Of a stretch of 64,000 nucleotides of DNA, positions 1-64,000 are shown piece by piece. The notes beneath the pieces were generated by a model. It was not told where the DNA came from. It saw only the letters and a list, made by a program, of their open reading frames with translations, and made no database searches. The position numbers and the translations under genes were made by a program. Source of the DNA: Chlamydiota bacterium (GTDB taxonomy: Bacteria; Auribacterota; JACPWU01); NCBI GenBank assembly GCA_016196885.1, contig JACPWU010000003.1, positions 21,633-85,632 on the forward strand, in the 5' to 3' direction. Within the stretch, counting starts at the first letter, position 1. Each line of letters starts with the position of its first letter.

Positions 1-2
1 CG

Positions 3-242
3 GTGTCCAAAGAAAAATTACCTTCTTCGATAAGCGTCCTCTCGAGCGTCAACGCCATCAATGATAATTTTTGCGAATTCAATGTAAAAGAGAATGCGAT
101 ATTTACCGAATTTGGAAGTCACTCAAACATCCTCTGGGACCCCATTGTCTCCATTGAGTCAGTGGGTTTTGAGCATGTCTACGATATTGAAGTAGAGGGG
201 ACGCATAATTTTGTTGGAAATGGAATTTTTGCACATAATACG
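3..242 (+). other. Intein C-terminal splicing region (blocks F/G), ending ...VYDIEVEGTHNFVGNGIFAHN with +1 Thr
   Basis: The translation ILWDPIVSIESVGFEHVYDIEVEGTHNFVGNGIFAHN|T matches the canonical intein C-terminal consensus (xYDLxV..HNFvANGi.vHN followed by S/T/C). The His-Asn codons are 234-239 and the Thr codon is 240-242. Confidence 0.6.
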
Positions 243-3200
243 GCGATATTCGCAACCCCCACCCCACAGACCCTAAGCCAGGCAACGAGCAATATTGTGG
301 GTGAAAAACTTTTGGATGAATTTGAGAAGTTAAATGGGGATAGGCCTCTTCAAGAAATTTCTATTTCTGAAAAATCGGGTCAAGTGCTTGAACCGTTAAG
401 ACAAGCTTTAGAGGGACATGAGGATGCCAAGTACATGATGGTTCGCATCGATGTTGAACTTTCACAAGGGGTGGTTAATCATGTCATCGTTATAGATACC
501 GTAGAAAACTTGCGAAGGGATGTTTTGCAGTTGACCCAAGGTTCTCTTGATCTAGCCCGCATTTCTCATCACATTTCTGCTGCGAGTGCCAATTCTGCCT
601 CGTCTGCGTCGTCAGACTCGGTCGGCCACGCTCAACATATTGCAAAGTATGCCTCGCATGGCCTCGGTCGTCTTCCTCGCATCCAAGGCAGACCTGACGC
701 TCTCGCGACGAAATCTGATGAGAAATGCGGGCTAGAAGGTTTTGAGTTTATTCTCAATTACAGCGAGCATGGAGCGAGGGAAGAACAAGGTGTTGGAGAA
801 ACTTTGGTGTTCTTGCATAACATAACGCTGGGCACGTCTGGACAGTCTCTTCTGCGTGGACGAGGTCTGATGTCGAGTGTCATTTCTCAGTGGGCACGGT
901 ATTTGGCTGAGTCAACGTTGAGTGGTAGACTCACCTTGGCCACCGATGCAAAACATCCAGCCACCATCTCTTTATTTAAAAAACATTTTCTTGCGCATGC
1001 GCCCTCTGATCTTGAGAAAATAAGTTTGAAAGACCGTTTTAAAGTGGATGTTGAATACACCACTGTTCATCCCTTGTTTGGAAGTTTACCCATTGGTCTT
1101 CGTGACGCGCAACGTCCAGTGAAGATTAAATCGCTGGGAGAAATTAAATTAGTTAATGGGACTTATGAAGTGGAAATTCCTTCTGGGGTGCTTCCAGAAA
1201 ATCAGGAGGGAAGGATTGTTACTGAAATCAATGAAACCTTAAGAGATGTTTCTGATTGGCTCAAGCAATCCACCCTGTCTCGAATTTCAGGTTTTCGTAT
1301 GCCTGAAACTTTAGACTTAAGTGTGGCAAGTTTTTTTGAAAGTTTAGCGGGTTCAACACCCGAGCGTGGAGAACAAAGGGCGGGTCTTATTTTGGCTCGA
1401 GAGCTTTTAGCGATTCAAGATCCTCAAGGAAGAAGGCAGTTGATGCGTCTTGCGATTCTTCACGAGTTAGCTAGCTTGATTTGGCCTTCATTGATATGGC
1501 CCGAGCATAGGAGAGGCCGCTCAGGCGATATTTTAATGGAGGTAGATGCGCATTATCTTGCAGACATGATGTCCGGTGAGAGTGGTGACGCATCTATTCA
1601 AGCGATTCATGGAGTTCTTTCATCCTATGCTGAAGGACAAACGATTGTACGGGACCGTGTCTATGCCTCAAAAAATCCCATTGATGTGGCGATTTACGAT
1701 TATTATCAATTTACACAGTTGGTGAGGGAGTTTCGAAGTCAAATCATTTCAAATCAACCTGTTCCAGAATTAATCAGTTATGCGCGTTTCATGACCTCAC
1801 GTCGTAAAGATATGGATGCCAGATCCGTGGTGGACGAGCGGGTAGAGAGAATTAAGACGGGTCAGAATCTTTCCTCCGATGATCCCTCTCGAATTAAAGA
1901 TCGCTTGAATGCACTGGTTCGTGAGCTAGAGTCGGATGATGCATTGGCCTTGTTAGACAGAAAACTTGAGGTGGGAGATGATGTGGTCAATTTCTATTGG
2001 CGGGGGACAGGCGATGAGGAAACGATAGGGTTGAAACAGGCTAATGATGAAATATGGGGATATGGTTTAACCAATCAATTGATCAGTGTGGTACAGAAAG
2101 GTGCTTTGACGCTCATGGAGGAGAGTGGGCTCGTAGAGCTCACCCTAGAGACAGATGATAAAGGTGTGCTTCATATCAAAAACGGCAGAGACTTGATTCG
2201 AAAAAATTATAAATCTACTGTTTTTCGTGTTGCGCAAGATCGCAGGGTTGGAGATTATGAATTGAGATTAGGAAATATACAACTTCAGTTAAACGATGCA
2301 CTCAATCGCTATGTGCGAGGGGAGGAAACAGCTCTTTTAGGTAAGCCTGATGAAGCGATTGTAAGTCGCTTCCATCAAAGTGTTCGCGATCCTAAGAAGA
2401 AAATTCAAATTGATTTTGGAATAGGGACCGTTCGTGGCGGAGATTTAAGATCCAAGGTGGAAGCCGACTCCGAAGCGATTAAAGCCGCGATTATGGCGCA
2501 TCACAGTGAAGCAAGAAGATTTGATCAGGAGACGTTCGAAGCGGGTATTGAAGAAGCTGTAAAAATTAAGAATATTTTGATAGAGGCACGGTTTTCTCTT
2601 TTTACAGCTTCAGGTGAACTTGATTCAGACACGTTTGATCATTTAAGGAAGTGGGAAAAGTTTGAAAAATCTCAGCATGATACTTGGAGTGGAGTTCTTG
2701 GTCAATCCTCCATGACGTTGACTGATGTCCAGAGTTCCGTTTCAGAGGGAATGAGCTACCCAGAATTTCTTGAATCGAGAAACGCATCGGGATTATTGCA
2801 AAACCATTTGCTTCGGAAACTTTATCATTATCATTTGGCCAAGCACTTTTTTGAGTGGGTAGGGATTGTAGATTATATTAAAGAGTGGCAGAGTGATGCA
2901 TTAAAGGCACAAGAGAGATCTCGACAGGTAAATGACGCTTTGAAGTACATTCAGGAAAATCGCTCTGAATATGAAAAGATTATTGGAAAATTATCTGAAG
3001 GAGTTCCATCCCTCGAAACCCATGAAGCGTCTTTACGAGAGAGTATGGAAGAAAAGATTCGTTTAGCTCAAAGCCTTCTTTCCTCCGATCGAAAAATTCC
3101 CGGGTGTACCTCCAGAAGAGTTTTTGACGCTCGGGCGTTTAGCCATTCAGAAAAAGGAATGGTTTTTATCAATTTGGATGTGAAAGGCATGGGGCGGGAG

Positions 3201-6200
3201 AACTTTAAGGATTTTCTGAAGCGTGTAGAGAAAATTCATGAACTGATTCAACAGAAGAAATCAAATCCTTCCCTGACAGAGACAGTCAATGAGCAAATTC
3301 TCTCCCAGACATTGATTGCAGGGGATACGGTCACAGAAAATTTTGTTAAAGTTGGGAAAAAGGCAGTGGGTGTGATAGCAGAGCGATTAAAAGAGAGGCC
3401 AGATTTATTGAATCAAATGGGAATTTTCTTAAATTCCGATGGTTCTATTGATGAAGAAAAGACCTTAAACTTGGTTGAAGTGGGCGGCGATGAACTGACG
3501 TTTGCGATTCCCCAAGAGGCTCTTCAATTGATTGGAGAAGAGGGCCTTTCTCAGATTCAAGTTGAGGCGGGCACGCGAATGATGGTGAGTCCCGTGGAAA
3601 AGGAAAGAGTAGATCGTCGAGACGAGGTTAATTACGGATTGGCAATTGCAAAGCTTGATGAGGGAACAGCCTTGGCAAAAGAGTTGGAGGCGCTTGGATT
3701 TAAGGATTTTTTTGTCCGACGTCTTTTTGATGAGACAACTAAAGAATATTTCTGGAAGGCTTTTTTTAGAAATGCCGAAGGGAATATTGAAGAACGTGAA
3801 ATGGGTTGGAGGCCTGACATGGCTCGAGGAGATGTGGGACATGGAATGCTTGCCATGAGACCCTACCAGATCACACGATTTCAGGAGCATCTTCGATCTC
3901 CTCGGACGCCGATGTTTGATGCAGCTCAATATCTTAAAGGGCTTCTCTCTGATTCAGGTTACTCAAGCTCGGTTGTGTCTCTTTCTTCCGAAGATTTTCG
4001 TTCGTTGATGATGGAAATAGAAAATGGAATTTTTCAGGCGGGTTACTTTGTCCCTGGTTTTGATTTTGGGGATGAAGATAGGCTTAGGCAGTTGAAATCT
4101 TTAAAGAGCGAAGTTGTGAGAGTACGGGGCGTGAATAGAAATCTCCCTCCTGAAGGGGTTGAGGTTAAAAATATAGAAGCTGCCATAGATCAATTGGTGA
4201 ATGACATTGTCCAACACCCTGAAGTTAACCTGCTTATTATTACCGGTGTTCCCGGTGCTGGGAAAGGCGTATTTTCAAAAGCATTAAGACAAAGACTTGA
4301 ATCGACACTACAATCAATAGGCTCAGATAGAACAGTTCAATTAATCGAGCGAGATAAATGTTTTAGTCCTTCCGGTGGATGGTATCGTGCAGAAGAGGAA
4401 TATGATCCAGACACGATTTATGATGTGGAAGGACCCGTGTTTGCTGGGGAAATGATAGAAGAGTTTAGAACTCACATGGTCAATGGGGTTCCTCCGCTTC
4501 GAGCTGAACAAATTCGAAGAATTGGCATTTTTGCTCCCATCGATCAAATTCGCGGCCAATTGGCAGAGCGCGGTCGTACCTTAGAAGTAGACCATACAAC
4601 GGATGTACAACTTGCGGCCGAACTTGACACCCGTTTCGATTATTGGTACTTCGGCGAGGATTTTTCGAAATATACTCTCATGGTAGATAATACCAGAGCC
4701 TCTGGATCGACAGGCGAAAGTGGACATGAAGGGGGGTCAGGGGCAGAGACCCTGGGTGAGACCCTCTCGAGAGGTATCCCCACTGAAACCGTGGCCGGCG
4801 CGCATCCGGTGAGTACGCCTCAAAACCGAGGAGCGAGTTCCAAACTTAATTTGTCGGCTTCTACCCCCGCCATTCCTAAAGAGGCGCGTCACGGCAAACC
4901 AGGCAAAGAACCTCAAAAAGGTTTTGCCATGATAGAAACCTTTGTTCGGGCTCTTTCGGGTGGAAGCGCTGTGATGTTTTTTGTTTTTCTAGGCTGCTTT
5001 GGTTCTGCGTTATCTGTCTTGGTTGGTGGAAGAAGTAATATGCCTACAAATACCAATATTGAGGATATCACCTTTCAAAACCGAGGAGCGAGTTCCAAAC
5101 GAGGATCTATCAGTCTTGATGAGAGAGGAGGGGTCAGACCCTTAACACGCACAACGACAATCGGACGATTGGGTTCACGCTCATGGCTGAATCTGGCCAA
5201 TGCCATACTCTCTTTGTTATATTCAGGGTTGTCTTCGATTTGGAAGACGATCAATGCCTCATTCGGCACTTTTCCAGCCAATTTGTCGTCACTCAACATG
5301 AGTTTACTCCACTCTGTCGTAAGTTCTATGGTCTTGTGGGTAAAGCTCTCTTCACGCATCATAATTCATCCGCTCCTTAATGTATCGGTCTCGGTAGAGG
5401 CGCCAGTTGATTTTAAGATCTTGTTCAGCAATCGTCAGGGCTTCGTTCAAGTCAACCAACCCCATGGGCGTTTTTTCGACGGCACGGCCAGGCCGGTACA
5501 GGTCACGATGGGCGAAATCGTGCGCCGTGTCATAACGAACGATTGGCTCCCAACCGTTCCCACTCCAATACTCCAATTGTACCACAAATTCCACGACTTG
5601 CTTTCCAAATCGCTGGTGCCAATGTCTCAATCGGCAATCCCTGGGCAAGAGGTCGACCACGAAGCTGCGAATCTGAGCCATCCGCTAAGTCTATCGCATG
5701 CCCCAGGATATGTCAATGAGGCCGGGCGAGATCTATTGACTTCCACTTCCACCAAAGCCGCGGGCGGGACACATCCTCTTTCTTCAAACAGAGTCACCGA
5801 AATTTTGGGCAAGATGAAGGAAAGGGGAATTCAAGGACGGGTGATCGCCAGAGATGATTCTCGCTTTAAGGGCATCGAATCTAAAACGGATGATTTCTTA
5901 AGACCTTTAGGTCTTGCAGGTGAAGGAAACAAAGGCTTGGAAAGCATGACGGTTTTTGACGAGGTGGATTTGTCTTACACCTCGACGGATGGAACCGAAG
6001 TGCATGTGAGCCTCAAGAAAGGCGATTCTGTTTTCACAGTGACAGAGACCCAAAAGGGAGAATCTCGAACGACCCAAATCGTTGCTTTTAGAGATGATGA
6101 AGGCGGCGTTTATACAACAGCAAGATTTTGGGATCAAGCGTCTGACGAGGCTTGGGTCGAGCTCTGTGTTCATGAAATCAGCGAAGTCAATGCGAAGACG

Positions 6201-9200
6201 AACCAGAAAATTATTTCTGCGCTTAATCAAATTCAAGTGGATTCCACGGGTCCCGATGCTCGAGTCGAGTTTTTTAAGCGATTTTATGTTTCTCTAACAA
6301 TTCAAAACAATCAGATCACGAGTCTTAAATCTTCTAATGAATCCGATCCGGCTCACGTTCTAGCTGAGTTTCTGGAGGTGGTCAGGACGTTACAAGTTTT
6401 GAGGCAACCCATCACGACAGAAAATGTATTAAGGACGGTCAGCGTTTTGGATCAGAATATAGGAGGCCTGTCTCAAGGTTTGTCTAAAAATCCTCTTGTG
6501 GGACAAGAGCCTACCCATCGGTTTTCAAATTCGAATGCAGAGTTTGTTGATTCAGAGAAGTTGAAGAGATTAAGAGGATTGGCGGAACTCTTTTATGAGG
6601 CTTATACAGATGCTTTTGAAGCCAATAGACTGAGTCAGGGTGAAGCCAAGTGGACCGAAAAGGATATCTTCATTACAGATCCGCTCACGAATCAAAAAAT
6701 GACCATTCAGGATCTTGAAAATATTGAACTTCAATTAAGCGTTGGAGAAAAGAAAACAGAGGCTATTCAAGGAGAATATCGTCCCTATAGAAGACGCATT
6801 GCTAATCTTAAAGGTGTTAAACGTTTAAGTCTCCAAGATGCTTATGGTCCCATGCTTAGAAAAGTTCAATCAGAGTTAAGTCAGGGTAAGCAATCTGTGG
6901 TTTTGCGCATTGGAGGACGAAGTGGCACCGGCAAAACAAGTATTGCGGATGAGATGGGTAAGTGGGGACTGGGCCCTATTTTACCATCAGAAATTTCTGT
7001 CTTGCATGCGGATGATTTAGTTGGTTTTGACTCTATGCGGCTTGCTGTTGAGGTCGAGAAGAAAAAGGGAAAGAAGTTGATTATTTTAGAGGGAACTTAT
7101 TCATTGCGTGGGAGAGAAATGATTTTTGAAGAGAATGCTCCTGAAATAGAAGCGGACGTTCAAGTTTTTGTGGAATTACACGAAGATACCCGCGTTCAGC
7201 GTCTTTTTGAGAGAGCTCATTTTCGTGATAGATCCTGGATTGCCTATATGGATCGAGTGATCAAGGATCGAGAGGATATTCTTCGGGTTGCAAGCAGATA
7301 CTTGCCTGAGTCCTTAGAAAAAAGGATTGTGGATACAGTCCAACAGGTAGATGGAGAAAAAAATGTTGCAAAGGCAGGTGGGTATTATAAAGCTGCAAAG
7401 AAACTACTCTTAGAACATCTTTTAGCTGTTAGAACACAAGGTGCAAACTCGATGTTTGATTTTGCGAGAGTAGAAAATCTAATCGATCGCTATACCATTG
7501 ATCAGGAACGAAGAACAGCGGACATTATTATCAAAAATGATCAGTATAATACCGGATTAGGTGTTCTTGCTGACAATCAAAGCCTCATTTTTAGAGACTC
7601 TTTGAAGCGACTTTCCAGTTTACTTCCTTCAATACAGAAAAATAAAGATGAGATTGTGACCCTTATCATCACACTTGTTAGAGATTTTTCAAGCAACCCT
7701 ATCATTTTAGGAATAGAAGACTTGTTTCAACAAGAAGGCACGACACAAAGACTTACAACAATGAAAACAGATCCATTAAGGAAATGGGTAGAAAAATTCT
7801 TAATTTTACCTGCTCATGTTTCTCAGCTCTCAAGGTTGGTAAGAACCAGCTTAAGAGAGACCTCTCGAAATCCCAGCTTTCTCCACTCTACCCTGGGCGA
7901 TAAGCCTAGAGATGAGGTGAAGCGATGGATTGATCAAAATGCTGACTTCGTAGAGCGATATGCTCCCATCAGGCGCGGCTTGTCACAATTTATGCGCCGT
8001 TATTCTTTGGGTGCTGCGAATATATTGGGTGGCTTAAGTGTGGGTTTCTCAAGAGAGACGTGGTATCGAATTTTTGCGATTGGGTTTGTGGGATCTTTGA
8101 TCAGTGGGATGGCCGCATTTGTTTTATCTCTTTCTTCAGATCGACTTGGCTTTGCAATATTGTCAGGTCTTGCGATCACTTTATTAACCTCAGTTGTTGT
8201 AGATGATATGGCCATGAGTTTTGCAGAGGCACATTATGTAGTAACGAGTGAGAATTATTTGGCAGGAAAAGGAAGAGAAGAATCTCTCAACGGGAAAGAA
8301 CTTTCAGAGGCAGAATATCGGAAGACTCCTGAATACAAGGCCCATCATGATTTTGCGATGAACATAGCCTTGATAGGATTGATCACATTTGTCGCAGGGG
8401 TGATTTTCACACAAGTGACAGGTTTTTCTTTCACATTTCCCTTGTTTATTCTCCTCGAGGTAGTTTCTATCGTAGTTCCTTCGCTCATTCATGCCATCCA
8501 TGACATTCGCTTCTGGTTCGGTCATGAAGAATTGACCTTGCATAGTGCGGGCAATGTGTCATTGCAAGACCTGACCCCAAATAGACTGCTTCAGAAATAT
8601 TTGGATGAAGGGACCATGCTTCAGATAACACTTGTAAATGGAGCGGGTATACGCGTTTTATTCGGTCAGATTGAGAAGATAGAAGTTTCCGGATATTCCC
8701 CAGTTTTTTATTTGAAGGGGTCCCTTTTGCCAGTTCCTATTCAAGATAATGTCAAAGTTAAACCTGTTACAAAAGCTGAAATCTATAAATCGGTTAGAAA
8801 ATCTTTGGGGGAACTTGCAGGCGAGTCGTATTTTGGGAAGAAGTTTTTAAAAACATTGATAGAAATTCCAGATGCCATCAACAAGTTTCTGAGTGGGGTG
8901 GATAGCCATGGTCAGCTAGAGTTGAAAGAGAGATTTCCAACAGCTGCTCAGTCTTATCAAGGTGCGCTCGCAGCATGCTTTTCTGAAAAGGGGAGTACAA
9001 AGCTTGCTTATCTATTGATGAGACAATATAAATTGCCTGATGATCTTCGAAAAAGGGACAGCATTCCCTTTCTTTTCGATGAAAAATTGTCAGAAACGGG
9101 AGGGCTTTCAAAATGGGTGGAAGATGTATTTGTTTTAGAGGGAGAAGCTTTTGAAACTTTGATCAATCAGCAATATGAATCAAGTGTCCGATATATTGGG

Positions 9201-12200
9201 GGAGTATCAGCGATGAAAATGGATGATTTCATTCGGGATGTTGAAGGGGATAAATCAAAATTCAAGATGTCTCTCATTCATGCGCTGGTGGTCTCTTATA
9301 AGGATCTCGAAGGTCGAATGCCTATCGAGACATTTAAGACTCTGCTCGTCAGAGTTGTCATGGAGGCTTATACGGAATCTCACCTGAAGAATGCGCATCA
9401 CGCCTTAACCATTGGTTTAGGACTATTGAGGGAAATGAAGTCACCCAAGACATTTTTCAGAGTCTTGTATCATGAATTTGGGCATAACCTCCTAGAAATG
9501 GTTCATTATTTAGAATACAAAACTTTCTTAGAAAAAGCCCAGAACGAATTAATCAGTGATTTAATGATGTGTTCTGTCCAGGGTGAGGGCGTTCATGATA
9601 TTCGAGAGGCGATTGGATTTTTACAATATGCTTCTGCCGGTATGACGGCCGATGTTAATCGGGGTCAGGCGTTTAGTCCTCATGATTTGGCAAGGGCCCA
9701 ATTGATGAAATTATTCAACAGAATTGGAGAGGCAAATGAGCGCCGTGCAAAACAAGGACTTCCAGCGGTTCGATTGAACTTTAAAGAGTTATTGTTCAGT
9801 GCACTGGAGCTGGGTTTTGATGAAAAAGGTGATTTTTCACAGTGGTTTAATCAAGTGATTCAAAAGGCGTTACGTCCTCAAAAGACTTTTGTGCTGGAAG
9901 GGGGAGTAACAGTTTTTTCTCAACAGCAATTAATGACACGATGGGATAAGTTTAAAAGAATAGCCCTCCTCTCTCTTTATGGTTTAATCCCCGTCGTAGT
10001 ACTTCCCATCATTATTTTATATAGGTTGCGTATTTTAAAGAAGTCCTTCCTTCAAAATTTTGTTCATTGGATGAGGGCATTCATCGGTAAACGAGGCCAA
10101 GTGAACTCACTGGATTGGCTGCCGGGAGAATTAGAACATCTTGACGTTTCAAGAGGAGTACGATTGTCAGAAGTGACTGCCAAACGCATTGGAACTCGAG
10201 CAAATGAAAAAGATGTCAAATGGGATCGGAGCAATGAAGTTGATATTACAAATGAAGTGCAGGCATCTTTAATCGAAGTGATTCAGGTTGTGCTTGGAAA
10301 TGCTCATGTGGATGAGGATGCCACAAGAGCGCCACCGGGTCTGGAAAGACATTCTACATACGAACAAATTTTGAGGAACGTTAGCGAGGCTCTCGAACGT
10401 GGAAAAATCAGAATTGTTTATGCCGATTTTGACAATGATGATGTTGAGGCGACGCGTGTTTTTGAAGACGGTGTGCTGACGGTGGTGATAAATCGAAAGG
10501 CCTTAGATTTGGAGATCATCCTCTCCTACGTCGCCCACGAGTTTGGCGAAGAAAAAGCAGGCCTCTTACACCCTGAAGTCGCCAGTGGCCTTGAGCCCTT
10601 CATTCGCTGGAGGCTTTCCGGAGGAAAGGATTTTATTCCGCGCAGAATAGAACGGGCTGTCGGGCTAGCTGTCTTAAAAGCATTAAATGGGGATATGACG
10701 GCTCAACAATATTTAGAAGATTTTTTAAATGGTTATCAATACGACCGTGAGAAATATGGACGAGAAGGAGAAGAAGTTGCCAATGAATTCTCTCGCGAGG
10801 TTAGGGGATGTTGTGAAGATGCTATTGTGAGAGATATCAGAGAGCTGACTCAATCAGGTTCTCTTTCTATTCTTAGGAATATACCTGGAGGGCTTTTCAA
10901 ACTTTTGATTGACGTGGTTAATTCGTCTGCTCACTACAAAGGAGAAAGTGAGTTGATAGAATTAAGAGATAAAATGCTTCAAGAAAGAGGTGTTGATCTA
11001 AATAAACCACCTTCTGGGGCGGCAAGATATGCCGATGTATCGGATGCGGTTAAAATCTTAGCGGGAGATATCTTACGAGATCCAAAACAAATCACTCTTA
11101 TTTCTGGCATTCCAGGCTCTGGTAAAACAACATTTGGACAAAGGTTGACAGAGGAATTAAGATCGCGTTCTTCTTATTTTCGTGTTGAGTTGATTGAAAC
11201 AGATAATATTCACTCTTCTTTAGAGTATGAAGAAGGAGTGATTTATATCATTGAAGGATCAGCTCTTCAACAATCCAATTTTCAAGAATATATTGGTAGC
11301 TCTATTTTGAAACATGCTTCCCATTCTTCTTTCAGAAGAGTTGGGATGTATGCCCCTGTTGAAGCAGTAAAGACAAGAATACAAGGACGGAGCAGGGATA
11401 AAATGGATATTGATTTGTACTGGCAGGCCTATGATCGAATGCTTTATTGGTATTTGGCAGAGGATTTTTCTCAATATCAAATGGTGGTGCTTAATTATTC
11501 ATTAGGAAAAGAGGGTCTGCAGGAACTTGAAAAAGCAGGCTATCCGATTCTTAGATCTATCGATGATCAATCTTTACCCCCTCTTCGCCCCGGTCAAGAT
11601 CGTTACAAAGTCATCACCGTCTGCCGTGCAAATATTTTTAGAAGTCAGATGCTTCAACTTTTCTTGCAGAAGATGTTTGAAAAATTGGGATTTGGGTCTC
11701 TTTTTGAGGTGAGCTCAAGAGGATTCACTGAACATATTTATAGAGATCCATGGCGCACTCTGTATAAAGAGTATATTCCAACGAGAGAACGTGTCTATTC
11801 CTCTTTAGTGGACAGGGGAGGTCCAGGTCGAAGAGCAGCGGATGAATATTATTTTTTAAAAGAAAGGGCAGAATTTTTAGGAGATGCTGATATTCAATCT
11901 GCCAGTTTAATTTTAGTTGCCGATCAGAATATTAAAGATCGTCTTTCAGAAAAGAATCCAGATCTAGGTGATCGAGTTCGTTTGATGACTGATTTATTTC
12001 CTGAGGGTCATGATCTTTATGGAAAAGATTTGCCGGATCTTCCAGTCAATGGACCTGCTGTAGGGATTCCTTCTTTAAATGGTGCCCAACTCTGGAAACT
12101 TTTAGAAGTTGTAATATCCAATTATCAAAAAGCTTTTGTCCAAAGAATAGACCCCTTCTTCTCCGCCTTTCAGAAATTTCTGCGGTTGAAATTAAAGCCC

Positions 12201-12803
12201 ACCCAAGCGGGTGAGAAGCCGCGCCTTATTATCATGGATGCTGGGATATTGCAGGGGGAGGGGAACGTTGAAAGAATGAAAGTGACTTTACGTGCTTTGA
12301 GAGATGAGATCGAGAGGAGTCAGGATCAAAATCTAAAAGTTTGGATTACGGGCCTAGATGCCCAAGGGGCTGCCTTAAATTTATTCTCAGAATTTAAAGA
12401 AGAAAAATGGTTTAAATTTATGGATTTGACAAGGGGGGATCAAACACTTACGGATCTTCTAGGTGAAGAAAGAATAGACCATGAAAATGTGACTGCAGCC
12501 TATCTTGACCTTGAAGAACACCGAGCTTTTTTTAAGGGCTTAACGATTCAAAAAGTCGTGGTCCGAAAGCCGGGTGAAGGAGAAATCCTTTCATTCTCTG
12601 CTGTTTTCATGGCCTGCCTTGCTGACAATTATGATGAATTACTCGCTCAATTTGATGATCCTGAGCAACGCGCTCAGGTAGAGCAAGTGATTGCGCAAGT
12701 GAGAGAGGGTAATTTAACGGCTTTGTTTGTGAAACCTGTCCGTGTGTCTGATGCTTTACAAGGGAAGATAAGCGCGAGAGAAGAGGCACAGACCAACATG
12801 TAG
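3..12803 (+). CDS. Giant multidomain membrane protein, 5'-partial (at least 4266 aa; the ORF runs off the window start)
   Basis: 12.8 kb with no stop. Hydrophobic helices lie near nt 4920-5040, 8000-8500 and 9960-10030. Enzyme-like motifs (P-loops, HExxH, C(X)5R) are spread along it. Confidence 0.85.
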   Translation: MSKEKLPSSISVLSSVNAINDNFCEFNVKENAIFTEFGSHSNILWDPIVSIESVGFEHVYDIEVEGTHNFVGNGIFAHNTAIFATPTPQTLSQATSNIVGEKLLDEFEKLNGDRPLQEISISEKSGQVLEPLRQALEGHEDAKYMMVRIDVELSQGVVNHVIVIDTVENLRRDVLQLTQGSLDLARISHHISAASANSASSASSDSVGHAQHIAKYASHGLGRLPRIQGRPDALATKSDEKCGLEGFEFILNYSEHGAREEQGVGETLVFLHNITLGTSGQSLLRGRGLMSSVISQWARYLAESTLSGRLTLATDAKHPATISLFKKHFLAHAPSDLEKISLKDRFKVDVEYTTVHPLFGSLPIGLRDAQRPVKIKSLGEIKLVNGTYEVEIPSGVLPENQEGRIVTEINETLRDVSDWLKQSTLSRISGFRMPETLDLSVASFFESLAGSTPERGEQRAGLILARELLAIQDPQGRRQLMRLAILHELASLIWPSLIWPEHRRGRSGDILMEVDAHYLADMMSGESGDASIQAIHGVLSSYAEGQTIVRDRVYASKNPIDVAIYDYYQFTQLVREFRSQIISNQPVPELISYARFMTSRRKDMDARSVVDERVERIKTGQNLSSDDPSRIKDRLNALVRELESDDALALLDRKLEVGDDVVNFYWRGTGDEETIGLKQANDEIWGYGLTNQLISVVQKGALTLMEESGLVELTLETDDKGVLHIKNGRDLIRKNYKSTVFRVAQDRRVGDYELRLGNIQLQLNDALNRYVRGEETALLGKPDEAIVSRFHQSVRDPKKKIQIDFGIGTVRGGDLRSKVEADSEAIKAAIMAHHSEARRFDQETFEAGIEEAVKIKNILIEARFSLFTASGELDSDTFDHLRKWEKFEKSQHDTWSGVLGQSSMTLTDVQSSVSEGMSYPEFLESRNASGLLQNHLLRKLYHYHLAKHFFEWVGIVDYIKEWQSDALKAQERSRQVNDALKYIQENRSEYEKIIGKLSEGVPSLETHEASLRESMEEKIRLAQSLLSSDRKIPGCTSRRVFDARAFSHSEKGMVFINLDVKGMGRENFKDFLKRVEKIHELIQQKKSNPSLTETVNEQILSQTLIAGDTVTENFVKVGKKAVGVIAERLKERPDLLNQMGIFLNSDGSIDEEKTLNLVEVGGDELTFAIPQEALQLIGEEGLSQIQVEAGTRMMVSPVEKERVDRRDEVNYGLAIAKLDEGTALAKELEALGFKDFFVRRLFDETTKEYFWKAFFRNAEGNIEEREMGWRPDMARGDVGHGMLAMRPYQITRFQEHLRSPRTPMFDAAQYLKGLLSDSGYSSSVVSLSSEDFRSLMMEIENGIFQAGYFVPGFDFGDEDRLRQLKSLKSEVVRVRGVNRNLPPEGVEVKNIEAAIDQLVNDIVQHPEVNLLIITGVPGAGKGVFSKALRQRLESTLQSIGSDRTVQLIERDKCFSPSGGWYRAEEEYDPDTIYDVEGPVFAGEMIEEFRTHMVNGVPPLRAEQIRRIGIFAPIDQIRGQLAERGRTLEVDHTTDVQLAAELDTRFDYWYFGEDFSKYTLMVDNTRASGSTGESGHEGGSGAETLGETLSRGIPTETVAGAHPVSTPQNRGASSKLNLSASTPAIPKEARHGKPGKEPQKGFAMIETFVRALSGGSAVMFFVFLGCFGSALSVLVGGRSNMPTNTNIEDITFQNRGASSKRGSISLDERGGVRPLTRTTTIGRLGSRSWLNLANAILSLLYSGLSSIWKTINASFGTFPANLSSLNMSLLHSVVSSMVLWVKLSSRIIIHPLLNVSVSVEAPVDFKILFSNRQGFVQVNQPHGRFFDGTARPVQVTMGEIVRRVITNDWLPTVPTPILQLYHKFHDLLSKSLVPMSQSAIPGQEVDHEAANLSHPLSLSHAPGYVNEAGRDLLTSTSTKAAGGTHPLSSNRVTEILGKMKERGIQGRVIARDDSRFKGIESKTDDFLRPLGLAGEGNKGLESMTVFDEVDLSYTSTDGTEVHVSLKKGDSVFTVTETQKGESRTTQIVAFRDDEGGVYTTARFWDQASDEAWVELCVHEISEVNAKTNQKIISALNQIQVDSTGPDARVEFFKRFYVSLTIQNNQITSLKSSNESDPAHVLAEFLEVVRTLQVLRQPITTENVLRTVSVLDQNIGGLSQGLSKNPLVGQEPTHRFSNSNAEFVDSEKLKRLRGLAELFYEAYTDAFEANRLSQGEAKWTEKDIFITDPLTNQKMTIQDLENIELQLSVGEKKTEAIQGEYRPYRRRIANLKGVKRLSLQDAYGPMLRKVQSELSQGKQSVVLRIGGRSGTGKTSIADEMGKWGLGPILPSEISVLHADDLVGFDSMRLAVEVEKKKGKKLIILEGTYSLRGREMIFEENAPEIEADVQVFVELHEDTRVQRLFERAHFRDRSWIAYMDRVIKDREDILRVASRYLPESLEKRIVDTVQQVDGEKNVAKAGGYYKAAKKLLLEHLLAVRTQGANSMFDFARVENLIDRYTIDQERRTADIIIKNDQYNTGLGVLADNQSLIFRDSLKRLSSLLPSIQKNKDEIVTLIITLVRDFSSNPIILGIEDLFQQEGTTQRLTTMKTDPLRKWVEKFLILPAHVSQLSRLVRTSLRETSRNPSFLHSTLGDKPRDEVKRWIDQNADFVERYAPIRRGLSQFMRRYSLGAANILGGLSVGFSRETWYRIFAIGFVGSLISGMAAFVLSLSSDRLGFAILSGLAITLLTSVVVDDMAMSFAEAHYVVTSENYLAGKGREESLNGKELSEAEYRKTPEYKAHHDFAMNIALIGLITFVAGVIFTQVTGFSFTFPLFILLEVVSIVVPSLIHAIHDIRFWFGHEELTLHSAGNVSLQDLTPNRLLQKYLDEGTMLQITLVNGAGIRVLFGQIEKIEVSGYSPVFYLKGSLLPVPIQDNVKVKPVTKAEIYKSVRKSLGELAGESYFGKKFLKTLIEIPDAINKFLSGVDSHGQLELKERFPTAAQSYQGALAACFSEKGSTKLAYLLMRQYKLPDDLRKRDSIPFLFDEKLSETGGLSKWVEDVFVLEGEAFETLINQQYESSVRYIGGVSAMKMDDFIRDVEGDKSKFKMSLIHALVVSYKDLEGRMPIETFKTLLVRVVMEAYTESHLKNAHHALTIGLGLLREMKSPKTFFRVLYHEFGHNLLEMVHYLEYKTFLEKAQNELISDLMMCSVQGEGVHDIREAIGFLQYASAGMTADVNRGQAFSPHDLARAQLMKLFNRIGEANERRAKQGLPAVRLNFKELLFSALELGFDEKGDFSQWFNQVIQKALRPQKTFVLEGGVTVFSQQQLMTRWDKFKRIALLSLYGLIPVVVLPIIILYRLRILKKSFLQNFVHWMRAFIGKRGQVNSLDWLPGELEHLDVSRGVRLSEVTAKRIGTRANEKDVKWDRSNEVDITNEVQASLIEVIQVVLGNAHVDEDATRAPPGLERHSTYEQILRNVSEALERGKIRIVYADFDNDDVEATRVFEDGVLTVVINRKALDLEIILSYVAHEFGEEKAGLLHPEVASGLEPFIRWRLSGGKDFIPRRIERAVGLAVLKALNGDMTAQQYLEDFLNGYQYDREKYGREGEEVANEFSREVRGCCEDAIVRDIRELTQSGSLSILRNIPGGLFKLLIDVVNSSAHYKGESELIELRDKMLQERGVDLNKPPSGAARYADVSDAVKILAGDILRDPKQITLISGIPGSGKTTFGQRLTEELRSRSSYFRVELIETDNIHSSLEYEEGVIYIIEGSALQQSNFQEYIGSSILKHASHSSFRRVGMYAPVEAVKTRIQGRSRDKMDIDLYWQAYDRMLYWYLAEDFSQYQMVVLNYSLGKEGLQELEKAGYPILRSIDDQSLPPLRPGQDRYKVITVCRANIFRSQMLQLFLQKMFEKLGFGSLFEVSSRGFTEHIYRDPWRTLYKEYIPTRERVYSSLVDRGGPGRRAADEYYFLKERAEFLGDADIQSASLILVADQNIKDRLSEKNPDLGDRVRLMTDLFPEGHDLYGKDLPDLPVNGPAVGIPSLNGAQLWKLLEVVISNYQKAFVQRIDPFFSAFQKFLRLKLKPTQAGEKPRLIIMDAGILQGEGNVERMKVTLRALRDEIERSQDQNLKVWITGLDAQGAALNLFSEFKEEKWFKFMDLTRGDQTLTDLLGEERIDHENVTAAYLDLEEHRAFFKGLTIQKVVVRKPGEGEILSFSAVFMACLADNYDELLAQFDDPEQRAQVEQVIAQVREGNLTALFVKPVRVSDALQGKISAREEAQTNM
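6880..7260 (+). other. Uridine kinase / phosphoribulokinase-like P-loop module inside giant protein 1
   Basis: The motifs VVLRIGGRSGTGKTS (Walker A), LIILEGTY and VFVELHEDTRVQRLFERAHFRDR resemble the UK/PRK family signatures GxSGSGKT, IxEG and DxxxRxxRRxxRD. Confidence 0.45.
9440..9500 (+). other. HExxH zincin-like motif (YHEFGHNLLEMVH) in giant protein 1
   Basis: An HEFGH pentapeptide flanked by hydrophobic residues. No third metal ligand was identified. Confidence 0.3.
11080..11440 (+). other. Second UK/PRK-like P-loop kinase module (a third P-loop, GVPGAGKG, lies near nt 4240-4280)
   Basis: ITLISGIPGSGKTTFG followed by IYIIEGS. An additional Walker A, LLIITGVPGAGKGVF, sits at about 4230-4280. 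Confidence 0.4.
11590..12060 (+). other. Low-molecular-weight protein tyrosine phosphatase / ArsC-fold-like module in giant protein 1
   Basis: VITVCRANIFRS matches the LMW-PTP P-loop C-x-x-N-I-x-R-S (C(X)5R-S). A downstream SSRGF resembles the ATSGY region. Confidence 0.45.
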
Positions 12804-12834
12804 GGACGCGCCTTGAGTTCAGCGTTTCCCTTGC

Positions 12835-13013
12835 TTTCACCTGAAAATAGTCTTTAGTCATTCTTATACAATGACTCATGATGACTTGTAGTCGCCCGAT
12901 TTATCGGGCAATGCCCAATGCCACAATGTCATAGACCGCCCCATAAATGGGGCGACTACAAGGGTAATTTTCATCCCCCTTTGTGCCGACCTCAGTCGGC
13001 ATGAATGTTTCAT
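12835..13013. repeat. ~175-bp palindromic MITE-like element, copy A; its core is the GTAGTCGCC...GGCGACTAC double-hairpin at 12888-12959
   Basis: Near-identical inverted copy at 15834-16002. The core has hairpins GCCCGAT-TTA-TCGGGC and GCCCCAT-AAA-TGGGGC inside an outer stem GTAGTCGC/GCGACTAC, plus the hairpin TGCCGAC-CTCA-GTCGGCA. Confidence 0.8.
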
Positions 13014-13042
13014 TGTATGATGTATAGATGTAAGGAGGGGAT

Positions 13043-13318
13043 ATGAGCGCCGTAGGTTTTGTGAGGGTTAATTTTATTTTGCCCAAAAATCTTTATCAAG
13101 CTTTAAAGGCTCTGGTTCCTGAAAGAAAAAGGAGCAAGCTGGTTACAAATTTGATTCAAAAGGAATTAAAGCGGGTGGAGAACAATCTTTACAAGGTGGC
13201 CAGAGCTGTGGAAAAAGATAAGAAGCTGCATCAGGAGATGCAAATATGGGACGTCACCTTAAACGATGGATTAGATGACCACGAATTTCAAGTTCTGGAA
13301 AGGAACACCCTCCGTTGA
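13043..13318 (+). CDS. Ribbon-helix-helix (CopG/MazE-like) antitoxin with a C-terminal extension that may be a fused toxin N-terminus
   Basis: VRVNFILPKNLYQALKALVPERKRSKLVTNLIQKEL is a typical RHH β-strand plus two helices. A Shine-Dalgarno GGAGGGGA precedes the ATG. Confidence 0.6.
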   Translation: MSAVGFVRVNFILPKNLYQALKALVPERKRSKLVTNLIQKELKRVENNLYKVARAVEKDKKLHQEMQIWDVTLNDGLDDHEFQVLERNTLR

Positions 13319-13335
13319 CAATTCAAGTTACCTGC

Positions 13336-13473
13336 ATGGGAAGACCTGCTATTGCAGTGATTGATCAAATCAGAGCGGTTGATAAATCAAGAATTGTGAA
13401 ACTTTGTGATGAGCTTCATTCTCAAGAAATGTTGAGTTTAGAAGCGGCTCTTAGAGCAGTGCTGGGGTTGTAA
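13336..13473 (+). pseudogene. C-terminal remnant of a MazF/PemK/Kid-family toxin (46 codons, different frame from the upstream RHH gene)
   Basis: MGRPAIAVIDQIRAVDKSRIVKLCDELHSQEMLSLEAALRAVLGL resembles the PemK/Kid C-terminus (...QIRTIDKxRL..KxGxLsxExMxxVxxALxxxLGL). The N-terminal two-thirds of the toxin are missing. Confidence 0.55.
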
Positions 13474-13551
13474 ACGGGTGATGGATATATTTTTTTAAAT
13501 GAGTAAAATCAGATTATATGATAATATGATTATCAGTTCTGGAGGTGTTCT

Positions 13552-13830
13552 ATGAAAAATGTTCTTGCGGTAACGGAGATGGCTCGGCATTTTGCGGAGT
13601 ATATCAATCGTGTAGCTTATCGGGGCGAGTGTTTTGTGCTTTTGCGTGGAAAAAAGGCGGTTGCAGAAATTAAGCCTGTTTTAGGGGGAAAGCGCCTGAG
13701 GGAGTTGCCGGATATTTTAAAGTCGCTGTCTCATTTATCTGAAGAAGAGGCCGTTTCTTTTAGGCGGGATGTAGATCTTTTAAGAAGAAAATCCAGGAAA
13801 GAATCCTTGAGGGATCCATGGGCGTCTTGA
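13552..13830 (+). CDS. Phd/YefM-family type II antitoxin
   Basis: AVTEMARHFAEYINRVAYRGECFVLLRGKKAVAEIKPV matches the Phd/YefM fold pattern. SD GGAGGTG precedes the ATG, and the gene overlaps the downstream PIN gene by 13 nt. Confidence 0.7.
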   Translation: MKNVLAVTEMARHFAEYINRVAYRGECFVLLRGKKAVAEIKPVLGGKRLRELPDILKSLSHLSEEEAVSFRRDVDLLRRKSRKESLRDPWAS

Positions 13831-14222
13831 TTGATTCAAGTGTATTGATAGAGCTTGAAAGGGGTCGAGAAGACTCTGCAAAGCTGATCAAAGGGCGAGA
13901 GGATGATGAGTTTTTTATATCTGTTGTGACCGCGAGCGAGCTACTTCATGGAGTTTTTCGCGCCAAGCATGCCAGTGATCGAACCCGACGTTCCGCTTTT
14001 GTAGAGGGTGTTTTGGGCCAATTTCCTCTGATTGACATTGATTTGATGGTGGCTCGGATTCATGCCCGATTATATTCAGATCTTGAGTCTAAAGGAACTA
14101 AAATTGGAATGAAGGACTCTTGGTTGGCGGCCACGGCAATTGCCTATGATCATACTTTGATGACCTTTAATATAAAAGACTTCAAAAGGGTGTCCGGCCT
14201 CAAAGTAGAATCTCCAGGGTGA
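13818..14222 (+). CDS. vapC: PIN-domain VapC-family toxin
   Basis: N-terminal MGVLIDSSVLIELERG carries the first PIN Asp. The pattern SVVTASELLHG ... DSWLAATA is VapC-like, and the gene is translationally coupled to the Phd gene. Confidence 0.7.
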   Translation: MGVLIDSSVLIELERGREDSAKLIKGREDDEFFISVVTASELLHGVFRAKHASDRTRRSAFVEGVLGQFPLIDIDLMVARIHARLYSDLESKGTKIGMKDSWLAATAIAYDHTLMTFNIKDFKRVSGLKVESPG

Positions 14223-14280
14223 CTTTTATTTACTTCAAGCAGCAGATTGTTCTTGGAAGCTTTGTGATATGATCAAAACT

Positions 14281-14682
14281 CTATTCTTCAAGAGCCTGCT
14301 TTAAGAATCGGTCCATTTCTTCCACAAATTCCTGGGCCTCGATGAGGGCCTTCTCTGCTACTTCTTGGTCAATGGCAGAATAAATCTCATAATCGCCGTT
14401 CTCGCGATCGTCTTTGAGATTGGATAGATAGCGACCGAATTTACGATCCACTTTCCCTGTTTTTACGAAATGAAGGCCGAAGAGGTTGACCAATCCCTGA
14501 TGTGTTTGAGCGGACAAGCCTTCTGTGAGAAGAACAGCTTGTGCAGCATGAAAAGCGGCATAATAGGCTCTTGAAACCGCATCGTCATAGGCTTTCAGTT
14601 TTACAAGCGATTCAGTCACTGAAAGTTTTTCCTTGGCCTTCTCAATATATCCCTGAATGAGGGAAGAAGTTTTTTTATCCAA
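14281..14682 (-). CDS. HEPN-domain protein (toxin partner of a minimal nucleotidyltransferase)
   Basis: AVSRAYYAAFHAAQAVL ... R(x)4-6H-like HEPN region. Overlaps the upstream MNT gene by 8 nt. A paralogue lies at 54555-54968. Confidence 0.7.
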   Translation of the reverse strand: MDKKTSSLIQGYIEKAKEKLSVTESLVKLKAYDDAVSRAYYAAFHAAQAVLLTEGLSAQTHQGLVNLFGLHFVKTGKVDRKFGRYLSNLKDDRENGDYEIYSAIDQEVAEKALIEAQEFVEEMDRFLKQALEE

Positions 14683-14992
14683 TTTTGATGCCTTCTTTTT
14701 GAATATGTTCCATAAAAGGGGTTGGAATCTGTCTCAAGCGATCAAATTCAGTTCTCTTGAAAAATTTCAGAGAGATCACCTTTCCTGTTTCTAAGAGGAT
14801 GTCTAAGACGATGTCGTAGAGTGCATCTTTGAATTCGAGGTCCATTCTAGACAGGACGATCAAAACATCATAGTCAGAATCAGGTCGAGCATCGCCCCTG
14901 GCCCTGGAGCCAAAAAGGTAAAGCTCCTCCATGGGCCCCTTCAATCGAAGGGTTTCTTGAATGAATCTTTGCAAGATAGGGTCTATGATCAT
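14675..14992 (-). CDS. Minimal nucleotidyltransferase (MNT, Pol-β fold) antitoxin partner of HEPN
   Basis: LYLFGSRARGDARPDSDYDVLIV matches the GS-x(9-13)-DxD nucleotidyltransferase signature. Confidence 0.75.
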   Translation of the reverse strand: MIIDPILQRFIQETLRLKGPMEELYLFGSRARGDARPDSDYDVLIVLSRMDLEFKDALYDIVLDILLETGKVISLKFFKRTEFDRLRQIPTPFMEHIQKEGIKIG

Positions 14993-15026
14993 GGGGGCAT
15001 TATATCATATTGTGTGTAAAAGAAAG

Positions 15027-15074
15027 ATCTCTCGTCCCCAGCCCTTTGTGAACAAAGGGCTGGGGACGAGAGAT
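15027..15074. promoter_or_regulatory. Perfect 22-bp-stem inverted repeat (ATCTCTCGTCCCCAGCCCTTTGT-gaa-ACAAAGGGCTGGGGACGAGAGAT) in the divergent promoter region between the MNT-HEPN and RHH-PIN operons
   Basis: Read directly from the sequence. It sits between two divergently transcribed TA operons, so it is not a terminator for either. Confidence 0.5.
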
Positions 15075-15140
15075 GACACGCAATTTAACGCGTTTGTATT
15101 AGTTCGGCTAGGTATTTGACATTGCTATTCAAGATATTTT

Positions 15141-15151
15141 TGTGTTACAAT
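15141..15151 (+). promoter_or_regulatory. Extended -10-like motif TGTGTTACAAT upstream of the RHH-PIN operon
   Basis: TGnTACAAT lies ~30 nt upstream of ATG 15180 with an intervening GGGAGG Shine-Dalgarno. The identical 11-mer recurs at 53420-53430 upstream of another TA operon. Confidence 0.4.
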
Positions 15152-15179
15152 GTCTTACATAAAGGGAGGATTGCCTCGA

Positions 15180-15398
15180 ATGAATACGACATTGACCATA
15201 CGGATCCCAAGCCGTCTTCGCAGGGAACTCAAGGAGATGAGTAAGCTTGAGCATGTGCCCATGAGTGAACTTGTTCGGGTTTCTTTGGCCAATTTTGTTT
15301 CTTTGAGAAAATTTCGTAAGCTAAGACAGCAAGTGCTCCCCTTTGCCGAGGCCCAAGGGCTTCTCTCAGACGAAGATGTTTTCAGAGTTCTTTCATGA
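15180..15398 (+). CDS. Ribbon-helix-helix (CopG-like) antitoxin
   Basis: MNTTLTIRIPSRLRRELKEMSKLEHVPMSELVRVSLANF is an RHH pattern. SD GGGAGG lies 10 nt upstream. The ORF-track start at 15150 overlaps the -10 motif, so 15180 is preferred. The gene overlaps the PIN gene by 4 nt. Confidence 0.6.
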   Translation: MNTTLTIRIPSRLRRELKEMSKLEHVPMSELVRVSLANFVSLRKFRKLRQQVLPFAEAQGLLSDEDVFRVLS

Positions 15399-15802
15399 AG
15401 GTTCTTCTGGATAGCAATGTGATTGTTGCTGCCTTTGCGGCTCGTGGATTATGCCATGCCCTATTCGAGGTTTGTCTCGCAAAGCACCAGATCGTACTGG
15501 GCCCTTACATTGTAGATGAGGTCAAAAAGGCCCTTCGAGAGAAGATAAAACTTCCTTCAGGGAAAATTGAAGAAATAGTTTTCTTTCTTAAATCTCGCGC
15601 CTTTTTTGTTGAACCTGTCAGATTATCTGAAAATCCATGTCGTGATGCGAAAGATCTTCAAATTCTCGCATTGGCTGTGAGCGCAAAAGCGAGGTGCCTT
15701 ATAACAGGTGATAAGGACTTGCTTTTTCTCAAGAGGTATCAATCCATTTTAATTTTGACCCCGCGTGAGTTCTGGGATTTTTCTAAAACTTATAAAGATT
15801 AA
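15395..15802 (+). CDS. PIN-domain toxin
   Basis: MKVLLDSNVIVAAF carries the PIN N-terminal Asp, followed by ...LITGDKDLL. Translationally coupled to the RHH gene. Confidence 0.65.
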   Translation: MKVLLDSNVIVAAFAARGLCHALFEVCLAKHQIVLGPYIVDEVKKALREKIKLPSGKIEEIVFFLKSRAFFVEPVRLSENPCRDAKDLQILALAVSAKARCLITGDKDLLFLKRYQSILILTPREFWDFSKTYKD

Positions 15803-15825
15803 GCAGCCGATCGTTCCTGGATGTT
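15798..15825. repeat. 28-bp direct repeat GATTAAGCAGCCGATCGTTCCTGGATGT, copy 1; the second copy is at 16058-16085
   Basis: Perfect 28/28 match. Copy 1 contains the PIN stop codon (gat TAA). Copy 2 contains the HigA stop codon on the opposite strand together with HigA's last 8 codons. The two copies bracket a 232-bp segment that holds MITE-like copy B. Confidence 0.85.
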
Positions 15826-15833
15826 CAATTGCT

Positions 15834-16002
15834 ATGAAACATTCATGCCGACTGAGGTCGGCACAAAAGGGGATGTTGTAGTCGCCCCATTTATGGGGCG
15901 GTCTATGACATTGGGGCATTGGGCATTGCCCGATAAATCGGGCGACTACAAGTCATCATGAGTCATTGTATAAGAATGACTAAAGACTATTTTCAGGTGA
16001 AA
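15834..16002. repeat. ~170-bp palindromic MITE-like element, copy B, inverted relative to copy A; core at 15878-15949
   Basis: Its reverse complement matches 12835-13013 nearly base for base, apart from a ~10-bp indel. The spurious ORFs 12607-12879(-) and 15958-16191(+) both begin MSHCIRMTKDYFQVK and derive from this repeat. Confidence 0.8.
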
Positions 16003-16059
16003 TGCGGGCTAGGGACGATGTCAACATTCTATTTTGGTGGAATGCTAATTTGCGATAGA

Positions 16060-16320
16060 TTAAGCAGCCGATCGTTCCTGGATGTCCCAGCTGGGAAAAA
16101 GGAGCACAGATGGGTGACATTTAAGTGCTCGAGCCAGCGCCTTTGCCCGTTCAACGCCCAATTTAATGTGTCCTTTCTCAAGGGCAGATAGGGTGGGCTG
16201 GGGAATGCCACTTAAATAAGCCAGTTTGTTTTGACTAAAATTCTGGAGCTCTCTCAAAATACGTACAGATTCTCCAACAGATACTTCAACGCTTCTTCTT
16301 GCGATTCTGTAATCTTTCAT
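16060..16320 (-). CDS. higA: HigA-like XRE-family HTH antitoxin
   Basis: LRELQNFSQNKLAYLSGIPQPTLSALEKGH is a Cro/C1-type HTH. Located immediately downstream of a RelE/HigB-like gene, with a 1-nt gap. Confidence 0.7.
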   Translation of the reverse strand: MKDYRIARRSVEVSVGESVRILRELQNFSQNKLAYLSGIPQPTLSALEKGHIKLGVERAKALARALKCHPSVLLFPSWDIQERSAA

Positions 16321-16321
16321 T

Positions 16322-16603
16322 TTACTTTCTCCTGTAATCGTGTGCTGTGATATCCATTACCTTCACGTATATCTTGTCGCTTTCTCTCCAATAAATCACA
16401 CGATATTGAAGACCGAGTCGTGACGAGCGGTATCCCTCCCATGAACCTTTCAGAGCTTCATCGTGAAAGCCTTTAATCTGACGTAAGCCCATGGGGCCTG
16501 AAATGCTAACAATGTCTTTCCACTTCTCATATCGTTTCAAAATCTCTATCGGGATCCGAAAAAGTTTCTTCGTTAACGCTTGATGTTCATAAACAATCCA
16601 CAT
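16322..16603 (-). CDS. higB: RelE/ParE-superfamily toxin (HigB-like, toxin-first arrangement)
   Basis: 93 aa, basic, with IKGFHDEALKGSWEGYRSSRL...YRVIY...VKVMDITAHDY resembling HigB/RelE. The toxin sits upstream of the HTH antitoxin. Confidence 0.6.
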   Translation of the reverse strand: MWIVYEHQALTKKLFRIPIEILKRYEKWKDIVSISGPMGLRQIKGFHDEALKGSWEGYRSSRLGLQYRVIYWRESDKIYVKVMDITAHDYRRK

Positions 16604-16668
16604 ACTATGTTTATACTATATCTTTTTTATTATGTCCAGGAAATGAATGTACGAAAACATTATCACTT

Positions 16669-16859
16669 GTCATTCCCGCAATCTTCAACGAAGTAGCCCC
16701 TATGGGGTAAGCGGGAATCCAAAAGGCTGGATCCCCCCGACAAAAGCACTCGGGGATGACACCGAGTATGGGTCATTCCCGCAGGCTTCAAGCGGGAATC
16801 CAGAATGGATCCCCGACAACCCCGAAGGTGGCTGCTTCGCTGAAGCACTCGGGGATGAC
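16669..16859. repeat. Two tandem copies of a ~90-bp double-hairpin repeat (units 16669-16760 and 16772-16859)
   Basis: Each unit has the stem ATTCCCGC/GCGGGAAT and the stem ATCCCCGA/TCGGGGAT with structured loops, including GCTTCGCTGAAGC. A related copy lies inside giant gene 3 at ~62025-62200. Confidence 0.7.
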
Positions 16860-17105
16860 CCAAACGAGAGTTAAGGCTGTGACGTAAGTTTTATCGCAAC
16901 TATTTTACTACAAATAGGTTACATAAATAACAGTTTTCAATCTCAAATCACTCTTTATTTTCTTTAAATTATTTTTTCTTTTTTTACTTTTTCCCTTTTC
17001 CCTGTGTCTTGAGTATTGAGCCTTTGTAAGCTTTTTTATTTGCTCAAGTGTCTGTTGCAAAATAAGTTGTACATTTTTGTAACTGGAAAGGGGAAAGCAC
17101 AAGGC

Positions 17106-18698
17106 ATGACCCACAAAGCCGTCTACGCCATTTCTAGGTTCTCTCTGGCTTTCATCTTCCTTTTCTGGCAATTCCCCCTCTATGCAACTCATGTGGGAAG
17201 TCATGATGGCAACTGCAGCGATTATCCGGGTGAGGATTGCTATCAGGCCATTCAAATCAGCGGAGAGGTAGAGGGCTACAGTGAATTTGATTATGCCTAT
17301 CACAATTGTGGGCATAACGTCGTGAGCGGCTTTAGTTTGAACGGTAGTACGGGCAGTATCTTTACCTCGCCTAATCATATCAAGGTGACCTTTAACGATA
17401 ACAATCTGAATCGCTCCATTCGTATTTATACCGACAATTATACGCAGGATGAAGTCTGTAGATATGGGAATTATGGCTCCTTAGAGGGTTCTGAGTGCGG
17501 GGGCGAGTTGATTCCTGAGACCGATTGCCCGTGTTATCCGGATGTGACGTGTGCGTCTTCTAGTTCTGTACGTATGAATGGAGGGCTTTTTAAATGGTTT
17601 AACCGAGGCGCGGAAGAAAGTGTGAATCTTTATCCCGATGGTGAACTTTCTACCGATGATGATGATAAAGATGGGGATCCCTATGATTCCGATGAATGGG
17701 ATGAAAAATATACGAAAGGGGTGGACACCTTTATTAACAAAGGAGGGGAAGACAATGCCACCAATGGATATCCTACAGGAAATTCCCCTTGCTACGATGA
17801 AGAGGATTTGGATTGTAATGGAAATGAAGATGATGGGACGAATGATTCTCGGGATGAGATCTACACGCCTGGAAGGGATATTTTTGTGGATGTGGGGGGT
17901 GAAGAGTGTGATGAGGATGCCAATGGGGATGGCTTAGAGGATGATGGAACAGAGGATGATATTGATGAAATTTATACCAAGGGCTTTGACACATTTATAG
18001 ATGTGGGGGGTGAAGAGTCGGATGACGATGGAGATGGGATTGACGAGGTTTATACCTCGGGGACTGACATTTTTAATGTCTCAAACAGCACGACCAATAG
18101 CAGAACTGATTTGGGAGGTGAGGAGAGCGATGAGGATTTAGATGGAGATGGCCATGAGGATGATGGGACAGATGACAACAAAGATGAGCTGTACACGGAA
18201 GGGCCCGCTGGGGATAAGGCCTTAAATAATAAATCTCCCGGAGCCTCTCTCCTTTGGGTCGTCCAGGAAGAAGATGAGGATGTAGACACAGATGGGGATG
18301 GAATTACCTTTGAGCCCTATACCTTTGTGGGAAACAGTACAATTGAGGGCTATGTGACGGACATTCATCAGGAGAATGATACAGGGACGCTCAGTTATTG
18401 TGAAAAGTTCAATACCCAATACGCCAATGTTGCCTTTTCTATTTTTGAGCAGGGGGCCCTTTTGGCGGCCTTTCCGGAATGCGCACCTGCCAATCAAGAC
18501 ACAAATGGAAATGGAGAGCCCGGGGAATGCGGTGACGATGATGGGGCTGGAAGTGATCCTCCGGATGGTGTGAAGGAGTATGACTTTAGACAAGTTAAGG
18601 ATGGAGAATTTGTGATCTTTCTGGGAGCCGATTTTCGCAGTGCTACTGCCGGGTATTATTGGGCCTATTTGGTGATCGAGATTTATACGGAGGTGTGA
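17106..18698 (+). CDS. Secreted acidic protein with D-rich calcium-binding-like (TSP3/EF-hand-like) repeats; paralogue of 18890-19951
   Basis: Signal peptide MTHKAVYAISRFSLAFIFLFWQFPLYA. Repeated DxDxDGxxDDGTDD...EIYTxGxDxFxDVGGEE units. Shares its N-terminal motif (CSDYPGEDCYQAIQISGEVEGY) and C-terminal motif (EGYVTDIH...EIYTE) with the next gene. Start 17106 was chosen over 17016 because of the upstream AGGGGA. Confidence 0.6.
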   Translation: MTHKAVYAISRFSLAFIFLFWQFPLYATHVGSHDGNCSDYPGEDCYQAIQISGEVEGYSEFDYAYHNCGHNVVSGFSLNGSTGSIFTSPNHIKVTFNDNNLNRSIRIYTDNYTQDEVCRYGNYGSLEGSECGGELIPETDCPCYPDVTCASSSSVRMNGGLFKWFNRGAEESVNLYPDGELSTDDDDKDGDPYDSDEWDEKYTKGVDTFINKGGEDNATNGYPTGNSPCYDEEDLDCNGNEDDGTNDSRDEIYTPGRDIFVDVGGEECDEDANGDGLEDDGTEDDIDEIYTKGFDTFIDVGGEESDDDGDGIDEVYTSGTDIFNVSNSTTNSRTDLGGEESDEDLDGDGHEDDGTDDNKDELYTEGPAGDKALNNKSPGASLLWVVQEEDEDVDTDGDGITFEPYTFVGNSTIEGYVTDIHQENDTGTLSYCEKFNTQYANVAFSIFEQGALLAAFPECAPANQDTNGNGEPGECGDDDGAGSDPPDGVKEYDFRQVKDGEFVIFLGADFRSATAGYYWAYLVIEIYTEV

Positions 18699-18889
18699 GG
18701 AAGTGGCTAAGTGCTTAAGTCTTTAAGATGTAAAGCATTAGGGATAAAAAAAGAAGTGTTTTTTACTTTTCTGTTTCGAAAGTTGTCTTAATGGGTAGGA
18801 AGGTTGCTTTAATCGAGGAAATGCAGCTACTTGTGTAGCGCGTGGAGGTTAAAGGACTTTCTAATATGTGTAAAAAGGAGGAGAAAGAG

Positions 18890-19951
18890 ATGAAAAGGTT
18901 CTCAAAGATGAAAGGCGTGACCTACGCGCTGTTGGTGTTGTGCAGTTTGTGGGGAATGCCTTCTTATGCAAGTCATGGCCATGATGGAAATACAGATAAT
19001 TGTAGTGATTTCCCGGGCGAAGATTGCTATGAAGGAATTCAGATGAGTGGTGAACTGGAGGGTTATACGGTGTTTAATGTGGTATTGCATGATGCTTTCC
19101 ATACTGAAGTGCCAGGTAGTATTTCTGTTGCTCCAGTGGATTTGAATGGCGATGGAACAGCCAGTGGATCTGAATTGGTGACCACGGGTGACAAACATAT
19201 TATCGTTAGTTTTGATGATAACAATGTCAAACGTGATATCCAGATTTACATGGATAATTATGAGGGTGATGCGGATCTAAATGGTGTTCCTGATTATCAG
19301 CAGTACGAGGAAGGTTCTATTGTAACCGGGGCCAGCCCGTCTACTTTGATGAAAAGTGGCTTGATCGGTGCAGTTGATCCCGATTATGTGGTTCCTGCCT
19401 TCTGGCATATTGCGGAGGGTGATGGAACGCCTGTGGCTGTTACAGGTAACTCTGGAGTTGAAGGCTATGTCACAGATATCCATGCGGAAGATGTGGATCC
19501 ATTAAGCTCAAATTACAATAAGTACAGCTTCCTGGATTCCTACGCCAATATGGCTTTCGCAATTCTGGGGCAGAATGCCGCTCTTGCAGCCAGCTCTGGT
19601 GTGTGTGCTACGACAGATACAAACGGGGATGGAAACATTGACTGTAATACAGGTTATGACACAAACGGTGATGGAGTTGTTGATACGTACCGTTCTGATT
19701 CTGCTGGATGTTCAACAGAGGATACCAACAAGGATGGAGTTGCTGGAGAATGCGGTGTGCTTGACTCGACTGATCTGAACCAGGATGGTTCGACAACGGA
19801 TCTTCTCTATGACTTTAAGAACATCAGCAGTGGTTCTTTCCAGGTTACAGTGGGTGCGGACTATCGTGGTTTCCCTGCTCAGAACTACGAAGGTACTCTC
19901 AACGTTGAGATTTATACTGAGTTGACAGGCGATACCAATCATCACTTCTAA
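18890..19951 (+). CDS. Secreted acidic protein, paralogue of the preceding gene
   Basis: SD AAGGAGG lies 8 nt before ATG 18890. Signal peptide MKRFSKMKGVTYALLVLCSLWGMPSYA. Carries the shared CSDFPGEDCYEGIQMSGELEGY and VEIYTEL motifs and D/N/G/T-rich repeats. The 3' flank motif AAGTGCTTAAGT is also shared, at 18707 and 20024. Confidence 0.6.
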   Translation: MKRFSKMKGVTYALLVLCSLWGMPSYASHGHDGNTDNCSDFPGEDCYEGIQMSGELEGYTVFNVVLHDAFHTEVPGSISVAPVDLNGDGTASGSELVTTGDKHIIVSFDDNNVKRDIQIYMDNYEGDADLNGVPDYQQYEEGSIVTGASPSTLMKSGLIGAVDPDYVVPAFWHIAEGDGTPVAVTGNSGVEGYVTDIHAEDVDPLSSNYNKYSFLDSYANMAFAILGQNAALAASSGVCATTDTNGDGNIDCNTGYDTNGDGVVDTYRSDSAGCSTEDTNKDGVAGECGVLDSTDLNQDGSTTDLLYDFKNISSGSFQVTVGADYRGFPAQNYEGTLNVEIYTELTGDTNHHF

Positions 19952-20217
19952 GAGGGTGTAAAACTTCTTCTTTCTCTGTCCCCCGAAGATGGTATGTCGC
20001 GGGGGCGGGGAGGGAGGGGTTTTAAGTGCTTAAGTGCGTGGGTGTCTAGGTTATTATCATAAGCAAGTAGCGCTTGTCATCTCGAGGAGCAGTTTTTTGC
20101 GACGAGAGATCTTTGTCTTAGAATTAGAGCAAGATTTCTCCCCTTCGTTGCACTCAGGGTCGAAATGACAATGGCTTTAGGATATTTAAAGATTCAAAAA
20201 AGGAAAGAGGGTTTTTT

Positions 20218-21057
20218 ATGAAGTTTAAAATTTTGACCATTTTAATATTAAGTTTGCTTTTTCCTGTGAGTAGCGTTTTTGCTGTGGGTTTAAGGGTGAG
20301 CCCGGGAAGAGCCACAGTGGTTTTAAAGCCAGGTGAGCAAAAAGAAGGGGTTTATCATATTAAAAATACATCGAATACGACTCAAAAGATTTTGGTTCAG
20401 GCTGAGGATTGGGTTCAATTTCGACAAGGCAAGCCTCGTGTTCGAGCTGAGGGATGGCTTAATTTTGAGAAGACAGAATTTGTTTTAGATGTGGGAGAGG
20501 AAACAGAGCTAAAGTACAAGGTTCTTTTGGATAAGGATTTTAGAGGGGAAAAAGTGGCCCAGGTTTTTTTTACCCCTGTTCCGACGGGGGATTCCAGTCA
20601 GGGTGTTTCGATTCGTGTTCGTTCGGGTGTTTTGTTGATGGCCATTGCGAAGGAGGACATTCAGGTTAAGGCTGAGATTGGGATGGTTTCTTGGACCCAA
20701 CAGAAGGATGGCGTTTCTGCTTTGCAAATTCAGATCAAGGATGCAGGCAATGTCCATATTAAATTAGGCGGTGAAGTAAAGGTTTTGAATGAAAAGGGGG
20801 ATGTGATTTGGAAAGGGGTTTTGGACCCGGCCCAGACGCCGGGCCTTTTTGCCGGGGAAGAGAGGCCCTATTCGCTTCCCTTTAATATGAAAGTTTTGAA
20901 AGAGTCGGAGAAATATCTTTGTGTGATTGAATTGGATTATGGCGTGAATGATGCGAAGGGACTTTCTGTTTCGAAGAAGTTGGATTTGAGATTGGTGGCG
21001 AATGAGGTTGTTTTTGCCGAGAGGGTGGGAATACCAGTCGTGAGTCGTGAGTCGTGA
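20218..21057 (+). CDS. Secreted β-sandwich protein, PapD-like / pilus-assembly-chaperone N-domain-like
   Basis: Signal peptide MKFKILTILILSLLFPVSSVFA. LRVSPGRATVVLKPGEQKEGVYHIKNTSNTTQKILVQAED resembles the PapD N-terminal fold pattern. The stop codon lies inside a (GTCGTGA)3 heptamer repeat. Confidence 0.4.
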   Translation: MKFKILTILILSLLFPVSSVFAVGLRVSPGRATVVLKPGEQKEGVYHIKNTSNTTQKILVQAEDWVQFRQGKPRVRAEGWLNFEKTEFVLDVGEETELKYKVLLDKDFRGEKVAQVFFTPVPTGDSSQGVSIRVRSGVLLMAIAKEDIQVKAEIGMVSWTQQKDGVSALQIQIKDAGNVHIKLGGEVKVLNEKGDVIWKGVLDPAQTPGLFAGEERPYSLPFNMKVLKESEKYLCVIELDYGVNDAKGLSVSKKLDLRLVANEVVFAERVGIPVVSRES

Positions 21058-21060
21058 GTG
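21037..21060 (+). repeat. (GTCGTGA)x3 heptanucleotide tandem repeat containing the stop codon of gene 20218-21057
   Basis: gtcgtgagtcgtgagtcgtgagtg. The same heptamer occurs with 2.6 copies in-frame in giant gene 2 (27389-27406), and split by a 24-bp insertion in giant gene 3 (56594-56634). Confidence 0.8.
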
Positions 21061-21138
21061 CTTTGCTTGTCATTGCGAGGAAGCTGTAGGCAGGCGAAGC
21101 AATCTTGAGTTTTGGAGAGCATTCTGGAAGTTTGTTAT

Positions 21139-21213
21139 GTAGTCGCCCCATTTATGGGGCTGCCCGATGAATCGGGCGACTACAAAAGAGGGCTGCCCGA
21201 TGAATCGGGCGAC
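21139..21213. repeat. GTAGTCGCC-family palindromic element (short form, B orientation) with an internal 31-bp tandem duplication
   Basis: GTAGTCGCCCCATTTATGGGGCTGCCCGATGAATCGGGCGACTAC followed by AAAAGAGGGCTGCCCGATGAATCGGGCGACTAC. Overlaps the spurious ORFs 21070-21327(-) and 21112-21300(+). Confidence 0.75.
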
Positions 21214-21296
21214 TACAAAAAAAGCATGATGGGGAGAACTTTCATTGCATATGATGGTCTCGAATACGGGTTCGCAATGGCAGAGTGGTGGGATAG

Positions 21297-24200
21297 GTGA
21301 TGAGTATGGATTTATCCTCTGAAACAAATGCTAAAAATTTTAAGGGTGTTTATGCCCTTTTGCCAGGGTTCTTTTTTTTTCTTTTTCTCTCCTTTTCTTC
21401 CCATTCTCTCTTTGCCTCTTTTGTAGATTCCGATTCTGACCGCATGGACGATGCATGGGAAGGTGCGCATGGCCTTAATCCAAGCGATGCATCCGATGGA
21501 ACAGTAGATTCAGATGGGGATGGGATCATGAATGATGAAGAGTATTTTACCAACCACGATCCCCATGCCCCCGATCCAACTCTGAGTGACTCAGAGTTGG
21601 TGGATCTTGCCGCGAGAAAGGCCTTTCTTTATTTCTGGGAGCAGGCGAAGGTTCCAAGCACGGGTGGAGTGACAGAGCCTATTTTGATTCCAGATCACTC
21701 TGATTTTAATGGGGGGAGTCCCGCTACCTATTACAGCATTGCGGCGATTGGATTTGGTTTAGCTGCAATGGTTGTGGCCGATGACCGTGACTGGATAGAT
21801 CATGTTTCTGCGTATAACCGAATTGATGCGACTTTAAAATTTTTTAGGAGTTTACAGACCAGCACAGATGATCAGAAGGTCAAGCATGGTTATTTCTATC
21901 ACTCTTATGATGTGAATGGAATTCGAACGTCTGGGAGTGAACTTTCAACGATGGATCATGCCATTTTTGTGGCGGGGGCTCTCTTAGCGGGCCAATATTA
22001 TCGTGGGACTGAAATAAAGGATTTGGCTGACGAAATTTATTCTTCAACCGAGTGGAATTGGGCCTGGGATGGGTCTTTTTTATATAGGGGCTGGGTCGAG
22101 GATGGCGGCCCTGTGGAAGGCGGAAGTTGGGTGGGAGGTAGCGCGAAATGGGACAGTTATGCCCAAGAGATTATTCTTCTTAACTTGGCCATTGGAAACC
22201 AAGGGGCGTATAACATTCCGCAAGTCGCTTGGTCTAACATTGCCCGACCTTTGGAACAATATGGTTCTTTTCCTTCTTATATTCATGTGGGGTCTCTTTA
22301 TGCCCACCAGTATTCCCATCTTTTTTTGGATTTGAAGAGTCGGCCCGATGCCTTGGGCTATGATTATTTTGAAAATTCAAGAGTGGCCACAGAGGTCAAT
22401 CGGCAGTTTGCGATAGATTTGAATTTAAAGGATCCTTTGAAATATGAAACTTATGGGGAAAATGTGTGGGGGCTTTCTGCAGCGAATGCCTCGAAGGGGT
22501 ACCAATCTTTGGAGCCCATTCTTTCGACAGAGGATGAGGCTGTGATTGAGGCGTACAATGATTCTGGAACGGTTGCGCCTTTTGCCCCCCTGGGTTCTTT
22601 ACCTTTTACTCCAGAAGAGTCTCTCGGGGCATTGAGAGAAATGTATGAGAATCGAAATTCTTTCTTGAGTGCTCAGACAATTTGGGGACGTCACGGTTTT
22701 TTGAATGCATTTAATACCGGCACAGCTTCAGGAGGACAGAAACCCTATTTTAGCACGCAGGTGATAGGAATTGATTTGGGCCCGATTGTAGGAATGGCGG
22801 AAGATTACAGAACGGGTCTTTTGTGGAAATATTTTTTTAGATCGGCGATTGCCGAGTCGGGCATGGCCAACATGGGGTTCAGTACCGAGCCGGTCGAACC
22901 CCATGTTTTAAATTTTGACAGCGGGTCGGATCCCAACGATTTTGGGGGAGATTCGGGGGGGATTGGGGGGGGCGATGTTTCTTATGTGACGGATACGCCC
23001 GATGGATCGGAATTCTCTGCCCAGGTGAGTGGTTCAAATATCGGAGATGGGGCTTTCATGGGGCTTGCGGGGCATTCCATTCATCCCTGGGATGGATTTT
23101 CAATTTGGGTGAGGGCTTTGTCCGAGGGGGGGTCTTTAGAAGTCGGACTCAAAGATACAGATGGAAATCAGTGGACGGTGTCGCTTGCAAGTTATCATCC
23201 TCAAGGGGCACTCACACAATCTTGGACGCAAGTGAAAATTCCTTTGGAGCCTTTTGTGGAGGCGGGGGTACGACTCACCCGTTTGGATGAAATCTTTTTT
23301 GTGTTTACTTCTAGTGGCGGCGTTATCCAAGTGGACGATGTTGGATTTTTGGAAGATGTATTTTCCCCGGATTCCCCACAAGATTTTAAGGCTCAATTTG
23401 TGACTCCCGATCGAGTCGAACTTTCTTGGCAAGAAAGTCCTTCTAAGGATGTGGTGGGTTATAAAATTTATCGCAAAAAGAGTTCTGGAAATTTTGAGGA
23501 ATTAACGGCCAATGAGAATGGCTATGTTTATTTAGGAACTTCTTATACAGATACTGCGATTGATCCCTCTCAACAATACACCTATCGCGTGATCGCCCTT
23601 GACAATTCTCAAGATTCAGATGATTCGGATGATGGCTTGGAAAGTGAGCCAGCTGAAGATCAAGCCTATACCTCAGATAAAGATGGGGATGGTTTGGATG
23701 ATCAGGAGGAGGCAACTTTGGGGACTGATCCGAATAATTCCGACAGCGATGGAGATGGCGTGAGTGATGGAGAGGAAGTGAATCAGAATGGGACGAATCC
23801 AAAAGACGCGGATACAGATGACGATGGTTTCACCGATGGCCAGGAGGCCTCGACAAATTCTGACCCTAAAGATCCAGAGAGCCAGCCAACCCAGATCACG
23901 ATTACAGCGGATAACCGTTATGTCTTGTATGTGAATGGGGTCAAGGTGGGTGAGGATGACAATTGGAGTACGGTGGAAAAGTATGTTGTAGATTTGAAGC
24001 CGGGAGGAAATGTAGCGATTGAGGCGATAGACTCAGGGGGAATCGCAGGTTTGGCAGTGAATATTTCCAATGGGACTCAAGTGCAGGTTTCGAATTTTAT
24101 TTGGCAATGTTCGCTTCAAGCTTCTTCAGGATGGGAGACCGAGGGCTTTGATCATTCGAGCTGGGTGGGGGCCACAGAACATTTTCAGGTGGGAGGAGGA

Positions 24201-26171
24201 CCGTGGGGAAGGATGGACAGTTTCAATTCTAAGACCCGGTGGATTTGGTCATCGGATGCCTTAAAGGATGATCGTGTTTGTTTCTGGACAACGTATGATC
24301 CAACTTTAAATGGTTTGATTAAGGTGACGGCCGATAATGCTTTTCGTTTGTATCTGAATGGGACTGAAATGACAGAAGGAGATGATTGGTCAAAAGTTAA
24401 GTTTGTACAGGCTGTTCTGACGCCGGGAGATATTCTTGGGATTGACGCTTGGGATCAAGGAGGGGTGGCATCTCTGATTGCTGAAGTAGATATCATGGAC
24501 AGCAATGGGGAAAAACAGTTTTTCACGACCGATACAACCTGGACGCTTTCAACTTCTGAAATGAGTGGTTGGGAGACACAGGATTTCGATGATTCTAGCT
24601 GGTCCGGTGCGACGGTGATCGCACAAAAGGGGGATCCTCCTTGGGGAAATTCAGGGACCTTATCGTCTATTGATTCTTCGGCAAAATGGATTTGGGGCCA
24701 GGATTCTCAAGGAATCAATGAGGTATGGATTCGAAAGGAGATTCCCAACGCCATCTTCACTTTGACCGTAGATAATTCTTTTGAGCTTTACCAAAACGGG
24801 GTTTATTTGCTTTCCAATTCTGATTGGAGTCATCCCCAAAGTGTAGGGGTTTATCTTCAAGAAGGGGATGTGCTTGCGGTCAAAGGAGTGGATGCTGGGG
24901 GGATCGCTGGTTTTTTGGGATCGGTGGCATTTCTGGATGGTTCAAGTTCCATTCTCACCAATTCCAGTTGGAAGGCATCTTTGGGACCCTACAATGATCC
25001 TTCGTGGACCCAGGCGAGTTTCGACGATTCTTCTTGGGGCTATTCCATTTCTATGGGAGCCAATGGAATTGCCCCTTGGGGGACCGTGGAACACATTGAC
25101 GGGAGTGCACAGTGGATTTGGGGGAACGATCCTGTGAATCAAGACCAAGCCTATTTTAGATTTGTGGTGGGTGCTACGAATACTTCAGACGTTACGACGC
25201 TTAAGATCACGGCGGACAATGCCTTTGAGTTCTATCACAATGGGGTTCTGGTTGCGACGGGAAGTGATTGGACAAAGGCCGTTCTTTTGTCTCTCAAATT
25301 GAGTGCAGGAGATACCTTGGCCTTCAAATGTCTTGATTATGGCGGGAAGGCAGGTTTTTTGGTGGAGGGGGTACAAGGAGGAAAGCGATTTATTTCCAAC
25401 AGTGATGACTGGAAGGTTTCGACTCAGGAAATAAACGGTTGGAATCAAAAGGGCTATGATGCCTCTGATTGGACGCCTGCCTCAAATTATGGCTATTATG
25501 GGGCGAGTCCCTGGTTTAAAAATGTGGTTAATTTTACGGCCGAGGACGCCAATTGGCTATGGTCTAGTCACAATGTGACCAACGGGCCTATTGATCCTGT
25601 GATTTATATGACAAGGCTTGTGATGGGGTTTGAGGCCAATGTTTTTAATACAGACGATGGAAGTTCTGCAGATGGGATCAATTTTAGAGCGCTGTCTTTA
25701 GGGATGGTCAATTCGGGCCAAGCCGTGGAAATTAAATTTGCAGGACATTATCACTATGACGGCCTTCCTCATCAGGTCATTAATCTTCATACGGAAAATG
25801 AAGATGGGCGAGATGGCTTGGTCGGGGTGAGTGACTCACAAGCGCATATTCCTGTTTTTTGGGTTGTGACTCCGCAAAGGGTGAGTGATGCCGAAGACAC
25901 GGATCAAGACGGAGTCGCAAACAATTATGACTTCAGTGGGGATCCCTCTGAAGAGGCCTATTTGATAGATGTCACAAATCCTGATCTCTACAGCTATGGG
26001 AATGCCGCCTATAAGCTAGACGGATTCCATGGGAATTTAGCGAATTTTGGGGGATCGTCTCGGACTGCAGATGAAGGTAAAATTTATCTCTATTTCGGAG
26101 CTGATTTTTCATATGCGAAGGCTCAAAAGTATAAAACCACCCTCTACGTGGACATGGTGACCCTGTCTTAA
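21297..26171 (+). CDS. Large secreted multidomain protein (1624 aa): six-hairpin glycosidase-like domain, FN3, TSP3-like acidic repeats, and four tandem galactose-binding-like β-sandwich repeats
   Basis: Signal peptide (FFFFLFLSFSSHSLFA). WEQAKVPSTGGVTEPI...HGYFYHSYD...WNWAWDG is consistent with a putative-glucoamylase-type (alpha/alpha)6 fold. An FN3-like block spans VELSWQESP...YKIYRK...YTYRVIALD. A DKDGDGLDDQEE...DSDGDGVSDGEE run follows. Four ~130-aa repeats each show ADNxFxLYxNG...GD.L....D.GG.AG followed by SxWETxxFDDSSW...PWG...W(I)W, which is the F-D-D-S-x-W motif of galactose-binding-like domains. Confidence 0.6.
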   Translation: MMSMDLSSETNAKNFKGVYALLPGFFFFLFLSFSSHSLFASFVDSDSDRMDDAWEGAHGLNPSDASDGTVDSDGDGIMNDEEYFTNHDPHAPDPTLSDSELVDLAARKAFLYFWEQAKVPSTGGVTEPILIPDHSDFNGGSPATYYSIAAIGFGLAAMVVADDRDWIDHVSAYNRIDATLKFFRSLQTSTDDQKVKHGYFYHSYDVNGIRTSGSELSTMDHAIFVAGALLAGQYYRGTEIKDLADEIYSSTEWNWAWDGSFLYRGWVEDGGPVEGGSWVGGSAKWDSYAQEIILLNLAIGNQGAYNIPQVAWSNIARPLEQYGSFPSYIHVGSLYAHQYSHLFLDLKSRPDALGYDYFENSRVATEVNRQFAIDLNLKDPLKYETYGENVWGLSAANASKGYQSLEPILSTEDEAVIEAYNDSGTVAPFAPLGSLPFTPEESLGALREMYENRNSFLSAQTIWGRHGFLNAFNTGTASGGQKPYFSTQVIGIDLGPIVGMAEDYRTGLLWKYFFRSAIAESGMANMGFSTEPVEPHVLNFDSGSDPNDFGGDSGGIGGGDVSYVTDTPDGSEFSAQVSGSNIGDGAFMGLAGHSIHPWDGFSIWVRALSEGGSLEVGLKDTDGNQWTVSLASYHPQGALTQSWTQVKIPLEPFVEAGVRLTRLDEIFFVFTSSGGVIQVDDVGFLEDVFSPDSPQDFKAQFVTPDRVELSWQESPSKDVVGYKIYRKKSSGNFEELTANENGYVYLGTSYTDTAIDPSQQYTYRVIALDNSQDSDDSDDGLESEPAEDQAYTSDKDGDGLDDQEEATLGTDPNNSDSDGDGVSDGEEVNQNGTNPKDADTDDDGFTDGQEASTNSDPKDPESQPTQITITADNRYVLYVNGVKVGEDDNWSTVEKYVVDLKPGGNVAIEAIDSGGIAGLAVNISNGTQVQVSNFIWQCSLQASSGWETEGFDHSSWVGATEHFQVGGGPWGRMDSFNSKTRWIWSSDALKDDRVCFWTTYDPTLNGLIKVTADNAFRLYLNGTEMTEGDDWSKVKFVQAVLTPGDILGIDAWDQGGVASLIAEVDIMDSNGEKQFFTTDTTWTLSTSEMSGWETQDFDDSSWSGATVIAQKGDPPWGNSGTLSSIDSSAKWIWGQDSQGINEVWIRKEIPNAIFTLTVDNSFELYQNGVYLLSNSDWSHPQSVGVYLQEGDVLAVKGVDAGGIAGFLGSVAFLDGSSSILTNSSWKASLGPYNDPSWTQASFDDSSWGYSISMGANGIAPWGTVEHIDGSAQWIWGNDPVNQDQAYFRFVVGATNTSDVTTLKITADNAFEFYHNGVLVATGSDWTKAVLLSLKLSAGDTLAFKCLDYGGKAGFLVEGVQGGKRFISNSDDWKVSTQEINGWNQKGYDASDWTPASNYGYYGASPWFKNVVNFTAEDANWLWSSHNVTNGPIDPVIYMTRLVMGFEANVFNTDDGSSADGINFRALSLGMVNSGQAVEIKFAGHYHYDGLPHQVINLHTENEDGRDGLVGVSDSQAHIPVFWVVTPQRVSDAEDTDQDGVANNYDFSGDPSEEAYLIDVTNPDLYSYGNAAYKLDGFHGNLANFGGSSRTADEGKIYLYFGADFSYAKAQKYKTTLYVDMVTLS

Positions 26172-26317
26172 GATATCTCTTTCTATCATAACCAAATCTC
26201 TTCCAATAGGTTAAATTCATTAAAAATCCTTCAAATAAATCATTTCTTTTTTGACCTTTTTCACCTCTGAAATGTCCTTATTTGTGAGTACTTTAAATCA
26301 GGTACTTATAGGCACTT

Positions 26318-29300
26318 ATGATAAATTCTTCACCTAAAAGGACCAGAGGGTTCCACCTCGGGTTGAAGTGTGTTTCCACACTGACCCTGATGGCCTTCTT
26401 TTTTACCTCCGTATGTGAAACTTCCCTTTTTGCGCAAGAAGGGTTGAAAGTTGGAAGTTGGAAGTTGGAAGGAAAGGAAAATAAATCCCCTCAGGTTTTT
26501 TCTTCCAACCTCAAACCTCCCACTTCCAACTTGCTTTCAAGCGTCTCTATTCCCTCCGTCAGAGGAGATGTCCTTCAGCGTTTTCAAGGTAAAGACGATC
26601 GTTTGGTGATTCAACTTCAAGACGTGCATTGCCATTTCGAGGCGCAGTCTAATTCGGCCAAGATTATCAAAGGGTTAATGGATGAACATGGATCCCATGG
26701 GCTTCACATGGTGGCAGTCGAAGCAGCAGGCGAGCCTGTGGACACTTCTCTTTTGACTTCTTTCCCGGATCCCAAACTCCGAAAAATGTTTGCCGATTAT
26801 CTCATGAAAATCGGAAAAATTTCTGGAGCTGAATATCTTTCAATCATTCAAGACAAGCCCCTTCCCCTCGAGGGAATCGAGAACATGTGGAATTATTTTC
26901 GACATGTTGTGCAGTTTAATCAGGGTCAGGTGGTGAAGGAAAAGGCGGAACCGATTTTAAATAAAATTCAAAAGGCGATTTTAGAATTGCGTAAAAAAGT
27001 TTATTCCGCAGAGATGAGGAAGTTTCTGAATCAGTCTGAGGCTTATGAAAAGGGAGATATGGAGTTGGGGGAGTATATAAAACAGTTAAAAGTTGAAAGT
27101 TCGAAGTTGAAAGAAAAAGATAAAAACTCCTTGTCATCTTCCAACATCCAACTTTCAACATCCAACATTCCTTCCTCCTCCAGCTATCCCAACATTTCTC
27201 TCATGCTCCAGATGAAGAAACTAGAGGACAAAATAGATCTCAAGCAAGTTGAAAAAGAAAGAGTCAAACTTTTAGAAGATTTAAGCCACAAACTCGTCAA
27301 AGAAGAGATGGTGGAGCTGATGACGAAGAGTTTGTACTACAGACTCGAGAAGATGGATGCGTGGGAATATTATGAATATTTAAAGACTGTCGTGAGTCGT
27401 GAGTCGTTAGGGGTGAGGGGTCAGAATTCAACGTTAGAGAAAACTTATCCTAACCTTATGAAATACATCGAAATGACAGAAATATTTCACGAGATCAAGA
27501 GTGATGAGCTTTTGAAGGAGTGTGAAAAGATATCGGAGGAAGTACAAGATAAGTTGTTAAAGACCAAAGAAGAAAAGGCGCTCAGGCAAATCGAAAAAGA
27601 CTTTATTATTTTGAGAAACTTTTTTGAATTGGAGATGAAGAAGAGCGAGTTTCAGTATTATGTGGAGAATAAGGAGAGGGTTTCGGCTGAGAATATAGTG
27701 GAAGGCTTAGAGAAGTTGGAGGGTCAAGGGTCAAGGGTCAAGGGTCAGGATAACTCCCCTCGGTCCCCTCTTAATTTAAGAGGGGAGGAAAAACAAAAAC
27801 AAGAGAGAGAGCAAGTAGAGAGTTCCTCCCCTATTTTAAAAGCGGGGGAAAAGCAAAGGCAGGTAACGTTCTCTCCCCTTAGTTTAAGGGGAGATGGAGG
27901 GGTTACAAATGACGACATCACCTTCCTTGACTCTCATCTCAAATCCCTCGAACAATTCTATCGCTACTCAGACAATCGTGAAGAGGCGATGGTCCAGAAC
28001 ACGCTCCGGAAAATGAAAGAGAACAAGAGTCCGATTGCGATTTTGTATGCAGGAGGATTTCACACTGATGGACTGAGCAAGCGTTTGGAGCAAGAAGGAG
28101 TGTCTTACGTCGTAGTTGCTCCGCGCATCACTCAATTCAAACTTAAGACCCCGTATTTATCCATTATCAAGAATGAGCCTTCGAAATTAGAGAAAATGTT
28201 GATGGATTTGAATAAAAAAGAAGGGTCCAACCTGGCTGCGATTTTGATTAGCATGAAGCCGGAGGAATTAGAAAAAATTATTTCAGATTTTCAGCTTGCT
28301 GACACTGACCTCGTCACTGTTTGGATTCGCGATACGATTCGTTTGCTTCGTACTGATAGAACCATGGCTCTTTTGATTTTAAAAACCTTGATGCTAAAAG
28401 ATCAGTTAAAAAATTTAAGTGCCTTGGCTCATGTGGGTGACAAGATTCAGGATTTGGAGAAAAGCTGGTTAAATGAATTCAAGAGGCTTTCGGGAGAAAA
28501 TAATTTTAATTCAGAAGAAGTTGAAGTCATTGAATTTAAATTGGATCGAGATGTTGTGGTGAATGGCAATACAATCACCCTTCAAGTTTTGATCAGTGGC
28601 AAACAATCTTTGACCGTGACTCTAAATGTTCATGAAGGCATCGAACAAATGATGAATCGTATCGAAGATGCTTTTAAGCCTGTGGCTCTAATACCTCCGG
28701 CTTCAGGAGAAAAGGGGGAAGTAAAAAAGTCAGGAGTGCCGCCATGGGTAAAAGCAGTATTTTCTTTTTTTCTTGTTTTTTTAACTAAATCGCTTTCTGC
28801 GGCTCCGAGTGTTTTTGTCAAAGCCCCTCTTTTTGATCCAGGAATGGATTTGGTTGCCTTGCACAGTCATTTTGCGATTTGGGGTTCGATGTGGACGTAT
28901 GCAGCGGTCATTGCGATCCCGCTCGGATTGGTTTTTATGTTTTGGGCCTTGGGCAAGATTAAGTCTCGATGGGTGGAGGCAAGAATAAGAGCGATTGTGG
29001 AAGAGGTGGAGCAACCGCAACTTCTTTCAGAAACGATTTCTTCAGGAACAGTTTCTTCCCGAGTTCATCTTTTTGATTTTGAATTCGCTTCAGATATTCC
29101 TCAATCTGAAAGAGAGCGTGCCTCAGCATTTTTTCAGGATGTTCTAGGTGATGAGCTTCAAATGTGGGAAAGAAATTTGCTCCGTCAATATCCAGTTTTA
29201 GATTCAAGGGAATTGAGATTTCATGTTCGATTTGTAAATGAAACTCCATCTGAAAAATGGGCTCTGAAAATGGAAGAGGGAGGTCTGGTTGTTAATTTAG

Positions 29301-32300
29301 GGGCCTTTCTTTCTGCTAAGGGCGCAAAAGCAAATTTAAGGTCTTATTTTGAAAGACTGAAGGTGGAGCGTGAAAGAGATTTGTCTGGGCGCAGAGATTT
29401 GATTGCACTCCCTCAGCAAGTTTTGAAGGGAGACGGTAGACTTTTTGTTGATTATTCGAGCGGGATTCGAAAGGTGTTGGTCAGCCAAGAAAACGCAGGT
29501 TCTTTATGGAGATTGGCAGGGCAGATCAAGGGACATCCGCAAAGAGTCGTACCTTTGTTGGATCAATTGGAATCTCAGGCGGTGACAGCTGTTCTTTATG
29601 ATAGAGAGGGTCAGCCCTTTTCGCTTTTGATCTATGTGCCTGGTTTTACAGATCAGGTCTACGACTGTCCCTTGATTCGGGACCGGACAAGATATGATGA
29701 ACTTCTTTCGGTTTATCGTTCGCTCTCTTCTATTCCTTCAGTGGAAATGGTCAGGAGGAATGATGTTTCTGTAGAAGATGTGAAAGATCTTTTAGGGGAC
29801 AGAGATCATGTTGAGTTTTTTGTGAGATGGGCTTCAAAGGCGGCAGAGAAGAAGCGTCCTTCTTTCTGGAATGTTTTGCGTGCTTTGGCATTGTGGATGA
29901 CAAAGGGAGAGCGAGAACGATTTGATGAGATGCTGGAAAAATACTTTGGCACTTCCTGGTTGGGTCGGTTGATGGCAATGGGTTTTTGTCTCTTCATAGG
30001 GACTGCGTTCAGCGCCATCATCATTGGTTGTCTTGGTTCTCCGACGAAAGCTGATGCAGCTTATTTTGATGTTTCGTCTCATGGGGGAACTCTTTCTGCT
30101 GAGGTTCAAAAAGCACCTTCTCAGAAAGGGGGAGACGTAGAAAGTGAGGGAGACATTCAGGCGGATATCGAAAGATTAGAAAAGGGAATACAAGCTTTAA
30201 ACGAGGAAAATGCTTCTGCGACCTCAGGCTCTGGCGCAAAAGAAGAGAAAGCACCTCCCGTAGAAGAAGTAAAAAAGACTGAAGGGGGAAAGAAGAAGGC
30301 CGAACCTGAATGGACGAAGAAAAAGAGAGAGGAGTATGAAAGAGATTTGGCAAAAGAGAGAGAGGCTTTTAAGAAAAAGGCAGGTGCACCTCATTCAGAA
30401 AATCTTACGCTTCAGCCTACAGAAAATCTTACTGACTTAAAAGGAAAAATACAGGCGATAGAAGAACAAAAAAGACTTGAAGAGTTAACCATTGATACCC
30501 TCGAATATTTAAGTGCCCAGCTTCGAGTGGAAACCCTGAATCAACAAGCCGCAAGTCTTGAGCAGGAAATCGTGGCCTTAAAAGATCAGTTGAATCAGGA
30601 AGAAAAACTTTCTCCGACTGATAAAGAGAGTCTTCAGAAAAGACTTCATGGAAAAGAAGAAAAGTTTCAGACATGTCAACAGTCTCTTCAGGAATTAAAC
30701 GCTGAGATAAATGCCATGAGGCATGATTCAAAAATCGAAGAGGGTTTTAAAGAAAAATCAGATGAAGAATTGGAGAAAGCCATGAAAGGGCATCTTAAGG
30801 AATATTTTATTCTTCATGTCAGATTACAACGTTATCAAGCAATGATGCAAGATCTCTTGGGTACAAAAAAGAGAGATTCCGGTGTTCAAGCGCAATCCAG
30901 TTCCTCTGCCAAAGTTCAATTAATTCCTTCTTCTCAAGATTTAAAACCTGCTCAGGGTTCTTCCCCCCAGAGTTTGCGTGAGTCTATTAAATATTTTATT
31001 GAGAGAGGGGTGAAACATTTTGATGAGATGAGTCAGGATGATGATGCGCTGGCCCAGTATCTTTATGATCAATATCGTTTGAAGGGCAGGGGTGAGTTAA
31101 AAGGAGAAGTTAGGATTGGGTGGCAGAATTATTATTCTTATGGGACTGCTGGATCTGATTCCTATGAAGCTCAATCGGAAGAGGATGTGGTGGCGACTTT
31201 GTTTTTCGACAAGACGATTGATAATGCAAAAAAAGAGCAAATGAAATCAGCCTTTTGGCGTTTAGAAGCTCAACATCGTATGCAGCTTCAGGGACAATAT
31301 GACGCCTGGGCTGGGATTTATCAATTGACGGGAGAAGTGCTGAAGGCAAAAGCCAATATTGAAGTTCAGAAAAAATTTGAGACAGAGGCTAAATCTTTGG
31401 TGGATCAAATGCAGGAGCGTTTCTTGAAACCCCGCGAGATGGATGAGGCTCAAGGGGGGGACCCCAGGATTTTTCAAACGCGATACTTGAATCGTTGGCA
31501 TGAAGCTCAGGCCAGCCGTATTCAGGCTGAAGAAGCTTATGAGACAGCTTGCTTAAGACTAAAAGGGCTTTCCGGAATGGCTGTTGATGATGAGATTCAA
31601 ATACCCGGCTCTTTGGAGGAGTGGAGTGTATTTGATATTGAATCTCTTTTTAAAGAGATTTCTGAGGAATTAAAAAATGAGGGAGTGAATGCAAAGTTTA
31701 TGGATCAAAGCGTTCAAATTAGCACTGCTTTGGTGAATGAGGCTGCCTTTTGGAAAAAGGAATTGGACGAGAATGACGTTTCGCTTGAGATGAAATTGGG
31801 AGCAGGCTTACAGGGGCGATGGAACATGGATACTTCGGGTGGTTTTGAATGGCCGTTTAATCCCTTTGTTTCTGGAGAATTTGAGTTAAAAATTTCTCTC
31901 CTCGATTGTGTTGCAAAGGCTCAAGGAAGGGTGGGTGAAGTCATTAATCAAATGGCGGTTCTGAGGATGGATGAGGCAAAAAAAGGTTTGTACTTTAAGT
32001 ATTTAAATGCCCAGGCTGAGCTGGAGGCAGCCCAGAGAATTTTGAAGGTTTTAGAGAAGGTTTTAGAGGTTGAGTTGAAAGAAATGAGTGTGGAGCCTCC
32101 GGTGCTGCAAAGTGATTTGGAGCTTGAGTGGGACCGGATTGGCGTGAGTCGGAATTTGGAGATCGCTCGCAATGAGGCTTTGGCAAGAATTGCCAGTGCC
32201 CGACTCAAAATGACGGGGTACCGCGCTCAGATACCTCCTGAAGAGTTGAAAAAAGTAGACGCGCTCGTTGATTTTGATCAATTGTTCGGCCCTGATTTTG

Positions 32301-35300
32301 GGGCTTTGAATGTTTCAGCTTTTCTCAAAGCTTTGGCCACAGAATGGGTGGGTGGTGAGGTGACGGATTTGACTTCTGTTCCGTGGGAAAAAATTTTCCC
32401 ATCCGACATGGCTGAACGGATGAAAGGAATAAAGGATTATGATCATGATTTAAGAATAGACGCCAATCAAGATCTCCTGAAAAAAATCATAGAAAAAATG
32501 AATGAATTGATTCAACAGGAGGATTTTCTTTTTCGTCATCCCTCTATAGGTTCTTTAAGTTTCGATGGTTCTGCTATGCAATTTTTAAATATTCTGATTC
32601 AGGATGGAGTGCTGAATGCTCAGGACTACCATCCAAAACAAGATTTGACTCCAGAAGAAAAATTCCAAATTTATACTTTGAATCGTTTGGTTTTAGAAGA
32701 GAAATATCCTGAAGTTTTTAAAGTTCAACTTTCTTTTCCTATCGCAGCCCAGAAGGCTGTTCAAGGTTCGGGCGCTTTAAGGGGACAAGAGTTGGAGGAA
32801 CAAGCTCATACCGCACGAGGGAAAGTAGCTTTTAACAGTCGGATTCCGGTTGTTCAGGGAGGGCTGAATGTCAATTTTAATCTGGGAACTTATGGGGATC
32901 CGATTGGATACCGTTTTGATCAGGGCCAACCGTTCATTGGGGACAATCCTCACGCCCATTTGACTTTGACGGGGGGCACCTCTCTTTGGTTGGCGGCGAC
33001 TGGACCTCTCCCTATCTTTGGAAAAACGTCCGAACAAAGGGCTCATGTGAAGGCTGAAAAGGGATGGATTCAAGCGCGTGAAGAGGAAATTACAAATCAA
33101 TTGATGGAGGGTTTGTATAACGTCTTTAAAAATGTAGCATTGGCTCAATCGGATCTTCAGAGACTTCAAAAAGAACTTGCAGAATTAAGGGCGTTTAAAG
33201 AATTGCTTGAGAGAAAACACACAGAGGTGCCTTTGACTGAAGAGCAATACCTTTCTCAAGCTCAAAAGGTTTGGCTCAGAATCATGGAAAAGAGAATTGA
33301 AATTAACCGCATGGAAAGCACCCTTGAAGGTTATCGGATAGATGTTTTGAGTCGAATGGGTGATGAACATTTAAAAGGTCAATTTCTAGATTGGCCGAAA
33401 GAGCCGTCTGAGCAGAGGGCCAGAATGATTCAGATGGGGAAAGAGGTTGCTTCTGGAATAATTCCTCAATCTAATTTGAATTTGGAAACCGCACAGGTGA
33501 ATGTAGCGAGAGAGGTTTTGGGCAATACCAGTGCTGCTCCTACAATCACTTGGACTGTCGGCGCAGCAGCAGGACCCTCTTTCCCTGAACTTTTCAGAGC
33601 TGAGGATCAAAATGAGGCCTGGAGGGTGCTTCCGTTTCTTGCGGGTTGGGTGGGTATTCATGGGACATTGCCGCAGCCTGGCCTGAAAAAAGCTCAAGTG
33701 AATGCAGCACAACAAAAAGTTTTTGAGGAAGAGGGAGAACTGGAACGGTTAAAACAGGAACAAACAGCGGAGGAGCTTTTGGACTGGAGAGAGTATACCC
33801 GTTTAGAAGTTCAGGTAGATGAAATATCTGAATTGTTAGCGGAGGCAAAATCCCTCTATCAGGATATTCAGGAAGATTTAAAAATTCCGGGACAGTGGGG
33901 GAAGCAGTATCAGCCTGAGAACCTTTTGAGGGTGATGAATTTAATTTCGATGGTTGAAGAGGAATGGACTCGTGTGGAGTGGTCCCTCAATGGTTTTAAG
34001 CATGTGAATTTAAGAAAGTTGGGTGTGGATGAAAGTAATTTCGAAGAGAGAAAAGCTCAAGCTCTTGCAAGGCTTGAAAAGGGTGAGGTGCCTCAGACAG
34101 GAGTTGCATCTAGTTCTTCGCAAAATCTTGCTCAGGCGCGGTCTCAAACGACTCTCAATCCTCAAGGCCCGCATTCTTTGATTCAAGTAGCCCAAAGAGC
34201 CATTCTCTACCACCCCAATGTGGAAAGCGCTTATTTAAAGGTTCAGGCGCTTGAGGCGAAGAAGAAAGAGGCTCAAGCCCATAAGTGGCCAGCAGTGACT
34301 TTATCTGGGGGTGCGAGGAGTGATTCTCCCAAGCTGGCGAATGAACGCTATCCCTCTATTTATAATAGCGGATATGCTGGATATGAGCCGGGGATTGAAG
34401 GACAAAAACCAGAATGGCCGCCAAAAGTTCAGGCGAGTGGTTCGGCGACAGGCAATGTTCGTTTTTGGGATGATTCAGAGGTCAGAGAAGTAGAGGCAGA
34501 ATTAGGGGCGGCTCGAGCAGACTTAATGCAAGCTGTTTTAAATGCTTTTTATGAAAGCGTTCTTCTTTACTATGATCTTGTTTTTGAAATGGAAAAAGCC
34601 AAAGCTTACTCCCAAGATTCAGAACATAAATATGCCTTGGCGCGGTCCATGTGGTTGAGAGAAAGACTTTTGTTGGCCTCCCAGATTGATACCCATGAAG
34701 TGGGTATTGAAGCCTTAACTTCTCTTTTAAGGCTTTCACCCTCCGGAATGGGGCAGGCTCAAAATCGTGCCAGAAGTTTGTTGATGATTGATTTTGATTT
34801 GGTCCCGTCAGAAGGCCTGCCTGATATTTCTTCTTTGGTGGCTCAAATGCATTCGGTTCTTTCTACGGGAACAGGCAGTACGGAAATTGAAAATCTTTTA
34901 AAAGAATTATGTGCTCGAGATCCAAAGTCGGTTATTTTTCAGGCCTTGGGAGAGAAGGAAAGAGCGGCCGGGCAGGCGGTTCGTCGCGATCGTCTGGGAA
35001 CCTGGCAATTGGTTTTTGATTCCCCGGATTGGCGAAAAGGTCAGGTGGAAGCGATGCTGACGTGGACAAAAGTTTTTTTGGATGGCGGAAAGAAAGAATC
35101 AGCGATTCAGTTGCATAAAAGATTGGAAAAGAAGGCAAAAAGAGAGGCAAAAGAATATGAGAGACAACAACTTCTCGATGTGGCGCAGGCTTTCAAGGAA
35201 GTTCTTTCTCAAGCAGGGCTTTTAGAGGTTGAGCTAGAAAAAATTAAAGTTTCTGAGAAGCAAGTTGAGCTTTTAATGGAGCGTTTAGATGTGCCTTCCA

Positions 35301-38300
35301 ACGATCAAGCAAATCCTCATGATCTTAAAACACACGCGTCCGATGTGCAGGACTCTTTTAGCAAATTGCTTGAGGCCTGGACGATTTTAAGAGATGTTCA
35401 AGTGAGTTCTCAAACCGCCGTGGCTGAGATGGAAAGAAGGTTTTGGACACTCAAGAAAACCCTTGCCCTGGCCCAGGCCCATGGTTCTCCAGATCCTGAA
35501 CGCAAGAGATATCTGGATGAGGTACAAGCCTTTCTCGATTCAACGCATGTGGCTGAAGTATCTGCAACTGCGCCTGTACAGGTCGAGCCTGCGACAAAGC
35601 TTTCGACAGAATTAAGAGAGGGATTGAAAGCGCAAAAGGCTTTGGATAAAAAGTTAGAGGAAGGGACAGAGGAGCCGAGAGTTCCTGTCTCCAGACCCGT
35701 CGAGCTTCCCTCTCGTGTGGGAGTTCAAAGGAATCAAGTTCCTGCTTTTAAGAGTCTGGTTCCAGAACCGCCTTTGGAATATCAAGCTCGTGACGAGACG
35801 TTGCCGGAAGCCAAAAAAGAGAACCATCGTGCAGAGCCAAAACCAGAGGAGCCTCCGAAACCCAATGTGGGAGAGGAGGAACATACGTTTTTGAATCCGG
35901 AGGGCTGGGTGTGGAGGTCTATGCGTTGGTGTAGGGGATGGAAAATAGGACGGTCTATTTTAAATTGGTTAGGAGAAGATGAGGTTGTAGCTACTTTGGA
36001 ACGTCTTCATCTTCTTGAAAATGGACAACAATTGCTGCGTCGTCAAAGAGAAATTGAGGTGGATGATGCCAGTCGTATTAAAGAATTGAAAAAAAAGGGA
36101 ACCCAGGCTCAGGAGAGAAAAGCAAGGGAAGAACTTCGTGAAATACGAACTCGACTTGAAGAAGAACGTGAACAGATTTTTGAAGAGCACTATGGGCTTT
36201 TTCTTCACACGGTGGATTACACTCAGGCTCATCATGACAAGCTCGAGGAGAGAACGAAAACAGAGCCCTATATTCTTTGGCGGTCTTTTATTGATCTTCC
36301 CATGTTTCCAACTTACCCGGATCCGATTGAGTTGAAAAATGTGCCCTGGATTGTTCAGAAGATGAGGAATGCCATGTCTGCAGGTCATTTTTCAGGGATT
36401 GATCCTCGTATTATTACGGAAAACGGTTTGAAATGGGTTTTCAACACGTATGGTCAAATTCGGGGTCGATCTCCCCAGGACATGAATGATTATTTTGATG
36501 CGTGGACTCTTTTGGGATCACATATAGATCAGAAATTGGCTTCTTTGAGAAAGGAGTTGGGTTTAGAAAATTCAGATGAAAGGGAATGGAATGATTGGCT
36601 GAATGGGACTTTTTTCCCGAATGGTTTTGCCTCGACTTTTTCGGGTTTACTCGGGATTGAGCGTTCTTCAGCTCTGACAGATCAGGAACTTGGAAATCCT
36701 CATGCAGGTATCAGGCGCTTGGGCTATTTCAGTGCGTTATCTTCTTTGGCTGTGAAGATGCGACACGAAAATCCAAAAGATTCCATGGAGACGATGATAG
36801 GAAAAATGGTTGCCCCCGGAGGCGATTTAGATCACTCGTTTGACTGGATGAAGACCCGGGCTCTTCATTTTGGTCAGGGGACGCTTTCTCTTCAAAGCGA
36901 CGAGAAATTTATCAAGGATGATCTTCATTATCAGGAAAGTATTTTTGTGGATGAATTCTCTCAATTGAAAGAACGAAAATTCGCCCAGGCGGTCATTGAT
37001 CATACCGATGCGGCAAGAATTCTATATTCCGTGATGTATAGCTCTGACTTTGGAATTGTGGATAAGAATGGGAGCGGTTTGGAACATGCAGACCTTGAGA
37101 CTTTAAGACGTAAGCTCTCCATGTCAGATGACTATGAGAGTCAAAGCTTTGTTTTGTCTATTGCCAGCGTTGCCATGGCACATCATATTTCTCCTGAAAA
37201 AATGCTTGATTTAGCCGGTAAGGCCCGCCGTGTGATGGGACCCGAAATTGCAAATATTTATGCGTCTCGCCTGACGCGTGAGGCCTTTTTGACAGAACCT
37301 TATTTTGCTCAGGATGCTGGTAAATTAAGACATCTTGTTCGAGCTCAAAAATTTCATAAGGAGAAGGCTCAGGCTTTGCTTGCTCAAGGCGATACTGCAA
37401 TGGCTGCAGAAAATGAGAAAATGGCCAAGGAATATCGAGAACGAGCACAGATAGAAGAGCAGGCTCTCAAGAAACGTTTGGTGCGTTCCCTTCTCATGTA
37501 TTGGACAAACTGGGCTGTTGAATTTTTGCTCGAGCGTGAAAAAGATCCCAAGGTTGATCCCATTGAAGAGTTAAAGAAATTTTTTAGATTGTTACCCCAA
37601 TATCAGGCAGTGATGAGCAATGATCCGATGGGGCTTTATCCCGATCGGTCTTTTGACATCATGAACCCCAGGGATTCTGGAGTTCTGGTTTATTGGACGA
37701 AAATAGGTGCCATTCGGGGAATGGAGGCCCAGGAGCTTCGAACCCTTCACCATCGCATGGTGTCCATTGGAAGCATGGATGTTTTTCGGCGTGTATTGAA
37801 GCTTTTTGACATTCATGCGGGTAACGAGTTAGATCCAGAAAATAGAGATCAGATGGGAGCGGCCATGATGTATGCCGTTAGAGCAAATAAATGGAATTGG
37901 GGAGATTCAGACGTGATTCGCTACTTAGAAAATGTAGAGTGGATTTTGAAGAATCAAGAGATGAAGCTCACCATGATTGAACAGTGGTATTTGGGGGGGG
38001 AGGTAGAGAAGGCAGAACGAATGGCTGCCTTTTTTTGGAAGGACATGTCTTCGTTGGAAGAAGTTTTGACCGCACGAGCTGGGCGACCCGATCAGGAGTG
38101 GCGTGTTTCAAATGATCAATTACGAATGCTTTGGACGGCGGGTCATGAAAAGGCTCAGGACATTGATCTCAAATATGGAAAAGACTATAAGAAGGCCTTG
38201 CTTTATTCAATGGTTAGTTTGGTGGATGAATTTATGGTCCGGTGGGGGGTTGATCAAGTTTCCTTGGTTCAATTGGAGCAAGGCGTCAATCGATTTCTGG

Positions 38301-41300
38301 ATCGTGTAAAGACTGAATGGAAAAAGGCAGAGATTTCCTCCGATAAACTTTTCTGGCAGAGAATGAATCGCCAGGATGTGGCGTTGGCTTTTGTCATCAC
38401 ATTGAGACGGCAGGGATTGTCCACAGAAAATGCCTTTGCGCATCTTCAAGATCTTCAACGAGCCGTGGAACGGAGTCAATCTAGTTTAAACTATTTAGAA
38501 TCATTGCTAGGTTCTGAGACTTCAAATCAGGTACGTGAAGCGGTTGAACGAGGAGATCGACAGGCTTTACTTCTCTTGAAAAGAGAGATTATGGATGGAT
38601 CGAAGGTTTGTATTGATCCTAATGTCGATCGATATTTAATATCCCTTCTGCAGTTTATTTCAAGTGAGGGTGCTGTCCATATGGACCTCATGCTAGATAA
38701 GATGGCCGAAGTGCTCAAGGCCCATCGTAAATCTCATCTTTCTTTACAGACCGATCTTGTCCCAGGTCTTCAGATTTGGCAGGCAGAAATGTCGGTTTAT
38801 GGCTGGGGGGAACTTGAGAAGGTTTTTGGGAAAGACATCCTTCAACAAATTCAAGAGGCTGTGAGGCTTGACAAGCCAGAAGATGTTGCGAAAATTACAC
38901 TTTCTCCTGACATTCGTCACCGGGCCGAAGAGGCCATGGTGGGATCCAGCCGAGGAAGGCCGGTGGAGCAATATATTCGATATGTCCTTCTGATTTTAGA
39001 AATCGAGAAGGCTCCCTTGACACTCCCCTTTCATGAAGTGACTTTTTTTGGAGAAGATTTTTTTAAGCGAGGCGCCTCTCCTACTTTCATTTTGGATTAT
39101 TTTAAGGCCAGAACTTACCTAAGATCCAGTTATTCTCTTTATCATCGTGCCGCGGGCAATTTTGAAAGTTTGGAGCCGTTTATTGAGGAAGTGGATCGCG
39201 AGAATAAAACGATCATGGGTTCACAGAAAGAGAGAAGGCTTTTTGTCCAACCTCTAACCCCCCCCGAGAAATTGTCACCGGGGGAAGAGGGGTCCTATCT
39301 TTATCGCTTCGAAATGGGACTCGATTCCTATTTTGACATGGGTAATCATGATATTCAGATGTCGGCCTTGATTGTTCGCGGCGAACGAGAGATGTTATGG
39401 AAATTTGAAGAAATGAGGGTGAAGCATATTCCTGAGCTTAGGGAACAGTTGGCTGAGGCAAGAGAGCGCGGAGATGAAAAATTAATCGAGCAACTCGAAA
39501 AGGCTTTAGAGAAATGGAAAGAGGCTCGGATCGTGCCGTTTACTTATCGGGAAGTAAAAGAATTTCTCGAAGCAATTAAAAAGGGGGAAATGGATAAGCA
39601 TGAGATTGATCTATTTTTTGAAACCGCTCTTTATTTTCAAACCAAACTTTTGGATTCGGGTCTCGTGACGCTGGACTACTTTAATGGTGTGTCCTATTTA
39701 GTGAATCATTTTTGGAACGAACCCGGCCTTTTTGAGTGGCTGATGCAGTATCGTACGGAAACTAAAATTGTTGAATTGTGGACCCAAGAGCCTGACAAAA
39801 AGGATTTGGGGCCGGAGGGAAACCGCTGGAAAATCTATTCACTTTTGGGACGCATGATTGCTCAAGGAACTCCGTCTAGCGAATTGGTTGAGCGCCTGGT
39901 GAATCTTGATTTAGAACTTTCAGGGAAAGGGGTTCCCAATGATCGGTCAAAAACTCGGATGAAAGAGGGCATTGAAGCATTTCAAATTTTGAGGGATGTG
40001 ATGATAGAAATGTTGGGGCCGAGCCTTCATAATCAAGAAAAGAAGACGGCCTTTCGCCGTTTGATTGAGGAATTGCTTGAGAGCCCATCTTCTTTAGGTC
40101 CATCTTTAGAAAATTGGCTTTGGGGTGTTCTGGAAAGCCGTATTGGAATCACGGAGGCTCAAGATTGGAAATTAAATAAAGAACGACTCTCTCAAGTTAG
40201 AAAGGATGATGAAAAGACAAAGGCGGATACGGCTGATCGTGCAAATGCCATTATGAGAGAACGTCCCAACCTTTTAATGAAGACAGATCTTAAAAAATCT
40301 GATTTGCGTCTTTTAGGAATGGATCCAAAAACGGCGGATGAGTTCTGGCAATATTTAACTCAATCAGGATTTCTTGAACCGAATCGGGAATTGGACGGCC
40401 TTTTAGCGGGCAACGTGAGTCAGGACTTAAGAATCCGGTTAGTTGCGGACGAAAGGTTAGGAGGAGAACTAGAGGCCTTGAGGGTGGGGATGTCAGAAGA
40501 AATGCGAGAGGAAATGACAAGGTTATTGGGGTCGCCTTTGATGCAGGGTTTGGATGATGTGCTTTTTTCTTCCGTCAATGCTGTAGAGGAACTTTTGAGT
40601 GCAAAGATCCCAGAACCCTTGAAAAGATATTTACCGGTCACTCTATTGAGTTCCATGACAGCTTTGGAGAAAGTGAAGTGGATTCGGGAAGAATTTTTAA
40701 GTGATCCAGCCACTTTCGAGTTGGTGATGAGTCGCTCTGTTCAAGTACAACCAAGAGAGCCTGGGATGGAGCACGCTCTTGAACAATTGAAAACCATTCT
40801 TCTTTCTAAAAATGCCTCTTTAAAAGGGATTTTTGAAAAGCATGCAGATGCCGTGGGTCGCATTCAGGGCGCTTTAAGAGATGCTGGCCCTTCTTCAAGA
40901 GAATATTTAGAGGGGCTATTGGCATTGGTATTGCCCGATAAACTGGAGCAGTCGCATGGGAAAGATGTTGTCAATGACAACGATCCTTTTAAACCTCTTA
41001 AGCCTCTTCAATTTACTTTAAAGTGGGAGAGAAAATTAAGTCCTGAACTGCGTTTGCATTTGGGTCAGCTCTTTGAAGATCTTATCAGACACCGAGAGGA
41101 GTTTGAGATACAGCCTTTCACGGATGAAAATCGTTCTTCTATTCGTCAAATTCTTGGAATAGCCTCGACAGATCGAAATCAGGCTTTTGAAGGTTTAAAA
41201 GCCTATTGCAGAGATGAAGCAGTCATAACTCGAGCCCTAGACAGGGCTGTAGAAGGAGATATCGAGGGGGGGCTTGCTTTATTAGAGCCTTTTGCGAAAG

Positions 41301-44300
41301 AGGATTGGATCTTGAGGGGAGTTTTTCGGCTTAAGGCTGAAAAGGCCGATGTTCAAACGGCGGTAGCCATTTTAGATCAGTTGTATCCTGGATTTCACAT
41401 TGATCCAGGTTATTTAGAAACTTTAGAAACACGGATGAAGGAAGGATATCGTGCCTCTGATATCCGTCATTATCTCGAACACCGTGAGCGTGCGAATGCC
41501 CTTCTTCTTGTGATGCACAATTTGGATGATGAACAAGTCAAACGTTCGCTCCTTCGTTTGGAAGGACGGTTCCCAGACAATTTTTCAGAACTTTTCCCTG
41601 AAGAACGAAAGAAATTCGATGATGCGGTTGATGGACCTCTAAAAACAGAAATAACTCAACTGGCTTATTTGGTAGAGGCTTATCGCAAGCTTCCTTATCG
41701 AGGGCCTCGCGTTCAGTTTAAAAAAACAGGGATTCTTTATCCAACTTATCACCCTGAAGTTCGTGTGTTGATGGCTCTCCCTGAAAATGAGTTGGAAGCA
41801 AAATTAGTTCAGGCTTTACAGGATTCTTTAGGAATTAGACTTACCCCCGAGCAGTTAGAACGGCTTAAGATGCGAGATATCAGTAACGGGGATAGTGGTG
41901 AAGTTGTAAATCGAATTCTCAATTTTGGAAATGATACAGCCGATGTCTTGCGCAAACTCTCTTACAGTAATTTTGGAGTAGATTGGCGGGTGAAACTGAT
42001 GCTCTCGAATTTGGAAGGACTCGATCGAGAAATGCCAGACACGGTTCGCGATGAATTAAACAGCGCTTTAGGAGAGGATGTTGTTCATCAGATTGAGACA
42101 GCTCTTCAGATGACGAGAACATCAGCAGATTCTCTCCATCAAAGCCATATTTCGATGTCTGAGCCTTTACGAACGGAATTAACGGGTCTTTTGGGTGCAC
42201 CGCTTCTTGACTCAATGAATGTTATTTTTGCCTCTGAGACTGTATCCTTAGGGGAGTTGGGTGAAGGTAAAGGGTTAGAGCCTCTAAAGCCTCTTTTGGG
42301 AGAGACCCTTGTCTCTTCAATTCAAGCAGTTTTATTGGATCATACAATCCCAGACCCTCAGAAGATCACAACTCTAAGAAATATTCTATCTCGAGATGAG
42401 CATGGAGCTACGATACTCCGTATGGTTTCTTTATTCCCTGGAGATTTAGCCATTCCAAATACTCTGGATAAGCTTCATGAAATTTTGCCTGATCTTGATA
42501 ACAATTCATTAACGATACTGGTTCATTTGAGAACCTTATTGGACCCTGACTATTTTAATCGGCTGAGAGTATTAGTTTTAGCTGATACAACGGCTTGTGA
42601 TGTGATTCGTTATCACCGAATGGATACAAAAGATCCTGCTTATGAATATTTCAGAGCCCTCAGAGTCATTGTAGATGACAAGTCTCGTGTCGATCTTTTA
42701 AAGGAGATTGTCCTCGATCAAAAGTTTTCTTCTCCACAAGAAGGTAAAAAAATAAGTCCTCCAAAACTTTCTGAACAGGCTAGACAATGGCTTTCTCTGA
42801 CCATGCTCCTCACAGAAGGGTCTTATCGGCCTGAACTTTATAATCTTATCCGAGAAAATCCTGCCACGGTCGTCTCACGCATGCGGGGGATGATTTTGGT
42901 GGATCAAGCCAGCGTTGACATCATGGCCAATGCTTATGTTCGCGAGGGACTTTCCTATCATGATGCCCGGCAATTGAGGGATGGATGTACGATTTTGAGC
43001 GAGGCCATTCTCTCCAAGCACAAGGACTTGAGAATAGGCTCAAAAGCGCCAGAACTAACTGAGATGGTGTACTACCTCTCAACGGTCCTTCAAGACTCGG
43101 TTTGGGGTCAACCGGTTGTTCCAACTCCGGTGGTGACTCCTTCTATGATAAGGGAAGTCGTGGAGGAATGGTTTGGCACAATCAAGGCTGATTTAAACCT
43201 TTCAGAGGCTGATTATAAGGCTTTAATAGATCAAGTGACAAAAAATGCCCTGACACCTGATGGCAAAAAAGTTCGGGTGGCTCCACATGAGATTAGACTG
43301 GTGGTTGAAAATGCCAGAGCCATCTGGACGGGCGCAAAATTTACGGGTGAAGAGTTTTTTCCCGACAAACCAAATCCTAAAGCTGAAAAGGCTTGGAAAT
43401 TACTACGCATTTATTGGGAGCAAGAAAACAAAGGGCGACCCCGCACATTCGGGGATGTTTTTATTCACGCCCTTCGAAGTGGGAAAACCAATTTATTAGA
43501 GTATTTACCTCAAGAGGATCTTGCGTCCCGTTCTCTTCCTCAAGAAGAGGAATTGGAACAATATCTTGAGCGCAATGCAGAAATTTTAAAGTCCGTTGGG
43601 TTTGGTGACCTGCATATATCAGATATTCGTGAGCATGAACTTAAGATGAACGATGCCATGGAGAAGGTCTGGACCTATCTTTTAAAGGATGATCTTGAGA
43701 AAAAATATGGGGATAAGATTGAGACACCGAAGGGATCAGATGAAAAGATACCCAAAATCCTTCTAGGAATGGGTGCAGTCGGATGGGGGGTGGGAATATT
43801 AGCTAACGTCAAAACATCTGTGAAATCAGGAAGGATTTCAAAAATTCTAAAAGGGTCTGCATGGTTGACAGGTATAGCGGGAAGGCTTCTTTTCAGAGTC
43901 GCTTGTCATTTTTTAATCGCCTTTGCTGCCGCCTATCTCTTTGATTTATCTTTTGAACGAGGCTACTTGGATTCGTTCTTAGAATCTCTCGGAGATTTTT
44001 TTGGTTTTATCCCTCCTAAGTTTGAGACAGGTTCACTACCCAGAATATTTTATGTCCTGAAATTTATGAGTCTCAATGTTTATAAAAATGGTCTACCACT
44101 CCTGGCTATTTTGGTTTCTTTCTTTTCTATTTATGCGGGAGGACTTGTGGCCCATGGCCTCTTTGACCGCAAAAACCAATTGAAAAATCGTACCCGAAAA
44201 ATCGTACATACTGCCATTGAAATTCTTCTTCCGGTCGGAGTCTTTTGGGGATTGGTCTTCACAGAGTCTTTTGGGCCCATAGGACCTGCCTTTGAGGCCC

Positions 44301-47300
44301 TGGGACATTTGGTGACATTGACCCTTATTTTTATTCTCACCCTCTATCATACGGGAGCGATTCGTAAGTTGATTCTCGAAACCCTTCCTCATTATCTCAA
44401 GGTTTATTTGAAGGCTTTGTTTTTAAAAGAAAACATGGATCGTGAAAAAGAGCATGCCCTTGCCCCCTTAAGAATGAATCTCTACATGATTCCACACCGT
44501 TTTGTCATGCTCATTTTCGCGATCTTTTACGGTGTTCTCATCACCATGCACGTATCCTCATCTCCCTGGTTGACAGCCCTCGTTACGGCGATGGTCTCAC
44601 TTCTTTTTTGGTCCAATGCCTATGTCTCTGTCACAGGTGTGGGGGATGTGATCATTGCGCCCCGTACATTGAATGAACATCCCTGGATTAAGAACCATGG
44701 CATTATGCCCATGAAATACCATAGTGCCCTCTTTGTTCCCTTTATAGCAAGTTCTAAGACGGATGCCCGAGATGTTCTTATGTTGGTTCATCGCTCGTTC
44801 CTTGAAAATGTAAAAATGTGTGAGGTAACCAAAGATGACCATGGCACTTACACCATTCAACATTTTGATGGAACAAAGGATCCAGATGTTCCGATCGAAT
44901 TCTTTAATCAGAAGTTGCGGGAAAGGATACAGGGTCTTAGTCGAGGGGGAGAGGACTTCATCAAAATTCCAGACCCACGAGATCAGCTCAAGGTGATTAT
45001 CAACAGTCAGGTGAAGGATAAAGAGGTGATGCAATTAGAGATAGAATTGATCAAGAAATTTCAGGAGGAATTGGGAGACGATCGTTTTATTTGGATACAT
45101 CGCAACATGGATGATCCTTTCTTGAGAAAGCCCGGAACGATGTATGATGCCCTTGCGGGGTTACTCTTAAAATATTTTCGCCCCGCGGTCTATACAGGTT
45201 CTGTCATAGATAAGAGAGAAAAAATCATCAGAACAGATAAAGAAAGTGGAAAAAAAGTAGAGCTTTTAAGGTATGACCCTTCTGACCGGTATGGGCTGAG
45301 GGAACGGAGGGTGTTCAAAGTGGAGGGAATGAAAATCAGCGACGACGCGGATTTCTCGTTTCACATGTATTTCTATGGGGATGATCCGGAAAATCCCCTT
45401 TTTGAAATTGAGGAAGGTGCACTTTATGAAATCCAATACCGTGAAGAAGGGGATAGAACAATCAGAGAACGTGTTCATCTTGCGCATGAACATGAATATG
45501 AAATCAGCGATTTAGATCTTAATCATGTTTCGATTATGAGTCGTGAAACAGGAAAGCCTTTCAAGGATTCAAGGGGAAGGGTTTTAACACCTCGTCCTCT
45601 ACGCTTTTCAATGGACAGCATACTTGAATATAAAGATTCCGAAGATCGTGCTGTCAAATTAAGCATTGACCCCGAAGGAAATACTCTTTGTCTGGAAGAT
45701 TATACGGATCCTAGAACCAATATTTTCTATCCCAGAGGAAGTATTTATTCCAGGGCAGGTACGCATGAGTTGGATTTCACTTATCATCTTTATAAAGTAG
45801 ATTGGAAAACGGACAAGGCTACACTTGTAAGAGATGAAGAGAATAAACCCCTCCGTGTGGACATTGTGAAAAGAACCTATACTGCAAATGAAAATCATGT
45901 GGACTTGCAGTTCTTGAATGATTTTAAAGATACAGAACCCGCTGTCTTTTTAAGGGTTGGAGATTTAACAACACCTAAAGGCGAACTTCCTAAATACAAA
46001 GGTCAAGAATTAACCTCTAAAAATTTTGAGTATAGTGGCGATGTTCTGGAAGAAGGGAAAATTATCACTACCAAAATCATTGGTTCTAAGCAGTTTCGAC
46101 TGAGAGCGGCAAGAGATCAAAATGGAAATTTGATTCCTGAAAATGAGGTAGAAATTTTATATTTTGATTTGGTTCCTGTGGATGGTGAAAACGCAAAGCC
46201 AGAAATTAGGGCGGTTCGAATCGCAACCCCAGAAGATTTGCTTCATAGAACAAGAAAAGGAGATTTAATTTCTGGAGGGAAGATTAACGAGGAGGTTGAG
46301 AAGAAGCAGGCTGTTTTAATCAAAGAAGACGGTTCTCTGGAATTTGGTGAAAATTTTCTCGGGAATGCTCTTAAAAAAGGTTTATGGAAAACCACGTATG
46401 GAAATGGGTTTTTCTTGAAGGATAGAAAGGGAAATTTGGTTCAGGATCCGAATCAAGAAGGGCGCCCCTTCATACAAGGACAGTTTTTCGGTGAGGGGGA
46501 TTGGAGAAGGCAAAATCCCTTGCTCCCTATATGGAAGGTAAATCCAGATTTGATTGGAGGCTTTCAAGAGAGTGGAGTTTTAACGGCTAAAGAAGCTCGC
46601 CAGATGTCAGAAAAAAATACGGTGCTTGGAGATGTTCACAGTCTTCACATGGGGAAACGAGGGGATGAAAAGCATTATTTAATTTCTCGACTAAAAGAGG
46701 GTGGAGCCCCTACCCCTGGAAGACAGGTCCGAGGTGGCTTTTTGGTGAATGAAGCAGATGACTATTTTGAAGTGACGCGAGAGAATTTAAGTGAGGCCAC
46801 GCGTAAAGGAAATGATACGGGGGGCGCTAGAAAAGGTGCTTTGGTCCACAAACGCATCGAGCTAAAAAATGGTCGATGGATTGAGGTTTGGAGTGTCGTG
46901 GCTGAGCAGGCTAGAGATTTTGATCTCTTAAAGCCAGTAGAAGATAAGGATACAATGATTCTTCGTGAGAAAGGTAAGCCTCCTATTCTTGGTAAGAAAG
47001 GCAAAGAAGGAAGTGGCCTTTTTTATCTTCATAACGCTCAAACAGGGCAAGTGGTTTTAGATCTTGCAGGCCATAAAGTCGAAGCGGATCATGCGGTAGA
47101 AATTTTTCATCAGCCTGATGGGGATAATGAGTTTCTGATTGGGACAGTCCATTATGTAGGATCCAGGCAGGCCCTAGAACGCGAATTTGACAATGACTAC
47201 AGCATTTTCCAAGAGGAATTGCCTTTTGACCTGGGCAGTTGGGGAAGGGCACATTACCCGACTACGCAAACGATTGCACAAAATAAACTATTTTATCCCC

Positions 47301-50300
47301 TGGCATTGATGTGGAGACTCGCAGGTAAAACTGCCTTTTTTGGAAAGGGATCTCACACGGGATCTACCTTCCTTCGCAGAATCATTCTGATGGAGGCGAC
47401 CAAAGCCATCCAGAGAAGTCACGATCATACAGAGGCCGGGGCGGGGGGTTCCGCTTTGATTGAAGCCGTAGAGGCAGGAAGGCCCAGGCGCGGGGTCGCG
47501 TGGGCTTACCGAATTGTCTTCTTAGGGATAGGTCTTTTAGCTTCTGCATTTGCCCCTTCTTATATTTCAAAACCGGTATGGATTATTTTTCTCCTCATGG
47601 TCAATCCCTGGTGGCTTAAAAATGAATTTAAACATAAAGGAAAGCAAATGGAGGAGGCCCATTCGAGCTATACTTTTTCAAAGGCCCGTTTACAAGAGTG
47701 GCGAGTCGGGGACAACAAGATTCAGCATATCAAAAATCTTTATTATCGGGCCTTTGTCTATTTTATCAGAAGCTATACCCAGCCTCGCAATTTCCCTAAG
47801 GCGATTAAAACCCTCTTTCAGGCCTTTAAGGAGACTCCCACGCTCATCGAAAAATTTATCACCTGGATGAATTTTATGGGCATTCAAAATGATCCAACCT
47901 TTGCGGGTTGGCTGGGTCTTTTATTTTTTACGGTTTTTAAGCCAGGCATGAGGGAATTGGCTTTCCCCTGGCTCTCAGACCTTCTCTTTATCAGCGCCAT
48001 GATGCTTCTCATCAGTGTGACCTATCAAATCCGTCCCGTTCTGCGTAGAATTTTTAGGGAGCCATCTCCTAATATGAGAGTTTGGCTCTTGCGTACGGGG
48101 CGCAATTTGCTTGCTTTTGTCATCCCAATTATTATTGCTGTTTTGGTGGGTGATTTCGTCTCCACAGAGTGGACAGGCTTAACCCAGGATCTTTTTGACG
48201 GCCTAAGCCACTTTTTCAGAATGAGTTATAGCTTAACAGTAGGTCAAGGAAATCGTTTCTTAAGCATTAATCCGTGGATTCATATATTTAACAGCGTTCC
48301 CTATGTGCTGACCATGGTTTTAGGCTGGGGCTTCACATCCGTAGGAAGAGACATTGTCCGTGAATTTTATCGCGGCATGTATTTGGTGTTCTGCAGTACA
48401 TTGGTCCTCATCCGTAATTTATGGAATGTGACAGAAGCAGGGATCGTGGCCCTCAAATCACATGTGAGATCTATTCCCGCAAAATGGACCACAGGGTCGG
48501 TGATCGAAGGATTTATGATGGATAATCTTATTAAAACAACCGACTTCTTCAAAAATGGTCTACCCCTTTTCTTGATTGGGTCAGGGCCTGTTGTCCTAAC
48601 TGTTTTAGGCATTATACAACCCACCTATTTGGGTACTTCTTATACCATTATTATCTTTTCATTGATGCTAGGCTGGCTGGCGGATAAATGGACTACCGAT
48701 TATGGCATGAAACGCTTCTATAGATTTCCTCAAATGGGCGTGGCGGAGGACCGCATTCAGGAACTCGTGTTTAGTTTGGAGGAATTCAATCTGAGATATA
48801 AGAACAGTGATAAAGATGAATACGCCTTCCGCCGTCGTATTCGTCAAATCGGAGGTCCCGTCCTTGTGTTTAGTAAGGACAAAGGTTATGAATTAGGAGA
48901 ACGAGATTTAGCGCGACTTTACTTATCTAAAAATTATTTTCTGGCAGAGCAAGAACTCCAAGAAATATTTCCCCTTTTATACATCCAAGACAATCTTCTC
49001 GATCAAAATATTAATAGAATTCTAAAAAGAATCAATAAGCGTAGAGAGGGACATGTTGAACTACTTCAGAAAGAAGTCTTGGAAGCCATTTTAAATATAT
49101 TGAGAGGCAAAGAGAATGAAATCAAGGAAACCGATTTACGTCCTTTTCTTGAATATTTAGGAGAGATCTATGATTTAAACCATCGTGATGTAGAGCGTCT
49201 GTACGCTTGGTGTGCGATGAATTTTGAAAAATTTAACAGGCGGATTGTCTCAACATTTTTTACGTGGCCTTATGAGCCTGAGCTAAGAAAATGGTTAAAA
49301 GATCGAAAAGAGAAAAAGTCTTGGCAAACCATCGAAGGCAAAACGCTTGACCAAAAATTGGAAATTTTTGCCGAGCGCTTTTTGTTTAAGCCGGGCGTCT
49401 TTGCGGGTCACACCCGATTCTGGCAATATCCCCTGGCCCAGGATGGACCCTGGTGGGCCTATTTATTGGTTTTTTCAGCCGTCTTTGTCCCTGCCTGGCT
49501 TTTCTTTTGTGCCTATCTTGGATTTTTCTCCTTCATCGTACCTCTTTCTTTTGCCCTCTTGGCGACCTTGGGCATGTTAGGATCTGGACAATACTTAGCA
49601 CTCAGCATAAAATCCTTGGCTCATCCTGAAGCCCGTAAACATCAGGTTTCCTTGCCCCGATATCTTCTTCAAACTATTTTTAAGAAATTGATGTTTTGGA
49701 AATCTGGATCTGAAAATGTGATGACCACCCTATTCTATTCAGTCCTTGCACTTCTAAAGATAGCAGCCATCGGCCTCCTTTTTAATTTTAGCCATGTGAG
49801 TGCAATCATTTTGTTTGTTGCAGGCACCATTGCCATCATGTCCTGGGCTATGAAGCGTTCTCACAAGATTCTCTTTGCCGTTTTTGGAACGGTCTTTACC
49901 TTTGGCCTTTTTGCGGAATTTCTTCTCATGGTTGAAATATCGGTGGGAGCAACCCTCTTTTTGTCAGCCCTTCCAACCCTTCCTTTGGTTTTTGCCGCAA
50001 TCGCCTTATATCTCCTCTATCATATTCTGAATTATTACTTAGCTCGAACGGACGAATTCTGGAAGAGCGCTGAAGATGAAAAAAGGATGGATGCTATTGT
50101 ACAGTCAGGGTTGGGACTCAGAGAAGAACTTGAGCCTGGATTTCAAGAAGGAAATAATTTTCGCACAACGAACCCAGACACTCAGCTCTTGATTGACCTT
50201 GGTATTTTGGAAGGGGTGACCTCGTGGAACCGTCAGGGCGGTGGGGGATCAGATTCTGAGCCTTCTGACGTTCCCCCAGCTCCCTGGGCGCCTCCTTTAG

Positions 50301-53300
50301 GCGAGGTCGAAGGTGGAAGGCCGAGGGTGGAAGGAAAATCACACGAGCGAGAAGTTGTTGACTCAGGTGTCCAGGCTCCAGCTTTGAGCCCAGTTCGTCC
50401 AATGACCTACGAGAAATCTGCTGGAATTAATGTCCCTCACATCATGACCCTGGATGAAATTCGAAAAGCCATTGCTCAGATTCCTCGGGATTCTTACCCG
50501 GGACTAGGGTTGGCAGCATATGCAGACGGTCTTTTTGTTTACTTGGAGGTACGTCCATCTGTACGGGGAGAGGGATGGGAGATTCCAGATGTGGTGGAGT
50601 TTTTTGTTGAGGATGAGAGGGTGTATTTTGCTACGAGTTGGAAGGGATCGGTATTGTATTTCTACTGTTCTAATCAAGTGGATGAGGGTGGAGATTTGTT
50701 GCCTGCTGCTCCTATTGAAAGAGACGCCTTTGAAGCGGCTCGGGCGAGGAGCCAAGGGCAAGCGCCTTCTATAGAAGAAGGCGGATCGCCAGCTCCAACC
50801 GCTTTACCTGCCTCATCGGGCCCGACGAATCAGGTCGCTACAGGGGAGGGTTCGGAATCAGTTTCTAGTGAATTAACTCCCCCGGCCCCTCCTAAGAACG
50901 GTGAGTCTATAAGCGCAGGAAACCTTTTGCCTGATCAAGGAACGGAAAATCCTTCACTTGATTTAAAAGCAGAAAACCCTCCCCTGGGTGTAAGGGGAGA
51001 TGGAGGGGTTAGTGCATTAGCATCTGAACTTGCCCATACATCTAGCGTAGCTCAGCCCTCAAGAGTTGAATATCTCTCCCCTGGATGTGATGTCTCTGCT
51101 TTGATTGCTTCAGATGAAGCTTATGTTTCAAGAGAAGGCTTTCGGCATGAAGACTTGGCCCTACCTTTAGAGGAAGCCATTAAGCATGCTCTGAAAAGCG
51201 TAGTAGGCGAGAGCAATTTTATTTTTGGGAAAGAGACCTATTTTATTTCTTATGGGGGTATAAATTTTGTTGTGAATGACGGATTAGGAAACTCGTTACA
51301 GGCGCGAAGATTTTATAGGGTTACGCGGATAAAGACGTTGGAAACAATTCATTTTCTGGATGTGGCGCCGCGATTGATCAGAGAACATCATTTGTATGGA
51401 GATCCTAAAACATCCTATCGTGTGGAGCCTGCTCAAATTATTGAAATGTTTTATCCTTCAGAATTTGATCTTGGGGGAGGGGGGGATGAGGGGGGTGATG
51501 GATCTCTTGAATCCAATGAGGATTTTGAAGGTGAGAGTTCTTTGGCTCCTTTAGAAGCAGAAGATTTGGTGATGGAGGCGTGGGGTCATTGGGGGGAGTT
51601 TGGTTCATTGAATAGATCCCCTGAAGGGACTGTACAGAGAATGGGGCGGATTCAACATGATATGACCTTTGCCCGTGGTTTTCTAGCCAGGGCAGAAGGG
51701 GCTTCGGATGTTTCGAAAAGCTTGGTTTTGTTAAATAATGCAGAAGTGCTCTTAAATTCGGCATGGGAATCTATATCGGAAGCTGATCAATTAGGCCTAG
51801 ATCTTGACCTGCAGTTAGGGGTGGATGTTCTTAATGAATTGCTGCGACTCGAAAAGATCAGAGAAAAGATTTCTGGGGGAGAAGCTTCTTCAAAACTCAA
51901 TGGGCATAAAACGGTAACTCCCCCAGCCCCTCTTACTCCAAGAGGGGGGAAAACTGTGGATCTAAGAGCGGGGAAAGCTGCAGATCTAAGAGGGGGGGGA
52001 ACTGCAGATCAGGGTTCTTTAAATTTTTCTCGTACTTTAAGTATGGATCCCACGATTTTGCTCGTCTTATCTCAAATTTTTTATGGATTTGTCTGGGTTA
52101 GTTTGGGGGTTCTCTTACTGGCAGGTTTAATCGGATGGTATGTGGGGTCTCATTCTCAAAACGAAAGTCCCAGTTTGAAAAAGATGGCAGGGATTGCGAT
52201 TTTAATCTTGGGGCTTTTTGGGATTGCGATTTCTGCTTCTTCTGACCTTTCAAATCAGCCTTTGGCTGCATTGCTGCCTCAGCAGACTTCTGATCTGCAA
52301 GTAATTGCAAGTAAAACAGAAACTCCCAGAGTTGACGGACCAGTGATAGAAGAGAAAAGAGATGAACTAAAGCTAGTTGAGATTGCTCCACCTCTTAAGT
52401 TTGTAGAGCAGCAAACTTATACATGTTATTTGATTGCTTCTCCAAGTGATGAAACAGAAGAGGGAGATGAAGATGATGAGGAGCTGGATGAGATGACCCC
52501 TGTAGAGGCAGTGGCAGATGATGGAAGTGAACCAGATTATTTTGATATTGATTATTATGCAAGAGGAGCATCATCTTACACAATTTCTTATCGTTCTCAC
52601 ATGTTCGGAGTTTTTCCGTATGAGATCTCGGGAAAAGGGGATGCCGAAGATGAAAATATAGAAGATCAAGAAAAGGTCATCCCCGACTTCATGACCCCCC
52701 CTCCCGAAATCATCGAAATGATTATTCAAACATTTGTGAGAGAAGCCAAGGGGAATGGCCTGGATGATGCAGCCTTCAAAGAAGAGGCTGAAAAATTGGC
52801 TCGGGCCTTGCTCAGACCTGATGTGACGCCTCAAGATATCGAAGCAGCTGCAGATGCGATGATCGCGTTTGTTGCTGAAGACGGGGTTGAAAGTTCAGCT
52901 CAAGGAGCCAGTCTCGATGAGAGTGCGTTACGAAAAATGAAAGAAGATATTTTGCCGATTCTTTTTTATATGGCAGATCTTCCTTATGCCGAGTCGCTCA
53001 TTTTTTCTGTGAGCGATGATGGGTTGTCTCCGGAGCTTTTACGCCGTATGAATGTTTCTAAGGAGATGCTCAGAAAAGAGGTGGTTGTTGATCTAGGGGG
53101 TTCTGTAACCATCGATCTTACCCCGATTTCTCCGAATCTTTTCTCGATCGTCTTAAAAGAAATTATGTCTGCTAATTCTGAATGGATGAAAACAGGAGTT
53201 CTTCCGATTCACATTGCAACTTCTAGTACATTGCCAGAAGGCCTTGAGCTTGTCGCCATTTTTGATCGCGATAGGAACAAAATCAAAGTTTTCCCGATGA

Positions 53301-53407
53301 CCACCCTGGGGGGTACGCCTCCACTGATCCTCACAAATCGCCGAACACAGACTGAACGTATCCGAGATCAGGCTGGAACTGCTGGTTTACGTGGAAGGCA
53401 GTATTAA
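26318..53407 (+). CDS. Giant polytopic membrane protein (9029 aa): signal peptide, Tiki/TraB/GumN-like N-terminal module, coiled coils, a TolC/OEP-like helical region, more than 20 TM helices, and Gly-rich linkers
   Basis: 27-kb stop-free ORF. The N-terminal ~600 aa are paralogous to the start of giant gene 3, with near-identical DNA across 27292-27760 versus 56500-56960. TM clusters lie at ~28740-28960, 29940-30040, 43740-44700 and 47340-50030. Confidence 0.85.
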   Translation: MINSSPKRTRGFHLGLKCVSTLTLMAFFFTSVCETSLFAQEGLKVGSWKLEGKENKSPQVFSSNLKPPTSNLLSSVSIPSVRGDVLQRFQGKDDRLVIQLQDVHCHFEAQSNSAKIIKGLMDEHGSHGLHMVAVEAAGEPVDTSLLTSFPDPKLRKMFADYLMKIGKISGAEYLSIIQDKPLPLEGIENMWNYFRHVVQFNQGQVVKEKAEPILNKIQKAILELRKKVYSAEMRKFLNQSEAYEKGDMELGEYIKQLKVESSKLKEKDKNSLSSSNIQLSTSNIPSSSSYPNISLMLQMKKLEDKIDLKQVEKERVKLLEDLSHKLVKEEMVELMTKSLYYRLEKMDAWEYYEYLKTVVSRESLGVRGQNSTLEKTYPNLMKYIEMTEIFHEIKSDELLKECEKISEEVQDKLLKTKEEKALRQIEKDFIILRNFFELEMKKSEFQYYVENKERVSAENIVEGLEKLEGQGSRVKGQDNSPRSPLNLRGEEKQKQEREQVESSSPILKAGEKQRQVTFSPLSLRGDGGVTNDDITFLDSHLKSLEQFYRYSDNREEAMVQNTLRKMKENKSPIAILYAGGFHTDGLSKRLEQEGVSYVVVAPRITQFKLKTPYLSIIKNEPSKLEKMLMDLNKKEGSNLAAILISMKPEELEKIISDFQLADTDLVTVWIRDTIRLLRTDRTMALLILKTLMLKDQLKNLSALAHVGDKIQDLEKSWLNEFKRLSGENNFNSEEVEVIEFKLDRDVVVNGNTITLQVLISGKQSLTVTLNVHEGIEQMMNRIEDAFKPVALIPPASGEKGEVKKSGVPPWVKAVFSFFLVFLTKSLSAAPSVFVKAPLFDPGMDLVALHSHFAIWGSMWTYAAVIAIPLGLVFMFWALGKIKSRWVEARIRAIVEEVEQPQLLSETISSGTVSSRVHLFDFEFASDIPQSERERASAFFQDVLGDELQMWERNLLRQYPVLDSRELRFHVRFVNETPSEKWALKMEEGGLVVNLGAFLSAKGAKANLRSYFERLKVERERDLSGRRDLIALPQQVLKGDGRLFVDYSSGIRKVLVSQENAGSLWRLAGQIKGHPQRVVPLLDQLESQAVTAVLYDREGQPFSLLIYVPGFTDQVYDCPLIRDRTRYDELLSVYRSLSSIPSVEMVRRNDVSVEDVKDLLGDRDHVEFFVRWASKAAEKKRPSFWNVLRALALWMTKGERERFDEMLEKYFGTSWLGRLMAMGFCLFIGTAFSAIIIGCLGSPTKADAAYFDVSSHGGTLSAEVQKAPSQKGGDVESEGDIQADIERLEKGIQALNEENASATSGSGAKEEKAPPVEEVKKTEGGKKKAEPEWTKKKREEYERDLAKEREAFKKKAGAPHSENLTLQPTENLTDLKGKIQAIEEQKRLEELTIDTLEYLSAQLRVETLNQQAASLEQEIVALKDQLNQEEKLSPTDKESLQKRLHGKEEKFQTCQQSLQELNAEINAMRHDSKIEEGFKEKSDEELEKAMKGHLKEYFILHVRLQRYQAMMQDLLGTKKRDSGVQAQSSSSAKVQLIPSSQDLKPAQGSSPQSLRESIKYFIERGVKHFDEMSQDDDALAQYLYDQYRLKGRGELKGEVRIGWQNYYSYGTAGSDSYEAQSEEDVVATLFFDKTIDNAKKEQMKSAFWRLEAQHRMQLQGQYDAWAGIYQLTGEVLKAKANIEVQKKFETEAKSLVDQMQERFLKPREMDEAQGGDPRIFQTRYLNRWHEAQASRIQAEEAYETACLRLKGLSGMAVDDEIQIPGSLEEWSVFDIESLFKEISEELKNEGVNAKFMDQSVQISTALVNEAAFWKKELDENDVSLEMKLGAGLQGRWNMDTSGGFEWPFNPFVSGEFELKISLLDCVAKAQGRVGEVINQMAVLRMDEAKKGLYFKYLNAQAELEAAQRILKVLEKVLEVELKEMSVEPPVLQSDLELEWDRIGVSRNLEIARNEALARIASARLKMTGYRAQIPPEELKKVDALVDFDQLFGPDFGALNVSAFLKALATEWVGGEVTDLTSVPWEKIFPSDMAERMKGIKDYDHDLRIDANQDLLKKIIEKMNELIQQEDFLFRHPSIGSLSFDGSAMQFLNILIQDGVLNAQDYHPKQDLTPEEKFQIYTLNRLVLEEKYPEVFKVQLSFPIAAQKAVQGSGALRGQELEEQAHTARGKVAFNSRIPVVQGGLNVNFNLGTYGDPIGYRFDQGQPFIGDNPHAHLTLTGGTSLWLAATGPLPIFGKTSEQRAHVKAEKGWIQAREEEITNQLMEGLYNVFKNVALAQSDLQRLQKELAELRAFKELLERKHTEVPLTEEQYLSQAQKVWLRIMEKRIEINRMESTLEGYRIDVLSRMGDEHLKGQFLDWPKEPSEQRARMIQMGKEVASGIIPQSNLNLETAQVNVAREVLGNTSAAPTITWTVGAAAGPSFPELFRAEDQNEAWRVLPFLAGWVGIHGTLPQPGLKKAQVNAAQQKVFEEEGELERLKQEQTAEELLDWREYTRLEVQVDEISELLAEAKSLYQDIQEDLKIPGQWGKQYQPENLLRVMNLISMVEEEWTRVEWSLNGFKHVNLRKLGVDESNFEERKAQALARLEKGEVPQTGVASSSSQNLAQARSQTTLNPQGPHSLIQVAQRAILYHPNVESAYLKVQALEAKKKEAQAHKWPAVTLSGGARSDSPKLANERYPSIYNSGYAGYEPGIEGQKPEWPPKVQASGSATGNVRFWDDSEVREVEAELGAARADLMQAVLNAFYESVLLYYDLVFEMEKAKAYSQDSEHKYALARSMWLRERLLLASQIDTHEVGIEALTSLLRLSPSGMGQAQNRARSLLMIDFDLVPSEGLPDISSLVAQMHSVLSTGTGSTEIENLLKELCARDPKSVIFQALGEKERAAGQAVRRDRLGTWQLVFDSPDWRKGQVEAMLTWTKVFLDGGKKESAIQLHKRLEKKAKREAKEYERQQLLDVAQAFKEVLSQAGLLEVELEKIKVSEKQVELLMERLDVPSNDQANPHDLKTHASDVQDSFSKLLEAWTILRDVQVSSQTAVAEMERRFWTLKKTLALAQAHGSPDPERKRYLDEVQAFLDSTHVAEVSATAPVQVEPATKLSTELREGLKAQKALDKKLEEGTEEPRVPVSRPVELPSRVGVQRNQVPAFKSLVPEPPLEYQARDETLPEAKKENHRAEPKPEEPPKPNVGEEEHTFLNPEGWVWRSMRWCRGWKIGRSILNWLGEDEVVATLERLHLLENGQQLLRRQREIEVDDASRIKELKKKGTQAQERKAREELREIRTRLEEEREQIFEEHYGLFLHTVDYTQAHHDKLEERTKTEPYILWRSFIDLPMFPTYPDPIELKNVPWIVQKMRNAMSAGHFSGIDPRIITENGLKWVFNTYGQIRGRSPQDMNDYFDAWTLLGSHIDQKLASLRKELGLENSDEREWNDWLNGTFFPNGFASTFSGLLGIERSSALTDQELGNPHAGIRRLGYFSALSSLAVKMRHENPKDSMETMIGKMVAPGGDLDHSFDWMKTRALHFGQGTLSLQSDEKFIKDDLHYQESIFVDEFSQLKERKFAQAVIDHTDAARILYSVMYSSDFGIVDKNGSGLEHADLETLRRKLSMSDDYESQSFVLSIASVAMAHHISPEKMLDLAGKARRVMGPEIANIYASRLTREAFLTEPYFAQDAGKLRHLVRAQKFHKEKAQALLAQGDTAMAAENEKMAKEYRERAQIEEQALKKRLVRSLLMYWTNWAVEFLLEREKDPKVDPIEELKKFFRLLPQYQAVMSNDPMGLYPDRSFDIMNPRDSGVLVYWTKIGAIRGMEAQELRTLHHRMVSIGSMDVFRRVLKLFDIHAGNELDPENRDQMGAAMMYAVRANKWNWGDSDVIRYLENVEWILKNQEMKLTMIEQWYLGGEVEKAERMAAFFWKDMSSLEEVLTARAGRPDQEWRVSNDQLRMLWTAGHEKAQDIDLKYGKDYKKALLYSMVSLVDEFMVRWGVDQVSLVQLEQGVNRFLDRVKTEWKKAEISSDKLFWQRMNRQDVALAFVITLRRQGLSTENAFAHLQDLQRAVERSQSSLNYLESLLGSETSNQVREAVERGDRQALLLLKREIMDGSKVCIDPNVDRYLISLLQFISSEGAVHMDLMLDKMAEVLKAHRKSHLSLQTDLVPGLQIWQAEMSVYGWGELEKVFGKDILQQIQEAVRLDKPEDVAKITLSPDIRHRAEEAMVGSSRGRPVEQYIRYVLLILEIEKAPLTLPFHEVTFFGEDFFKRGASPTFILDYFKARTYLRSSYSLYHRAAGNFESLEPFIEEVDRENKTIMGSQKERRLFVQPLTPPEKLSPGEEGSYLYRFEMGLDSYFDMGNHDIQMSALIVRGEREMLWKFEEMRVKHIPELREQLAEARERGDEKLIEQLEKALEKWKEARIVPFTYREVKEFLEAIKKGEMDKHEIDLFFETALYFQTKLLDSGLVTLDYFNGVSYLVNHFWNEPGLFEWLMQYRTETKIVELWTQEPDKKDLGPEGNRWKIYSLLGRMIAQGTPSSELVERLVNLDLELSGKGVPNDRSKTRMKEGIEAFQILRDVMIEMLGPSLHNQEKKTAFRRLIEELLESPSSLGPSLENWLWGVLESRIGITEAQDWKLNKERLSQVRKDDEKTKADTADRANAIMRERPNLLMKTDLKKSDLRLLGMDPKTADEFWQYLTQSGFLEPNRELDGLLAGNVSQDLRIRLVADERLGGELEALRVGMSEEMREEMTRLLGSPLMQGLDDVLFSSVNAVEELLSAKIPEPLKRYLPVTLLSSMTALEKVKWIREEFLSDPATFELVMSRSVQVQPREPGMEHALEQLKTILLSKNASLKGIFEKHADAVGRIQGALRDAGPSSREYLEGLLALVLPDKLEQSHGKDVVNDNDPFKPLKPLQFTLKWERKLSPELRLHLGQLFEDLIRHREEFEIQPFTDENRSSIRQILGIASTDRNQAFEGLKAYCRDEAVITRALDRAVEGDIEGGLALLEPFAKEDWILRGVFRLKAEKADVQTAVAILDQLYPGFHIDPGYLETLETRMKEGYRASDIRHYLEHRERANALLLVMHNLDDEQVKRSLLRLEGRFPDNFSELFPEERKKFDDAVDGPLKTEITQLAYLVEAYRKLPYRGPRVQFKKTGILYPTYHPEVRVLMALPENELEAKLVQALQDSLGIRLTPEQLERLKMRDISNGDSGEVVNRILNFGNDTADVLRKLSYSNFGVDWRVKLMLSNLEGLDREMPDTVRDELNSALGEDVVHQIETALQMTRTSADSLHQSHISMSEPLRTELTGLLGAPLLDSMNVIFASETVSLGELGEGKGLEPLKPLLGETLVSSIQAVLLDHTIPDPQKITTLRNILSRDEHGATILRMVSLFPGDLAIPNTLDKLHEILPDLDNNSLTILVHLRTLLDPDYFNRLRVLVLADTTACDVIRYHRMDTKDPAYEYFRALRVIVDDKSRVDLLKEIVLDQKFSSPQEGKKISPPKLSEQARQWLSLTMLLTEGSYRPELYNLIRENPATVVSRMRGMILVDQASVDIMANAYVREGLSYHDARQLRDGCTILSEAILSKHKDLRIGSKAPELTEMVYYLSTVLQDSVWGQPVVPTPVVTPSMIREVVEEWFGTIKADLNLSEADYKALIDQVTKNALTPDGKKVRVAPHEIRLVVENARAIWTGAKFTGEEFFPDKPNPKAEKAWKLLRIYWEQENKGRPRTFGDVFIHALRSGKTNLLEYLPQEDLASRSLPQEEELEQYLERNAEILKSVGFGDLHISDIREHELKMNDAMEKVWTYLLKDDLEKKYGDKIETPKGSDEKIPKILLGMGAVGWGVGILANVKTSVKSGRISKILKGSAWLTGIAGRLLFRVACHFLIAFAAAYLFDLSFERGYLDSFLESLGDFFGFIPPKFETGSLPRIFYVLKFMSLNVYKNGLPLLAILVSFFSIYAGGLVAHGLFDRKNQLKNRTRKIVHTAIEILLPVGVFWGLVFTESFGPIGPAFEALGHLVTLTLIFILTLYHTGAIRKLILETLPHYLKVYLKALFLKENMDREKEHALAPLRMNLYMIPHRFVMLIFAIFYGVLITMHVSSSPWLTALVTAMVSLLFWSNAYVSVTGVGDVIIAPRTLNEHPWIKNHGIMPMKYHSALFVPFIASSKTDARDVLMLVHRSFLENVKMCEVTKDDHGTYTIQHFDGTKDPDVPIEFFNQKLRERIQGLSRGGEDFIKIPDPRDQLKVIINSQVKDKEVMQLEIELIKKFQEELGDDRFIWIHRNMDDPFLRKPGTMYDALAGLLLKYFRPAVYTGSVIDKREKIIRTDKESGKKVELLRYDPSDRYGLRERRVFKVEGMKISDDADFSFHMYFYGDDPENPLFEIEEGALYEIQYREEGDRTIRERVHLAHEHEYEISDLDLNHVSIMSRETGKPFKDSRGRVLTPRPLRFSMDSILEYKDSEDRAVKLSIDPEGNTLCLEDYTDPRTNIFYPRGSIYSRAGTHELDFTYHLYKVDWKTDKATLVRDEENKPLRVDIVKRTYTANENHVDLQFLNDFKDTEPAVFLRVGDLTTPKGELPKYKGQELTSKNFEYSGDVLEEGKIITTKIIGSKQFRLRAARDQNGNLIPENEVEILYFDLVPVDGENAKPEIRAVRIATPEDLLHRTRKGDLISGGKINEEVEKKQAVLIKEDGSLEFGENFLGNALKKGLWKTTYGNGFFLKDRKGNLVQDPNQEGRPFIQGQFFGEGDWRRQNPLLPIWKVNPDLIGGFQESGVLTAKEARQMSEKNTVLGDVHSLHMGKRGDEKHYLISRLKEGGAPTPGRQVRGGFLVNEADDYFEVTRENLSEATRKGNDTGGARKGALVHKRIELKNGRWIEVWSVVAEQARDFDLLKPVEDKDTMILREKGKPPILGKKGKEGSGLFYLHNAQTGQVVLDLAGHKVEADHAVEIFHQPDGDNEFLIGTVHYVGSRQALEREFDNDYSIFQEELPFDLGSWGRAHYPTTQTIAQNKLFYPLALMWRLAGKTAFFGKGSHTGSTFLRRIILMEATKAIQRSHDHTEAGAGGSALIEAVEAGRPRRGVAWAYRIVFLGIGLLASAFAPSYISKPVWIIFLLMVNPWWLKNEFKHKGKQMEEAHSSYTFSKARLQEWRVGDNKIQHIKNLYYRAFVYFIRSYTQPRNFPKAIKTLFQAFKETPTLIEKFITWMNFMGIQNDPTFAGWLGLLFFTVFKPGMRELAFPWLSDLLFISAMMLLISVTYQIRPVLRRIFREPSPNMRVWLLRTGRNLLAFVIPIIIAVLVGDFVSTEWTGLTQDLFDGLSHFFRMSYSLTVGQGNRFLSINPWIHIFNSVPYVLTMVLGWGFTSVGRDIVREFYRGMYLVFCSTLVLIRNLWNVTEAGIVALKSHVRSIPAKWTTGSVIEGFMMDNLIKTTDFFKNGLPLFLIGSGPVVLTVLGIIQPTYLGTSYTIIIFSLMLGWLADKWTTDYGMKRFYRFPQMGVAEDRIQELVFSLEEFNLRYKNSDKDEYAFRRRIRQIGGPVLVFSKDKGYELGERDLARLYLSKNYFLAEQELQEIFPLLYIQDNLLDQNINRILKRINKRREGHVELLQKEVLEAILNILRGKENEIKETDLRPFLEYLGEIYDLNHRDVERLYAWCAMNFEKFNRRIVSTFFTWPYEPELRKWLKDRKEKKSWQTIEGKTLDQKLEIFAERFLFKPGVFAGHTRFWQYPLAQDGPWWAYLLVFSAVFVPAWLFFCAYLGFFSFIVPLSFALLATLGMLGSGQYLALSIKSLAHPEARKHQVSLPRYLLQTIFKKLMFWKSGSENVMTTLFYSVLALLKIAAIGLLFNFSHVSAIILFVAGTIAIMSWAMKRSHKILFAVFGTVFTFGLFAEFLLMVEISVGATLFLSALPTLPLVFAAIALYLLYHILNYYLARTDEFWKSAEDEKRMDAIVQSGLGLREELEPGFQEGNNFRTTNPDTQLLIDLGILEGVTSWNRQGGGGSDSEPSDVPPAPWAPPLGEVEGGRPRVEGKSHEREVVDSGVQAPALSPVRPMTYEKSAGINVPHIMTLDEIRKAIAQIPRDSYPGLGLAAYADGLFVYLEVRPSVRGEGWEIPDVVEFFVEDERVYFATSWKGSVLYFYCSNQVDEGGDLLPAAPIERDAFEAARARSQGQAPSIEEGGSPAPTALPASSGPTNQVATGEGSESVSSELTPPAPPKNGESISAGNLLPDQGTENPSLDLKAENPPLGVRGDGGVSALASELAHTSSVAQPSRVEYLSPGCDVSALIASDEAYVSREGFRHEDLALPLEEAIKHALKSVVGESNFIFGKETYFISYGGINFVVNDGLGNSLQARRFYRVTRIKTLETIHFLDVAPRLIREHHLYGDPKTSYRVEPAQIIEMFYPSEFDLGGGGDEGGDGSLESNEDFEGESSLAPLEAEDLVMEAWGHWGEFGSLNRSPEGTVQRMGRIQHDMTFARGFLARAEGASDVSKSLVLLNNAEVLLNSAWESISEADQLGLDLDLQLGVDVLNELLRLEKIREKISGGEASSKLNGHKTVTPPAPLTPRGGKTVDLRAGKAADLRGGGTADQGSLNFSRTLSMDPTILLVLSQIFYGFVWVSLGVLLLAGLIGWYVGSHSQNESPSLKKMAGIAILILGLFGIAISASSDLSNQPLAALLPQQTSDLQVIASKTETPRVDGPVIEEKRDELKLVEIAPPLKFVEQQTYTCYLIASPSDETEEGDEDDEELDEMTPVEAVADDGSEPDYFDIDYYARGASSYTISYRSHMFGVFPYEISGKGDAEDENIEDQEKVIPDFMTPPPEIIEMIIQTFVREAKGNGLDDAAFKEEAEKLARALLRPDVTPQDIEAAADAMIAFVAEDGVESSAQGASLDESALRKMKEDILPILFYMADLPYAESLIFSVSDDGLSPELLRRMNVSKEMLRKEVVVDLGGSVTIDLTPISPNLFSIVLKEIMSANSEWMKTGVLPIHIATSSTLPEGLELVAIFDRDRNKIKVFPMTTLGGTPPLILTNRRTQTERIRDQAGTAGLRGRQY
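26600..28130 (+). other. Tiki/TraB/PrgY/GumN-like module shared by giant proteins 2 and 3
   Basis: QDVHCHFEAQ early in the module and ILYAGGFHTDGLSKRLEQEGVSYVVV near the end resemble the TraB/GumN GxxH and GAGHL.G..GL...L...GY.V motifs. An inserted coiled-coil / low-complexity segment separates the two halves. The equivalent module in giant 3 spans about 55880-57340. Confidence 0.35.
31100..35200 (+). other. TolC / outer-membrane-efflux-protein (OEP)-like helical repeat region inside giant protein 2
   Basis: Segments such as AILYHPNVESAYLKVQALEAKKKEAQAHKWPAVTLSGGARSD, VREVEAELGAARADLMQAVLNAFYESVLLYYDLVFEMEKAKAY and VQGGLNVNFNLGTYGD...QSDLQRLQKELAELRAF have the OEP-family pattern of (N)P.L..A...V.AA.A.V..A....P.LSLSG plus heptad helices. 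Confidence 0.4.
53325..53401 (+). repeat. 77-bp 3'-terminal segment of giant gene 2, repeated at 54070-54146 (75/77 identical) and in degenerate form at ~55146-55176
   Basis: tgatcctcacaaatcgccgaacacagactgaacgtatccgagatcaggctggaactgctggtttacgtggaaggcag versus the same sequence with two substitutions. The copies bracket the DUF433/DUF5615 TA pair, and the degenerate copy follows the MNT/HEPN pair. Confidence 0.85.
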
Positions 53408-53419
53408 GATTCTTCAAAA

Positions 53420-53430
53420 TGTGTTACAAT
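53420..53430 (+). promoter_or_regulatory. TGTGTTACAAT extended -10-like motif upstream of the DUF433-DUF5615 operon
   Basis: Identical 11-mer to 15141-15151, followed by a GAGGAGAGGAGAG Shine-Dalgarno and ATG 53461. Confidence 0.4.
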
Positions 53431-53460
53431 TGCCTCGTTATTTTGAGGAGAGGAGAGTCT

Positions 53461-53685
53461 ATGAATCCCTGTATAGAAATTAATCCACGCGTTTGCAGTG
53501 GGAAGCCAGTTATTTCGGGAACGAGAATTCCTATCACGGTCATTTTAGATCAACTGGCGGAGGGTCTTTCTCTTCAAGCACTTCTAACAAAATATCCTGA
53601 ACTTTCTTTGGAACAAGTGACGGGTGTTTTACGCTATTGTCATTCTGTTATAGAGCATACAGAACTAGAGAGGGAAATCATTTGA
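53461..53685 (+). CDS. DUF433-family small protein (antitoxin-like partner of DUF5615)
   Basis: MNPCIEINPRVCSGKPVISGTRIPITVILDQLAEGLSLQALLTKYPELSLEQV is the DUF433 pattern. The start is set at the internal ATG with a strong SD; the ORF-track start at 53419 overlaps the promoter motif. Confidence 0.65.
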   Translation: MNPCIEINPRVCSGKPVISGTRIPITVILDQLAEGLSLQALLTKYPELSLEQVTGVLRYCHSVIEHTELEREII

Positions 53686-54056
53686 AGTCTTTGCATTTAT
53701 TGTTGGATCAAATGATAGATTCAAATGTTGCAAACGAACTTTCTCAAGAGGGGTATGATGTCCTAAGAGTGTCTCAAGTCGGTATGGCGAGATCAGATGA
53801 TGAAGAGATTTTCAGTCTTGCCATTAGAGACAAGAGAATTTTGATCACATTGGATGAGCATTTTGGAGATTGGGCGGTCCTTCCTTTGAACCAAATACAT
53901 TCAGGAGTGATTCGAGTGAGGGTTAAGCCTACTTCTGGACGTGCGATTGCTTCTCTCTTAATTCCTTTTTTAGATAAACACAAACAAAAAAGTTTTAACA
54001 ATTATCTTGTTATTATTGGGGTTTCAGGTTCTCGCTGGGTTAAAACTGTTGCCTAA
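53682..54056 (+). CDS. DUF5615-family PIN-like (Mut7-C-type) putative toxin
   Basis: LKSLHLLLDQMIDSNVANELSQEGYDVLRV...ILITLDEHFGD. TTG start overlaps the DUF433 stop (aTTTGA). The ORF-track start at 53637 lies in a different upstream context. Confidence 0.55.
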   Translation: MKSLHLLLDQMIDSNVANELSQEGYDVLRVSQVGMARSDDEEIFSLAIRDKRILITLDEHFGDWAVLPLNQIHSGVIRVRVKPTSGRAIASLLIPFLDKHKQKSFNNYLVIIGVSGSRWVKTVA

Positions 54057-54228
54057 CGGCTCAAGCATTTGATCCCCACAAATCGCCGAACACCGACTGA
54101 ACGTATCCGAGATCAGGCTGGAACTGCTGGTTTACGTGGAAGGCAGATGTAAACTGTGATAGAATGTTAAGAGTAGCCAGGGAAAAGGCCATTCTGAAGA
54201 TTCTACAATATTCTGTGAGGATGATGCG

Positions 54229-54558
54229 ATGTTTCTGAGTCCGCAAGAACGCTCTGCGTTGCAAGATTTCAAAAAAGTTTTACTAGAACGCTTCCGTTCG
54301 CAAGTGAGCGAAATATTTCTTTTTGGTTCCAAGGCGCGTGGCGATTCGAAAAGTGATTCGGACATTGATGTTTTGGTGATCACCCAGCAAGATGACTGGA
54401 AACTCAAGGATAAAATAGGACGACTTGCAACGGATATTCTTCTCGACGAAGGTATTTATTTGTCTATTAAAGTATTAGGGCAAAAACATTATCAATACAT
54501 GAAATGGTTGGAGGCGCCGTTTATTAAGAATGTTTTAAAAGAGGGTATTCTTGTGTGA
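54229..54558 (+). CDS. Minimal nucleotidyltransferase (MNT) antitoxin, paralogue of 14675-14992
   Basis: IFLFGSKARGDSKSDSDIDVLVI is the NTase signature. Overlaps the downstream HEPN gene by 4 nt. Confidence 0.75.
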   Translation: MFLSPQERSALQDFKKVLLERFRSQVSEIFLFGSKARGDSKSDSDIDVLVITQQDDWKLKDKIGRLATDILLDEGIYLSIKVLGQKHYQYMKWLEAPFIKNVLKEGILV

Positions 54559-54968
54559 ATATTGATGAAAAAATTCTCGAATATATTCGAGAGGAAATGA
54601 AAAAAGCAGATCGTGCCTTGAAATCGGCTCAAAAACTTTTGTCGGAGTCCCTGACTGAGGATGCTGTTTCCCGTGCTTACTATGCAGTGTTTCATGGTGC
54701 TCGTTCGGCACTGATGTTGAAAGGAATTGAAACGGGTTCCCATAAAGGTTTAATCAGTCAGTTTGCAATGCATTTGGTGAAGCCAGGTTTGATAGAGGTT
54801 GAATATAGCGATATTTTGAGGCAGGAAAAAGAGGATCGAGAAACAGGAGATTACGAGACTTTTGTCACCTTCAGCAGTGAAGAAGCTATGAAGTTGGTGA
54901 ACGATGCTCAAAAATTTGTCTTGCGAATACGAAAATTTCTGCAGGACCAGTCTGGAATTGTCCTTTAG
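54555..54968 (+). CDS. HEPN-domain protein, paralogue of 14281-14682
   Basis: AVSRAYYAVFHGARSALMLKGIETGSHKGLISQF...RETGDYE aligns with the minus-strand HEPN protein. GTG start. Confidence 0.7.
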   Translation: MNIDEKILEYIREEMKKADRALKSAQKLLSESLTEDAVSRAYYAVFHGARSALMLKGIETGSHKGLISQFAMHLVKPGLIEVEYSDILRQEKEDRETGDYETFVTFSSEEAMKLVNDAQKFVLRIRKFLQDQSGIVL

Positions 54969-55032
54969 GGATAAAGATGGAAAATTTTTATAGGCATATG
55001 CACTTGGCTCCAGTATTCTTGATCCCTCAAGC

Positions 55033-55088
55033 GTAGTCGCCCGATTTATCGGGCAATCCATGTATGGCCCCATAAATGGGGCGACTAC
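55033..55088. repeat. GTAGTCGCC-family palindromic element (A orientation, short spacer)
   Basis: GTAGTCGCCCGATTTATCGGGCAATCCATGTATGGCCCCATAAATGGGGCGACTAC. Confidence 0.8.
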
Positions 55089-55590
55089 AAATGGACGACA
55101 CTTTTCCCCAATCTTTTCTCGATTTGCCCAACGGCAACGGGTCGAATCCGAGAACAAGCGGGGACTGCTGGTTTACATCTCTCCATTTTAATCTCTTTAA
55201 TCCTCCTCCTTTAAGCCAGATTTTACAATAGACGCGAGAACTCAAGAGCAAGAGCTTGAGCCAGACAGGCCTTTGCAGTCCCTGTGGGATTGGCCTGAAG
55301 AAAGCGCAGGTATGCATAAAAAGATGCCTGTCGAGCATTTCTGAAGGCCAAGTACCCCAAGATGTTGCGTCGAATTCCGCGGCCTATTGCAAAATCTGGG
55401 TTTAAAGACGAGATCCTTCGTCGCAAAAGAGCTCCTCAGGATGACAAATGAGGGAGGTTCTAGAACGGATCTTATTTTTAACTTTCTCTCCTAGAGTAAC
55501 TTAAATTATTAAAAACTCCTCATTTTTCTTTTGACCTTCTGGCCCTTTCAGATGTCTTTAATGTTGAAAGCTGTTATAGCAAGGTACCTT

Positions 55591-58500
55591 ATGACAAGTT
55601 TCAATGTAAATTATGAAAAATCCTTTCGGAAATTCGTTTCCACTCTCCTTTTAATCACTTTTTCATTTACGTATCTTGTTCAAGATACGGGATTTGCACA
55701 AGAACTCAATACAGCGTATAGCGTTCAGCGGACAGCGGACAGAAAACCAGCGGATACGATTTCTCCTAAATCAGCTCTGCTTGAAGTTTCTCATGGTGCA
55801 GAGGTTTCCATCCCCGCAAACTTAGGCGATGTCATTGACCGCTATGAAGGCAAAGACGACCGCATGATTATTCAGATTCAAGACGTGCACTGCCATTTCG
55901 AGGCCCAGTCTAATACCGCTAAAATTATTTCTGACCTTCTCCAGAAACATGGGGATCACGGTCTTAAGATGATCGGTCTTGAGGCGGCAGAGGGTTCTGT
56001 GGATACAACTCTTTTGACTTCCTATCCTGATAAAAAACTTCGAAAAGTCCTCGCCGAATACCTCATGAAAAAAGGAAAAATTTCCGGTGCTGAATATCTT
56101 TCTATCATTCAAGATAAACCGCTTCCTCTTGAAGGCGTAGAAAACATGTTTCATTATTTTGAACATCTCTTCCAATTTGACCGAGGGTTGGATGTAAAAG
56201 ACAAAGCCTTGCCCATTTTGGACAAAATAGAAAAGGCAATTACAGATCTGCGCGAAAAAATTTATTCCCAAGAAGTGTTGGAAGTTTTGAACAAAGAGAA
56301 GTCCTATTTGGAAGGGGATACTCAGATTGATGAGTATGGAAAATATTTGGTAGACCAGGCGTTAACTCTTAAGCTGGATGTTGGGGGGCAGAAAAATTTT
56401 CAAGGCATGATGAAAGTGGCAGATTTAGAAAAGCAAATAGATCTTAAAAAAGTAGAAGAGGAAAGAGTTCATGTCCTTGAGATTTTAAGCAGAAAGCTCG
56501 TGAAAGAAGAGATGGTAGAACTGATGACGAAGAGTTTGTATTACAGACTCGAGAAAATGGATGCGTGGGAATATTATGAATATTTAAAGACTGTCGTGAG
56601 TCCCGCGGGGACTATAAAAACATGTCGTGAGTCGTTAGGGGTGAGTGGTCAGAATTCAACGTTAGAGAAAACTTATCCCAACCTCTCAAAATATATCCAA
56701 ATGACTGAAATATTTCACGAGATCAAGAGTGATGAGCTTTTGAAGGAATGTGAAAAGATATCAGAGGAAGTACAGGATAAGTTGTTAAAGACCAAAGAAG
56801 AAAAGGCGCTCAGGCAAATTGAGAAAGACTTTATTATTTTGAGAAACTTTTTTGAATTGGAGATGAAGAAGAGTGAGTTTCAATATTATGTGGAGAATAA
56901 GGAGAGGGTTTCAGCAAAAAACATAGTGGATGGGTTGGAAGAAATCCAGGATCCAGGGTCCAGGGTCCAGGGTAACTCCCCTCGGTCCCCTCTTAAACTA
57001 AGAGGGGAGGAAAAACAAAAACAAGAGCAAACAAAGAGCGCTTTTCCTATTTTAAAAGGGGAGGAAAAGCAGAGATGGGTAACGTCCCCTCCCCTTAGTT
57101 TAAGGGGAGATGGAGGGGTTACAAATGACGACATCACATTCCTCGACTCTCATCTCAAAGACCTCGAACAATTCTATCGCTATTCAGACAATCGTGAAGA
57201 GGCGATGGTCCAGAACACGCTCCGGAAAATGAAAGAGAACGAGAGCCCGATTGCGATTCTATACGCGGGAGGATTTCATACGGATGGACTCACGAAGCGC
57301 TTGGAAGAAGAGGGCGTGTCTTATGTCGTTGTTGCTCCCAGAATCACACAATTCAAACTCAAGACCCCGTATTTATCTATTATCAAGAACGAGCCTTCGA
57401 AATTAGAGAAAATGTTGATGGATTTGGAGAAGAAAGAAAAGGGGACGATGGCGACTCTACCGTTAGAGGGAGATCTAAAAACAGAAGTTGCTGCTCTCAG
57501 TGGTTTGGAGGCAGATGATCCAGCACGAGTGAATGGAGAGGAAACGATTCGGCTTCAAATAGCAGCTCTTAGATCGGCTTTGATCGTACGTGGGCTGCTA
57601 AATTCCGATATTTCGGCAAATGATATTACTTTCACTCGAGAAGGTGACACCGTCACTATTCTCATTTCTGGCATTCCCAGATTTCAAATCACCCTGAATT
57701 CTGAAAATAAAAATAATCCTGAAAAGTTGGTGGAGAGTATTGTGCCTATTGAAGTTTCTGCTCCGACTGAGCAAACATCGGAGTGGGTAGGTGGCCCTCT
57801 TCGTAGTTTGGACGGAAGTTATCAGGCGTTAGAGAGTGAGGAGATTAAGACGTTGAAAGGTCTTGCAAGCAAAAAAGGGGGATATGCGATTCCTTCCAGT
57901 ACGGAAACGTTTGGTGATGACGAGGTGGTTTGTCGCGTGGTGGATTATGATGAAAAGAAGGGAGACCCTGTTTATGATATTTTTCAGCCGCACAGTATCA
58001 AGGCCTACCATTATATGGCGGCAGCCGTTCCAAATTCTGAAAGACCAGGTTTAACAAGAATAGTGGTTTATGCGTTTCTCCCTCGTAGGCTTGACGAAAG
58101 GGAATACGCTTTTCGCAAGAGGCATGAAATTTTAGAATCGCTTTGGGAGTACAAGCTTAAAAAAGAGGGAATAGCCTACCGGAACCGCCTGGAAAAGAAT
58201 CCTTCAACTCCTCAACCTCTCTGGATGCAATTAGGCCTTTCTCGGGATGTTGCGGCTCATATCCTCGCTTGGGGACAGCATGTTCTCGAAGAGGGTTGGG
58301 ATAATATTGAACAGTGCCCCTTCTTGAAAGAAGAAATTCAAAAATTAAATCTTGCCCAACTTCAGGCCATTTATTCTGACGAAACCATTCAAGAGAGAAA
58401 TCGCATTCATAATCCTTTGAGAAAACATTATCTTTCAGGTTTTAACGATGCCGATTGGCAGCGACTTGAGACCTTTGAAAATTCTGTGAGGGATTTGGCC

Positions 58501-61500
58501 AGAAGACTTACTTTTCCTTCAAAGTTGGTTCAGGATTTAGATAATCAGGGAAGGGGTCGAAAAGTTTTGTGTCTTGGAGCAGGTGGAGACTATCAAGAGG
58601 CAAATTTCTTTAGCTCCCGTAATTGTGGTGTGGAAGTGGTCAAAATGAGAGGGGACGCAGAAGGTGATGATAAAGACTTTGAGGTATATGAAGCAGAAAC
58701 ACAAGAAGCAGCCGAGGAACGAATCATTAATGACATCTTAAGAAGGCTTCAATTGGATGAGGGGAAAAAATATGATGCCATTTATGCCCGTTTGAGTTTG
58801 CACCATTTGCCCCAGAAGTATCTTTTGCGGGTGCTCAGAAAAATATCCGACATGCTCGAAGTGGGTGGAAAGTTCTATTGGGTTGTCAAATCCAAAGACG
58901 ATGTTCTGTATCAAGGTCGGACTGGCGAACCTGGAGAGGACGGTTTGACTCCTTATAGAGATCAGCCCTCAGGACAGGAGCTGAAGAGAAGGTTTTTTAC
59001 GCCTGATGAAATGAAAGCATTGTTAGAAGCGAAAGACGATGCTGAGAAAACCATTTTTGGATTTGAAGTATCTACAATCAATCCTCGTTTTGAACGCTTG
59101 ACCAGAAGAACAGCGCCCATCACACAGGACAATCATGAATCAAGTTTGTTGGAAGTAGTGGCGGAAAAGAAAGAGGATGTAGCCCTTGCTTTGGATGTTC
59201 CTGCCCGAGTGGTGCGTGTGGGGGCCAAGCTGTTTGACGGTGAAACAGGGGCACAACCGATCGAGCCAGATGTTCGCCCGAGCATAAAAGGAGATGTTGT
59301 GGATGTAACAGAGCTGTCAGATGAGGAAGGACTGACGGATGAAGCGGTAGGCGCTCGTTCTGTCATGGCTGGAGAGGGTTGTCTTTCTATACTGGCAGCA
59401 GGGGGGAGTTCGCGCATGGCCATTGCCAAAATGCCAGAGCGTTATAAGAAGGATATTGGTGATGCTGATATAAATTCAAAGGCATTGGTTCCACTTGGAA
59501 GTTATAGAGCAAGGACGATAACCTATTTCGGTGCATTTTTTTATAACATAAAGAGATTGTTTGAGGGTCTTCAGAAAGAAGCGGAAGGGACAAATATAGA
59601 AAATCATTTGGAGGATAATGACATTATGTATCTTACAAATGACACATACGCCCAAGAGCAGGCAAAACATTTAAGGCAAAATGAAAGTTTTGGACTGCAA
59701 CAAAGAATTTATTCTTATGTTCAGCCCTGGGTCAATAAAATTTATGCCCCGCCTGACCAGATAGGACCGCTCAGGAAGAATTTGAATAACGAAAAATTTG
59801 ATGCAGCCAAGAAAAGATCCGAGGAGATTCAAGCCGCTTTTGACAATGGCGATGAAAAAGCGGTGGTGCATAAAGAAAAAGGTCCTTGGGGTCATGGGGA
59901 ATACTTGCATCAGATGGTGGTCAGCGGCCGTTTGCTCGATATGTTGGAAAAGAATAAAAAATGGATTTATGTGAGAAATATAGACAATAGCGGAGCTAAA
60001 TTTGACCGGGTTTGGTTGCGTGCCTTGGGTCTGTTCCTGAAAAAGGGTGTGGGTTTTATGCCGGAGGTATCACCTCGATCCCCTGGACAAAAGGGGGGGG
60101 GATTGCTTGTGGTTGGTGGTAGGCAGGGGATTGGTGAGGACGCGATTATTGCGGCTACGGCCAAGGCAAAAAATGATTCAACTCTTACCGCAGAAAATTG
60201 CTATTGGTTTAACAATGGGGCCGGATTCATGACGCCCTCATTTGTAGCGAGTTTGTATATGAGTGAGGGGCAGACGATTGATGCGTTTATCCAGGAGCTT
60301 CAAGATGCGAACGGGGATGTGGAAAAATTAGAGGCGGTTGCAGAGAGGGGGAGGGGTAAATTCCTAAAACTATTTGACGTCAAGCCAACTAAAAATGGAG
60401 AAGGGGCGGCTCCATTAGAAACGAATCTATGGACTTCATCCATTGTGGCTCCCGTAGATCAATTGGTTGAAGCGGTCGGGGTTCGCGGAGTGCGTGCGTT
60501 GATAGAAAACGAAGGGATGTTGTTAGCTTATTTTGCCTTATCGTGGGAAGATAAAATAAAGGTTTTAGAAAAAATTCGATTTTTTTCTGCGAAACAATGG
60601 GAACTCCCCGAGGAGACTGTAGAGAAAAATAGACGTCAACTGGAAGAGAATTATAACGAAGCCCTTCGAGCAAAATGGGGGCAAGAAAAGGTCAACAATC
60701 CTGATTTAATGCAACCGCCTCGTCGAACTCTGACGAGGGAAGAGGCCCTGTTGGTATCAGAGACGTACGAGGGAAATTTGCAAGTCGCTACAGATATGCT
60801 TCGATACATATATGAGGCCCCGTTGGTCACGCCGGGGGTTTTTAGAGAGGCTTTATCAGCGGCTGAAGCAGGTGCTTCAGTCAGTCCTAATTCAAACGTT
60901 TTTGCTGAAGTCAAAAATTTATTGGTTCTAGCTTTAACCGCAGCAGCTTTGTTTGTGGCACCAGGCCCACAGGCAAGGGCGGCTCTGCCTTCTGTGGAAC
61001 CTATAAAATCAGCGCTGGTTCAGAAAGACGGGGGCCAGCGGCCAGCGGCCAGGGAAACACATTTAACTTTAGCTCAGTTGATTGAAAGAGAAGGGGGGGC
61101 TTTAGCGGATTTGAGGCGGACACGGCATGCGGTCTATACCGTCATGGCCAAGACGCCTCAAGAAATGAAGACAATGGATGAACAGGTTGAGAGAGGTGAA
61201 GCCAGTCAACTCCGAGAAGGGGTTTATACAATTTATGGATATACTCCAAGTCAAGAAGGGGTGTTAAAGGCTCGTGTTGCCCGAGGAGAGGCGAGTGTAG
61301 AGTATCGGACGGTTTCGAATCCGCCTGTGTTGAGTCAAGCTGATCAGGCGCTTGCCCGTAGTGTCGAAGGGCATCTTGCAACGCATCGTCTTTATGAAGC
61401 GGACCCAGCTTTCAGAGAAGAAGTGGGTCGAATTTGGAAATCCCTTTCTAGGCAAGATCGACAGATTTTTGCGGAGCTTCTCTTTGTGCGAAGAGGGGAT

Positions 61501-64000
61501 CGTAGTGCGAAGACAGATGCAGTCATATCTGAATTTGCTGCTGCCTTGGCGAATCCAGATTATTTAATGGATAGATTTAAACAATTTGCTTATGCGAGCA
61601 GTAAGGCGGCTGGGAAAGTTAAGGGACTAATTTTTGAATTTAAAGGAAGTCCAACACCTGAAAAATCCGCGGGTCTTTATCTGAGAGACCGAAGTGATCG
61701 GGAGAATGAATGGGGCTTTCGAATGAAAGTAGAAACTTTAGCCGCGAGAGTTGCTGCTGCTCAAACAGCGGCTCAAGGTCGAGCGGGGGTTAAAGTAGCC
61801 GAAGTAAAGCCTTTCGACTGGTTAAAACCTGTGATTGAAGGAAAGAAATATGATGCCGTTGGCGCAGGGCTTCTTGAAAATGGGGCTCAAAATAATGCAA
61901 GTGTCTTGGTCAATGGTCTTCGCAACTTCGTCATGGGAGGGTGGCTTATCGGAATCATTTTTATAGGGGCGCTCACTAGACTTTTGAAAGCCATGCGTCC
62001 TTCAAAACCTTTACTGGGGTCTGAAACCTTGGATTCCCGCTTATCCCGACAAGGGGCTGCTTCGCTGAAGCCTGCGGGAATGACAAATGTTGGTGCAAGC
62101 AGTCCTGTTATCCCCGGATCCCCACTTCCTGTCATCCCCGAAATAGATGGATCCCCGATTATAGATTTCGGGGACGGATCCAGTCCAGCATCTGTTTCTC
62201 AAGTAGCTGAAGTCCGTCCCGTTGTTGAAGTTGTTCGTGTTAATTCCAGCCGTTCTTCCGGTAGACGTTCTAGGAGCAATGTGATTATTGAGTTGATATA
62301 TGAATCTGGGCTAGGTTTACATTGGGGCACGACTCTGTATCTGGTTGAAACACGGCTTGAAAGAAGGATGCGAGAATTCCAAGAAAGCCAAGGAATGACG
62401 GAACTGGCTTTTGCGCAAGCTATTCAGGGAATGGAAAAATGGCAAGTCAAGTGGATAGGACGCCTCTTTTCAATTTCAGATGTGTATCGCCTGTTCACGT
62501 CCGAAAATAGAGCAGCTCTATCAAGTTGGGTGACGGAAAAAAAGTTTGGTACAGATGAAGGTGTTTCAGCGTATGTTCAAAAAATGCAGGGCATGAAGAA
62601 GGAAAAGCAAAGGATTCGAGCCGTTCGATCCAGTTTGCCAGCAGGCTTGGCTGGCATGGTTGAAAGGGTTGTAGTTGCTGAAGGACGAGGCGGTCGAAAT
62701 AGCATTGGCCCTTGCGTATATATTAAATTAAGAGCGGGTCTTTTTGAATCTTATTGGATGGTGATCGGAAATAATCTTGGAAATTTAAGCCCTTATCTTC
62801 ATCGTTTGGGTTCTCAAAAGACAAGGGCTTATCGCTTGCAAGGGCGAGATCTTGGATTAGGCCAATTCGGAGATTACATAACCTTCTTTAAAGAACCTGG
62901 GTTATTCGAAAGAGTGAGAGATTTTGCTCGGGATTTGTTGCTGAAATTAGATTTATCCACATCTGACCCCACTGTTGCAGGTCGGGCGGCTCAGCTTGCC
63001 GGCACAGCCGCCATCGCCTTTCTCTATGGCGCAACGCAGTCGGGATGTTCAAGGCAAGAGGACGATGTAAATCTTGAATCTTTAGATGCCTCGCAATTGA
63101 CCAATTTTGGTGGCGTCAACGTTGCGCAATATGACGATCCCAGTGGTGTTTTTAGAGTGCTTGAAGAAGAAACTCCTGAAGGTGAAATGCCACAATCGGG
63201 CAGTATAAATTCCCATCTTTTTGGGACAGGGTTATATGAATATGAAACAGATCATCCAGATTTATTTGCGTCTCCTCATGCTGTAATGCAAGCGAGGATT
63301 GGTGTTATTGACCTGGATTCGTCAAAGGAAGATGCAGGTTATGGAACGACTGAAGATGAGGCAATAAGCGGTGGAGGGTCTGCGGGAATGTATTTCAATT
63401 TTCAAGACAATTCGTTAGATCAATTAGAGGCTGGGGGATACAAAATCTATATTGCCTTTTCAGCAGATGGAAGTCTAACTCACGACGAAGTCGTTCTTAA
63501 AGTTGAATTAACGGATAAATATGGTGACACCGTAAAACGGGATGTTAAAACAGGATATATTTATTTAAGCAACGTCAATTCTGGACTGCAGGGCGCATGG
63601 ATTGATTTGAGAGAAGCCAGAGATTCTGATGGGAATTTACTGGATTGGGAGCCTTCGGACACTGCGCGAATAGGTGGAGTGGATGGTGTGCAGGTGGATG
63701 TTTTTTTAGGATCTATTAATTTTGCTACTGTGTCTAGCGCTCAGAAAGGGATCGTTATCCGCTGGATTGGAATTGATAAGAGTCCAATCAATCTTATTTA
63801 CCCTATAGAAGGAAGTTCTGCGGCTGATTTAAGCATTATTGATGGAGTGAATGAACCTAGCGTTGGTCCCAACTTAACTTGGGATGAGAAGGGAAGAGCG
63901 ACTCAAGAGTGGGCTGTTCATTTTTTTGATAGCGATTCAAGTGATGCAGCAAAATACTATGAATGGGAGATCCCTGAAGATAAAAAGACCTATGATCCGA
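55591..64000 (+). CDS. Giant protein 3, 3'-partial (at least 2800 aa; runs off the window end): signal peptide, Tiki/TraB-like module paralogous to giant 2, SAM-methyltransferase-like and UDPGP-type pyrophosphorylase-like modules
   Basis: ATG 55591 opens a frame with no stop to position 64000, which is why it is absent from the ORF track. Its N-terminus aligns with giant 2 (MIIQIQDVHCHFEAQSNTAKII...KISGAEYLSIIQDKPLPLEG). Confidence 0.8.
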   Translation, partial: MTSFNVNYEKSFRKFVSTLLLITFSFTYLVQDTGFAQELNTAYSVQRTADRKPADTISPKSALLEVSHGAEVSIPANLGDVIDRYEGKDDRMIIQIQDVHCHFEAQSNTAKIISDLLQKHGDHGLKMIGLEAAEGSVDTTLLTSYPDKKLRKVLAEYLMKKGKISGAEYLSIIQDKPLPLEGVENMFHYFEHLFQFDRGLDVKDKALPILDKIEKAITDLREKIYSQEVLEVLNKEKSYLEGDTQIDEYGKYLVDQALTLKLDVGGQKNFQGMMKVADLEKQIDLKKVEEERVHVLEILSRKLVKEEMVELMTKSLYYRLEKMDAWEYYEYLKTVVSPAGTIKTCRESLGVSGQNSTLEKTYPNLSKYIQMTEIFHEIKSDELLKECEKISEEVQDKLLKTKEEKALRQIEKDFIILRNFFELEMKKSEFQYYVENKERVSAKNIVDGLEEIQDPGSRVQGNSPRSPLKLRGEEKQKQEQTKSAFPILKGEEKQRWVTSPPLSLRGDGGVTNDDITFLDSHLKDLEQFYRYSDNREEAMVQNTLRKMKENESPIAILYAGGFHTDGLTKRLEEEGVSYVVVAPRITQFKLKTPYLSIIKNEPSKLEKMLMDLEKKEKGTMATLPLEGDLKTEVAALSGLEADDPARVNGEETIRLQIAALRSALIVRGLLNSDISANDITFTREGDTVTILISGIPRFQITLNSENKNNPEKLVESIVPIEVSAPTEQTSEWVGGPLRSLDGSYQALESEEIKTLKGLASKKGGYAIPSSTETFGDDEVVCRVVDYDEKKGDPVYDIFQPHSIKAYHYMAAAVPNSERPGLTRIVVYAFLPRRLDEREYAFRKRHEILESLWEYKLKKEGIAYRNRLEKNPSTPQPLWMQLGLSRDVAAHILAWGQHVLEEGWDNIEQCPFLKEEIQKLNLAQLQAIYSDETIQERNRIHNPLRKHYLSGFNDADWQRLETFENSVRDLARRLTFPSKLVQDLDNQGRGRKVLCLGAGGDYQEANFFSSRNCGVEVVKMRGDAEGDDKDFEVYEAETQEAAEERIINDILRRLQLDEGKKYDAIYARLSLHHLPQKYLLRVLRKISDMLEVGGKFYWVVKSKDDVLYQGRTGEPGEDGLTPYRDQPSGQELKRRFFTPDEMKALLEAKDDAEKTIFGFEVSTINPRFERLTRRTAPITQDNHESSLLEVVAEKKEDVALALDVPARVVRVGAKLFDGETGAQPIEPDVRPSIKGDVVDVTELSDEEGLTDEAVGARSVMAGEGCLSILAAGGSSRMAIAKMPERYKKDIGDADINSKALVPLGSYRARTITYFGAFFYNIKRLFEGLQKEAEGTNIENHLEDNDIMYLTNDTYAQEQAKHLRQNESFGLQQRIYSYVQPWVNKIYAPPDQIGPLRKNLNNEKFDAAKKRSEEIQAAFDNGDEKAVVHKEKGPWGHGEYLHQMVVSGRLLDMLEKNKKWIYVRNIDNSGAKFDRVWLRALGLFLKKGVGFMPEVSPRSPGQKGGGLLVVGGRQGIGEDAIIAATAKAKNDSTLTAENCYWFNNGAGFMTPSFVASLYMSEGQTIDAFIQELQDANGDVEKLEAVAERGRGKFLKLFDVKPTKNGEGAAPLETNLWTSSIVAPVDQLVEAVGVRGVRALIENEGMLLAYFALSWEDKIKVLEKIRFFSAKQWELPEETVEKNRRQLEENYNEALRAKWGQEKVNNPDLMQPPRRTLTREEALLVSETYEGNLQVATDMLRYIYEAPLVTPGVFREALSAAEAGASVSPNSNVFAEVKNLLVLALTAAALFVAPGPQARAALPSVEPIKSALVQKDGGQRPAARETHLTLAQLIEREGGALADLRRTRHAVYTVMAKTPQEMKTMDEQVERGEASQLREGVYTIYGYTPSQEGVLKARVARGEASVEYRTVSNPPVLSQADQALARSVEGHLATHRLYEADPAFREEVGRIWKSLSRQDRQIFAELLFVRRGDRSAKTDAVISEFAAALANPDYLMDRFKQFAYASSKAAGKVKGLIFEFKGSPTPEKSAGLYLRDRSDRENEWGFRMKVETLAARVAAAQTAAQGRAGVKVAEVKPFDWLKPVIEGKKYDAVGAGLLENGAQNNASVLVNGLRNFVMGGWLIGIIFIGALTRLLKAMRPSKPLLGSETLDSRLSRQGAASLKPAGMTNVGASSPVIPGSPLPVIPEIDGSPIIDFGDGSSPASVSQVAEVRPVVEVVRVNSSRSSGRRSRSNVIIELIYESGLGLHWGTTLYLVETRLERRMREFQESQGMTELAFAQAIQGMEKWQVKWIGRLFSISDVYRLFTSENRAALSSWVTEKKFGTDEGVSAYVQKMQGMKKEKQRIRAVRSSLPAGLAGMVERVVVAEGRGGRNSIGPCVYIKLRAGLFESYWMVIGNNLGNLSPYLHRLGSQKTRAYRLQGRDLGLGQFGDYITFFKEPGLFERVRDFARDLLLKLDLSTSDPTVAGRAAQLAGTAAIAFLYGATQSGCSRQEDDVNLESLDASQLTNFGGVNVAQYDDPSGVFRVLEEETPEGEMPQSGSINSHLFGTGLYEYETDHPDLFASPHAVMQARIGVIDLDSSKEDAGYGTTEDEAISGGGSAGMYFNFQDNSLDQLEAGGYKIYIAFSADGSLTHDEVVLKVELTDKYGDTVKRDVKTGYIYLSNVNSGLQGAWIDLREARDSDGNLLDWEPSDTARIGGVDGVQVDVFLGSINFATVSSAQKGIVIRWIGIDKSPINLIYPIEGSSAADLSIIDGVNEPSVGPNLTWDEKGRATQEWAVHFFDSDSSDAAKYYEWEIPEDKKTYDP
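58480..58900 (+). other. Class I SAM-dependent methyltransferase-like module in giant protein 3
   Basis: GRKVLCLGAGGDYQ (motif I, hhxhGxGxG-like), followed by YDAIYARLSLHHLP and LEVGGKFYWVV (post-II and III-like). Confidence 0.4.
59330..60550 (+). other. UDP-sugar pyrophosphorylase (UDPGP / UTP-glucose-1-phosphate uridylyltransferase-type)-like module in giant protein 3
   Basis: ILAAGGSSRMAIAKMP...KALVPLG resembles the L(N)GGLGT.MG nucleotide-binding loop, and KWIYVRNIDNSGAKFD resembles the NSDNLGA motif of UDPGP-family enzymes. Confidence 0.4.
62025..62200 (+). repeat. Copy of the ~90-bp double-hairpin repeat family embedded in-frame within giant gene 3
   Basis: ATTCCCGC...GGGGCTGCTTCGCTGAAGCCTGCGGGAATGAC and GGATCCCCGATT...TTCGGGGACGGATCC match the units at 16669-16859. 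The embedded copy is translated as a P/G/S-rich linker (SPVIPGSPLPVIPEIDGSPIIDFGDGSS). Confidence 0.6.

Follow-up and report, generated by a model that had tools for sequence, protein, structure and literature searches.

The two TA operons that lie behind giant gene 2 are best explained, at what we judge to be about an even chance, by the serial insertion of compact TA units that lack an integrase, each of which would have carried a surrogate 3′ end for the gene in the manner of elements of the e14/icd type, with a CIME-like tandem accretion of the units. In the 64-kb stretch of DNA that was analyzed (the window), the end of the gene is repeated behind each operon, the reading frame and the stop codons are intact, the oldest copy of the repeat has diverged in the way that coding sequence does, and the inserts have the size of a single operon. 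As far as can be judged from the sequence, each of the three copies represents an alternative 3′ end for giant gene 2; one is in use, and the other two appear to have been pushed downstream (Table 1).

Table 1. Features of the giant gene 2 locus and of the second locus with the same architecture
Feature	Position	Strand	Remarks
Giant gene 2, target with repeated 3′ end	26318–53407	+	single ORF, 9029 aa
Copy 1, gene end in use	53325–53401	+	77 nt; followed by the last 6 nt of giant gene 2 (TAT TAA)
TA unit 1	53461–54056	+	DUF433 53461–53685, DUF5615 PIN-like 53682–54056 (Pfam)
Copy 2, displaced gene end	54070–54152	+	77-nt match 54070–54146 and own in-frame ATG TAA
TA unit 2	54229–54968	+	MNT nucleotidyltransferase 54229–54558, HEPN 54555–54968 (Pfam; MNT also NCBIfam MntA-like)
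REP-like double-hairpin palindrome	55033–55088		separates TA unit 2 from copy 3
Copy 3, diverged displaced gene end	55117–55176	+	72%; after MNT-HEPN
Giant gene 3, paralogue of giant gene 2	55591–64000	+	exits window edge
Parallel copy A	16057–16085	-	last 8 codons and stop of HTH antitoxin gene (16060–16320)
Parallel copy B	15796–15824	-	exact 29-nt repeat of copy A
Parallel copy C	14232–14260	-	degenerate, 21/29; two TA operons between B and C

The gene calls of the original prediction hold for giant gene 2 (a 9014-aa gene call in the NCBI record) and for the four TA domains, all of which lie above the Pfam cut-offs (E-values of 7e-21 for DUF433, 2e-20 for DUF5615, 5e-10 for NTP_transf_2/MNT and 8e-18 for HEPN). 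Giant gene 2 is about 27 kb long, and its host is an uncultured Chlamydiota bacterium; the C-terminus of the protein has no detectable homologue. The region downstream of the TA cassettes is not empty, a point that had been overlooked: giant gene 3, which is 62% identical to giant gene 2 across the N-terminal 735 aa, starts there at about position 55591, and the TA units therefore occupy the spacer between two giant genes. The locus runs in a single orientation from the gene end through a 668-nt cargo to a 97% copy, and from there through a cargo of about 1 kb to a 72% copy. This succession of gene end, insert, near-identical copy, insert and diverged copy is what would result if elements integrated in tandem at an attachment site in the end of a gene.

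The 77-nt repeat with two mismatches that had been predicted is confirmed by the match of copies 1 and 2 at 75 of 77 positions, with a spacing of 745 nt, and a 28-nt core of the repeat occurs exactly twice in the window and not at all in shuffled sequences. Copy 1 is translated as ...LILTNRRTQTERIRDQAGTAGLRGRQ, followed by Y and the stop codon, and both mismatches in copy 2 fall at codon position 2 (L to P and Q to P). Each of these two copies has an in-frame stop codon one codon beyond the repeat; that of copy 2 (CAG ATG TAA, compared with CAG TAT TAA in copy 1) had gone unnoticed. No further copies of the 77-mer were found in the public collections that were scanned.

The degenerate copy proposed to follow the MNT-HEPN pair does exist, but it is longer than had been thought, with 43 matches in 60 ungapped positions and a local alignment score of 43; of 2000 dinucleotide-shuffled versions of the spacer (54969–55590), none scores above 34. 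In the frame of giant gene 2 it reads ...TATGRIREQAGTAGL, with RIREQAGTAGL in place of the RIRDQAGTAGL of copy 1. All five differences in its best block (55143–55176, 29/34) fall at codon position 3, four of them synonymous and one a D to E change, which by our arithmetic has a chance probability of about 0.004; across the 60 nt, 10 of the 17 differences are at this position. The divergence of copy 3 from copy 1 resembles that between two functional alleles, and its third-position, D to E signature is shared with E. coli icd and the icdC displaced across e14, which are 92.7% identical over 165 nt and for which 11 of 12 differences are at codon position 3, including two D to E changes. Elements that integrate at a gene's 3′ end, such as e14 and phage 21 in icd, carry a surrogate 3′ end which replaces the old one and displaces it, and they are a closer analogue of the present inserts than integrons or dif.

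The same architecture is found at a second locus, in a 29-nt repeat of an antitoxin gene end which is unrelated to the 77-mer, so the process is not confined to one site in this genome. Parallel copies A and B are separated by a 232-nt non-coding insert (15825–16056), the partner of the HTH antitoxin is a RelE-family toxin (16322–16603), and copy C reads SFQEQSAA-stop as against DIQERSAA-stop, with the stop kept (TAA to TGA). There are no other matches at 19/29 or better in the window, and none at 21/29 or better in 20 shuffled windows.

The slow erosion of a large island is disfavoured by the minimal inserts and by the mere two changes in copy 2, which point instead to the recent insertion of a small unit. 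The insert of TA unit 1, in which the DUF433 stop overlaps the DUF5615 start, amounts to 745 nt with one repeat, and its flanks comprise only 59 nt before the operon and the 13 nt that separate the DUF5615 stop from copy 2. As regards the cassette capture envisaged in the original prediction, serial addition at the 3′ end of giant gene 2 with a repeat after each insert is its best supported part, and that 3′ end survives as the probable attachment site. The integron-like and dif-like readings fail, because the 77-mer has neither an attC-like fold (it folds no better than shuffles, with z of +0.4 to +1.7 on both strands) nor paired R''/R' cores, and its best match to the 28-nt dif, 16/28, is at chance level. 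The 77-mer has no Rfam or tRNA matches; the repeat copies are coding relics and not hairpin or structured sites. An assembly artefact is argued against by the presence of all four TA proteins in two MAG assemblies, in each of which their accessions are consecutive, and by two Logan contigs which match this region at 100%.

Several observations count against the insertion reading. A search of the window for integrases, excisionases and transposases found none, and no ORF tested has a recombinase or transposase domain, in line with the original prediction, which had seen no integrase; nor was another genome found in which the site is empty or holds a different insert. TA unit 1 has no close relatives elsewhere, the nearest non-self DUF5615 homologue being 61% identical. 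To our knowledge, there is no well-studied precedent for a 745-nt element without a recombination gene at the end of a protein gene. The right boundary of similarity lies at position 77 and beyond in copy 2 and at position 66 in copy 3, and copy 3 is messy, in that it carries the REP insertion and possibly part of a second left half. The REP-like palindrome may interrupt an older left-hand portion of the repeat; with it excised, 55020–55102 aligns with nt 1–24 of the 77-mer, which was equalled by 5 of 1000 shuffles in a test chosen post hoc. None of the candidate element-side arm motifs is individually significant, with p of about 0.09 for GGCTCMAGYATT before copies 2 and 3.

Where promoter-like TACAAT motifs had been claimed, the exact TGTGTTACAAT is present at 53420 and 15141 but is only weakly beyond chance (three matches at up to one mismatch, compared with 0.75 expected), and a simple sigma-70 scan predicts a promoter at no TACAAT site.

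In the serial insertion that we favour, a unit made up of a promoter-like leader and a single TA operon would have recombined twice into the last 26 or so codons of giant gene 2, presumably through a site-specific recombinase supplied either by a helper element or from another part of the genome. Each incoming unit would have supplied these codons in a version of its own, together with a stop, so that the 27-kb frame stayed intact, and the previous gene end would have come to lie beyond the insert. That the observed cargo consists of TA operons may be because addiction modules resist loss through recombination between the flanking repeats. Repeated use of one site would lead to the tandem accretion of elements that have att-like repeats and encode no integrase themselves, a combination in which the proposed inserts are CIME-like; tandem accretion that involves integrase-less CIMEs has been described at a target-gene end (PMC5704250). 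The TA inserts behind giant gene 2 would then be a miniature of a known process and not a new kind of system.

The end of giant gene 2, the second of the very long genes in the window, is present in three copies: one is in use at the end of the gene, and two lie in the spacer downstream of it. The original prediction had reported that the terminal 77 nt of the gene recur, with two mismatches, after the first toxin-antitoxin (TA) unit, DUF433-DUF5615, and this is accurate: copy 2 of this 77-mer is identical to copy 1 at 75 of 77 positions on the same strand, and it begins 13 nt past the DUF5615 stop codon. Read in register, copy 2 translates to LIPTNRRTPTERIRDQAGTAGLRGRQ and continues with ATG TAA, so that it forms a complete alternative gene end. 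The degenerate third copy that had been placed after the second TA unit, MNT-HEPN, also exists, but its extent had been understated; the true span is 60 nt, of which 43 match, with a core of 29 matches in 34 nt, and its alignment score of 43 compares with a maximum of 34 in 2000 shuffles of the spacer.

Gene-end repeats, TA units and neighbouring features (window positions)
Feature	Position	Strand	Description
Giant gene 1	left window edge to 12803		runs off the edge
179-nt element, left copy	12835-13013		non-coding; inverted relative to right copy
REP-like double hairpin	12888-12961; 15876-15949; 21138-21220; 55033-55088		four intergenic sites
TA operon cluster	13043-16603		after giant gene 1
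MazE-like ORF	13043-13318		first part of MazE-PemK/MazF pair (13043-13473)
29-mer copy C	14232-14260	minus	21/29; beyond RHH-PIN_3 and MNT-HEPN operons
Perfect hairpin	15027-15074		23-nt arms, 2-nt loop
29-mer copy B	15796-15824	minus	exact repeat of copy A, across 232-nt non-coding insert
179-nt element, right copy	15834-16002		non-coding
29-mer copy A	16057-16085	minus	last 8 codons, stop and 3 nt of HTH antitoxin gene
HTH antitoxin gene	16060-16320	minus	
RelE-family toxin gene	16322-16603		partner of HTH antitoxin gene
Glycoamylase/TSP3 protein gene	21297-26171		1624 aa
Giant gene 2	26318-53407	plus	9029 aa, unbroken ORF
77-mer copy 1	53325-53401	plus	in use
TA unit 1	53461-54056		DUF433-DUF5615
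77-mer copy 2	54070-54146	plus	75/77
TA unit 2	54229-54968		MNT-HEPN
77-mer copy 3	55117-55176		diverged
Inverted repeat	55203-55231 / 55384-55412		giant gene 3 leader
Giant gene 3	from about 55591 to 64000		continues past window edge

Giant gene 3, which was missed by the ORF lister because it touches the window edge, is 62% identical to giant gene 2 over its first 735 amino acids, and a DNA stretch within it (56435-57438) is 85% identical to 27231-28222 in giant gene 2. Giant gene 3 is thus a paralogue of giant gene 2 in tandem, and TA units 1 and 2 fill the 2.2-kb spacer between the two giant paralogues. A search with the N-terminus of giant gene 3 returned only three remote homologues, in unrelated contexts, and no duplication of a gene end was found after giant gene 1 or after the 1624-aa ORF. 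The leader of giant gene 3 also contains a 29-nt inverted repeat (83%) with arms 152 nt apart, which takes in the third TACAAT motif, has no Rfam match, and may represent a short MITE or, alternatively, structure in the leader RNA.

The distribution of differences over codon positions bears directly on what the copies are. Copy 3 reads TATGRIREQAGTAGL as against TQTERIRDQAGTAGL, and the five differences within its best-matching 34 nt are without exception at codon position 3 (four synonymous, one D to E), as are 10 of the 17 differences over the whole 60 nt; by our own arithmetic, the chance of five third-position differences out of five is about 0.004. This bias implies that the lineages of copy 1 and copy 3 diverged while both coded for a selected peptide. 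Copy 2, which differs from copy 1 at two sites, both at codon position 2, is too close to copy 1 to be informative in this test. The copies act as coding sequence rather than as structured DNA sites. The window has just two exact occurrences of the 13-mer AGATTYTACAATA, one 51 nt past copy 2 and the other 41 nt past copy 3, which suggests that the repeated unit consists of the gene end together with its downstream leader, an arrangement compatible with all of the leading models. Two further candidate resemblances were within chance, namely the likeness, GGCTCMAGYATT, between the stretches just left of copy 2 and copy 3 (p about 0.09), which would have pointed to element-side arms, and a PNLFSI-like match at 55095-55124 (tblastn E 6).

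The material between the copies is of operon size. All of the domains in the two TA units (DUF433, DUF5615 PIN-like, MNT and HEPN) score above the Pfam cut-offs, the stop and start codons overlap within both pairs, and from their adjacent small genes and domains both units are classed as predicted type II / VII toxin-antitoxin modules; the nearest relative of the DUF5615 toxin is 61% identical. The first cargo is 668 nt long and comprises a 59-nt leader, the DUF433-DUF5615 operon and a 13-nt tail, and the second, of about 1 kb, comprises an 82-nt leader, MNT-HEPN and about 150 nt containing a 56-nt REP-like palindrome. Since copy 2 carries only two substitutions, the first insert is young, and a young insert that is flush with a single operon is hard to obtain by the erosion of a large island and resembles instead the insertion of a small unit. 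No inverted repeats bound either unit, and both contain TA operon genes only, with no element-encoded integrase; the earlier observation that the window lacks an integrase holds more generally, as no recombinase domain was present in any ORF tested across the window.

The leaders of the TA operons had been described as promoter-like, with TGTGTTACAAT upstream of DUF433-DUF5615 identical to the sequence at 15141. The identity is exact but barely exceeds chance, and the promoter assignment amounts to a resemblance, since no TACAAT site passes a simple two-hexamer scan. The combination of TGTGTTACAAT and ATTGCCTCG lies upstream of both the RHH-PIN_3 operon (15141-15182) and the DUF433-DUF5615 operon (53420-53437), with a spacing between the two elements that is about 20 nt wider in the former, and these otherwise unrelated operons may share leader sequence. 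For the two MNT-HEPN pairs, neither the likeness between the sequences preceding the MNT genes nor that between the sequences following the HEPN genes, either of which would have argued for element-side arms, exceeded chance in shuffle tests (p 0.28-0.8).

A second instance of the layout, on the minus strand, lies in the TA operon cluster, where the end of an HTH antitoxin gene is followed by an exact copy and then by a more diverged one. The diverged copy C reads SFQEQSAA-stop against DIQERSAA-stop, with the stop retained as TGA. No further match to this 29-mer of at least 19/29 was found elsewhere in the window, and 20 shuffled windows contained none of at least 21/29. A core common to the 77-mer and the 29-mer was not significant (p 0.17). 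The recurrence of the same layout at a second locus indicates that the insertion process recurs in the genome; the architecture is the same and the repeat is unrelated, the site being particular to each target gene.

Several other features of this cluster and of the intergenic regions can be described in their own right. The non-coding element of about 179 nt occurs twice in inverted orientation, the two copies agreeing at 99% over 127 nt and at 98% over a further 42 nt; they bracket a 2.8-kb block of four TA modules directly after the giant gene 1 stop, and could represent either an invertible segment or two recent MITE-like insertions. Flanking direct repeats are present at the right copy only; those considered around the left copy were within chance (p 0.07). 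A REP-like double hairpin (GTAGTCGCCCGATTTATCGGGC ... GCCCCATAAATGGGGCGACTAC) occupies four intergenic sites, at one of which (21157-21220) it contains a tandem 33-nt pair, and no RAYT-type transposase for such elements was found in the window. The MazE-like ORF is followed by a 52-aa ORF whose match to the PemK/MazF model is confined to the final 40 positions, and which, on this match, looks like a truncated toxin and hence a decayed TA module. A perfect hairpin also separates the minus-strand MNT gene from the divergent RHH-PIN_3 operon.

The closest known counterpart of the arrangement at giant gene 2 is the 3' end of E. coli icd, where the cryptic prophage e14 and phage 21 integrate. In strain K-12, e14 starts within icd and supplies its last 165 nt, and the displaced original 165 nt survive past the other end of e14 as the pseudogene icdC. 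In both cases the insert lies in the last codons of a protein gene, a surrogate end with its stop keeps the gene intact, and the original end is left beyond the insert as a pseudo-end. The pattern of divergence is also alike, since icd and icdC are 92.7% identical with 11 of 12 differences at codon position 3 (two D to E), as compared with five of five in the best block here. The two cases differ in that e14 is a 15-kb element with its own integrase and excisionase, while the units here are single TA operons of about 0.7-1 kb, without a recombinase, two of which are stacked. Stacking of this kind has been described as the filling-up of gene-end sites by the tandem accretion of ICEs and IMEs with CIMEs, some members of which have att sites but lack genes for integration; such accreted elements often carry TA modules (PMC5704250). 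An example is provided by the elements related to ICESt1 and ICESt3 at the 3' end of fda in Streptococcus thermophilus. Known CIMEs are, however, decayed kilobase-scale islands beside a functional helper, whereas the units here are operon-sized, the youngest looks recent, and no helper is visible. Two giant-gene papers on Omnitrophota describe nothing comparable.

The reading that is favoured here, and which is judged to have about an even chance of being right, is the serial insertion of small units carrying surrogate gene ends, in the manner of e14 and icd, with stacking by tandem accretion and with the recombinase encoded elsewhere. What the sequence itself shows in its favour is the way the repeats are laid out, reading frames and stops that are intact, copies that diverged as coding sequence does, cargo the size of an operon, and a second locus with the same layout. 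As in the e14/phage 21-icd type of insertion, the insert lies between direct repeats of the target's 3' end and leaves the target ORF unbroken; the units, which have no integrase, fit the integrase-less CIME subclass rather than autonomous elements. The earlier proposal that the 3' end of giant gene 2 serves as an attachment site is supported as a miniature, integrase-less version of this known process. Under the favoured reading, small units would enter the last codons of the gene, each bringing a surrogate end, and would stack by tandem accretion under the action of a recombinase encoded elsewhere, presumably through a circular intermediate and one after another. The empty first site would then read as the body of giant gene 2, the 77-mer and ATGTAAACTG, and the circle junction of TA unit 1 as ...GGCTCAAGCATT, the 77-mer and TATTAAGATTC. 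That TA genes are the cargo which survives with direct repeats on either side may reflect selection against losing an addiction module.

The strongest alternative, although rather unlikely, is that no dedicated recombinase was involved. In this case small circles or fragments from other strains, carrying a TA operon together with a giant-gene end, would have been inserted through homology, by a RecA single crossover (Campbell-type) or by homology-facilitated illegitimate recombination, and would have duplicated the homology that they carried. Repeats of 77 and 29 nt with no common core are what would be expected if the repeat length is the length of the homology carried, the window has no recombinase, and copies 1 and 2 are nearly identical, as sequences of different strains in one population would be. 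However, the origin of a circle which contains both a TA operon and a gene end is left unexplained by this account, 29 nt is marginal for RecA, and three or four independent events would be needed, all of which would have to keep the target frame and stop. In addition, copy 3, at 72% identity, is too diverged for efficient crossover unless it decayed later, and its differences look selected.

If tandem copies of a giant gene had once each been accompanied by a TA operon, then large deletions could have left only their last codons upstream of the TA genes, and copies 2 and 3 would be the stumps of deleted paralogues. Giant genes 2 and 3 are indeed tandem paralogues, the copies are remnants of coding sequence, stops included, and AGATTYTACAATA, with no more than two exact occurrences in the window, follows copy 2 and copy 3, a sharing that paralogous intergenic regions would show. 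This explanation is nevertheless improbable, because it requires two 27-kb deletions, each with one end about 13-150 nt from a TA operon and the other a few dozen nt before a stop, and because copy 2 matches giant gene 2 at 97%, against a protein identity of only 62% for the paralogue that survives. Nor can a giant-gene stump account for the 29-nt repeat, where the same layout occurs at the end of a small antitoxin gene.

It is very improbable that the repeats are long target-site duplications produced by some transposition-like or staggered-break insertion mechanism. Exact or near-exact direct repeats of 77 and 29 nt do directly flank the two youngest inserts, and within the 232-nt insert lies an element whose two copies in the window are 98-99% identical, which means that it moved recently. 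The duplications are, however, not of a fixed length as they would be for an IS, transposon or MITE, no terminal inverted repeats bound TA unit 1 or TA unit 2, no transposase was found, and flanking repeats are lacking at the left copy of the 179-nt element. Neutral decay would also be expected of such duplications, as opposed to the third-position-only differences and the retained stops of the old copies.

The likening of the locus to an integron-like or Xer/dif-like array, in which the 77-mer would be a folded attC-type or dif-type site, had been suggested in the original prediction, and it now appears highly improbable. TA cassettes are common in chromosomal integrons and pdif modules, and the serial single-operon TA cassettes with a related, recurring site at their bounds do resemble chromosomal integron arrays and the pdif modules of Acinetobacter. 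The sites in those systems are, however, structured (attC) or Xer-binding and non-coding, whereas the repeat here is the coding end of a neighbouring gene, conserved at the peptide level, with neither feature. The predicted fold of the 77-mer with its flanks is no better than that of shuffles on either strand (z +0.08 to +1.7), GTTRRRY cores are absent from the copies and their surroundings, as are R''/R' core pairs, and the closest dif-like 28-mers in 53301-55600 match the E. coli dif sequence, the only one used, at 16/28 and 15/28 on the two strands. No Rfam match was obtained for the repeat, and the window contains neither a tRNA or tmRNA gene nor an IntI.

The distribution of the locus in public collections was also considered. 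The window sequence corresponds to bases 21508-85507 of contig JACOUD010000054.1 (86,830 bp) of MAG GCA_016178005.1, whose proteins NCBI labels as Chlamydiae/Chlamydiota bacterium. Exact look-up of the TA proteins returned only the source contig, a twin MAG contig and two short Logan contigs that match the window exactly; two MAGs carry the locus, GCA_016178005.1 and the assembly containing MBI3265558-61 on a 105-kb contig, and both encode all four TA proteins with consecutive accessions, and the other genomes and metagenome contigs in the GTDB and JGI scan lacked the repeat motif. The degenerate coding pattern of the repeat gave two matches among the GTDB representatives, a set that excludes the source genome, and two in the JGI metagenomes, all of them unrelated. 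The C-terminus of giant gene 2 gave no match either with 400 aa (52205-53404) against a 5.8-billion protein index or with 600 aa (51605-53404) against 1.84 billion representatives, but the source protein itself was also unmatched, so that very long proteins are probably missing from both libraries and the absence of homologues should be read accordingly.

An assembly artefact in which strain variants were joined through the shared 77-mer is highly improbable: the source is a short-read MAG, with SRR12113387 and SRR12113417 among its runs, and Logan contigs break at or near the repeats, but a graph mis-join cannot create the two substitutions private to copy 2 or its unique junction, on the left, to the tail of TA unit 1. 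The TA proteins recur in both MAG assemblies, and the first base of Logan contig L002, which comes from a different run, lies exactly 30 nt ahead of the copy 2 end, a start of the kind that a true repeat causes in a k=31 graph.

A bolder version of the favoured reading, which is decidedly unlikely, would see here a dedicated, integron-independent cassette system in which operon-sized units (mostly TA, but also a non-coding element of about 230 nt) carry surrogate host-gene ends and are stacked by a trans-acting recombinase, the TA stacks behind the 13-27-kb genes acting as anti-deletion locks. The serial insertion of surrogate-end units implies no new class of mechanism unless the recombinase proves to be unusual. 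The combination of a displaced gene end, a retained stop and third-position divergence provides a signature with which similar events can be searched for. If the reading is correct, gene-end integration with surrogate ends would work at the scale of single operons, beyond prophages and islands, in a poorly known Chlamydiota lineage, and it would provide a concrete route by which TA modules accumulate between giant genes.
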